In this document: one piece after another, positions 1 to 25,673 of the stretch
Position numbering within the stretch: the first letter of the stretch is position 1
How the letters are laid out: each line of letters starts with the position of its first letter
Source: a virus
Taxonomy: Duplodnaviria; Caudoviricetes
DNA length: 25,673 nt
Direction: 5' to 3' (one strand)
IMG/VR virus record: IMGVR_UViG_3300025653_004941
Location: 1-25,673 of that record
The notes under the pieces: generated by a model
The model's input: only the letters and a program-made list of their open reading frames with translations
Told to the model about the DNA's origin: nothing
The model's database searches: none
Translations under genes and position numbers: made by a program

Positions 1-2
1 AG

Positions 3-299
3 GAAGATGTAGACTTCTGTGTGAACTGTGGCGAATTGGTGTTCGAGGAGACACTGAACGAGGACCTCAAGAAATGGTTCAAGGACAAATGGGTGCGGAT
101 GGGTCCGAAGGGTAAGATCCGTGGAGCATGCGGTGGCAAATCCAAAGGCGAAGGCAAACCCAAATGCTTACCGGCCAAGAAAGCATACGCACTGGGTAAA
201 AAAGGCAGGGCAAGTGCGGCGGCGAGAAAGAGAAGAAAAGATCCTAATCCAGATAGACGTGGTAAAGCGATAAACGTCAATACCAAGAAGAAAAAATAA
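3..299 (+). CDS. 5'-truncated Lys/Arg-rich protein (C-terminal part); possible virion-internal/DNA-binding protein
   Basis: Frame is open from nt 3 (EDVDFCVNCG...), so the GTG at 21 is probably internal. CxxC, then EDLKKWFKDKWV and a very basic tail. Confidence 0.6.
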   Translation, partial: EDVDFCVNCGELVFEETLNEDLKKWFKDKWVRMGPKGKIRGACGGKSKGEGKPKCLPAKKAYALGKKGRASAAARKRRKDPNPDRRGKAINVNTKKKK

Positions 300-300
300 T

Positions 301-329
301 TTGCATTCATACGAAATCTGTTATATACT
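301..329 (+). promoter_or_regulatory. sigma70-type promoter
   Basis: TTGCAT (301-306), 17-nt spacer, TATACT (324-329); AGGAG SD at 344-348 before ATG 355. Confidence 0.7.
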
Positions 330-354
330 TGTTGGATAACAACAGGAGAAACAA

Positions 355-612
355 ATGGCAGTAAGAAACTTCAACGACGCAGAAAAGCAGAAATTGATCC
401 AGATCATTTCCCAGGGTTCACAGGTACTAGGTGAAGTAGAGGACTTGAAGGGTGGATTGAAAGACACAGTAAAAGCAATCGCAGAAGAACTAGAATTGAA
501 ACCAGCACTCATCAACAAAGCGATATCCGTTGCACACAAAGGCAACTACCAGAACATCGCAGACGAGATGGACACACTGGAAAGCATACTAAACACAGCC
601 GGCAAACTTTAA
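355..612 (+). CDS. Small dsDNA-binding protein, T4 DsbA/GapR-like
   Basis: 85 aa helical; EVEDLKGGLKDTVKAIAEELELKPALINKAI resembles the DsbA/GapR pattern; good SD. Confidence 0.5.
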   Translation: MAVRNFNDAEKQKLIQIISQGSQVLGEVEDLKGGLKDTVKAIAEELELKPALINKAISVAHKGNYQNIADEMDTLESILNTAGKL

Positions 613-896
613 TGTTGGACAAAGTCAGATCATTCTGGCTTCGTAGTTTTGAGAGTGACAGGACAGCGTTCTACTTTGAACTCGTCAGTTTCATTTTCAC
701 AGTTGGAGCCAGCCTAACACTTGCGATCACGGCCTCGGATCCGGACATGACTATCGTGTATCCGGGATTCTTGGTAGGAGCACTAACACAATGTTACGCT
801 TCATACAGGAGAGAAGCGGCGTTCGTGATGATGATCACTGGCTATTTCGCAATCATAAATGTCTACGGTTACGGCGTGGCAAGTTATTGGTGGTAA
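612..896 (+). CDS. Small membrane protein (about 3 TM)
   Basis: Three hydrophobic segments; TAATG stop/start coupling to the upstream gene. Confidence 0.7.
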   Translation: MLDKVRSFWLRSFESDRTAFYFELVSFIFTVGASLTLAITASDPDMTIVYPGFLVGALTQCYASYRREAAFVMMITGYFAIINVYGYGVASYWW

Positions 897-902
897 CATA
901 AA

Positions 903-1574
903 ATGAAAAAATGTCTTTTAATTGGATGTAGCCAAGGCATCTACATACACCAGGATTTCTCTAAAGTTTTTGGTTCAGAGAATATTGAATGGATAAACCT
1001 ATCCGAGGAGGGATTTGGCAATACATATATCACTGCACGTCTATTTGAATATGTGGACGATATTGGAATACCAGATTACGTGTATCTACAATATTCAGGG
1101 CTTTCTAGGATTGACCTACCTTTGGATCTCAAAGTCACTGTACCCGATTACCGGTATCAAGTAAAAACCAACAGAAGAAATTGGGTAGCAAGTGGCGGTC
1201 GCAACGGATCATGGAAATCGTGTGACATGCTGAAAAGAACTTTCGCATACATGTATGATATCACCTCACAAAAAAAAGGCTGTTATGACCTAAGTCTACA
1301 TGAAATTTTTCGAGGTATAGAACTATGCAAAACTCTAGGAATACCGTATAATTGGAGTAGTTGTTATGACTACACTAATCCACCAAACAAGTCCACACGT
1401 GTGGAAGGAGCAGTAGATAAATTGCCGGATTACATAGACATGTCTGCTCATGTAGGAGAATTCCCTATTAATGTTGCCTACGATTTAGGAGAGATTCCCC
1501 ATGACAATGTGCATTACAGCAGATCTGTAGGTGAACAATATCTTATAAGAAACACGAGTAAGTTTAATATATGA
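903..1574 (+). CDS. SGNH/GDSL hydrolase-like protein
   Basis: N-terminal LLIGCS (block I), EGFGN (block II), C-terminal DNVH (DxxH). Confidence 0.5.
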   Translation: MKKCLLIGCSQGIYIHQDFSKVFGSENIEWINLSEEGFGNTYITARLFEYVDDIGIPDYVYLQYSGLSRIDLPLDLKVTVPDYRYQVKTNRRNWVASGGRNGSWKSCDMLKRTFAYMYDITSQKKGCYDLSLHEIFRGIELCKTLGIPYNWSSCYDYTNPPNKSTRVEGAVDKLPDYIDMSAHVGEFPINVAYDLGEIPHDNVHYSRSVGEQYLIRNTSKFNI

Positions 1575-2101
1575 TGACTTATATTTTTGGTGACAGTTTT
1601 GCTGTCAACCGTGATGGTTGGGTAGGTATGTTAGGACGAGATGTTAGGATATTTTCACAAAACGGTGTTGGCGAATATAAAATTTACAAACAAGTGATTG
1701 AAAATTTAAGGTTTGATCAGGCCATAATCTGTCATACCTCTCCGTGGAGAGTCCATACGAGAATGCATCCTGTTCATAAAAATAATTTAATTAGGGAAAA
1801 TAATGATTTTCTGTTGAATGATGTTGAATATCATAGTAAAATAAACAAAGATATGAAACTTGTAAATGAATATCTAAAAAATTACTATGATCCTGAATAT
1901 CAACAAGGTGTATACGATCTGATTGTAGATAAGTTATTAGAAATAACAAACACAATACACATCACTTTCCATGAGCCAGAAGACACGAAACAAATTGCAC
2001 ACAATTTTAATGACATATACAAACAGCATCCAGGAGATGTAAATCACATGTCCGAAGATGGAAACATACTTACAGCAGAAAAAATTAAAAAAATTATATG
2101 A
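1571..2101 (+). CDS. SGNH/GDSL hydrolase-like protein
   Basis: IFGDSF block I, NGVG block II, DVNHMSEDGN (DxxH) block V; overlaps both neighbours. Confidence 0.55.
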   Translation: MMTYIFGDSFAVNRDGWVGMLGRDVRIFSQNGVGEYKIYKQVIENLRFDQAIICHTSPWRVHTRMHPVHKNNLIRENNDFLLNDVEYHSKINKDMKLVNEYLKNYYDPEYQQGVYDLIVDKLLEITNTIHITFHEPEDTKQIAHNFNDIYKQHPGDVNHMSEDGNILTAEKIKKII

Positions 2102-4761
2102 GTTACATAGACGCATTATTCAAAAAAGATGAAGACAAGATATACGTGGTAGAACGTGATGCCAAGAAAGGCAGAATATTTACGGAGTATGATGCAAGGT
2201 ACGTGTTCTACTACGAGGACGCAAGGGGCAAACACAGATCAATGACTGGTGCTCCATTACAGAGGGTGCAGTGTGCAACCAACAAAGAGTTCATTAAAGA
2301 ACAGAGGATAAGATCCAACAAACAACTGTACGAGAATGATATCAATCCTGTGTTCAGATGCCTGGAAGAGAACTATTTAGGCAAGGAGACCCCAAAACTA
2401 AATGTGATGTTTTTCGATATTGAAGTTGACTTCGATCCAGATCGAGGTTATTCAACAACAGATGATCCGTTCATGCCCATAACTGCCATAAGTTGTTACA
2501 TGAGCTGGACGGACCAACTGGTCACATTCGCCGTGCCACCAAAGACAATAAGCATGGCAGACGCAAAAGAACTCACAAAAAGGTTTGACAACACCATGTT
2601 GTTCGAGAAAGAGAAAGACATGTTGGATGCATTCCTGGAACTGGTGCAAGATGCAGACATACTGTCGGGTTGGAATTCAGAAGGATACGATATACCATAT
2701 ACAGTTGGCAGGATACAAAAAGTATTAAGTTCGGATGACACAAGAAGATTATGCTTCTGGGGTGAAAAACCTAGGAAGAGGGTGTTCGAAAAGTACGGTA
2801 GAGAACAGTTGAGTTTTGATCTCGTTGGACGTGTACACTTGGACTTGTTGGAACTATACAGGAAGTACACATACGAGGAAAGACACAGTTTCAGACTAGA
2901 TGCGATCGGAGAACACGAACTAGATGAGAAGAAGACAGTGTACGAGGGATCACTAGATAATTTGTACAAAAACGACTTCGGGTTGTTCATAGAATACAAT
3001 AGACAAGACACGGCACTACTGGCCAAACTTGAAAAGAAATTGAAGTTCATAGAACTTGCGAATGAGATAGCACACCAAAACACTGTGCTACTACAGACCA
3101 CAATGGGTGCTGTTGCAGTTACAGAACAAGCGATCGTAAATGAAACCCACAGGCGTGGCATGATCGTGCCAGGCAGGAAATACAAGAAAGACGGAGAAGA
3201 GAATCAACCAGCGGCAGGAGCCCATGTGGCGACACCACAAAAAGGAATACACGATTGGATTGGATCTGTTGATATCAACTCACTGTATCCTAGTGTTATT
3301 AGGGCGTTGAACATGGGTCCGGAAACAATCGTGGGCCAGATAAGGCCGGTGATAACATCGGCAGAGATCAACAGGGCTAAATCTCAGAAGAAATCATTTG
3401 CGGCCGCATGGGACAGCCAATTTGGATCGTGGGAGTACCAAGCGGTCATGAACAAAGAAAAAGGCACAGAGATCATAGTGGACTACGAAGACAAGACCAG
3501 TGTGCGTATGAGTGCGGCACAACTGTATGACATAATTTTTGATGGCAACAACAAATGGATGTTGAGTGCAAACGGCACAATATTCACATACGAATATGAA
3601 GCGGTCATACCAGGCTTACTAAAACGTTGGTATGAAGAAAGACAGGATATGCAGAGAAAAATGCGTGAGTGTGGAGACAACGAGATCGAAAGGGAATATT
3701 GGGACAAGAGACAGTTGGTCAAGAAGATTAATCTGAACAGTCTGTATGGTGCGATATTGAATCCAGGATGTAGATTCTTTGACATAAGGATTGGTCAGAG
3801 TGTGACCCTCACAGGCAGATGTATCACACAGCACATGGCAAGCAAAACCAATGAGATTATTTCAGGCAAGTATGATCACAAAGGAGAAAGCATCGTGTAC
3901 GGAGACACGGACTCGGTTTACTTTACAGCACACAAGACACTGCAGAAAGAGATCAACGAGGGATTGATTCCATGGACGAAAGATTCTGTTGTATCGTTGT
4001 ATGACAAGATTGCAGATGAGGTCAACGGATCGTTCAAGGCATTCATGACGAAAGGTTTTCACTGTCCAAGCACCAGAGGTGGAGTGATTGCGGCGGGCAG
4101 GGAACTTGTTGCATCCAAGGGTTTGTTCATAACAAAGAAAAGATATGCGGTGCTTTATTACGACAAGGAAGGAAAGCGTACAGACGTCGAAGGCAAAGAC
4201 GGCAAGATGAAAGCAATGGGACTAGATCTCAAACGTTCAGACACACCAGTGTTCGTGCAAGACTTTCTGAGTGAGATATTGTACATGGTACTACAAGGCA
4301 AGGATGAAAAAGATGTACTAGATAGGATCAGTGAATTCAGGGCAGAGTTCAAATCAAGGCCAGGTTGGGAGAAGGGATCTCCCAAGAGGGCAAACAACAT
4401 GACCAAATACACAGCGGCCGAAGAGAAGTCCGGTAGGGCAAACATGCCCGGACACGTGAGGGCCAGCATGAACTGGAATAGGTGCAGGGAGATGTACGGC
4501 GACAAGTACTCGATGCCAATAACGGATGGTGCCAAGGTGATCGTGTGTAAACTAAAACAGAACCCATTGGGTTACACCAGTATCGCATACCCCGTTGATG
4601 AGATGCGTATACCAGAGTGGTTCAAGGAACTGCCGTTTGATGGTGATGCCATGGAGGCAACGATACTGGACCAGAAACTGGACAACCTCATAGGTGTGTT
4701 GGGTTGGGATATACAGTCAACAGAGACCACAAACACATTCAACAAACTGTTCGAATTCTAA
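2098..4761 (+). CDS. polB: Family B DNA polymerase with 3'-5' exonuclease (T4 gp43-like)
   Basis: ExoI FDIEVD, ExoII GWNSEGYDIPY, ExoIII YNRQD; polymerase motifs DINSLYPS, KINLNSLYG, YGDTDS, KKRY. Confidence 0.97.
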   Translation: MSYIDALFKKDEDKIYVVERDAKKGRIFTEYDARYVFYYEDARGKHRSMTGAPLQRVQCATNKEFIKEQRIRSNKQLYENDINPVFRCLEENYLGKETPKLNVMFFDIEVDFDPDRGYSTTDDPFMPITAISCYMSWTDQLVTFAVPPKTISMADAKELTKRFDNTMLFEKEKDMLDAFLELVQDADILSGWNSEGYDIPYTVGRIQKVLSSDDTRRLCFWGEKPRKRVFEKYGREQLSFDLVGRVHLDLLELYRKYTYEERHSFRLDAIGEHELDEKKTVYEGSLDNLYKNDFGLFIEYNRQDTALLAKLEKKLKFIELANEIAHQNTVLLQTTMGAVAVTEQAIVNETHRRGMIVPGRKYKKDGEENQPAAGAHVATPQKGIHDWIGSVDINSLYPSVIRALNMGPETIVGQIRPVITSAEINRAKSQKKSFAAAWDSQFGSWEYQAVMNKEKGTEIIVDYEDKTSVRMSAAQLYDIIFDGNNKWMLSANGTIFTYEYEAVIPGLLKRWYEERQDMQRKMRECGDNEIEREYWDKRQLVKKINLNSLYGAILNPGCRFFDIRIGQSVTLTGRCITQHMASKTNEIISGKYDHKGESIVYGDTDSVYFTAHKTLQKEINEGLIPWTKDSVVSLYDKIADEVNGSFKAFMTKGFHCPSTRGGVIAAGRELVASKGLFITKKRYAVLYYDKEGKRTDVEGKDGKMKAMGLDLKRSDTPVFVQDFLSEILYMVLQGKDEKDVLDRISEFRAEFKSRPGWEKGSPKRANNMTKYTAAEEKSGRANMPGHVRASMNWNRCREMYGDKYSMPITDGAKVIVCKLKQNPLGYTSIAYPVDEMRIPEWFKELPFDGDAMEATILDQKLDNLIGVLGWDIQSTETTNTFNKLFEF

Positions 4762-4764
4762 ATA
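4759..4764 (+). promoter_or_regulatory. Putative phage late-type promoter element (TAAATA)
   Basis: CTAAATA overlaps the pol stop codon, 5 nt before ATG 4770; resembles the T4 late TATAAATA box and recurs upstream of other genes. Confidence 0.4.
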
Positions 4765-4769
4765 CCGTT

Positions 4770-5567
4770 ATGTTAAGCATTGAAGAAATAAAATTATTGA
4801 TTGAAAAACTAGAAAAAGTCAAAAAAGAAGATTTACAGGAGTTGATAGACTCAAATTTACAAATTTTAAAAGACATAGAGCTGGCCGTCGACGCCAACAA
4901 CAAAGAGGTAATAGACAGATTGGACAAGACTCCCGAATGGTACAACAGAGACCGAGAACAAAAATTGAAAAAACCCATGGTGGATCCTATCACTGAAAGA
5001 CAGGTACAGAGTAAAATATTCCAGTTCGCAAGGACAAATCTCTACAACAGCCTTGAGATTGGACCAGGTAATGGCATGTTCTCCATGGACTTCAGGGCAT
5101 GGAGGTTGAATTACTTCCTAGACATTACCCATGCCGTTGAGAGACCAATACTGGAGAAGTTCAATCCTGCACATAGAAAATATCTAAAATTCTACAAGAC
5201 ACGCAACACCGAGTGTTCAAACATTCCACAGGGCAGTTGCAACTTTGTTTTCAGTTGGGACACATTTGTTTTCTTCACACAACAACACGTGCAACAGTAT
5301 TTGCACGACATCAAGAGGGTGCTGATCCCCGGTGGTTATTGCTTCATACAGTATGCAGATTGCCACTATGATGTTGAACTGGAACTGGCCAAGAGGGGAT
5401 ATTGGAACTACAACACCAAGACCGCCATGACACAGATGATCAAGGACGAGGGTTATGAGATTGTGGAGATGAATCAGTTCAGACCTGGCGCTAGTTACGC
5501 CATATTCAGAAAACCTGGTAAACAAAATCCAGTCGTGTACAAAGTTTCTGAAATAACACTAGACTAA
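4770..5567 (+). CDS. Class I SAM-dependent methyltransferase with N-terminal coiled coil
   Basis: Motif I LEIGPGNG, NFVFSWDTF, and LHDIKRVLIPGG. Start moved from 4704 to ATG 4770, after the pol stop. Confidence 0.8.
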   Translation: MLSIEEIKLLIEKLEKVKKEDLQELIDSNLQILKDIELAVDANNKEVIDRLDKTPEWYNRDREQKLKKPMVDPITERQVQSKIFQFARTNLYNSLEIGPGNGMFSMDFRAWRLNYFLDITHAVERPILEKFNPAHRKYLKFYKTRNTECSNIPQGSCNFVFSWDTFVFFTQQHVQQYLHDIKRVLIPGGYCFIQYADCHYDVELELAKRGYWNYNTKTAMTQMIKDEGYEIVEMNQFRPGASYAIFRKPGKQNPVVYKVSEITLD

Positions 5568-5588
5568 GATCTAAATATAGTATACACT
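5560..5588 (+). promoter_or_regulatory. sigma70-type promoter with CTAAATA in the spacer
   Basis: TAGACT (5560-5565), 17-nt spacer, TACACT (5583-5588); CTAAATA at 5571-5577. Confidence 0.5.
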
Positions 5589-5597
5589 ACAAACATT

Positions 5598-6335
5598 ATG
5601 ATAGACATCTTAAAAGACATCGTTAAACATACGCATGGACTGGGATTCTTGGATCTTGTCAAGATCACTGGGGACGATAAGGAAACTTCAATCGACTCAA
5701 TGGCCGAAGACAGATCTGTGATCCTACAAGGGTCTTTCCACAAGCCACAGGCAGAGATGTCTGGTACGTTTGGAATGCCTCAGATGGGCAAGTTAGACAT
5801 CCACCTGAAGTGTCCCGAGTACAAGGAGAAAGCAAACATAACTGTGTTGTCAGGTGAGAGAGCCGGGGCAACAGTTCCCACAGGAATCCATTTCGAGAAT
5901 GAAAAGGGTGACTTCAAGAACGACTACAGGTTCATGAATGCCGAGATCATCAACGAGAAACTTAAGACCGTCAAGTTCAAAGGTGTTAAGTGGGACGTTG
6001 AGATCGAACCAGGAATGGCAAGTGTGCAGAGATTCAACTTCCAGGCAACAGCAAACACAGAACACAACTCATTCGTTGTTAGGACCGAGGATGGAAACTT
6101 GATTTTCACTTTCGGTGACCAGGCATCGCATGGTGGTGAATTCGTGTTCGCAACTGACGTTAAGGGAACACTTAACAAAGGTTGGAGTTGGCCGGTAGGA
6201 CAGGTGCTACAAATACTTAAACTATCAGACTCGGCAAAGGTCACATTACACTTCTCTAACGAGGGTGCGATGCAGGTCTCCGTTGATTCGGGACTGGGCA
6301 AGTATCAATACATCATACCAGCACAGGCGCAATAA
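5598..6335 (+). CDS. Probable sliding clamp / polymerase processivity factor (gp45/PCNA-like)
   Basis: 245 aa with an alternating helix/beta pattern typical of clamps; C-terminal YQYIIPA strand; located near polB. Confidence 0.6.
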   Translation: MIDILKDIVKHTHGLGFLDLVKITGDDKETSIDSMAEDRSVILQGSFHKPQAEMSGTFGMPQMGKLDIHLKCPEYKEKANITVLSGERAGATVPTGIHFENEKGDFKNDYRFMNAEIINEKLKTVKFKGVKWDVEIEPGMASVQRFNFQATANTEHNSFVVRTEDGNLIFTFGDQASHGGEFVFATDVKGTLNKGWSWPVGQVLQILKLSDSAKVTLHFSNEGAMQVSVDSGLGKYQYIIPAQAQ

Positions 6336-7783
6336 TGACGACAGATAATAGTAAGCAGGAACACCTAGGGGAGTTGAGCAGAGACTTCGCGGTGTTCTTG
6401 CCTGCTATATCTAACTTCTACAACACGTTTATCAGCAAACAGAGAGTCACAGAAGGCAAACACATAGCCGAAGAGAGAATTCCAAAGACATTTGAAAATG
6501 GCGTGGAGTCATTGAACTTCATAAATCCAGACAAAGGTATGTTTACATACCCCACAGCACTTTACTCGGCAGGACATGCCTGCTTAAACATGGATCAAGT
6601 GAATGACCGGGATCACATGTTCGTCAACAGGGATAGAAAGTTCAGCACGATAGTGGGCGATTCAGGTGGATATCAGATAGGAAAAGGTGTCATTAAATTT
6701 GATTGGAAAGATTTTGAGGGTAACAAGGCAAACAAAGTGAGATCAGACATACTCAACTGGTTGGAACTAACAAGCGACTGGGCAATGACACTGGACGTGC
6801 CAACATGGGCGGCGGATGACCTTAACAGTCCAAAGACTGGATTGACCAGTTTCCAGGACACATTGGACGGTACCATATACAACAACAAGTTCTTCCAAAA
6901 GAACAGGTTAGGACAAACAAAATTATTGAATGTTCTACAAGGTGATGACTGGAACACAGCACAGATATGGTATGATGCTGTAAAAGATTTCGAATTCGAA
7001 GGATGGGCAATGGGTGGTATTAACATGTGTGACATGGAAGTGATGCTGAAACGTCTGATCATAATGAGAGATGAGAAGAAACTTGACGGCAAGGACTGGA
7101 TGCACGTACTTGGAACTTCGCAGATGGATTGGGGTTGTTATCTCACACAGGTTCAAAGGCAGGTTAGGAAACATATCAATCCAAACTTCACAATCAGTTT
7201 TGACAGTGCATCAGCATTCCTATCGACTGCAAATGGACTTGTTTACACACACAACTCGTTCTCTCCAGACAGGTGGTCATTCGTAATGGATAAAGCACCA
7301 GACGATAAAGCGTTGAAAGGATCCGAAATTCAATTTCCATTTGATAGTGGTGTTGGACGTAGACTGAAGATGAAAGATGTCTGTTGGTATGGTGAGAATG
7401 ACCTAAATAAAAACGGAAAGGTTGGAGCAACAAGTTGGGACAGTTTCAGTTATGTGCTGATGATGGCACACAACGTATACAACCAGATCAGAGCGATACA
7501 GATCGCAAATGATCTAAACGACATAGAATCTATGAAATACCGACCTGAGGTCAAACACTGGCGTAAAACAAAGGCAAGTGACAAGACGGATGAACCAAGC
7601 ATATATGTTCCAAGGAACATACTGTATTTCAACACGTTTGTTGAAGAAGTGTTTACAAGTGAGAAACCAATGGACGTGATCGCAGGTGCATCAAGTTATC
7701 TAGCAGACATCAGGGGCAACAGATGGGCCAGGGCAACAGGTGGTGGCAAAGGCACAAACAATTTCAGTTCTTTATTTGAATAG
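6335..7783 (+). CDS. dpdA: TGT-fold guanine transglycosylase, DpdA-like (probable DNA 7-deazaguanine insertase)
   Basis: TGT motifs in order: GDSGGYQ, MTLDVP, NVLQG, GWAMGG, MHVLG, ISFDSAS, late AHN; clustered with folE and queE. Confidence 0.75.
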   Translation: MTTDNSKQEHLGELSRDFAVFLPAISNFYNTFISKQRVTEGKHIAEERIPKTFENGVESLNFINPDKGMFTYPTALYSAGHACLNMDQVNDRDHMFVNRDRKFSTIVGDSGGYQIGKGVIKFDWKDFEGNKANKVRSDILNWLELTSDWAMTLDVPTWAADDLNSPKTGLTSFQDTLDGTIYNNKFFQKNRLGQTKLLNVLQGDDWNTAQIWYDAVKDFEFEGWAMGGINMCDMEVMLKRLIIMRDEKKLDGKDWMHVLGTSQMDWGCYLTQVQRQVRKHINPNFTISFDSASAFLSTANGLVYTHNSFSPDRWSFVMDKAPDDKALKGSEIQFPFDSGVGRRLKMKDVCWYGENDLNKNGKVGATSWDSFSYVLMMAHNVYNQIRAIQIANDLNDIESMKYRPEVKHWRKTKASDKTDEPSIYVPRNILYFNTFVEEVFTSEKPMDVIAGASSYLADIRGNRWARATGGGKGTNNFSSLFE

Positions 7784-7792
7784 GAGGACACA

Positions 7793-7996
7793 ATGAGGCT
7801 AACAAAGAGAAGAAGCAAGAAAGTTAAAAAACTCGAAGAAGAGCATCAGTATCTTGACAAAAAGGTAAAACAACTTACCAAAGACAGGCTGAAGGACCGT
7901 AGTTCAGAAAGCAAAGACGTGTTGAATAGGTTGAAAAGGATGAAATTGATCATCAAAGATGCCATCGCTAGAGCAAAGTCCACGTTGACAAAATAA
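7793..7996 (+). CDS. Small coiled-coil protein, YdcH/DUF465-like
   Basis: LEEEHQYLDKKV...LKRMKLIIKDAI pattern; AGGAGG SD. Confidence 0.6.
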   Translation: MRLTKRRSKKVKKLEEEHQYLDKKVKQLTKDRLKDRSSESKDVLNRLKRMKLIIKDAIARAKSTLTK

Positions 7997-8013
7997 CCGT
8001 TTAGTAATATAAT
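7985..8013 (+). promoter_or_regulatory. Consensus sigma70 promoter, probably giving a leaderless mRNA
   Basis: TTGACA (7985-7990), 17-nt spacer, TATAAT (8008-8013); ATG at 8019. Confidence 0.85.
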
Positions 8014-8018
8014 AAGGT

Positions 8019-8570
8019 ATGGACAGAGATTATAAAACGGGCAAGAGTGAAACTGTAGGTGTTTTTTCAGGATTAGAAGTGGAACATACCCCGGCACTTG
8101 GTAAACAAACACTTTTCTTGGCAAGGAACGATCTTACGTTTGATGACATCAAAGAACTTGCACAATCAGTGAATGCGGAAGCAATCTACTATGGAGCAAA
8201 CAGATCTTATATGCACAATCATGGCATGCAACTTTCACAAATGAAGAGATTGATAGAAGATGGTTACTATGTCACTGTCGATTACGACTACAGCATACAC
8301 AAGGAAGTCAAAGAAAAATTCAAGATGTTGTGGCAAAACGAAAAGTTTATCCCTTTCTGTTCAATAATATTTCCAAATTCCGAGGACGATGACCAACTTT
8401 GTATAAAGGTCGATGACGTTGACTTCAACAAGACCAACCCAGGTGTTTGGACCATGAGCATGGATCACTTCAAACAAACTTCAGGTTTCACTTCATGGAA
8501 GGAATACAAACAAGACGAACCAATACAGGAGAACAAATGGACACTGAGCACCAACACGATCAAGCACTAA
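8019..8570 (+). CDS. Hypothetical protein, possibly a degenerate QueE-like partial barrel without the Fe-S motif
   Basis: Clear ORF with its own promoter; VFSGLEVEHTPALGKQTLFL and LIEDGYYVTVD echo QueE segments; no CxxxCxxC. Confidence 0.55.
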   Translation: MDRDYKTGKSETVGVFSGLEVEHTPALGKQTLFLARNDLTFDDIKELAQSVNAEAIYYGANRSYMHNHGMQLSQMKRLIEDGYYVTVDYDYSIHKEVKEKFKMLWQNEKFIPFCSIIFPNSEDDDQLCIKVDDVDFNKTNPGVWTMSMDHFKQTSGFTSWKEYKQDEPIQENKWTLSTNTIKH

Positions 8571-8977
8571 AAGAACAGGCAAATAAAGGCAGTAAGATGA
8601 TATGGGTAACATTCCGTAAGGAAGGCATCCACAAGTATCCCGCGGCACTGGACGATCCAAAACTGGCGACGGGTGATGAGTATGATGTCAGTTTCCTGGG
8701 ACACCCACACAGACACATATTCCATTTCAAGGTTGCTATAGAAGTGTTCCACGATGACAGAGACATAGAATTCATACAGTTCAAGAGATGGATGGAGAAC
8801 ATGTACGCGGACGGCACGATGAAACTGGATTACAAGAGCTGTGAGATGATATCCGATGATCTATATGTGGCGATCGCAAAGAGATATCCAGGCAGGAAGA
8901 TCGAGATAGACGTGAGCGAGGATGGCGAGAATGGAAGCCACGCAGTTTACGAAAAACCAGTGATGGGTGGAATATAA
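8537..8977 (+). CDS. dpdL: QueD/PTPS-like T-fold paralog with LxxxHRHxF (DpdL-like, putative CDG decarboxylase)
   Basis: EGIH, LGHPHRHIF (8696-8722), SCE and VSED match the QueD layout but lack CxxxHGH. Start at ATG 8537 after AGGAG (8527-8531). Confidence 0.65.
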   Translation: MDTEHQHDQALKEQANKGSKMIWVTFRKEGIHKYPAALDDPKLATGDEYDVSFLGHPHRHIFHFKVAIEVFHDDRDIEFIQFKRWMENMYADGTMKLDYKSCEMISDDLYVAIAKRYPGRKIEIDVSEDGENGSHAVYEKPVMGGI

Positions 8978-9303
8978 TGAAAGAAGTACAGATCAAAGAA
9001 AAACGAGCGACCACGAGGATGGGACACCTGCCCATAGAGGGTGGTGGACTTAATGCGGGTTACGACACTGTTGACGCAGTGGCCAACATCTGCACCACGG
9101 CGGGCAACCTCGGAATGAAGTACGGCAAGGACTTCATATGGTCACACACAGGATTCAGTGATGATGATGCAATGGACGACACGATAACACTGTTAGTCAA
9201 GGACGACAAGTACGAGTCTTTCCTGCATCTGGCATTACAGAATACACACAAGATAAAACACACAAACGACGGTACAATCAAACTAATCAAGGAGAGAAGA
9301 TAA
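8977..9303 (+). CDS. Hypothetical protein
   Basis: 108 aa, TAATG-coupled on both sides; no recognisable motif. Confidence 0.7.
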
Positions 9304-9725
9304 TGGACCTAAAAGAAAGTAAAACAGCAGAAAACCTTAAAGACGCTTTCGCGGGAGAAAGCCAAGCAAACAGAAGATACCTGTACTTCGCACAGAAGGC
9401 CGACATAGAAGGAGCACCAGACGTTGCGGCGGTGTTCAGAAGCACAGCGGAAGGTGAAACAGGACACGCACACGGACACCTGGAGTACCTAGAAGAAGTT
9501 GGAGATCCAGCAACAGGTGAAAAGATGGGTGAAACAGAAGACAACCTTAAATCTGCCATCGCAGGCGAGACGCACGAGTACACAGACATGTACCCGGGCA
9601 TGGCTAGAACTGCCAGAGAAGAAGGCTTCGAGGAGATCGCTGACTGGTTCGAGACACTAGCCAAGGCCGAGAAGTCACACGCGGGTAAATTCCAGAGAAC
9701 GCTAGATGCGTACAAAGGAGCATAA
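9303..9725 (+). CDS. rbr: Rubrerythrin (short form, no rubredoxin domain)
   Basis: [21 protein letters not shown] and EKSH di-iron ligands. Confidence 0.93.
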
Positions 9726-10255
9726 TGAGAGTACCATACACTAACTTTAAAACAAGAACAGGCGACGATACTGCAATTGGCGGTTGCGGATTCATAGGCG
9801 GTGAATGGAAAGATTTAGACACAGCAGAAATTTTCGATAACAAGAAGGTCGTTGTGTTTGCACTACCCGGAGCATTCACACCAACTTGTAGTTCACAACA
9901 ACTACCAGGATACGAAGAAATGTATGATGAGTTCAAGGCACAAGGCATAGACGAAGTATATTGCTTGTCAGTAAATGATGCATTTGTAATGAACGCATGG
10001 TTCAAGAATCAGGACATTAAAAAAGTCAAACCACTTGGTGATGGCGAAGGCGTTTTCACACAAGGAGCAGGGTTCCTTGTAAGCAAACCAGCACAGGGGT
10101 TTGGCATGAGATCTTGGAGATACTCAATGCTAGTTGACAATGGCGAGATAATCAAACAGTTTGTTGAAGAAGGACAAAACAACTCAAGTGATGACAATGA
10201 TCCGTTTGAAGTGTCAGACGCAAAAACAATGCTTGATTTTGTAAAAAGTAGATAA
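9725..10255 (+). CDS. Peroxiredoxin, Prx5-type
   Basis: [10 protein letters not shown] active site, [15 protein letters not shown]. Confidence 0.93.
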
Positions 10256-10575
10256 TGTATAAACCACTGCCAGACGGATTAACTATAAAAGATTCTGAAT
10301 TGCAAGGATTAGGATTATTTGCTACGCAAGGTTTCGATGCTGATGTGGTATTAGGAATAGTACACATCAAGAATAAAAATTTTCCACATGGAGCAATCAG
10401 AACGGCCTTGGGTGCATTTTACAACCATTCAGACAACCCCAACTGTAAGAATGTTGCAGGTTTTTGGCATCAATTGCCTGTGAAGTACCTAATTACAACT
10501 AAACCCATTAAAGAAGGAGAAGAACTAACAGCGGCGTACACTTTGTACAAAGATTTTAATGACAAGTGGGAATAG
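10255..10575 (+). CDS. Minimal SET-domain protein (lysine methyltransferase fold)
   Basis: SELQGLGLFAT, FYNHSDNPN, IKEGEELTAAY. Confidence 0.85.
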   Translation: MYKPLPDGLTIKDSELQGLGLFATQGFDADVVLGIVHIKNKNFPHGAIRTALGAFYNHSDNPNCKNVAGFWHQLPVKYLITTKPIKEGEELTAAYTLYKDFNDKWE

Positions 10576-10587
10576 ATCTGTTATACT
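10559..10587 (+). promoter_or_regulatory. sigma70 extended -10 promoter, probably leaderless
   Basis: ATGACA (10559-10564), 17-nt spacer, TG-n-TATACT (10582-10587); ATG at 10594; no SD. Confidence 0.7.
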
Positions 10588-10593
10588 GATACT

Positions 10594-11763
10594 ATGAAAA
10601 TATTTTACATGGGCCTAGAGCCATACGAAGGCAGATACACATTACAGTTGCAGGACTGGACTGAACGTGCATACAAGAAAAGAGGAATAGATTACGTTGT
10701 GGTACCAGGTACGACAATAGACGACACAAAAGCAATCAGTGTAGGACAGGTACTTGACGCACACGGAAGATCATACTTTGGTATGAGCCAGATGATGAAT
10801 CTTGTACAGATGATGCGTAATGGTGAGGTAACGAAGAACGACATCATATTCTTTGAAGACATGTTCCAGCCAGGCATGGAATCATTGCCTTACATATTGA
10901 ATCAAGTAGAAGCGAAACACAGACCAACGATATACCTGAGATGTCTTGCACAGGCCATAGACCCAGATGACTTCGTGCATGTATGGGGCATGAGCAAGTG
11001 GATGAGCATGTATGAACAGATGTGCAACGAAATTCCCAATGTCAACATACTTGCAACTAACGAAGAGATGGTGGCACACATGAGGATAGCAAATTGGTCA
11101 GCACCAATATACAACATATCAGGATTGAGCTTTGGCAAGGAAGAAGTACAGAGTAGAGTACCAGACAGGAAGCCTTTCATAGAAAGGAAACAGAGAGTGA
11201 TTTTTGGAGCGAGATGGGATCAAGAGAAACAGCCACAGTTCTACATGGAACTGGCCGCTAAATTCAAGGAGACACATCCGGATGTTGAATTCGCGATATG
11301 TCAAGGTGGACCTCTGAGATCCAACAACGACTACTACGTGAAAGAAGCAAAATATCTTGAGAAGCAAGGCATATTGACAATACATGAGAACTTGAAGAAG
11401 AACGAGTACTACGAACTACTCGCAGACTCGAGGGTGATGTTCAACTGTGCTTTACAGGACTGGGTGTCAAACACAGTGAGTGAAGCAGACGCAATGGGTT
11501 GCAACACCCTGTTTCCGGCATACAGATCATTCCCGGAGACGTTCGCAAATGACCACACGAGGATGTATGTTCCATGGTCGCAACAAGACGCAATGGAAAA
11601 ACTAGAAGTATTATTAAGCAAACCATCCCCTAGTATAGGCAAGATTTCTGACTGGACCGACGGTACCATAGACAGGATGATTGACATTATGACAGGCAAG
11701 GGAGAACAATGGAGAAGAGATGGAAGACACTACAGGACACCAGTTTCAGAAGCCAAGTATTAA
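10594..11763 (+). CDS. GT-B fold (GT4-like) glycosyltransferase
   Basis: VIFGARWDQEKQP, EYYELLADSRV, and QDWVSNTVSEA (a variant of the ExxGxxxxEA motif). Confidence 0.75.
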   Translation: MKIFYMGLEPYEGRYTLQLQDWTERAYKKRGIDYVVVPGTTIDDTKAISVGQVLDAHGRSYFGMSQMMNLVQMMRNGEVTKNDIIFFEDMFQPGMESLPYILNQVEAKHRPTIYLRCLAQAIDPDDFVHVWGMSKWMSMYEQMCNEIPNVNILATNEEMVAHMRIANWSAPIYNISGLSFGKEEVQSRVPDRKPFIERKQRVIFGARWDQEKQPQFYMELAAKFKETHPDVEFAICQGGPLRSNNDYYVKEAKYLEKQGILTIHENLKKNEYYELLADSRVMFNCALQDWVSNTVSEADAMGCNTLFPAYRSFPETFANDHTRMYVPWSQQDAMEKLEVLLSKPSPSIGKISDWTDGTIDRMIDIMTGKGEQWRRDGRHYRTPVSEAKY

Positions 11764-12751
11764 AGGCGTAAGTAAAGCAGTGCTAGTCACGGGCGGTGCC
11801 GGTTATGTTGGCTCACACACGTGTAAACTGCTTGCCATTAATGGATTCACACCAGTCACGGTAGATAGGCACTTCAGAGAAGGTCTGAAGTCATTTGGAC
11901 CAAACTACAATTTAAACCTCCCACAGGAGATGGACAGGATTGACGAGATCGTCAAAAGGTACAACATTACCAGTTGCATACATTTCGCGGGTAGCACCAG
12001 TGTACCTGAGAGTGTTGCCAATCCTTCATTGTATTACAAGAACAATTTGATCATGACCATATCATTACTGGACAAACTGATCGAGTGTGGGGTCAAAACT
12101 TTCGTTTACAGTTCCAGTGCGGCCACTTACGGTGATCCAGGAATGCAGTTGGCCATGGAGTCAGACGTTGCCAATCCAATCAGTGCATACGGTGGTAGCA
12201 AACTGATGATAGAGATGGTGTGTAAGGATTACCTGAGGGCATATGGATTGTCCAGTGTGGGTTTGAGATATTTCAATGCCGCTGGTGCAGATCCAGAAGG
12301 CGAAGTTGGAGAGCTACGAGAGAAAGAGACACACATCATACCACTGGCCATAACGGCCGCCAAGCAAGGCAAAACATTCAAGATATTTGGTGACAAGTAT
12401 CCAACAGATGACGGAACATGTGTAAGGGATTACGTGCATGTGATGGATTTGGCAGACGCACACATAAAAGCATTGAATCACGCTTCAAAGAATCCAGTGG
12501 CGGAGGTGTTCAACTTGGGTTCAGGAGAACCTTCTTCCAACAAGCAGTTGATAGAAGCAGTGCAGAAACACGCAGGTGAGATGAAGGTGGAGATGCATGA
12601 CAACAGACCTGGAGATCCAGCATATCTAGTGGCGGACACCAGCAAGGTGAAGGAAATTTTAGAGTGGGAGCCCACACAGAGCAGTCTTGACAACGTGGTG
12701 GCAACTGCTGTACAATGGTATAACAAGACGCACAAAAAGGATATACAATAA
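11720..12751 (+). CDS. galE: UDP-glucose 4-epimerase
   Basis: VTGGAGYVGSH, HFAG, SSSAATYG, YGGSK, LRYFNAAG, DGTCVRDYVHV. Confidence 0.93.
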   Translation: MEDTTGHQFQKPSIKGVSKAVLVTGGAGYVGSHTCKLLAINGFTPVTVDRHFREGLKSFGPNYNLNLPQEMDRIDEIVKRYNITSCIHFAGSTSVPESVANPSLYYKNNLIMTISLLDKLIECGVKTFVYSSSAATYGDPGMQLAMESDVANPISAYGGSKLMIEMVCKDYLRAYGLSSVGLRYFNAAGADPEGEVGELREKETHIIPLAITAAKQGKTFKIFGDKYPTDDGTCVRDYVHVMDLADAHIKALNHASKNPVAEVFNLGSGEPSSNKQLIEAVQKHAGEMKVEMHDNRPGDPAYLVADTSKVKEILEWEPTQSSLDNVVATAVQWYNKTHKKDIQ

Positions 12752-13464
12752 TGAGTGAAGACATTTTAAAAGACAGTTGGGTACCAGAAGGCCCTGTTAG
12801 TAAAAAGATCAAAGACAGGATAAAGAAAGCAGGCAAGAGATTCCATTCCAATGACAACATCTCTGAATTCATAGAAGAAGGAGAGATGGATCTGCTACAG
12901 GCAGAGGTACAGGAGAAACTGCAGGGTGTGTTAGACAGTCTTGTGATCGACACAGAAAACGATCACAACACACAGGAGACTGCGAAGCGTGTGGCCAAGA
13001 TGTACATCAGAGAAACTTTTGGTGGTAGATTCAAGCCAGCACCGAGGGTCACAAGTTTTCCCAACATGGGGTACAAGAGCATGTACACCAGTGGACCAAT
13101 ATCGATCAGGTCAACCTGTGCCCACCACTTCCAGAACATTGTGGGTAGAGCATGGGTAGGTATCATTCCAAATGGTGAGGTGATAGGATTGAGTAAATTC
13201 AACAGGATAGTACATCACATAGTGGAGAGACCCCAGATACAGGAAGAAATGACAACACAGATTGCCGAAGAATTGAAGAAATACGCAAAGACAGAAAATC
13301 TTGCAGTGGTAGTAAAAGCAGAACACCATTGTATGACACACAGAGGTGTGAGAGAACATGAGTCGGACATGACAACTGCAATCATGTTGGGTGCTTTCAA
13401 AGAAGATCCTGCTACAAGGGATGAATTCTACAAAATCTGTATGAGCATGAAGGGTCATGACTAA
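12751..13464 (+). CDS. folE: GTP cyclohydrolase I
   Basis: ETAKRVAKMY, STCAHH, GLSKFNR, RPQIQE, AEHHCMTHRG. Confidence 0.95.
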   Translation: MSEDILKDSWVPEGPVSKKIKDRIKKAGKRFHSNDNISEFIEEGEMDLLQAEVQEKLQGVLDSLVIDTENDHNTQETAKRVAKMYIRETFGGRFKPAPRVTSFPNMGYKSMYTSGPISIRSTCAHHFQNIVGRAWVGIIPNGEVIGLSKFNRIVHHIVERPQIQEEMTTQIAEELKKYAKTENLAVVVKAEHHCMTHRGVREHESDMTTAIMLGAFKEDPATRDEFYKICMSMKGHD

Positions 13465-13762
13465 GAAGACTAAAGAACAAATTAAAAAACAACAAGCAAA
13501 CATGCAATCTGACAACATGGAAATGGCCGGTTGGAGTGAAGGACTAACAACAGGTGGCGTTGTAGAGACAGCGACAGTGGATTTTGATTCACCGGATACT
13601 GGCTTCTCATACAGTTATGGAGATCTTGGCGACATGGGACAGTTGGATCTGTTTGACGAGATGGACTTGAGGGACAAGTACCCTGCATTGAACCAGGCAT
13701 GGGAACACTACCAGAGTGTGTTAGAAGTTTGTAAAACAAAGGAAAAAGAAGATGAGAATTAA
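13457..13762 (+). CDS. Acidic hypothetical protein with a QLDLF motif
   Basis: 101 aa; acidic, probably disordered middle; C-terminal helix KYPALNQAWEHY; overlaps both neighbours. Confidence 0.65.
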   Translation: MTKKTKEQIKKQQANMQSDNMEMAGWSEGLTTGGVVETATVDFDSPDTGFSYSYGDLGDMGQLDLFDEMDLRDKYPALNQAWEHYQSVLEVCKTKEKEDEN

Positions 13763-14801
13763 TACGGAACCTAAACTCAATTTCGAGGACGTGTTGCTAC
13801 AGCCAAAACGTTCAACACTGTCTAGCAGGCGAGATGTTGACATGACTCGTAAGTTCACGTTCCGCAATTCAGGTAAGGTCATGGATTTCCTTCCCATATT
13901 CGCAAGTAACATGGATGGTGTTGGCACATTCTCAATGGCCAAGGAAATGCAGAAGCACAAGATGATGACCGTTATAACAAAGACCACAACACCAGAACAA
14001 TGGAAAGAGGCCGCAGGCACAGGATTGAGAATGCAGTCAGTGTCAGTGTGTACGGGAACCAATGTTATGTGGGATCCGGAAGCACCTGATTGGGCGACCA
14101 TGAATAAAGTTTTAGAAATGTTCCCAGATGTCAAGATGATCACTGTTGATGTTGCAAACGCATATCATCAGAACATGGTGGACTTCATTAAAAAAGTAAG
14201 AGACGAATATCCAGACAAAGTCATCATAGCAGGAAACGTGGTCACACCTGAGATGACAGAAGAATTGATTATAAATGGTGCTGACGTGGTCAAGATAGGT
14301 ATTGGTCCAGGTTCTGTATGCACCACAAGAACAATGACTGGCGTTGGTGTACCACAGTTCTCGGCGATAGTTGACTGTTCAGATGCCGCGAACGGTGTTG
14401 GCGGACACATAATGGCAGACGGTGGTTGTGTGTATCCAGGAGACATAGCAAAAGCATTTGGTGGAGGAGCCCACATGGTCATGATAGGTGGTATGTTGGC
14501 AGGACACGACGAGTCAGAACAGCCAGTTGTTGATGGCAAGATAGAATTCTATGGCATGAGCTCAGACAGGGCTCGTGAGAAACACGGCAAACGCAAGGAC
14601 GGATACAGAGGCAACGAGGGTAGATTGATATCTTTGCCTCATCGTGGACCGGTTGGACCAACCTTGGAAGACATACTGGGTGGAGTCAGGAGTGCCTGCA
14701 CATACATAGGTGCGAGAAGACTCAAAGACATGGCCAAGTGTGCAAGTTTCGTCACAACCAACAACGTGATCAACAGGGTCTATGAGCGATACACCAAATA
14801 A
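13752..14801 (+). CDS. guaC: GMP reductase
   Basis: DVLLQPKRSTLSSR, ASNMDGVG, VDVANAY, KIGIGPGSVCTTR, ADGGC, FYGMSS; no CBS domains. Confidence 0.93.
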   Translation: MRINTEPKLNFEDVLLQPKRSTLSSRRDVDMTRKFTFRNSGKVMDFLPIFASNMDGVGTFSMAKEMQKHKMMTVITKTTTPEQWKEAAGTGLRMQSVSVCTGTNVMWDPEAPDWATMNKVLEMFPDVKMITVDVANAYHQNMVDFIKKVRDEYPDKVIIAGNVVTPEMTEELIINGADVVKIGIGPGSVCTTRTMTGVGVPQFSAIVDCSDAANGVGGHIMADGGCVYPGDIAKAFGGGAHMVMIGGMLAGHDESEQPVVDGKIEFYGMSSDRAREKHGKRKDGYRGNEGRLISLPHRGPVGPTLEDILGGVRSACTYIGARRLKDMAKCASFVTTNNVINRVYERYTK

Positions 14802-15114
14802 CATAGAGCCAATCAAGGAGAAACTGGACGACAAGATCAAGAAGTTGAATTCTTCAAGGGTGATCAAGAAAGTGACACCCAAGGGAGACCTGTCTTGGTA
14901 CGTGAAATGGGTTTCGGTGTTCTTTATATTAGTAGCGACAGCGGCCAGGAGTGTGGGCACAATACCACACATCGACATGTGGTTTGGTCTAGTAGGCACA
15001 GTGGGTTGGGCATGGGTTGGATACCTATGGCACGACAGGGCACTGTTGTTCCTGAATGCAATACTGGTCACACTATTGATCATAGGATTAATGAATTATT
15101 ATTTTGGGATATGA
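14782..15114 (+). CDS. Small membrane protein (about 3 TM)
   Basis: WYVKW followed by hydrophobic helices and WHDRAL. Confidence 0.7.
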   Translation: MSDTPNNIEPIKEKLDDKIKKLNSSRVIKKVTPKGDLSWYVKWVSVFFILVATAARSVGTIPHIDMWFGLVGTVGWAWVGYLWHDRALLFLNAILVTLLIIGLMNYYFGI

Positions 15115-15575
15115 GCGAAGAAGTTAAGAAGAATTATTTCACCACAGGACAGATGCGTAACGCACTGATCCAGATCGAAGACAAGATGGTGCACAGCAAC
15201 TGGATGCCAAGCATCATACTGGGCATCAACAGGGGTGGTTGCATACCTGGTGTGTACCTGTCGCACAGACTCAAGACAGCTCATGAAGTACTTGACGTGA
15301 GACTTAGGGATCACACCGCCAAACCTGACCTGCGTGTTTTAGAAAAGGCATTCGCATTCCAGAAGAAGATATTGATCATAGACGACATCAACGATTCCGG
15401 GGCAACGTTCCAGTACATACTGGACAACTTCGGCAAACGTGAAGACAGGATAAGATTCGCCGCACTGATCAACAACAAACCCAGCCGGGTCAAAGTAGAT
15501 TACCACGGTTACGAGATAAACAAGGACGAAGTGCCTAGTTGGATCGTATTCCCATGGGAAGAGTGGGACAAGTAG
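15111..15575 (+). CDS. Type I purine phosphoribosyltransferase (xanthine-guanine PRT-like)
   Basis: LGINRGG, PRPP loop ILIIDDINDSGAT, WIVFPWE; start set at the ATGA overlap at 15111. Confidence 0.88.
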   Translation: MSEEVKKNYFTTGQMRNALIQIEDKMVHSNWMPSIILGINRGGCIPGVYLSHRLKTAHEVLDVRLRDHTAKPDLRVLEKAFAFQKKILIIDDINDSGATFQYILDNFGKREDRIRFAALINNKPSRVKVDYHGYEINKDEVPSWIVFPWEEWDK

Positions 15576-15588
15576 ACCAAAGGTTGTA

Positions 15589-15617
15589 TTGACCTTATTC
15601 CAATATACTGCTACAAT
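15589..15617 (+). promoter_or_regulatory. sigma70 extended -10 promoter
   Basis: TTGACC (15589-15594), 17-nt spacer, TG-n-TACAAT (15612-15617); AGGAG at 15641-15645. Confidence 0.75.
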
Positions 15618-15650
15618 TACAGACATTTAAATTAACCTATAGGAGATTAA

Positions 15651-16259
15651 ATGTTCAAAAACGTAGACAAATCAATGCTGATGAAACTGGTGTTACTACA
15701 TGTTGTAGTGATCACAGTTTCAAATGCGTTAGTGGCCATTCCAGTTGAAATATTTGGAATTAAATTAACGTGGGCGGCATTCACATTCCCATTAGTTGTT
15801 ATAGCAACTGACTTGACTGTAAGACTTTTGGGCAAACACATAGCCAGAGCCACAATCGCGGCGGCATATCCATTAGCAATAATTGGATCCATCGCAGTAG
15901 TGTTGGCGGAAGGCGCACCACAATCGGTTGCATTAAGGATTGGTTTCGCAAGTGCCACTGCTTACGCGATCGGCACTTTGCTTGACGTGTATGTATTCCA
16001 GTACATCAGGGAATCAAAGACGTACGGCAAGAACTGGTGGATGGCTCCAGCGGTATCAACAATCGCGGCCAACATAATCGACACTTACACATTCTTTGCA
16101 GTTGCATTTAACAACAGCGCCGACGAGTACATGGCGGCGAACTGGGTTGAGATCGCGGGATCGCAAGTGGTGTTGAAAATCATAGTGGGATTGGTTGTGT
16201 TCTTACCAGCATACGGATTATTGCTGAACAGACTACAGAAGACCTACAAACTCAAATAA
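15651..16259 (+). CDS. yhhQ: Queuosine-precursor (preQ0/preQ1) transporter, VUT family
   Basis: SNALV, TWAAFTFP, ATDLTVRLLG, LDVYVF, IDTYTFFAVAF; about 6 TM. Confidence 0.9.
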   Translation: MFKNVDKSMLMKLVLLHVVVITVSNALVAIPVEIFGIKLTWAAFTFPLVVIATDLTVRLLGKHIARATIAAAYPLAIIGSIAVVLAEGAPQSVALRIGFASATAYAIGTLLDVYVFQYIRESKTYGKNWWMAPAVSTIAANIIDTYTFFAVAFNNSADEYMAANWVEIAGSQVVLKIIVGLVVFLPAYGLLLNRLQKTYKLK

Positions 16260-16265
16260 TCTCTA

Positions 16266-16285
16266 GGGGGAGTTTTTGCTCCCCC
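16266..16285 (+). terminator. GC-rich hairpin (possible terminator or processing stem)
   Basis: GGGGGAG / TTTTTG loop / CTCCCCC just after the yhhQ stop; no U-tract follows. Confidence 0.4.
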
Positions 16286-16287
16286 CA

Positions 16288-16317
16288 TTGACAACTCATC
16301 TAAATATCCTATATAAT
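16288..16317 (+). promoter_or_regulatory. sigma70 promoter with CTAAATA in the spacer
   Basis: TTGACA (16288-16293), 18-nt spacer, TATAAT (16312-16317); CTAAATA at 16300-16306. Confidence 0.75.
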
Positions 16318-16341
16318 ATTGAATAGGAAGGTACAAAATTT

Positions 16342-16737
16342 ATGTCAAACAAAGCAGGAAAAATCTGGGGCGAAACAGAACTTATATTAGCAAACAATTC
16401 ACTGGAGTTCCACAGGATAGATTACAAGAAAGGTGGGGTGTGCTCCAAGCACCTGCACGAATGGAAGTGGAACGGGTTCTATGTGATGAGCGGACAGATG
16501 AAGATCCGTGTGTGGCAGAAGGACTACGACCTAGTAGACGAAACAATATTGAATCCAGGAGACTTCACTGCTGTGAAGCCTGGTTTATATCATTCATTCG
16601 AAGGACTGGAGGACGGAGTCGCCTTTGAACTTTACTGGGCGAATTTCTCCGTGCATGATATTAAAAGAGAATCGGTCGGACATCTCAAAGATGTTGACAA
16701 TAAAGTTGTGAGGCTGGACAAGAACAAGAAAAAATAA
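16342..16737 (+). CDS. Cupin-domain protein (sugar isomerase-like)
   Basis: KIWG, CSKHLH...FYVMSG, LNPGDFTAVKPGLYHSF cupin motifs. Confidence 0.8.
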   Translation: MSNKAGKIWGETELILANNSLEFHRIDYKKGGVCSKHLHEWKWNGFYVMSGQMKIRVWQKDYDLVDETILNPGDFTAVKPGLYHSFEGLEDGVAFELYWANFSVHDIKRESVGHLKDVDNKVVRLDKNKKK

Positions 16738-16738
16738 G

Positions 16739-17164
16739 GTGAACATATACACAATATACGCTGATCACAAAGAAAACATCTCGGCTCTCAATTTTGTTAG
16801 AAAGATGAGTTTATTCCTGGACGCCCTTGTGCTACACAAAAAAATGGTGTGTTACAGGATCACCAGGATGAAACTGGGATTCAGATCCATGGACTTACCA
16901 GAATTCAGGATCGATATGGAGTTCGAATCAATGCAACAACTCGACGACGCCATGGAAATTACCATGTCAGATAAGGGTGTTGACAAGACACACGTTGGAT
17001 TCAATCAATACGTGGACAAGGACACAATACAGCATTTCCTTTACCGTGATTATCCAGATGATCTAAATAAACCAAAGTTGACTGAAAAACAAAATCCATA
17101 TACAATAGACGAAGTAGTCAAGGCAACAAAAAATATAGATCCGGAAATATGGAACAAGGGTTAG
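16739..17164 (+). CDS. Hypothetical protein (possible alpha+beta barrel, DUF6614-like)
   Basis: GTG start right after the cupin stop; YRITRMKLG...EFRIDMEF...QLDDA. Confidence 0.6.
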   Translation: MNIYTIYADHKENISALNFVRKMSLFLDALVLHKKMVCYRITRMKLGFRSMDLPEFRIDMEFESMQQLDDAMEITMSDKGVDKTHVGFNQYVDKDTIQHFLYRDYPDDLNKPKLTEKQNPYTIDEVVKATKNIDPEIWNKG

Positions 17165-18054
17165 AAAAAAAATATTACTATTCAGAGATATTCCACAGCA
17201 TACAAGGCGAAGGACACTACACAGGTGTTCCGACCGCTTGGATAAGATTCTTCTTGTGCAACTTACAGTGTAGTGGATTTGGACAAATCGATCCAACTGA
17301 TCCAAGCACGTATGAATTGCCATTCGAAGACTTTGATGTTGATAGTGTGCAAAGGGTAGAAGACTTACCAGTGTGGGAGAAAGGTTGCGATTCCAGTTAC
17401 ACATGGGCAAAGAAGTTCAAGAAACTGATGGGATATGAAACACCCACTGTACTAGCAAACAAGATCGTAGATATATTAAAGACAGACACAAATGCACATG
17501 GATTGTTCTTACATCCAAACTCTAGGCAACATCAACACCTATGTTTCACTGGTGGGGAACCATTGATGATCACAGGACAGGCCGCGAGTATGGGCATATA
17601 CAGAGAACTCAAAAAACAAGCAAACCTGCCAAGTTCGATGACGTTTGAGACCAACGGCACACAGAAACTTACAGGTCCATTCAAACAGTGGGTCAAGGAC
17701 ATACCGGAGGAGATATTCTTCAGTGTGAGTCCAAAACTATTCACAGTATCAGGCGAGAAAACGGAAAAAGCAATCAAGCCAGGGAACGTGAAGGAATACG
17801 CAGAGTGTAGCAACAGAGGGCAACTGAAATTCGTTGTTGGATCAGAAAGACGACAGTGGGAAGAACTAGAGAACACCGTGAACAAATTCAGAGACGCCGG
17901 CGTGGATTGGCCAGTATGGATAATGCCCACTGGTGCAAGGGAAGAAGAGCAGACCGCAACCGCTGGTAAGGTGGCGGAGGAGGCATTCAAGAGAGGATAC
18001 AATGTTTCTGCAAGGGTTCACGTGTACCTTTTTGGTAATGCAATTGGCACATAA
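17149..18054 (+). CDS. queE: 7-carboxy-7-deazaguanine synthase (radical SAM)
   Basis: SEIFHSIQGEG, IRFFLCNLQC...GCDS, FTGGEP, FETNGT, SVSPK, LKFVV, IMP, RVH. Confidence 0.92.
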   Translation: MEQGLEKKYYYSEIFHSIQGEGHYTGVPTAWIRFFLCNLQCSGFGQIDPTDPSTYELPFEDFDVDSVQRVEDLPVWEKGCDSSYTWAKKFKKLMGYETPTVLANKIVDILKTDTNAHGLFLHPNSRQHQHLCFTGGEPLMITGQAASMGIYRELKKQANLPSSMTFETNGTQKLTGPFKQWVKDIPEEIFFSVSPKLFTVSGEKTEKAIKPGNVKEYAECSNRGQLKFVVGSERRQWEELENTVNKFRDAGVDWPVWIMPTGAREEEQTATAGKVAEEAFKRGYNVSARVHVYLFGNAIGT

Positions 18055-18057
18055 AAC

Positions 18058-18086
18058 TAGACAAAAAGGTTAAGATAAGGTATAAT
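18058..18086 (+). promoter_or_regulatory. sigma70 promoter, probably leaderless
   Basis: TAGACA (18058-18063), 17-nt spacer, TATAAT (18081-18086); ATG at 18093; no SD. Confidence 0.8.
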
Positions 18087-18092
18087 AGTAAT

Positions 18093-18425
18093 ATGAAGGT
18101 AAAGAAAACAGCAAAGACAACTATAAAGAAAAAGAACACAAAAGGTTCTAAAACTAAAAAAAGTGAAGAACCCGTTGTAAAAGTTCTCAATCTTAATGTA
18201 AACCCTGAGAATCCTAGGAACGGATTCTTTGAGTTGGACTGGAATGACGAATTCGTGAACATGTTGAAACAGTCTGGATATGAGGGACAATCAGAAGAAG
18301 AGATCGTAGACAGATGGTTCCAAACACTTTGTAGGACTATAGGAAACGAACAAGGCATAGACGTCACAGGATCTGGATATGTACAGATCAACAGGAGAGA
18401 CGACGGCAAGACCGAAGTCTCTTAA
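18093..18425 (+). CDS. Hypothetical phage protein with a basic N-terminal tail
   Basis: Lys-rich N-terminus, then GFFELDWNDEFV...EEIVDRWF. Confidence 0.75.
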   Translation: MKVKKTAKTTIKKKNTKGSKTKKSEEPVVKVLNLNVNPENPRNGFFELDWNDEFVNMLKQSGYEGQSEEEIVDRWFQTLCRTIGNEQGIDVTGSGYVQINRRDDGKTEVS

Positions 18426-18502
18426 TACCATAGAATATTTTTAGAAGAAATATCAACACCGTGATTTAATTTCGACTATCTGCAAATCTAATTAAATATT
18501 TC

Positions 18503-19531
18503 ATGTACTCACTTGAAACTTTATCAGAAATCGAGTTTGAATTAAGCAGTCATTGTAATTCTAAATGCCCACAGTGTCCTCGTTACGACACGTTTGGACG
18601 TGTACAAAAGGACCTTAATGTCACACACCTTGATCTAAACATCATTAACAAGTTGCCTATGATAAAAATGAAAAATTTAAAAAAAGTAGGATTCTGTGGT
18701 AATTTTGGTGATCCGTTAATGCACCCTAGTCTAGATGATATTATAAGTTTTTTCAAACGCCAGCAAATATCAATCAGCACCAATGCCTCTCTGAGAAGTA
18801 AGGGATGGTGGGCGAAATTAGGAACAAATAAAAACATCTCTGTCATTTTTTGTATAGACGGTATAGGATCCACACACGAGCTTTACAGGAGAAACACTTC
18901 CTACAAAAAAATAATACAAAATGCCAAAGCATTCATTGATGCGGGCGGAACGGCCAAATGGCAATTCATCGTGTTCCGTCACAACGAACATCAACTCAAC
19001 GAAGCAAAACAAATAAGTGAGGAAATGGGATTCGAAAGAATTGACTTCATTTATTCTGATAGATTTGATACCAACAACAAATGGAAGGTGTATGATGATA
19101 ACAATTATCTATACGATCTAGAAAAATCGTCACATCAGACAACATTGAAAAAATCTTTAAATGCCCCAGACGGAGAGAAGTATTGGAAATCGTTGCTGAA
19201 AAATCGAGGATCGATCACTTGTATGTGGAGCGAGATGAAGAAATTATACATACACAGTGATGGTACGGTGTATCCTTGCTGTATGCTTGGCTCCATAGAA
19301 GCAGGGAGAAACTTAGAAAAACTTATGTTGAAAAAACTGGTCAAAGATTTCAAAAAAATAGATCTGGCACATCACGGTCTGGAAGAAATTGTAAAATCGG
19401 ATATATTACAAAAGATTTTGCCTGACAGTATCAAGGGAGATCCCTTCCACCATCCTGTCTGTATCGAATGGTGCAATAAAAAGACCGGAAAATGGTATTT
19501 TGATAACGACGTACCAAACAACATTGAGTAG
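18503..19531 (+). CDS. Radical SAM protein with SPASM/twitch domain
   Basis: CNSKCPQC, GNFGDP, STNAS, IDG, C...YIHSDGTVYPCC, CIEWC. Confidence 0.88.
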   Translation: MYSLETLSEIEFELSSHCNSKCPQCPRYDTFGRVQKDLNVTHLDLNIINKLPMIKMKNLKKVGFCGNFGDPLMHPSLDDIISFFKRQQISISTNASLRSKGWWAKLGTNKNISVIFCIDGIGSTHELYRRNTSYKKIIQNAKAFIDAGGTAKWQFIVFRHNEHQLNEAKQISEEMGFERIDFIYSDRFDTNNKWKVYDDNNYLYDLEKSSHQTTLKKSLNAPDGEKYWKSLLKNRGSITCMWSEMKKLYIHSDGTVYPCCMLGSIEAGRNLEKLMLKKLVKDFKKIDLAHHGLEEIVKSDILQKILPDSIKGDPFHHPVCIEWCNKKTGKWYFDNDVPNNIE

Positions 19532-19557
19532 ACAAATCACCTAATGAATGCTATAAT
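19529..19557 (+). promoter_or_regulatory. sigma70 extended -10 promoter, probably leaderless
   Basis: TAGACA (19529-19534), 17-nt spacer, TG-n-TATAAT (19552-19557); ATG at 19563; no SD. Confidence 0.8.
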
Positions 19558-19562
19558 TAAGC

Positions 19563-20552
19563 ATGACGCACATACTTGTAGACACAGCAAACACATTCTT
19601 CCGTGCTAGGCACGTGATCAGAGGAGACACTTCTGAAAAAGTCGGCATGGCCATCCATATAATGATGAATTCTATCAAGAAAGCATGGCAGGACTTCGAT
19701 GGCACACATGTGGTCTTCTGTTTGGAAGGCAGATCATTCAGGAAAGACATGTACGCACCCTACAAACGTAATCGTAAAGAGATGGCAGATGCCATGACAG
19801 AGAAGGAAAAAGAAGAGAACGAAGTGTTCTGGGAGGTTTACGATGATTTCTGTGACTTCATCAAGACAAAAACAAATGCCACGGTGTTGCGTAATCCAAG
19901 AACAGAGGCAGATGATCTCATAGCAAGATGGATAGACAAACATCCGGACCAAGAACATGTTATAATAAGCACAGACAAGGATCTCAATCAACTGATCACA
20001 CCACGTGTGAAACAATACAATGGTGTGAATGAGACAACACTCACACACAAGGGTTGGTTTGACGCCAAGACCGGCAAACCCGTGATAGACAAGAAATTGA
20101 AGGCACCCAAGCCTGCACCGGACACGGAATGGTTGATATTTGAAAAGGCCATGAGGGGCGATCCATCAGACAACATATTCTCAGCATACCCAGGTGTGCG
20201 TACAAAAGGCACAAAGAACAAGATAGGTTTACAAGAAGCATACGCGGATCGTAACGAAAAAGGTTACACTTGGAACAATCTCATGTTGAGCAAATGGGTT
20301 GATCATGACGGGAACGAACACAGGGTATTGGAAGACTACGAAAGGAACAGGGCATTAGTGGACCTACACGCACAGCCAGAGGCTATCATAGAGGAACTGG
20401 ATCAAACCATTGCACAGGCCAAGGCAGAGAACAAGAGCGTAGATCAAGTTGGAATCAGATTCATGAGGTTCTGTGGCAAGTATGATTTAAATAGGATTAG
20501 TGAGCAGGCACAACTGTACGTTGAGCCTTTTAATGCGAGGTTGGTATCATGA
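19563..20552 (+). CDS. rnh: T4 RNase H-like 5'-3' exonuclease / flap endonuclease
   Basis: ILVDTAN, YKRNR, EADDLIA, STDKDL, GDPSDNI. Confidence 0.9.
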   Translation: MTHILVDTANTFFRARHVIRGDTSEKVGMAIHIMMNSIKKAWQDFDGTHVVFCLEGRSFRKDMYAPYKRNRKEMADAMTEKEKEENEVFWEVYDDFCDFIKTKTNATVLRNPRTEADDLIARWIDKHPDQEHVIISTDKDLNQLITPRVKQYNGVNETTLTHKGWFDAKTGKPVIDKKLKAPKPAPDTEWLIFEKAMRGDPSDNIFSAYPGVRTKGTKNKIGLQEAYADRNEKGYTWNNLMLSKWVDHDGNEHRVLEDYERNRALVDLHAQPEAIIEELDQTIAQAKAENKSVDQVGIRFMRFCGKYDLNRISEQAQLYVEPFNARLVS

Positions 20553-21052
20553 CAGTCAGAGCAAAGACCTTAGTCAAAGACAAGTTTTGGATAGTCGAGC
20601 AAAACGGCCAAAAGTTAGGTACCCTTCAGAAACAAGCGGACAACGGGTGGATCTTCCTCAGCAAACAACAAAACAAAGAAGTGTTCCACACACAGGAGAG
20701 CCTGTTCACCAAGTTTGGATTTGGCATATTTGATGAATCAAATCTAAAGAAACCTGAAGAGGAAATACAGACTGACAATTTCGATGTGCATGGTTTCCCT
20801 TGTAGCCAACACCCTTACAATCCCATGTTCGATGTGCAGAAACAATTACCCGTGTACACCAAAACACCAAAGTCAAAAAGCCAATTCTGTGCAGGTTACT
20901 ACATAATCTGTTTTGAAAAAGGATGGAGAAAAGCATACTGTCCAAAAATGATAACACTTTCAAGGTACGAATACAAAGGACCAATCAAGACCAAACTAGA
21001 AATGCAACAGGTATTAAATGACGCAGTCAAACAGTTCCAAGATTCAAACTAG
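20549..21052 (+). CDS. Hypothetical phage protein
   Basis: 167 aa, ATGA-coupled to rnh; LPVYTKTPKSKSQFCAGYY...CPK...GP. Confidence 0.75.
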   Translation: MTVRAKTLVKDKFWIVEQNGQKLGTLQKQADNGWIFLSKQQNKEVFHTQESLFTKFGFGIFDESNLKKPEEEIQTDNFDVHGFPCSQHPYNPMFDVQKQLPVYTKTPKSKSQFCAGYYIICFEKGWRKAYCPKMITLSRYEYKGPIKTKLEMQQVLNDAVKQFQDSN

Positions 21053-21278
21053 ACCCATTGAGGATCTCATAGGCAGGATCAGAACCCTTAGACAGAAGGG
21101 CGAGAGACAGATCGTTATACAGGCCAAAGAGGCGGATCAACTGGCCGACAGCCTCACACAAGTTATGACACGTATGGTCACAATCCAGGAAGAGATCATA
21201 GAGGCACTAAAGACAGCCAGAGAAGCACAGACCGTGGACATAGAGATGGATGGTGGCACTTTCTCAGACAAAAAATAA
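21018..21278 (+). CDS. Hypothetical helical protein
   Basis: 86 aa amphipathic helices ending MDGGTF. Confidence 0.7.
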   Translation: MTQSNSSKIQTRPIEDLIGRIRTLRQKGERQIVIQAKEADQLADSLTQVMTRMVTIQEEIIEALKTAREAQTVDIEMDGGTFSDKK

Positions 21279-21343
21279 CGTCAATAGGTAGCAATGATAA
21301 TATCCACAGACCCGTCCAATACTCACACACGATAAGATTTTTG

Positions 21344-21350
21344 GTAAATA
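21344..21350 (+). promoter_or_regulatory. Putative late-type promoter element (GTAAATA)
   Basis: TAAATA in an intergenic gap 21 nt before ATG 21372; no clear sigma70 pair. Confidence 0.4.
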
Positions 21351-21371
21351 CACATAGTAAAGAGCGAACCT

Positions 21372-21659
21372 ATGAGCAGACCAAAACCCACAGTGCTGTT
21401 GCAACACAGCGATAAATCTACCTTCAAAATGGACGAGGTCCTGGCGGCCGAGGGCATCTGGGCGGTGTTCTATGATGGCAAACCAATCAACTTGAAATCA
21501 TCAAGTTTGGTGGCAAATTACCCTGGACCAAAATACAAGAAAGTTTCGTTCTCAAATCCAGGACATGCTGAGAACTTGGCAAAAAAATTAAATGCTCAAC
21601 ACAACACAGACAAGTTTGGTGTTTATCTTTTAAAAACCGGCGACAAATTCACTAGATAA
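21372..21659 (+). CDS. Hypothetical phage protein
   Basis: MSRPKP...WAVFYDGKPINL...GPKYKKVSFSNPGHA. Confidence 0.75.
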   Translation: MSRPKPTVLLQHSDKSTFKMDEVLAAEGIWAVFYDGKPINLKSSSLVANYPGPKYKKVSFSNPGHAENLAKKLNAQHNTDKFGVYLLKTGDKFTR

Positions 21660-21670
21660 TTAACTACACA

Positions 21671-22066
21671 ATGGATCGCAAGACAGCCTACACCCGGACC
21701 TTCCTTGAACTTCTCGAACAACCCATCCACGACGAGAGCATAAAGACCAACTACTACACTTGGTGGCAGAATGTACGTGAGAGTTACCAGGCAAGATCAT
21801 TAAGATTGACCAAACCAGGTTTGGAAATGCTGGAAAAATTGGATATCAAGACCTATGACATCAAGTTTCCTGCCAAGGTCATATTCACACCCCAGACATA
21901 CCTGTGGTTGGACGAATTCGTTGACTGTCCCTACTACGTGGACAAGAAGAAGATCATCGTCACAATGGAGAAAATGGCACTACAACTGATGCTTTTCGCT
22001 GGAGATATCACGAAATACGGACTTGCCCGTGCAATGAGCAAGATGGACGAGCAAAAAGATCAATAA
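21671..22066 (+). CDS. Hypothetical phage protein
   Basis: 131 aa; WWQN...SLRLT...CPYY. Confidence 0.75.
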   Translation: MDRKTAYTRTFLELLEQPIHDESIKTNYYTWWQNVRESYQARSLRLTKPGLEMLEKLDIKTYDIKFPAKVIFTPQTYLWLDEFVDCPYYVDKKKIIVTMEKMALQLMLFAGDITKYGLARAMSKMDEQKDQ

Positions 22067-22096
22067 AACTGCGACTTTTTAGCCTGATTTACCAGG

Positions 22097-22124
22097 TTGA
22101 CGCACAACACATTCCTGCTATAAT
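22097..22124 (+). promoter_or_regulatory. sigma70 extended -10 promoter
   Basis: TTGACG (22097-22102), 16-nt spacer, TG-n-TATAAT (22119-22124); AGGAG at 22146-22150. Confidence 0.75.
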
Positions 22125-22158
22125 GGTATTATAAACATTTTAAACAGGAGTGTACAAA

Positions 22159-23265
22159 ATGGCAAGAGCTAACAAAAACAAAGAGGCGGCAGTAGGCAGT
22201 CAAAACAGAACAGTTTCACCCAACGAGGCGAAATCAGCACTAACACATTGTATCAAATTACAGAGACCCATAATGATGTGGGGAGCACCAGGTATTGGTA
22301 AGTCCGACATCGTGAAACAGATCGCAGATTCTGAGGGCAGAGAAGTGATCGACATCAGACTTCCATTATGGGAACCAACAGACATCAAGGGTATTCCGTA
22401 TTACAATGCAAAAGAGAACAACATGGTTTGGGCTAGTCCGGCAGAACTGCCAACTGATCCCAAGTCAACTGCTATTGTGTTCTTGGACGAGTTGAACTCG
22501 GCGGCACCGGCTGTACAGGCGGCGGCATACCAACTTATACTAAACAGAAGAGTAGGGCAGTATCACCTACCAGAAGGCGTTTCGATTGTGGCGGCAGGTA
22601 ACAGAGACTCAGACAAGGGTGTCACTTACAGAATGCCGGCTCCATTGGCAAACAGATTTGTCCACATTGAATTGAGAGTGGACTTTGAAGACTGGATGGA
22701 ATGGGCGACCAACCAACATGTACACGCAGATGTCGTAGGTTACTGCACATTCGCCAAACAAGATTTATACGATTTTGATCCTAGAGGTAGCTCTAGATCA
22801 TTCGCAACTCCAAGATCATGGAGTTTCGTATCCCAACTTCTATCAGATGACCTGCCAGAAAGTACGCTCACTGACCTCGTAGCAGGTTGCGTAGGAGAAG
22901 GCCTGGCCGTTAAGTTTATGAATCATCGTAAGATTAGCGGTCAGTTACCTAACCCATCTGATATATTGAGCGGTAAGGTCCGAGACCTTAAGACAAAAGA
23001 GATATCAGCGATGTACTCTCTTACAGTTTCTTTGTGCTATGAACTACAACAGGCACACGAGAAGAAGGACAAGACTTGGAATGAACAAGCGGACAGGTTC
23101 TTCAACTACATGATGGACAACTTCGAGACTGAACTTGTGGTGATGGGTGCGAAGATCGCCTTGACCAACTACAAACTTCCGTTCGATCCTAGCAAGTTGA
23201 AATCATTTGATAGGTTCCATAAGAAGTTTGGCAAGTACGTCATAACTGCTATGGAGTCTAAGTAA
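22159..23265 (+). CDS. MoxR-like AAA+ ATPase
   Basis: Walker A GAPGIGKS, Walker B VFLDE, AAGN, LANRF, ATPRSW; start at ATG 22159 based on SD spacing. Confidence 0.9.
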   Translation: MARANKNKEAAVGSQNRTVSPNEAKSALTHCIKLQRPIMMWGAPGIGKSDIVKQIADSEGREVIDIRLPLWEPTDIKGIPYYNAKENNMVWASPAELPTDPKSTAIVFLDELNSAAPAVQAAAYQLILNRRVGQYHLPEGVSIVAAGNRDSDKGVTYRMPAPLANRFVHIELRVDFEDWMEWATNQHVHADVVGYCTFAKQDLYDFDPRGSSRSFATPRSWSFVSQLLSDDLPESTLTDLVAGCVGEGLAVKFMNHRKISGQLPNPSDILSGKVRDLKTKEISAMYSLTVSLCYELQQAHEKKDKTWNEQADRFFNYMMDNFETELVVMGAKIALTNYKLPFDPSKLKSFDRFHKKFGKYVITAMESK

Positions 23266-24503
23266 TGGTTGATTATCACGATCAAAAAATAATAGACAAA
23301 CTGGTTACTGCGAGGATCGCCTTGCTGTTGAAACATCCGTTCTTTGGTAACCTCGCAACTAGATTGAAACTGGTGAACGCAGATGACTGGTGTCCCACAG
23401 CAGGTACAGATGGCAGGCACTTCTTCTACAACACCAAATTCATAGATTCACTCACACCCAAGGAGGCGGAGTTCTTGTTTGGACATGAAGTACTACACAA
23501 CGTATTCGAACACATGCTGGTGAGGATCGGAGACAGGGATCCACAACTTTGGAACATCGCGGCTGATTATGCCGTTAACCAGATATTGAAAGACAGCAAC
23601 ATCGGTGAGATGCCCAAGGGCAAGAAAGGTGAGAACAAAGGCTTCCAGGACGACAAGTACAAGGACTGGGCATCAGAAAGAATATACGATGACATCTACA
23701 AACAGGCCAAGAAGAACGGCAAGAAGATGTTGGAGAAACTGGGCGAGCTTATGGACGATCACCAGGAGTGGGGCAAAGGTGAAGGAGAAGGCAAGGACGG
23801 CAAGGATGGCAAGAAGGGTGGCAAAGGCAAGCCTGTGTACACCAAGGAAGAATTGAAGAAGATCAGAGATGAAGTAAAAGAAGCAATGGTGAGTGCGGCA
23901 CAGTCAACAGGTGCTAGTAATCTACCAGGTGCTTTACAGAGACTGGTCAAGGACCTCACAGAGCCCAAGATGGACTGGAGAGAAATATTACAACAACAGA
24001 TAATGAGCACATTGAAGTCAGACTACACTTGGATGAGACCTAGTAGAAAGTCATGGCACACATCTGCCATACTGCCAGGACAGAACAATGATGAGATGAT
24101 TGACATATGTTTGGCCCTTGATGCCAGCGGTAGTATCAGCAACGAACAGTGTAGAGAGTTCCTTACAGAGGTTAAGAACATAATGGATCAATACAAGGAC
24201 TTCAGAATACATTTATGGTCGTTTGATACTGCGGTGTTCAATCCAAAAGTATTCACACCAGACAACGCAGATGAACTGCTAGACTATGAACTAGGTTCAG
24301 GTGGTGGTACGGAGTTCGAATGTAATTGGGACTACATGAAGGAACAGGGCATAGAGCCCAAGAAGTTCGTGATGTTCACAGACGGTTGGCCTTTTGAGAC
24401 GTGGGGTGACGAACACTACTGTGACACAATATTCTTGATCAACAATCCATACGAGAGAGACATAGAGGCTCCTTTTGGACTTACGGTACAGTACAATGAT
24501 TAG
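23265..24503 (+). CDS. Metallopeptidase-like plus vWA domain protein (DUF2201-type), MoxR partner
   Basis: TAGTDG, HEVLH, WNIAADYAVN, MIDAS DASGS, GGGT, FTDG; TAATG-coupled to the ATPase. Confidence 0.88.
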   Translation: MVDYHDQKIIDKLVTARIALLLKHPFFGNLATRLKLVNADDWCPTAGTDGRHFFYNTKFIDSLTPKEAEFLFGHEVLHNVFEHMLVRIGDRDPQLWNIAADYAVNQILKDSNIGEMPKGKKGENKGFQDDKYKDWASERIYDDIYKQAKKNGKKMLEKLGELMDDHQEWGKGEGEGKDGKDGKKGGKGKPVYTKEELKKIRDEVKEAMVSAAQSTGASNLPGALQRLVKDLTEPKMDWREILQQQIMSTLKSDYTWMRPSRKSWHTSAILPGQNNDEMIDICLALDASGSISNEQCREFLTEVKNIMDQYKDFRIHLWSFDTAVFNPKVFTPDNADELLDYELGSGGGTEFECNWDYMKEQGIEPKKFVMFTDGWPFETWGDEHYCDTIFLINNPYERDIEAPFGLTVQYND

Positions 24504-24606
24504 GATCCTTTGGGAAACTTTCAAAGACTGGTTCTTCAATGAAGTGTCAATATCCATATTGAGTTTTGGATTACTACTAATAGCACTATGGAGTTACCTG
24601 TCATGA
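24496..24606 (+). CDS. 36-aa single-TM microprotein
   Basis: MIRILWETFKDWFFNEVSISILSFGLLLIALWSYLS; overlaps the upstream stop and is ATGA-coupled downstream; below the ORF-track cutoff. Confidence 0.55.
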   Translation: MIRILWETFKDWFFNEVSISILSFGLLLIALWSYLS

Positions 24607-24674
24607 TCAGTGCAGTAATAAAAGCGTCATTGGTTATGGCCTTGATTTTAATAATTTTGAATTGGATGTTGTAA
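24603..24674 (+). CDS. 23-aa hydrophobic micropeptide
   Basis: MISAVIKASLVMALILIILNWML; ATGA overlap upstream and TAATG overlap downstream. Confidence 0.5.
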   Translation: MISAVIKASLVMALILIILNWML

Positions 24675-25030
24675 TGATGATGTTTCCAAACACGAATCCA
24701 TACACGGGCAAACTTGAGAAGGTGAAGAATCTACGCAACTGGATGATAGATGCCGCCACGATCCTGTTTGACGATAGCAAGAATGATCTACGGGCATTGC
24801 CAAAGACCGTGAGACTCCAGATACTCGTGACTTTGAGTTTCCTATGGAGCACAGCATTCACAATCTACTTTTGGGGCATACGAACCGACATTTGGCTGAG
24901 TTGGTTCCTGGGACATCTAGCAGTGATATTCGTGGCCTACTACACTTTCAAACAGTTCCACGGTAAAGCACACACGATGAAAGCCAGCAAAGAAGAACCA
25001 CCAATGTACGATGATGTTTGGGGAGCCTGA
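24674..25030 (+). CDS. Membrane protein (2 TM)
   Basis: Start at the TAATG overlap (MMMFP...); two hydrophobic helices. Confidence 0.7.
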   Translation: MMMFPNTNPYTGKLEKVKNLRNWMIDAATILFDDSKNDLRALPKTVRLQILVTLSFLWSTAFTIYFWGIRTDIWLSWFLGHLAVIFVAYYTFKQFHGKAHTMKASKEEPPMYDDVWGA

Positions 25031-25296
25031 TGAAAGTGAATCCAAACAACTTCTTCAAAAGAGAATTAGACATATTACCACCACACTTTGTGAATACAGT
25101 GGTGAAGGCACACGAGTCCGACATTGAAAAAATGCGTAAATGGATCTACGAGAACTGCCACGGCAGATATTCAATTACCAAAGATGTCGTCTACAAAGGT
25201 GATCAATCAAGATCGGTCACAGTACTTGGTTTCGAGAATCCAGGTGATCTAACCCTGTTCGCACTCAGTGGTATTGCCCAAATCAATCAAAACTAA
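25030..25296 (+). CDS. Hypothetical phage protein
   Basis: TGATG-coupled start (MKVNP...); PPHF, WIYEN, GRY, GFENP. Confidence 0.7.
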   Translation: MKVNPNNFFKRELDILPPHFVNTVVKAHESDIEKMRKWIYENCHGRYSITKDVVYKGDQSRSVTVLGFENPGDLTLFALSGIAQINQN

Positions 25297-25299
25297 TCG

Positions 25300-25330
25300 T
25301 TGCACTCGATAACTAATTTTAGTATAATAT
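25300..25330 (+). promoter_or_regulatory. Possible sigma70 promoter
   Basis: TTGCAC (25300-25305) and TATAAT (25325-25330) with a long 19-nt spacer; AGGAG at 25356-25360. Confidence 0.4.
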
Positions 25331-25369
25331 ACGTATATTAATACCAATTGCAATTAGGAGAAATAACAA

Positions 25370-25673
25370 ATGGCAACAAAAAAGAAAAACTTGAAGAAGA
25401 CTGCCAAGACTGCTACTGCACCTAAGGAGACAGCGACGGCTCAACCTCAGGCGGCACAGGCACAAGCACAGGCTCCACAACCGGATCCAACTGCTTTGTC
25501 AATCGGCGACTTGAAGAATCTTTCTACCATACTTGACGTGGCATCTACAAGGGGTGCGTTCAAGGCCAATGAGATGGCGGGTGTAGGATTCCTATACAAC
25601 AAACTACAGGCGTTCTTGGCCAAAGTGGCACCAGAACAGAAAACTGAGGGAGCAGAAGCACCAGCGACTGCGG
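25370..25673 (+). CDS. 3'-truncated hypothetical phage protein
   Basis: MATKKKN...AQ-rich linker...LSIGDLKNLSTILDVASTRGAFKANEMAGVGFLYNKL; open to the window end; strong SD. Confidence 0.8.
   Translation, partial: MATKKKNLKKTAKTATAPKETATAQPQAAQAQAQAPQPDPTALSIGDLKNLSTILDVASTRGAFKANEMAGVGFLYNKLQAFLAKVAPEQKTEGAEAPATA

Follow-up and report, generated by a model that had tools for sequence, protein, structure and literature searches.

The window, by which we mean the whole 25,673-nt stretch of DNA analysed here, comes from an uncultured giant phage and encodes a T4-type family B DNA polymerase (polB), a predicted sliding clamp and a predicted DpdA-type guanine transglycosylase of 482 aa, together with a cluster of deazaguanine genes (Table 1).

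Table 1. Genes and features of the window, with the matches on which their naming is based
Feature	Position	Strand	Evidence
Family B DNA polymerase, 887 aa, T4-type	2098..4761	+	Pfam DNA_pol_B E 7.5e-37; phrog_262 E 9.6e-196
Polymerase C-terminal peptide TNTFNKLFEF	4729..4758	+	N-x-F-x-x-L-F kept in relatives; presumed clamp-binding motif
SAM-dependent methyltransferase, between polB and clamp	4770..5567	+	Pfam Methyltransf_23/11
Sliding clamp, PCNA-type two-domain subunit, 245 aa	5598..6335	+	predicted fold
DpdA-type guanine transglycosylase, 482 aa, TGT barrel and helical C-domain	6335..7783	+	predicted fold
Gly-rich linker, residues 464-473	7724..7753	+	GG pair conserved; pLDDT <50 over 464-482
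DpdA tail TNNFSSLFE	7754..7780	+	polymerase-like; candidate clamp-binding motif; profile 22.4, next 1.5
DpdL, predicted CDG decarboxylase	8537..8977	+	32% identical to phiST DpdL (gp040), 116 columns; signature LGHPHRHIF
GT-B glycosyltransferase, within cluster	10594..11763	+	Pfam Glycos_transf_1
Nucleotide-sugar epimerase	11720..12751	+	Pfam Epimerase E 5.9e-50
FolE, GTP cyclohydrolase I	12751..13464	+	Pfam PF01227 E 7.7e-47
IMPDH/GMP reductase family enzyme	13752..14801	+	Pfam IMPDH E 1.4e-66
Phosphoribosyltransferase (PRTase), guanine salvage or deazaguanine nucleotide synthesis	15111..15575	+	Pfam Pribosyltran E 2.2e-12
YhhQ/Vut_1 deazaguanine-precursor transporter family	15651..16259	+	Pfam Vut_1 E 6.2e-26
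QueE radical SAM, CDG synthase	17149..18054	+	phrog_2076 E 8.9e-54

With FolE, QueE, DpdL and the Vut_1 match, which we take to be YhhQ with a deazaguanine precursor as its substrate, the window holds the co-encoded 7-deazaguanine synthesis genes expected beside a DpdA. The DpdL signature, at 8696-8722, fits the LxxxHRHxF pattern of Cui 2023 (PMC10516641), where the PA5oct homolog of this protein was entered as DpdL. QueD was found in three of five relatives, outside the fragment covered by the window, and QueC in none of the five, one of which is 99% complete. Since DpdL, FolE and QueE are encoded in the window and QueC is missing from the five relatives, 7-deazaguanine in DNA is, judged from gene content, the likely product. 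In Phosso, an annotated glycosyltransferase adjoins DpdL.

An earlier note on this DNA had taken 5598-6335 for a probable clamp gene. By sequence, Pfam and PADLOC returned no family for its product and PHROGs only an unnamed PHROG. Its AF2 model (pLDDT 92) matched PCNA in Foldseek (E 5.9e-12, TM 0.71) and aligned with it in VIA-align over the whole-chain two-domain fold (Z 18.2, rmsd 3.9, 229 aligned), and the predicted structure thus bears out the assignment. T4 gp45 gave a Z of 15.8, which leaves PCNA as the nearer match by a modest gap. Part of the clamp homologs carry PCNA or sliding clamp annotation; moreover, an RFC-type clamp loader (phrog_168, E at most 1e-78) is encoded, outside the window, in four of five relatives, the fifth being 39% complete. 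The note had also pointed to the TAATG in which the clamp stop codon and the next start codon overlap by one base at 6335. The overlap is there, yet it is weak evidence because 1-nt overlaps occur at 8 of 36 window gene junctions and the clamp and DpdA genes are at most 30 nt apart in only 17 of 48 distant loci, and as a sign of coupling it was discarded. The two genes lie within 700 nt of each other in 59 of 62 loci.

Searches by sequence gave no family for the 482-aa protein from Pfam, PHROGs or PADLOC, a PDB sequence search with this protein and the clamp returned chance matches only (E 0.4-1), and scanning with the Paride protein yielded no viral contig. Its AF2 model (pLDDT 89.8) has the TGT (beta/alpha)8 fold, and the best 50 Foldseek matches in the PDB were all TGTs (top E 6.3e-9, TM 0.41/0.51). 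D109 (GDSGG), D154 and D290 are shared without exception by 63 homologs and by Paride, Phosso and 2.275.O, and line up with the corresponding motifs of nt-1 DpdA2; presumably these DSGG, strand-end and nucleophile Asp residues are the catalytic and base-binding Asp motifs of TGTs. Together with the profile match to DpdA2 given below, these features uphold, for a modelled fold, the earlier reading of a TGT or DpdA-type enzyme.

The 482-aa protein is 40% identical over 98% to PA5oct QCG76197.1, which was entered as DpdA3 in Data S1 of Cui 2023 (PMC10516641). The profile match to DpdA2 (nt-1/ACP17) stood at 93% (E 2.8e-7, 184 columns) against 15% (E 0.0017, 70 columns) for five short DpdA3, profile-to-profile comparison being needed to bring these relations out, and the fold ranking placed nt-1 (E 2.5e-9) above phiST (E 4.3e-4). 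At 1e-5, tblastn gave no match between the 482-aa family and the DpdA2 group; tblastn with phiST DpdA3 did not return PA5oct, and pairwise hhalign of the family alignment against single phiST DpdA3 or ACP17 DpdA2 was not significant. Because a DpdA2 profile match is found yet no tblastn match, the family reads as a sister subfamily of DpdA2 and not a plain member, nearer to DpdA2 than to DpdA3. The family is abundant, as the 8,000 candidates that were scored fell into 6,121 clusters at 90% identity, and it appears to be mis-filed as DpdA3.

Both polB and the 482-aa protein carry their C-terminal peptides directly before the stop codon, and the two agree at six of nine residues (T, N, F, L, F, E); in the 482-aa protein, R-A-T-G-G-G-K-G precedes the peptide. 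On a profile of 40 distinct polymerase tails from relatives, polB scored 29.9 and the 482-aa protein came second over 8,028 window positions, the third-ranked position lying far behind (Table 1), which confirms the shared peptide of the earlier note. In two larger relatives, G001 and G002, the polymerase and TGT-fold tails were again the two best of 61,821 and 53,538 positions; in a third relative, 99% complete, the TGT-fold motif is degenerate (score 6.9) and falls short of the matches scoring at least 7. A DNA duplication of the polymerase end can be ruled out as the source of the likeness, since 17 of 27 nt match between the two window tails and the TGT-fold tail occurs in 31 distinct DNA versions, every one coding NNFSSLF through synonymous changes and TCN/AGY serine switches. 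As this codon usage indicates, the seven residues are under purifying selection. Residues 464-482 are modelled as disordered and unpacked on the monomer, and G470 and G471 are each present in 45 of 49 distant rows. The 482-aa protein hence has what is expected of a clamp motif, namely a short hydrophobic motif in a disordered segment, common to the replicative polymerase. The polB tail itself is presumed to bind the clamp by analogy with T4/RB69 gp43 (PMC2988020).

The consensus TNxFxxLFE of the earlier note has to be narrowed. Its core N-x-F-x-x-L-F is kept, but the leading T of the TGT-fold protein is variable, being K in many close relatives and Q, T, A or D in distant ones. Similarly, a C-terminal position is true of the window's clade only, whereas in homologs of 50-60% identity the core is kept but usually internal, with an acidic tail after it. 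Among distant homologs N is found in 40/49, F in 33/49, L in 45/49 and the last F in 47/49. The tail profile score is at least 12 in 46 of 63 non-redundant homologs (14/14 close, 32/49 distant), the background being 5 ORF rows among 1,007,465 other six-frame positions; against this, the motif is weak or missing (score <5) in 10 of 49 distant homologs, so that the conservation which the note proposed to check holds for many homologs and fails in these. Only six of 111 full-length representatives at 30-51% score at least 12 on this lineage's profile, and 50 of the 111, versus 41 of 528 background proteins, have a less strict h-x-x-[LFMI]-F close to their end. Burkholderia phage BCSR5, whose dpdA is interrupted by the locus end, was excluded from all counts.

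Other proteins with high tail profile scores are a 163-aa protein of G002 that ends QTNFNSLFS (17.0), a T5orf172-like ORF in locus L161 (16.2) and an ORF in L157 (14.8). As candidate clamp clients they were kept as leads; the G005 homolog of the 163-aa protein does not match the terminal pattern, and no homologs of the T5orf172-like ORF were found among the loci.

Of six DpdA2-type enzymes from T4-like phages, four have a tail that reproduces the motif of the phage's own polymerase. The polymerase and DpdA motifs read NNTDLFDW and NNNDLFGW in Vibrio 2.275.O, SLDDLFE and TLDELFE in ACP17, TLDDFFS and SLDSFFD in BUCT-ZZ01, SLESLFG and SLEELFG in X1, and SLEDLFGW and SLDDLFG in Moby. Phosso, pf16 and nt-1 show a weak polymerase-like motif or none at all, and none of the five short DpdA3-type enzymes examined, phiST and CP220 included, has such a tail. 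Across 10 phages, own pairs scored 21.0 versus 14.2 for cross pairs (permutation p 0.0005, a value that overstates independence because kin share motifs), and the own pair was the row maximum in only 5 of the 10. Within the jumbo family no covariation beyond the shared consensus was found (47 pairs, p 0.11). What stands of the co-conservation that the note proposed to check is that the motif tracks the polymerase across lineages. Purifying selection and this lineage-wise switching argue that the tail has fitness value.

Because the tail shares the polymerase's N-x-F-x-x-L-F motif and the preceding gene encodes a predicted clamp, we consider it likely, with a probability of about 0.66, that the predicted DpdA-type enzyme docks on the phage's predicted PCNA-type clamp via its polymerase-like tail and would exchange guanine for a 7-deazaguanine on clamp-loaded, newly replicated phage DNA. 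The F, L and F of the tail would insert into the ligand pocket of the clamp, like T4/RB69 gp43 tails and PIP boxes, and the tailed enzyme would compete with the polymerase at the clamp or follow it. On the conjecture of the earlier note, riding the clamp would also bring processivity and let the enzyme tell phage DNA from host DNA. FolE, QueD, QueE and DpdL, without QueC, would supply 7-deazaguanine, which the linked glycosyltransferase may elaborate. Most likely the tether helps to localise the enzyme and so speeds the reaction on phage DNA, rather than being something that catalysis requires. The clamp-riding enzyme of the earlier note is thus favoured by the predicted clamp, the TGT/DpdA fold and a conserved tail tracking the polymerase, but a decisive role is disfavoured by active tail-less enzymes and by the case of T4 alpha-glucosyltransferase taken up below. 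In fact, the tail-less nt-1 DpdA2 was reported active alone in E. coli, placing preQ0 into plasmid DNA, and since short DpdA3 enzymes have no polymerase-like tail, the tether was rejected as the cause of their complete replacement, all guanines being replaced in phiST and CP220 (PMC10516641).

It could also be that the tail binds the clamp but hardly affects the amount of modification, setting timing or location or giving a minor boost, as for T4 alpha-glucosyltransferase (alpha-GT), which according to an excerpt of PMC13216743 binds gp45 although this is judged secondary to expression level, the latter setting the alpha-GT share. Full replacement by tail-less DpdA3, the activity of tail-less nt-1 DpdA2 and decay of the motif in a fifth of distant homologs agree with so small an effect; selection on the seven tail residues and the switching of the motif with that of the polymerase in several lineages do not, and we hold it unlikely, if far from negligible. 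Perhaps the tail is instead an amphipathic anchor that self-associates, folds back on the barrel or holds a partner (DpdL or the glycosyltransferase, for instance), and resembles the polymerase tail because short hydrophobic peptides have converged. One-turn helices of the F-x-x-L-F kind are generic, a few unrelated ORFs reach tail profile scores of 12-17, and a second conserved acidic motif, D-x-x-L-x-x-L, follows the tail motif in 47 of 49 distant homologs while the polymerase has no counterpart. However, AF2 leaves the tail unpacked on the monomer, and the match extends to an N, which is not hydrophobic, and shifts from lineage to lineage along with the polymerase motif, which makes an anchor of this kind very unlikely.

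Were deazaguanine to enter as a nucleotide before replication, through the PRTase, kinases and polB, the TGT-fold protein would do other work at the fork, such as cleavage of residual guanine or reverse exchange. The PRTase and GMP-reductase-family enzyme of the cluster would suit this route, and a clamp tether would suit proofreading too. We nonetheless judge it highly improbable, given that all three TGT-like Asp motifs are invariant, that nt-1 DpdA2, of the nearest tested subfamily, needs no partner to insert preQ0, that post-replicative insertion was argued by Cui 2023 (PMC10516641), and that salvage of released guanine accounts equally for the PRTase. Finally, the 482-aa enzyme might act as a transglycosylase on tRNAs of the phage or the host, as its best solved-structure matches are tRNA TGTs and the tRNAs encoded by the relative G005 cover all four GUN anticodons. 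Bacterial tRNA TGTs bear a zinc-binding Cys/His cluster, whereas the 482-aa protein has only four Cys, scattered at 83, 232, 268 and 350, and therefore no such cluster; nor is a preQ1 supply indicated, as QueC is absent from all five relatives and DpdL diverts the pathway to 7-deazaguanine. With no tRNA genes in the G001 and G002 stretches (both incomplete) and a polymerase-type tail that would be useless on tRNA, a tRNA substrate is hardly credible.

Docking on the clamp would bear on how DpdA enzymes locate phage DNA while leaving host DNA alone, and on how their modification levels come to differ from <0.1% to 100% of guanines, several DpdA having failed in E. coli expression (PMC10516641). 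More tentatively, and at somewhat less than even odds, long DpdA (DpdA2 and the jumbo-phage sister subfamily) may be replisome accessory proteins with a docking peptide acquired or retuned to their own polymerase, exchange taking place at the fork on phage-clamped DNA only. If this is true, fork-bound exchange would let self be told from non-self with no sequence motif involved, and would explain why in E. coli ACP17 DpdA2, with a tail, gave no product and tail-less nt-1 DpdA2 did. A clamp-docking tail is a concrete targeting mechanism, cheaply testable in culturable phages (Paride/PA5oct, ACP17, Moby), and predicts that co-expression of the cognate clamp and loader rescues DpdA activity; full replacement by short DpdA3 would be left unexplained.

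Among known systems, DNMT1 is a PIP-box client of PCNA, and thus a case of replication-coupled DNA modification via a short clamp-binding peptide. We take the 1-4-7-8 spacing of the tail (Q/T/D, F, L, F) to fit the PIP register; such clients differ in serving eukaryotic methylation, and in the phage base-replacement enzyme positions 4 and 7 are occupied by F and L. The phage DpdA2 (Vibrio nt-1, Acidovorax ACP17) and DpdA3 (phiST, CP220; PA5oct) of Cui, Hutinet et al. 2023 (PMC10516641), whose main text nowhere mentions a clamp, are alike in the TGT barrel, the catalytic Asp motifs and co-encoded FolE/QueD/QueE/DpdL without QueC. In contrast to the short DpdA3 barrel of 258-290 aa, the 482-aa family measures 480-600 aa, and the present enzyme bears a polymerase-type tail that short DpdA3 lack. 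In T4/RB69, C-terminal epitopes of gp43, gp55 and gp33 dock on the clamp gp45, and T4 clamp motifs can stand in for one another and also work from an internal position (PMC2988020). The likeness lies in a short hydrophobic/acidic motif on a flexible linker, common to the replicative polymerase; here, however, it is a base-exchange enzyme that bears the motif, N-x-F-x-x-L-F, a candidate known from sequence, and PCNA matches the modelled clamp better than gp45 does. T4 alpha-GT, which co-purifies with gp45 in an interaction (Sommer 2004) cited and confirmed in the excerpt of PMC13216743, is likewise a post-replicative phage DNA-modifying enzyme associating with the phage clamp, although it transfers sugar to hmC and that excerpt describes no shared motif. 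Clamp-binding DNA modifiers are thus known already; what is new here is a polymerase-type tail on a DpdA-type enzyme, through which it likely docks on the clamp.

The polymerase and the predicted DNA guanine transglycosylase (DpdA) of the window carry the same terminal motif, N-x-F-x-x-L-F at its core; the motif is under selection and the genes are linked. As the earlier note had read them, polB ends in TNTFNKLFEF and the 482-aa enzyme in TNNFSSLFE, with 6 of 9 residues identical. A position profile was trained on 40 distinct tails of polymerases from relatives, among them close kin of the window tail but no transglycosylase. Over 8,028 positions in 39 proteins of the window, the top scores were 29.9 for the polymerase and 22.4 for the 482-aa protein, followed by 1.5 for the next best position. 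Both tails were again the top two in G001 and G002, larger uncultured relatives (61,821 and 53,538 positions); in a third, G005, the enzyme has a degenerate version of the motif (6.9), and scores of 7–13 occur at nine unrelated positions. Other ORFs in the compared loci gave five ORF rows of at least 12 in 1,007,465 six-frame positions, two of them the same ORF. Since the two tails of the window have only 17 of 27 nucleotides in common, and the enzyme tail reads NNFSSLF in each of its 31 DNA variants, it is the peptide that is selected, as protein. The AF2 model of the enzyme predicts a disordered tail (residues 464–482, pLDDT below 50).

The enzyme itself is modelled as a TGT barrel (pLDDT 89.8), and the top 50 Foldseek matches in the PDB were all TGTs. 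D109 (GDSGG), D154 and D290, invariant in its homologs, are presumably catalytic, as in TGT enzymology. The family comprises 944 clusters at 50% identity (E <= 0.001). Data S1 of Cui 2023 (PMC10516641) lists the PA5oct homolog QCG76197.1, 40% identical over 98%, under DpdA3. The family profile matched six DpdA2-type proteins with a probability of 93% (E 2.8e-7, 184 columns), versus 15% for five short DpdA3-type proteins (E 0.0017, 70 columns), and a search of a viral fold library gave nt-1 (DpdA2) E 2.5e-9 and phiST (short DpdA3) E 4.3e-4. Profile and fold library agree in placing the family nearer to DpdA2 than to short DpdA3, and it is likely a separate long subfamily.

The putative clamp had no match in Pfam or in a PDB sequence search, and its identification, put forward as probable in the earlier note, is supported by predicted fold: the AF2 model (pLDDT 92) fits PCNA over its full length (Foldseek E 5.9e-12, TM 0.71), and VIA-align gave Z 18.2 for PCNA (rmsd 3.9, 229 aligned) and Z 15.8 for T4 gp45. 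The Paride/PA5oct clamp has the accession QCG76195.1. An RFC-type clamp loader is present in 4 of 5 relatives. In 59 of 62 loci no more than 700 nt separate the clamp and enzyme genes, and the gap is at most 30 nt in 14/14 close and 17/48 distant loci; in Phosso they are ~170 kb apart. The TAATG overlap of the two genes is present in the window but commonplace, 8 of its 36 gene junctions being alike.

Features of the window and of the loci (L) compared with it
Location	Feature	Remark
Window 2098-4761	polB	tail at 4729-4758
Window 4770-5567	SAM methyltransferase	between polymerase and clamp genes; none at that place in Paride or 2.275.O
Window 5598-6335	predicted clamp	
Window 6335-7783 (+)	DpdA	tail at 7754-7780
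Window 8019-8570	183-aa protein between DpdA and DpdL	weak SMI1/KNR4 match, below cut-off
Window 9303-10575	rubrerythrin, peroxiredoxin, SET-domain protein	between DpdL and glycosyltransferase
Window 10594-12751	glycosyltransferase, epimerase	within deazaguanine cluster; Phosso likewise has a glycosyltransferase beside DpdL
Window 13752-15575	GMP-reductase-family enzyme, PRTase	within deazaguanine cluster
L002:6968-11169 (Phosso)	DpdA immediately preceding primase and DnaB helicase genes, not clamp	ends in IVEGLF, a weak motif version
L003:8815-10605 (Vibrio 2.275.O)	DpdA of the window family, AUS03049.1	adjoins QueF, QueC, FolE; phage entered without DpdA in the Hutinet 2019 table
L092-L162, alignment A2 columns 575-620	acidic stretch ending D-x-x-L-x-x-L	
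L157:11512-12141	ORF	polymerase-like motif near C-terminus (14.8)
L161:10218-10808	T5orf172-like ORF	polymerase-like motif near C-terminus (16.2)
L166:6571-7839 (RHph_I1_18)	DpdA3 with fused C-terminal DUF3310-annotated domain	sliding clamp gene three genes on
L186-L205 (G005)	~50 ARAGORN tRNA calls, some possibly counted twice (overlapping stretches)	all four GUN anticodons, plus one CTA anticodon call
L217:15652-16143 (G002)	163-aa protein ending QTNFNSLFS	profile 17.0

The 163-aa protein of G002 may be a third client of the clamp, although the homolog in G005 does not match the terminal pattern.

Among 49 non-redundant distant homologs of the enzyme (<70% identity), the tail columns keep G-G (45/49 each), N (40/49), F (33/49), L (45/49) and F (47/49), while the commonest residue at intervening positions reaches 35–49%. 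The consensus TNxFxxLFE proposed earlier stands for its N, F, L and F, but not for the leading T. The tail profile is at least 12 in 46 of 63 homologs (14/14 close, 32/49 distant), 5–12 in seven and below 5 in ten. Outside the window clade the motif is internal and is followed by ~35 acidic residues. In 47 of 49 distant homologs this stretch closes with a second conserved motif, D-x-x-L-x-x-L, which the window clade has lost (0 of 14). T4 clamp epitopes are functional when internal (PMC2988020). In a wider sample of 111 representatives of at least 400 aa (from 150 listed, 39 shorter ones excluded), only 6 reach 12, as the lineage-specific wording fades with distance. A loose h-x-x-[LFMI]-F within the last 60 residues is found in 50/111, versus 41/528 background phage proteins. 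Many shorter, distant family members are tail-less at the C-terminus.

Enzyme and polymerase motifs also resemble each other phage by phage, as in Vibrio 2.275.O (polymerase NNTDLFDW, enzyme NNNDLFGW) and Paride (HFDSLFGW, SFNSLFDV). The likeness of C-termini noted earlier extends in part to T4-like phages, where four of six DpdA2-type enzymes mirror the different motif of their own polymerase, namely ACP17 (SLDDLFE/TLDELFE), BUCT-ZZ01 (TLDDFFS/SLDSFFD), X1 (SLESLFG/SLEELFG) and Moby (SLEDLFGW/SLDDLFG), but the likeness is doubtful in pf16 and absent in nt-1. The best match within the enzyme to the last eight polymerase residues is its tail in 7 of 10 phages; own pairs average 21.0 versus 14.2 (permutation p 0.0005, the 10 phages being mutually non-independent), but only half of these phages (5 of 10) have their own pair as the row maximum. 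No finer covariation was detected in the jumbo family, the window-type long DpdA group (47 pairs, p 0.11), and no polymerase-like tail in five short DpdA3-type proteins (phiST, CP220, RHph_I1_18, Ahp1, D479).

Of the pathway genes, the window has those for FolE, QueE, a Vut_1/YhhQ transporter and DpdL (LxxxHRHxF signature, 32% to phiST gp040). QueD occurs in 3/5 relatives and QueC in 0/5, a complete genome included; as a control, the same search found QueC in 13/14 cells. Cui 2023 (PMC10516641) ties such a gene set to 7-deazaguanine. The glycosyltransferase and epimerase possibly indicate a glycosylated purine, and the PRTase and GMP-reductase-family enzyme could recycle guanine freed by base exchange or serve deazaguanine nucleotide synthesis. 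The window is an entire virus record of 25.7 kb; related uncultured records reach 353 kb (estimated completeness 99%). The closest named relatives of its clamp and transglycosylase genes are in Pseudomonas jumbo phages PA5oct/Paride, Sinorhizobium phage Phosso and Vibrio phage 2.275.O; a deazaguanine system was ascribed to PA5oct by Iyer 2021.

The feature is real and likely functional, a polymerase-matched, candidate clamp-docking peptide on DpdA. Its tail would dock in the clamp ligand pocket, as the gp43, gp55 and gp33 tails do (PMC2988020); the docked enzyme would stay on DNA clamped by the phage loader and, so tethered, would swap G for 7-deazaguanine after synthesis. We put binding of the tail to the clamp at about four in five, and DNA is very probably the substrate. 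In E. coli, neither ACP17 DpdA2 together with DpdL nor tail-less phiST yielded a product (Cui 2023, PMC10516641); the ACP17 failure is a hint that would fit a clamp need, but is confounded by the equal failure of phiST. No paper on a DpdA–clamp link was found among top-ranked matches, mostly outside subscription journals, and the main text of Cui 2023 is without the word "clamp". DpdA and clamp-bound phage DNA modifiers are each known already; none of the papers found combines them. We are less sure of a large tail effect on modification level or host sparing, because the tail-less enzymes of phiST and CP220 replace all guanines and nt-1 DpdA2 alone is active in E. coli (~0.1%, 926–1,607 per million nucleotides; both Cui 2023, PMC10516641), and because T4 alpha-GT offers the precedent of a modifier that binds gp45 without this binding setting its glucosylation share (PMC13216743).

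Follow-up and report, generated by a model that had tools for sequence, protein, structure and literature searches.

A PA5oct-type gene module in a viral contig and a candidate sugar-bearing 7-deazaguanine in phage DNA

The stretch of uncultured giant-phage DNA analysed here (the window, 25,673 bases, which is the whole of the source record, so that absences noted in it speak for the window and not for the whole genome) carries what is, on balance, probably most of a PA5oct-type module that gives rise to phage DNA with a sugar-bearing 7-deazaguanine. In the proposed route, CDG would be the product of FolE, QueE and a QueD that likely lies at a distance, DpdL would decarboxylate CDG to 7-deazaguanine, and DpdA would exchange guanine for 7-deazaguanine in phage DNA. 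A GT-B glycosyltransferase (GT) that travels with these genes would likely add a sugar to the deazaguanine, either as the free base or in DNA, from a predicted UDP-galactose-type donor made by GalE; the sugar may be placed at exocyclic N2, as by HuiG on a preQ0 derivative, or at C7 after loss of CO2. The modification would serve escape from host nucleases. A broader reading, held tentatively and somewhat short of probable, is that of a widespread phage class, including an abundant ocean jumbo lineage, whose DNA 7-deazaguanine bears a hexose, perhaps in the form of a C7 C-glycoside made by coupled DpdL decarboxylation and glycosyl transfer, with a stripped QueE-like protein as partner, the type of sugar following the GT subtype, and further trimming in some phages.

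All eight phage deazaguanines of Cui et al. (2023; PMC10516641) bear small groups, and literature searches turned up no sugar attached to a purine of DNA; we infer that the base is elaborated beyond the known types. If true, this would be a new class of DNA hypermodification, it would account for the modified G of therapy-relevant PA5oct-like phages, and it would divide "DpdA3" into short GT-less and long GT-coupled types. The GT would also be the likely enzyme missing from a failed reconstitution in E. coli, where dpdA and dpdL of phage ACP17 without the GT yielded no dDG (PMC10516641). This failure is weak evidence for a need for the GT, because the dpdA and dpdL pair of phage phiST failed too (PMC10516641).

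The gene set for a predicted 7-deazaguanine exchange

An earlier note on this DNA had listed genes of a deazaguanine cluster between positions 6335 and 18054. The genes were confirmed there, all on the plus strand, with families assigned by Pfam, PHROGs, NCBIfam and homology. The lack of queC, queF and a CxxxHGH QueD that it reported for the window was also seen in motif and family scans, with no QueC, QueD or QueF family match among the 37 window ORFs scanned and no CxxxHG[HY] or SGGxDS motif in window ORFs of at least 60 aa on both strands. Judged by sequence, the published genes for replacing guanine in DNA with 7-deazaguanine are mostly present in the window. Of the five members of the dDG system, four (FolE, QueE, DpdL and DpdA) are encoded there and QueD was seen only in close relatives, with QueC absent from partial relatives. 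This system has been described in Cellulophaga phage phiST, where DpdL, DpdA3, FolE, QueD and QueE, with no QueC, lead to dDG, and both dDG and dCDG are known phage bases (Cui, Hutinet et al., NAR 2023, PMC10516641). The claim of a QueC-less exit of the pathway at CDG is supported, as is that of a likely tailoring enzyme, but the branch is already in print and is not new. The window resembles phiST in FolE, QueE, a DpdL with LxxxHRHxF, a DpdA and the lack of QueC in the window, with QueD seen in its relatives, and differs in its DpdA of 482 aa as opposed to a short DpdA3 of 259 aa (hhalign 33%), and in its GT, GalE and small QueE-like gene, which phiST is without.

DpdL (8537..8977, +; its ATG start chosen within a TTG ORF at 8447-8977) was recognised by homology and by its motif LGHPHRHIF, which is LxxxHRHxF in place of CxxxHGH, and is thus the HRH-type QueD paralogue of the earlier note. 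It is 54% identical to PA5oct QCG76199.1 and 31% to the phiST protein, and its pocket (three His, Arg, Glu, Ser-Cys-Glu and a C-terminal Glu) is invariant in 93 aligned sequences, including that of the window. Its activity as a CDG decarboxylase is only proposed, also in the paper that defined it (PMC10516641).

The gene at 6335..7783 (+) encodes a long PA5oct-type DpdA, predicted from homology and motifs to be a DNA guanine transglycosylase. Over 98% of its length it shares 40% identity with PA5oct QCG76197.1, which has been tabulated as DpdA3 (Cui et al., 2023; PMC10516641), and in the ESM Atlas it matches TGT/DpdA clusters (0.94; TGT on 17% of members); it is the dpdA-like gene of the earlier note. 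It had no match in Pfam, PHROGs, NCBIfam or PADLOC (which matched 0 of 8 proteins), nor in a PDB sequence search with its profile. In profile comparisons (hhalign) it reached 96% with DpdA2 (E 5e-9) and 33% with the short phiST-type DpdA3 (E 5e-4), and phiST (type member CGPG_00065) was absent from the 13 tblastn records matching it; by sequence, it bears no more than a remote resemblance to the DpdA3 of phiST, for which the product has been measured. Across 21 aligned sequences DSGG (D109), D154, QG, HxLG, D290 and HN are invariant, all but the last of which we take to be the equivalents of catalytic and base-binding residues of TGT. Its ATG overlaps the stop of a clamp-like gene, which lies with a family B DNA polymerase and a methyltransferase-like gene directly 5' of dpdA (2098..6335, +), as in PA5oct; the label "clamp" is borrowed from the Phosso annotation of a homologue.

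Synteny extends to gp168-gp162 of PA5oct, a Pseudomonas jumbo phage (Wroclawvirus) included in table DS1 of Cui et al. (PMC10516641), and takes in polB, clamp, dpdA, dpdL, PRTase, queE, RNase H-like, MoxR and vWA genes, with FolE and QueD elsewhere in PA5oct. PA5oct differs in having another GT subtype (23% identity) and a locus without a full-length GalE or QueE-like ORF. The GT of PA5oct goes without discussion in Cui et al., where "glycosyl" had 0 matches in the main text and QCG76198 had 0 in the supplement (PMC10516641).

A glycosyltransferase that accompanies dpdL

The link of the GT to the dpdL module is the unpublished part of the system. The gene at 10594..11763 (+) encodes a GT-B retaining GT4-like glycosyltransferase (Glycos_transf_1, E 4e-7) that belongs to a phage family linked with dpdL. 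Its model (pLDDT 96) has the two Rossmann domains of GT-B and matches GT4-type folds with Z 23-27 over 310-346 residues (Foldseek E 1e-11), while R207, K212 and D289-x7-E297 are conserved at 99-100% in 102 sequences, leaving the donor-binding residues intact; presumably R207 and K212 are phosphate contacts and D289-x7-E297 is the acidic-x7-acidic motif of retaining GT-B enzymes. T4 alpha-glucosyltransferase, also a GT-B enzyme that places sugar onto a DNA base, in its case hydroxymethylcytosine, ranked 23rd (Z 21.3), below small-molecule GT4s, and the fold search, as far as the model goes, does not single out DNA glucosyltransferases as kin. Among sequence relatives only WlaC and GlgM were found, with neither T4 AGT nor HuiG among them. 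HuiG, of huimycin synthesis, is likewise a GT-B enzyme that adds sugar from UDP-GlcNAc to a 7-deazapurine, with the difference that its product is a secreted metabolite. Net charge was uninformative as a test of DNA binding, since polB and DpdA are equally acidic.

Among cultured records, all 18 with the GT have dpdL within about 3 kb, and the GT lies between dpdA and dpdL in ACP17 and PA5oct; conversely, 18 of 28 cultured dpdL records have the GT, spanning 6 of 12 lineages, and a whole-genome profile search found it in 0 of 6 GT-less cultured phages (controls 4/4). Co-occurrence was also counted in dpdL-anchored IMG/VR loci, where the GT is present in 60 of the 74 informative ones. None of the 12 loci with a short phiST-type DpdA3 has it, as opposed to 60 of 62 others, a split that after tree correction leaves 4 independent pairs on supported branches and is not significant (sign test p 0.125), this correction being underpowered (69 of 93 DpdL rows after dereplication, a quick tree, 120 columns). 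Distant GT clades again lie near dpdL (7 of 9 GT loci), folE, queE, queD and a DpdA-like gene with a DSGA motif; two loci with a DSGA-type DpdA (L264, L271) are without the GT, and so is one (L260) of three contigs matched by gene pattern. Most GT loci belong to one jumbo lineage.

The cultured phages ACP17, BUDD, BCSR5 and BUCT-ZZ01 also have GT, DpdL and QueE beside a DpdA, which is DpdA2 and not the long DpdA. The GT of BUCT-ZZ01 is 68% identical to that of the window and is accompanied by a second GT-sized gene; BUDD and BCSR5 have additional PAPS-reductase-like and deacetylase-like genes, and ACP17, BUDD and BCSR5 each have a small gene resembling that at 8019..8570 (+). The latter encodes a small conserved protein, likely of QueE-like fold and possibly a binding or scaffold subunit. 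Genes of this type occur in 47 of 58 GT-bearing dpdL loci and in 0 of 12 short-DpdA3 loci. The earlier designation as a QueE-like paralogue is only weakly supported, by fold and not by sequence: three QueE structures are in the top 7 matches of its model (pLDDT 85), colinear over 122-128 residues with Z 5.7-6.2, and are the longest colinear matches, yet Z is below 8 and tied with unrelated folds (Foldseek E 0.33), and profile comparison gave 1.9% and 8%, so that no sequence evidence for a QueE paralogue was obtained. The three-cysteine Fe-S motif CxxxCxxC was not found, the only cysteines being Cys114 and Cys128, neither invariant, and the ESM Atlas returned unnamed viral clusters only.

Overlapping the 3' end of the GT gene is galE (11720..12751, +), which encodes a UDP-glucose 4-epimerase (TIGR01179, 333 bits, cut-off 262) and follows the GT subtype of the window in 14 of 21 loci and the PA5oct subtype in 1 of 28; GalE is likely the donor supply for the GT.

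It is rather unlikely that the DNA carries plain dDG as in phiST, while the GT and GalE glycosylate another target, such as a pterin by-product of FolE, a protein or the surface of the host. In favour of this, dDG is made at 100% in phiST, which shares the DpdL pocket and lacks the GT, a tetrahydrobiopterin glucosyltransferase (5zer, Z 22.9) ranks above T4 AGT among the fold neighbours of the GT, and GT/epimerase clusters for surface polysaccharides occur in jumbo phages, according to the available part of one report (PMC7824862). Neither a surface nor a pterin role, however, would predict that the GT adjoins dpdL or dpdA across unrelated phages with DpdA of three kinds and is missing where DpdA is of the fourth. 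The active-site residues of DpdL do not differ between loci that have the GT and loci that lack it, so DpdL gives no hint of a new product, and a different DpdL chemistry in GT phages was rejected for want of a diagnostic residue. A literature search for restriction data on dDG gave nothing useful, and the available part of the MIJ3 paper held no modification data.

Precursor supply and lineage-specific neighbours

The extra tailoring enzymes of the earlier note are retained in part, the companions of the module being the GT, the QueE-like ORF, GalE (with the GT subtype of the window) and, in a looser way, the PRTase. Co-occurrence led to the rejection of GuaC, YhhQ and the cupin as tailoring enzymes, counted over 35 wider loci and over 30 close loci, the latter chosen for reaching cupin or queE. 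GuaC, a GMP reductase (13752..14801, +; PRK05096, 450 bits, cut-off 397), is in 30/30 close and 2/35 wider loci, and is a lineage-specific neighbour, as is the cupin (16342..16737, +; PF07883; 1/35 wider loci, and 30/30 close loci partly by construction). The Gpt-like purine phosphoribosyltransferase (15111..15575, +; PF00156, with PRK09177, a xanthine PRT and the best NCBIfam match, below cut-off) is in 30/30 close and 18/35 wider loci, and likely recycles released guanine toward GTP.

Entry through the nucleotide pool, with the PRTase ribosylating CDG or DG, GuaC lowering GMP and the neighbouring polymerase incorporating the deazaguanine, is improbable. It would fit the constancy of PRT and GuaC in close loci and the position of dpdA against polB and clamp, and the available part of a preprint describes tubercidin clusters without QueC in which a PRTase, a decarboxylase and a GMP reductase act on CDG (bioRxiv 10.64898/2026.04.15.718813). 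Against it stand the counts of GuaC (2/35) and PRT (18/35) in wider GT loci, the transglycosylase-type acidic residues that DpdA retains, and the fusion of a PRT-like N-terminus to FolE in L255, L264 and L340 (read by eye), which fits a supply of GTP.

For the modification through DpdA, CDG would be supplied by FolE, a GTP cyclohydrolase I (12751..13464, +; PF01227, E 8e-47) whose gene start overlaps the galE stop, and by a phage-type QueE, or CDG synthase (17149..18054, +; phrog_2076, E 9e-54), which is 36% identical to that of PA5oct and in which Cys37, Cys41 and Cys80 are nearly invariant in 15 sequences. The search for queC and queD beyond the window, which the earlier note had advised, was run in relatives. 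Canonical QueD is 52-56 kb upstream in five related contigs, namely both of the close contigs that extend >51 kb upstream (and 0/21 shorter ones) and three more, so its absence from the window is probably due to the short contig, and a pathway that lacks a CxxxHGH QueD was rejected.

Little probability is given to a QueC of the host, or one distant in the phage, that completes the route to a known base (dPreQ0 or dADG) for insertion, possibly with import of a precursor by the YhhQ-family preQ0/preQ1 transporter (15651..16259, +; TIGR00697, 112 bits, cut-off 51). The window covers only 25.7 kb of its genome, and in G024, a complete relative, a weak QueC-like gene that contains SGGxDS and CxxCxxC lies 73 kb away from the cluster; however, a search of 5 other contigs did not recover that gene, QueC was found in 0/23 close partial contigs, which reach as far as 125 kb upstream and 151 kb downstream, and of 12 long contigs (3 being at least 90% complete) none had a QueC above cut-off. 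YhhQ is optional, being present in 21/30 close loci and 2/35 wider ones, and DpdL has been described as a mark of QueC-less phages (PMC10516641). Weak QueC-family matches were also seen in BUDD, D479, G026 and G028.

That the transglycosylase acts on tRNA and leaves DNA unmodified is very improbable, for although a cluster named tRNA-guanine transglycosylase is among the ESM Atlas neighbours of DpdA, dpdA adjoins replication genes, no tRNA gene is in the window, PA5oct DNA resists restriction enzymes with G in their site, and modified DNA has been seen in those DpdL phages that have been measured to date (PMC10516641). Interleaved in the cluster are unrelated genes for rubrerythrin, peroxiredoxin and SET domain, DUF465, DUF6552 and DUF6614 proteins.

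The deazaguanine core and the place of QueD and QueC

The genes named in the earlier note, which described a QueC-less DNA hypermodification cluster within the window, are all present, each with family-level evidence. In this pathway, FolE, QueD and QueE convert GTP to CDG, and DpdA proteins exchange the base in DNA (PMC10516641). Phages with DpdA, FolE, QueD and QueE and without QueC have been described, among them phiST, where dDG takes the place of all dG; dCDG is a further base reported in that work; DpdL, a QueD paralogue with an LxxxHRHxF motif, is proposed to decarboxylate CDG to DG (Cui et al. 2023, PMC10516641). The same paper tabulates PA5oct QCG76197.1 as DpdA3 and QCG76199.1 as DpdL, and the window's long DpdA (6335-7783) and DpdL (8537-8977) match these at 40% and 54%, the top cultured matches in that lineage. 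The QueC-less branch at CDG is thus already published and not new (PMC10516641). In profile comparison the window DpdA scored 96% against DpdA2 versus 33% against the short phiST-type DpdA3, so that the measured dDG result is not automatically transferable.

No ORF of the window carries QueD or QueC motifs. A pathway lacking QueD was not borne out: the window includes just 6.3 kb of upstream DNA, and in relatives QueD lies 52-56 kb upstream. Among 23 close contigs, PF01242 (QueD) was detected in two, and these two alone extend beyond 51 kb upstream of dpdA. In each, queD is 53-54 kb upstream and encodes HSHCxxxHGY. In a second contig set PF01242 was present in 8 of 12, in three of them 52-56 kb upstream of the glycosyltransferase gene (GT), and in many more distant relatives queD is within the cluster. 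QueC was found in none of the 23 close contigs and, above the TIGR00364 cut-off, in none of 12 long contigs, 3 of which are at least 90% complete. A complete 344-kb relative has a divergent 195-aa QueC-like gene far from the cluster (L178:1486-2073; 28 bits versus a cut-off of 150), not detected in five other contigs searched, and PF06508 has weak matches in 5 of 24 records; these similarities may argue, weakly, against the absence of QueC.

Linkage of the glycosyltransferase to dpdL and DpdA type

The family to which the GT of the window (10594-11763) belongs is large, with 897 clusters retrieved at E 0.001. Among cultured phages, all 18 GT records fall within the 28 dpdL records, in six lineages (PA5oct-like, Phosso, ACP17, BUDD/X1, BCSR5 and BUCT-ZZ01). 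The BUCT-ZZ01 GT shares 68% identity with that of the window. Six further dpdL lineages lack GT (phiST-like, RHph_I1_18, Bakedbeans, Ahp1, D479 and MA9V-3), as confirmed by whole-record profile searches, which were positive in 0/6 GT-less phages and in 4/4 controls, and in five of these six a phiST-type DpdA3 is nearby.

A GT-independent sample was drawn by a dpdL motif scan of 2 of the 64 parts of IMG/VR, giving 120 matches, 80 with flanks; with 6 loci left out that had less than 3 kb downstream and no GT, 74 were scored. GT was present in 0 of 12 short-DpdA3 loci versus 60 of 62 others, the 60 comprising 53 with long DpdA, 3 with DpdA2, 2 of the 4 with a DSGA-motif DpdA-like gene and 2 untyped. 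The naive p of 4e-12 for this split ignores kinship; on the DpdL tree there are 12 GT state changes, and supported branches yield just 4 independent pairs, all of them concordant (p 0.125). Patterns of distant GT clades yielded 10 loci, GT being present in 9 and dpdL in 7 of those 9, and most also have queD, folE, queE and a DpdA-like gene with the DSGA motif.

In Phosso (L093), dpdL and GT lie beside polB and the clamp gene, with a long dpdA homologue ~170 kb distant, and a dpdL-GT-queD/queE-folE module is also found on phage-like contigs within Treponemataceae and Alistipes assemblies (L259, L261). In some GT loci a second conserved gene of 440-456 aa, with GT-like features by eye, precedes dpdA2 or follows queE (L002:7004-8347; L148, L153, L231, L284, L336). 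At several loci (L086:5439-7601, L090:6683-8085, L289, L303, L329) a short phiST-type DpdA3 gene is beside MazG, dNMP kinase-like and dUTPase/dCTP-deaminase-like genes, and these nucleotide-pool neighbours may point to full dDG replacement at the nucleotide level.

A proposed sugar transfer onto the base

The predicted GT model (pLDDT 96) has a retaining GT-B fold, with which Foldseek concurs, and matches sucrose-phosphate synthase (Z 26.6), BshA (25.6), a pterin glucosyltransferase (22.9) and T4 alpha-glucosyltransferase (21.3). Conserved positions include R207, K212 and D289-x7-E297 and, in the acceptor domain, several acidic and aromatic side chains (D89, D123, D126, E141, F127 and W136), which may form a pocket for a guanine-like base. 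In the proposed scheme, GT would take a hexose or HexNAc from a donor made by GalE and place it on the deazaguanine, at N2 or C7, before or after insertion in DNA. N2 is considered because of HuiG, whose glycosylation site is reportedly N2. The HuiG substrate is a preQ0 derivative and its donor UDP-GlcNAc (bioRxiv 10.64898/2026.04.15.718813). Gene content, folds and linkage form the basis on which we infer that GT acts on deazaguanine.

Indirect support comes from two published results. PA5oct DNA resists five enzymes and was judged to contain some form of modified G (PMC12191111), and cloned dpdA and dpdL of ACP17 gave no dDG, although the phiST pair failed likewise (PMC10516641). In ACP17 GT sits between dpdA and dpdL, and it was not part of the cloned pair. 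Deazaguanine is very probably present in the DNA of the window phage, and that it bears a sugar there is mildly favoured.

The search of openly accessible literature found no paper on this GT, nor any that describes a glycosylated deazaguanine in DNA. In the available text of Iyer et al. 2021 (PMC7824862), the PA5oct deazaguanine system is mentioned without GT, and that of a 2026 jumbo phage review gives deazaguanine only as a prediction (PMC13282480). The window thus combines a known dDG-type core with a putative sugar-transfer variant that is unpublished and testable.

Partner genes and setting of the window

The small ORF at 8019-8570 is present in 47 of 58 GT loci having enough upstream DNA and in 0 of 12 short-DpdA3 loci, and look-alikes flank GT in ACP17, BUDD, BCSR5 and distant loci. 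It contains no Fe-S cysteines, and its predicted model is colinear with three QueE structures over 122-128 residues (Z 5.7-6.2), which is suggestive of a QueE-like fold. GT occurs as two subtypes: of the loci with the window subtype 14 of 21 also have GalE, against 1 of 28 with the PA5oct subtype, which suggests that the two use different donors. In the 35 GT loci whose downstream flank is 7 kb or longer, FolE was found in 30, the QueE-like ORF in 26, QueE in 20, PRTase in 18, GalE in 13, QueD in 10, GuaC and YhhQ in 2 each and a cupin in 1. Fusion of a PRT-like domain to FolE in three dpdL loci (L255:4546-5457, L264:2806-3708, L340:8157-9071) fits recycling of the released guanine toward GTP. 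In BUDD (L094:1897-3046) and BCSR5 (L095:7267-8634), a PAPS-reductase-like gene and a deacetylase-like gene with an APHxDDE motif, read by eye, lie ahead of the small ORF, GT and dpdA2; this hints that an amino sugar may be trimmed further.

The window makes up the whole of a 25,673-base virus record, with genes on the + strand, a GC content of 36-48% and no tRNA genes. PA5oct, a Pseudomonas jumbo phage, has the same order of polB, clamp-like gene, dpdA, and, further on, queE, RNase H-like nuclease, MoxR and vWA. Close relatives are abundant, the window DpdA being matched by 6121 of 8000 scored candidates (top match 94%, with Tara among its sources), and these source labels suggest a marine origin. 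CheckV figures of related contigs imply genomes of ~350 kb.

Two unannotated genes ahead of polB (903-2101) occur in only a few relatives. Most close loci retain the SAM-dependent methyltransferase gene that lies at 4785-5567, after polB and before the clamp-like gene. Separating dpdL from GT is a variable insert (9303-10575) with genes for rubrerythrin, peroxiredoxin and a small SET-domain protein. A radical SAM/SPASM gene is at 18503-19531, and in some relatives (L134, L145) several paralogues interrupt the deazaguanine cluster.

Follow-up and report, generated by a model that had tools for sequence, protein, structure and literature searches.

A glycosyltransferase (GT) encoded in the window, the whole 25,673-nt stretch of DNA that we analyzed and the full extent of record IMGVR_UViG_3300025653_004941, probably takes part in making a sugar-bearing deazaguanine in DNA, whichever order the steps follow. 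Our favored reading, to which we give a probability of about 0.52 from sequence comparison, is that GT is a QTMAN-related, GT4-type enzyme that would add a sugar to 7-deazaguanine after DpdA has inserted the base into phage DNA. In the pathway we propose, FolE, QueD (encoded outside the window), and QueE would make CDG from GTP by established chemistry, DpdL would likely decarboxylate CDG to 7-deazaguanine (DG), and a long DpdA would, as its homology suggests, put DG or CDG in place of some of the guanines. GT, whose fold and donor motifs are observed and from which we predict the reaction, would then transfer a sugar from an NDP-sugar with retention, and the adjacent GalE, judging from co-occurrence, likely supplies UDP-Gal or UDP-GalNAc in the window's clade. 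The expected product is a galacto-configured sugar on a purine analogue at a subset of G positions, and it would likely shield the DNA against nucleases or glycosylases to which plain deazaguanine DNA is open. As the point of attachment, the 7-position, which lies in the major groove (in dDG C7 itself, in dCDG the carboxylate), is slightly preferred to the 2-amino group; glycosylation at the 2-amino group of 7-deazapurines is known in nature from huimycin (PMC7439116; also bioRxiv 10.64898/2026.04.15.718813, with no mention of phage).

The lengths of relatives (118–197 kb) and their rated completeness (29–55%) imply a jumbo phage as the source, with a genome of at least about 350 kb, and gene order resembles that of the PA5oct group. 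Two pathway genes in the window, dpdA and dpdL, had gone unnamed in an earlier note on this DNA. The first (6335–7783, plus strand) encodes a predicted DNA guanine transglycosylase of the long, DpdA2-like, PA5oct type, assigned by profile match and orthology: it matches the ACP17-type DpdA2 profile (HHalign 96%, E 4.8e-9), matches phiST DpdA3 weakly (16%), and is the orthologue of Paride_0115 (E 3.9e-191). The PA5oct counterpart of Paride_0115 is listed as DpdA3 in Data S1 of Cui et al. (PMC10516641); by profile, the PA5oct-type DpdA lies nearer to DpdA2 than to its listed class and may merit a subfamily of its own. The DpdA2 profile had no sequence match in the PDB. The second gene, dpdL (8567–8977, plus), encodes a QueD paralogue homologous to the DpdL proteins of ACP17 and phiST, with LxxxHRHxF and SCE conserved. 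Decarboxylation of CDG by DpdL was put forward by Cui et al. 2023 (PMC10516641) as a proposal, not as a validated activity.

The remaining pathway genes are folE, encoding GTP cyclohydrolase I (12,751–13,464, plus; Pfam E 7.7e-47), and queE, encoding CDG synthase (17,149–18,054, plus; PHROG QueE-like, E 8.9e-54). We found queD in three of five partial relatives and none in the window, while queC was absent from the window's ORFs, from the complete Paride, ACP17, and BUCT-ZZ01 genomes, and from a close relative rated 55% complete. Immediately before dpdL lies a gene for a 183-aa α/β protein of unassigned function (8019–8570, plus; confident predicted model, pLDDT 90.3). It is a frequent, not an obligatory, partner, present in 119 of the 190 GT loci having both flanks and not found in the BUDD or Phosso genomes. 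Its model has no significant PDB match (QueE at rank 41, E 0.27), and the protein belongs to no named Atlas family and has no profile match to the one QueE tested; a QueE-like origin is thus an unsupported guess. A sporadic partner is a yhhQ-like (Vut_1) membrane protein gene (15,651–16,259, plus; Pfam E 6.2e-26), found within 7 kb in 48 of 171 GT loci. Between dpdL and GT lie rubrerythrin, peroxiredoxin, and small SET-domain genes (9303–10,575) that vary among relatives, and GMP reductase-like and purine phosphoribosyltransferase genes at 13,752–15,575 possibly recycle the guanine released by DpdA. The earlier note had placed a sugar-isomerase-like cupin before queE. Between the cupin gene (16,342–16,737) and queE stands a DUF6614 gene; the best PHROG match of the cupin is annotated as cysteine dioxygenase, and none of our searches supports a sugar isomerase. 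We also rejected the cupin as a core part of the pathway: it occurs in 46 of 171 GT loci, of which 45 belong to the high-scoring class, and it is confined to close relatives.

The earlier description of the GT gene cluster was largely accurate in its geometry. GT (10,594–11,763, plus, 389 aa) overlaps galE (11,720–12,751, plus, 343 aa) by 44 nt, as the ORF coordinates bear out, and galE meets folE at a TAATG junction, as the sequence confirms. That GT heads a transcript, also claimed, stands in part. A promoter-like site with an extended −10 (ATGACA-17-TATACT; 10,559–10,587, plus) precedes GT, and co-transcription of GT, galE, and folE is likely from the sequence, there being no plus-strand terminator-like site between GT and folE; a stronger site within galE, 5′ of folE (TTGACA-18-TACAAT, 11/12; 12,687–12,716, plus), means that folE may also have its own promoter. 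The site before GT ends 6 nt from the ATG and so predicts a leaderless GT mRNA; a comparable −10 box stands at that distance in 13 of 78 distinct upstream sequences of the GT clade. A promoter-like site with a perfect σ70 consensus (TTGACA-17-TATAAT, 12/12; 7985–8013, plus) precedes the 183-aa gene and dpdL. Promoter-like sites in the region number 27, no excess over the 24.9 ± 5.2 of shuffled sequences. Contigs of four metatranscriptomes cover parts of GT, galE, and folE, with one crossing each junction, but such contigs reveal neither the strand nor whether one transcript spans the genes and could derive from DNA, and we did not count them as evidence.

Linkage of GT to dpdL and dpdA supports a deazaguanine acceptor. 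GT matched 17 phage records, and the five representative regions examined all carry dpdL together with folE or queE. Among 28 records with DpdL, 18 also have GT; six of the other ten are whole cultured genomes in which a profile search detected no GT (3/3 controls outside the profile were detected), and these six carry phiST-type DpdA3. We extended the comparison to locus sets made up of the best 80 matches per scan, whose members are related to one another, so that the counts overstate independence, yet span several unrelated lineages. GT was present in 76 of the best 80 of 592 dpdL-selected loci, and in 61/61 where at least 4 kb lay downstream. In the best 80 of 319 DpdA2-selected loci, 78 of them new, dpdL and GT occurred together in 62 of the 63 having at least 2.5 kb downstream, the sole exception carrying a different GT and a QueC-like gene. 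Starting from full-length GT loci flanked by 3 kb in each direction, we found dpdL in 188 of 190; one of the other two has dpdL elsewhere on the contig, and the second is from PhiXhv-15, where GT adjoins genes for Gat-QueC and a PIG-L deacetylase. At dpdL loci with phiST-type DpdA3, a small negative set, GT was found in 0/13 (six whole cultured genomes and seven contig loci, several of these under 6 kb). Cultured carriers of GT and dpdL comprise the PA5oct group, ACP17, BUDD, BCSR5, BUCT-ZZ01, and Phosso, and chromosomes of Magnetospirillum and Rhizobiales, as well as a prophage of a Bacteroides bin, also carry GT, dpdL, and dpdA together, reordered. The family is large, with 813 clusters at 50% identity (E up to 1e-30). 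The earlier note had set co-occurrence with dpdL and dpdA beforehand as a test, with homologs unlinked to deazapurine genes as the outcome that would count against it; the homologs are linked.

This distribution bears on two other explanations of the gene. One is a chance position in the cluster, the true acceptor for GT and GalE being a virion protein, the host surface, or a hydroxymethyl-pyrimidine. GT4 acceptors are diverse, jumbo phages have clusters of surface-glycan glycosyltransferases (PMC7824862), and the window covers a minor part of the genome, so that the lack of any hmC or hmU synthesis gene among its 29 ORFs (Pfam and PHROG searches), which agrees with the earlier note, applies to that part. 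The linkage nevertheless holds across myoviruses, jumbo phages, a prophage, and chromosomal elements despite reordered genes, and none of the homologue regions examined has a capsule, LPS, or hydroxymethyl-pyrimidine context; we regard a chance position as highly improbable. The other explanation makes GT an accessory that helps long-DpdA systems to form deazaguanine, for instance by way of a short-lived glycosyl ester that promotes decarboxylation or processing, with plain dDG as the final base. Consistent with this, the tightest link of GT is to dpdL, and DpdL activity has not been reconstituted, with further partners suspected (PMC10516641). Against it, phiST makes dDG from a genome without GT, and the clade-specific galE, second glycosyltransferases, and PIG-L deacetylases suggest that it matters which sugar the product carries. 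An accessory role therefore seems very unlikely to us.

The kinship of GT points to the same class of acceptor. GT has a GT-B architecture (Pfam Glycos_transf_1, E 4e-7), and its predicted model (pLDDT 88.6, pTM 0.87) has two Rossmann domains; its fold matches are to retaining GT4 enzymes, MshA and BshA among them. These fold matches do not bear out the analogy to T-even glucosyltransferases drawn in the earlier note. GT carries an R-x4-K diphosphate motif (R207 and K212, both invariant) and D289-X7-E297, a variant of E-X7-E that places it in the D-X7-E (“QDW”) clade, clades being assigned by motif and tree. Across 84 members, E9, R14, Y15, and T16 at the acceptor end and R207, E211, and K212 at the donor end are invariant. 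As a proxy for QTMAN, we used bacterial proteins bearing the Pfam domain QTMAN_N (PF12038). The GT profile matched one gene per genome in 23/23 genomes with QTMAN_N, always the QTMAN_N-bearing gene, compared with 1/30 genomes without it, where the match was weak. Profile alignment of GT to the QTMAN-like set gave 98.6% (HHalign, E 7.4e-16 over 290 columns). Twenty-one of the 23 QTMAN-like proteins scored 27–54 bits against GT and the other two 37 and 38 in separate scoring, while generic GT4 proteins reached at most 16.5 bits (30 proteins from two genomes, 18 of them reported). Such QTMAN_N glycosyltransferases (loci L298–L320) were present in 16/201 and 7/151 sampled bacterial genomes. The likeness lies mostly in the donor half, with HMM matches covering profile positions 147–376 at most, and QTMAN_N has no match in the window's GT and is absent among the 25 of 42 Pfam families listed for the 84 members. 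We conclude from these alignments that QTMAN/GTDC1 is the most specific cellular relative of GT and, given the donor-half bias and the undetected QTMAN_N, that GT is a relative of QTMAN and not a member.

Because QTMAN mannosylates queuosine in tRNA (PMC11755703), GT might work in the same way, attaching a sugar to the queuosine of host or phage tRNA, or to a precursor of it, and thereby steering translation or blocking anticodon nucleases. The family relationship is in keeping with this, as is the fact that folE, queE, and yhhQ are also queuosine-pathway genes. Yet the acceptor half aligns only weakly with QTMAN_N, the Paride, ACP17, and BUCT-ZZ01 genomes have no queC, the fixed partners of GT are dpdL and dpdA, and one GT carrier has restriction-resistant DNA; we find a tRNA substrate quite unlikely. 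The resistant carrier is PA5oct, whose DNA withstands five restriction enzymes, which was interpreted as a modified G (PMC12191111). PA5oct also has five Mom-like enzymes (PMC7824862), and the resistance, which plain dDG or these enzymes could also explain, is not specific to a sugared base. Taken together, the dpdL/dpdA linkage, the absence of GT from phiST-type plain-dDG systems, and the QTMAN kinship lend strong comparative support to the earlier proposal that the acceptor is a 7-deazaguanine derivative.

GT could also glycosylate free DG or CDG first, with the long DpdA then inserting the sugar-bearing base, for a glycosylated purine of the same type made in reverse order. GT adjoins dpdL even where dpdA lies 170 kb away (Phosso), its nearest solved folds are small-molecule GT4 enzymes, and HuiG acts on a free deazapurine (PMC7439116). 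The protein is also acidic (pI 5.6, net charge −8, family median −9, on computed net charge only), as are the DpdA proteins, so the basic DNA-binding character sought in the earlier note finds no support. ACP17 dpdL and dpdA without GT gave no dDG in E. coli, but the phiST pair, naturally without GT, failed the same test (PMC10516641), so the ACP17 failure says little. Also against this order, QTMAN acts after insertion. Transglycosylases, moreover, require that the 2-amino group be free, and their usual substrates are small bases. We consider glycosylation of the free base unlikely, and continue to favor addition of the sugar after DpdA has acted. Against that favored order stand the acidity of GT, the restriction of its QTMAN likeness mainly to the donor half, and the nature of the acceptor: decarboxylated 7-deazaguanine has no hydroxyl, while QTMAN acts on queuosine.

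The identity of the sugar is addressed by galE. The encoded protein (Pfam Epimerase, E 6e-50; best PDB match UDP-glucose 4-epimerase, E 8.5e-79) matches solved GalE over its full length, with GxxGxxG, the catalytic Ser, and YxxxK intact. A Leu occupies what we take to be the GalE gatekeeper position (100/119), which does not separate Gal from GalNAc. In the D-X7-E clade, which includes the window, 100 of 113 loci have galE no more than 3.5 kb away, compared with 0 of 85 with the E-type motif; at 70% identity the figures were 6/10 and 0/33. The D-X7-E clade forms one branch (support 1.0 on four representatives) and occurs with both long-DpdA types, and because it is one branch, the galE association is close to a single gain. 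Coupling of galE to folE, seen in the earlier note, is accordingly not a general feature: galE accompanies one GT clade only, is absent in ACP17 (whose GT has the E-type motif), BUDD, and BCSR5, and lies 42 kb away in BUCT-ZZ01, whose GT belongs to the QDW clade at 68% identity and is accompanied by a second glycosyltransferase. The restriction of galE to one clade suggests a donor switch, and GalE is likely a donor module that supplies the GT of that clade. A second glycosyltransferase shows a similar bias, occurring in 25 of 109 D-X7-E loci and in 0 of 81 others, which suggests a disaccharide product.

Several further loci extend these arrangements. Within the galE clade, many aquatic T4-like phages have a second GT4-like gene with folE on one side and dpdA2 on the other (L001:9004–10347, L189:8622–9995), and Paride_0119 (L002:9800–10318) is a 172-aa N-terminal epimerase fragment near dpdL and GT. 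In Xanthomonas phage PhiXhv-15 (L093:6747–9981), genes for Gat-QueC, a PIG-L deacetylase, and a divergent GT-family member are adjacent, with a DpdA-like gene elsewhere and no dpdL found; an amino-sugar archaeosine variant is possible. Another contig (L255:10001–15013) has dpdA2 followed by a second-type glycosyltransferase, an inositol-phosphate synthase-like gene (by eye), and a QueC-like gene, and no dpdL. The reordered GT, dpdL, and dpdA of Magnetospirillum and Rhizobiales (L279:8823–12905, L284:4349–10387) are possibly a cellular or mobile-element version. Two Methanosarcinales loci (L289:5819–11367, L290:2880–8470) have queD, queE, folE, and dpdL, no match to dpdA or GT, and adjoining apparent methyltransferase and ABC transporter genes, and are possibly a deazapurine metabolite cluster.

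To our knowledge, the sugar-bearing bases of phage DNA are all pyrimidines. None of the deazaguanine bases listed by Cui et al. 2023 bears a sugar (PMC10516641), and this was the only paper found to pair “DpdL” with “deazaguanine.” Our literature search, with subscription reviews and the original QTMAN paper outside its scope, found no paper that links a glycosyltransferase to dpdL or reports a sugar-bearing deazaguanine in DNA, and no modified nucleoside measurement for any GT-carrying phage; an earlier prediction is possible. We rate it an even chance that glycosylated 7-deazaguanines are a widespread and overlooked kind of DNA base in long-DpdA/DpdL phages, made by a viral sister family of the animal tRNA enzyme QTMAN whose sugar modules can be exchanged (a host donor; GalE for galacto sugars; PIG-L deacetylase for amino sugars; a second glycosyltransferase for disaccharides; a Gat-QueC variant), the product here possibly being a C7 C-galactoside. 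If so, a glycosylated purine analogue would open a new branch of DNA hypermodification, phage DNA chemistry would be linked to the family that glycosylates tRNA queuosine, and the modified G of PA5oct jumbo phages would gain a name. The GT family is large, and carriers are already in culture.

Among characterized systems, the DpdL-type dDG system of phiST (FolE, QueD, QueE, DpdL, and DpdA3; PMC10516641) is similar to the window in having folE, queE, a dpdL with LxxxHRHxF, and a dpdA, and the complete relatives searched have no queC. The phiST system has no such GT, however, the base measured in its DNA is unsugared dDG in place of dG, and the window's DpdA is long and DpdA2-like. QTMAN/GTDC1 shares the donor-half motifs of GT and acts on a 7-deazaguanine derivative in nucleic acid (PMC11755703), but QTMAN_N is not detected in GT, the acceptor-half motifs differ, the partner genes point to DNA, and galE points to a UDP-galacto donor where QTMAN uses mannose. 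The α- and β-glucosyltransferases of T-even phages, which act on hmC, share with GT the GT-B fold and the predicted post-replicative addition of sugar to DNA. They have no sequence match to GT, whose predicted acceptor is a purine analogue, and no T4 glucosyltransferase is among the PDB fold matches listed to rank 50, DNA α-glucosyltransferase models standing at ranks 26 and 43 among viral models. HuiG, finally, is a glycosyltransferase encoded alongside folE, queD, and queE, and it places GlcNAc on a 7-deazapurine at the 2-amino group (PMC7439116), but its product is a secreted small molecule that needs QueC and a methyltransferase, and there is no DpdA. We conclude that the proposed glycosylated-deazaguanine system is well supported by comparative genomics and predicted in its chemistry.
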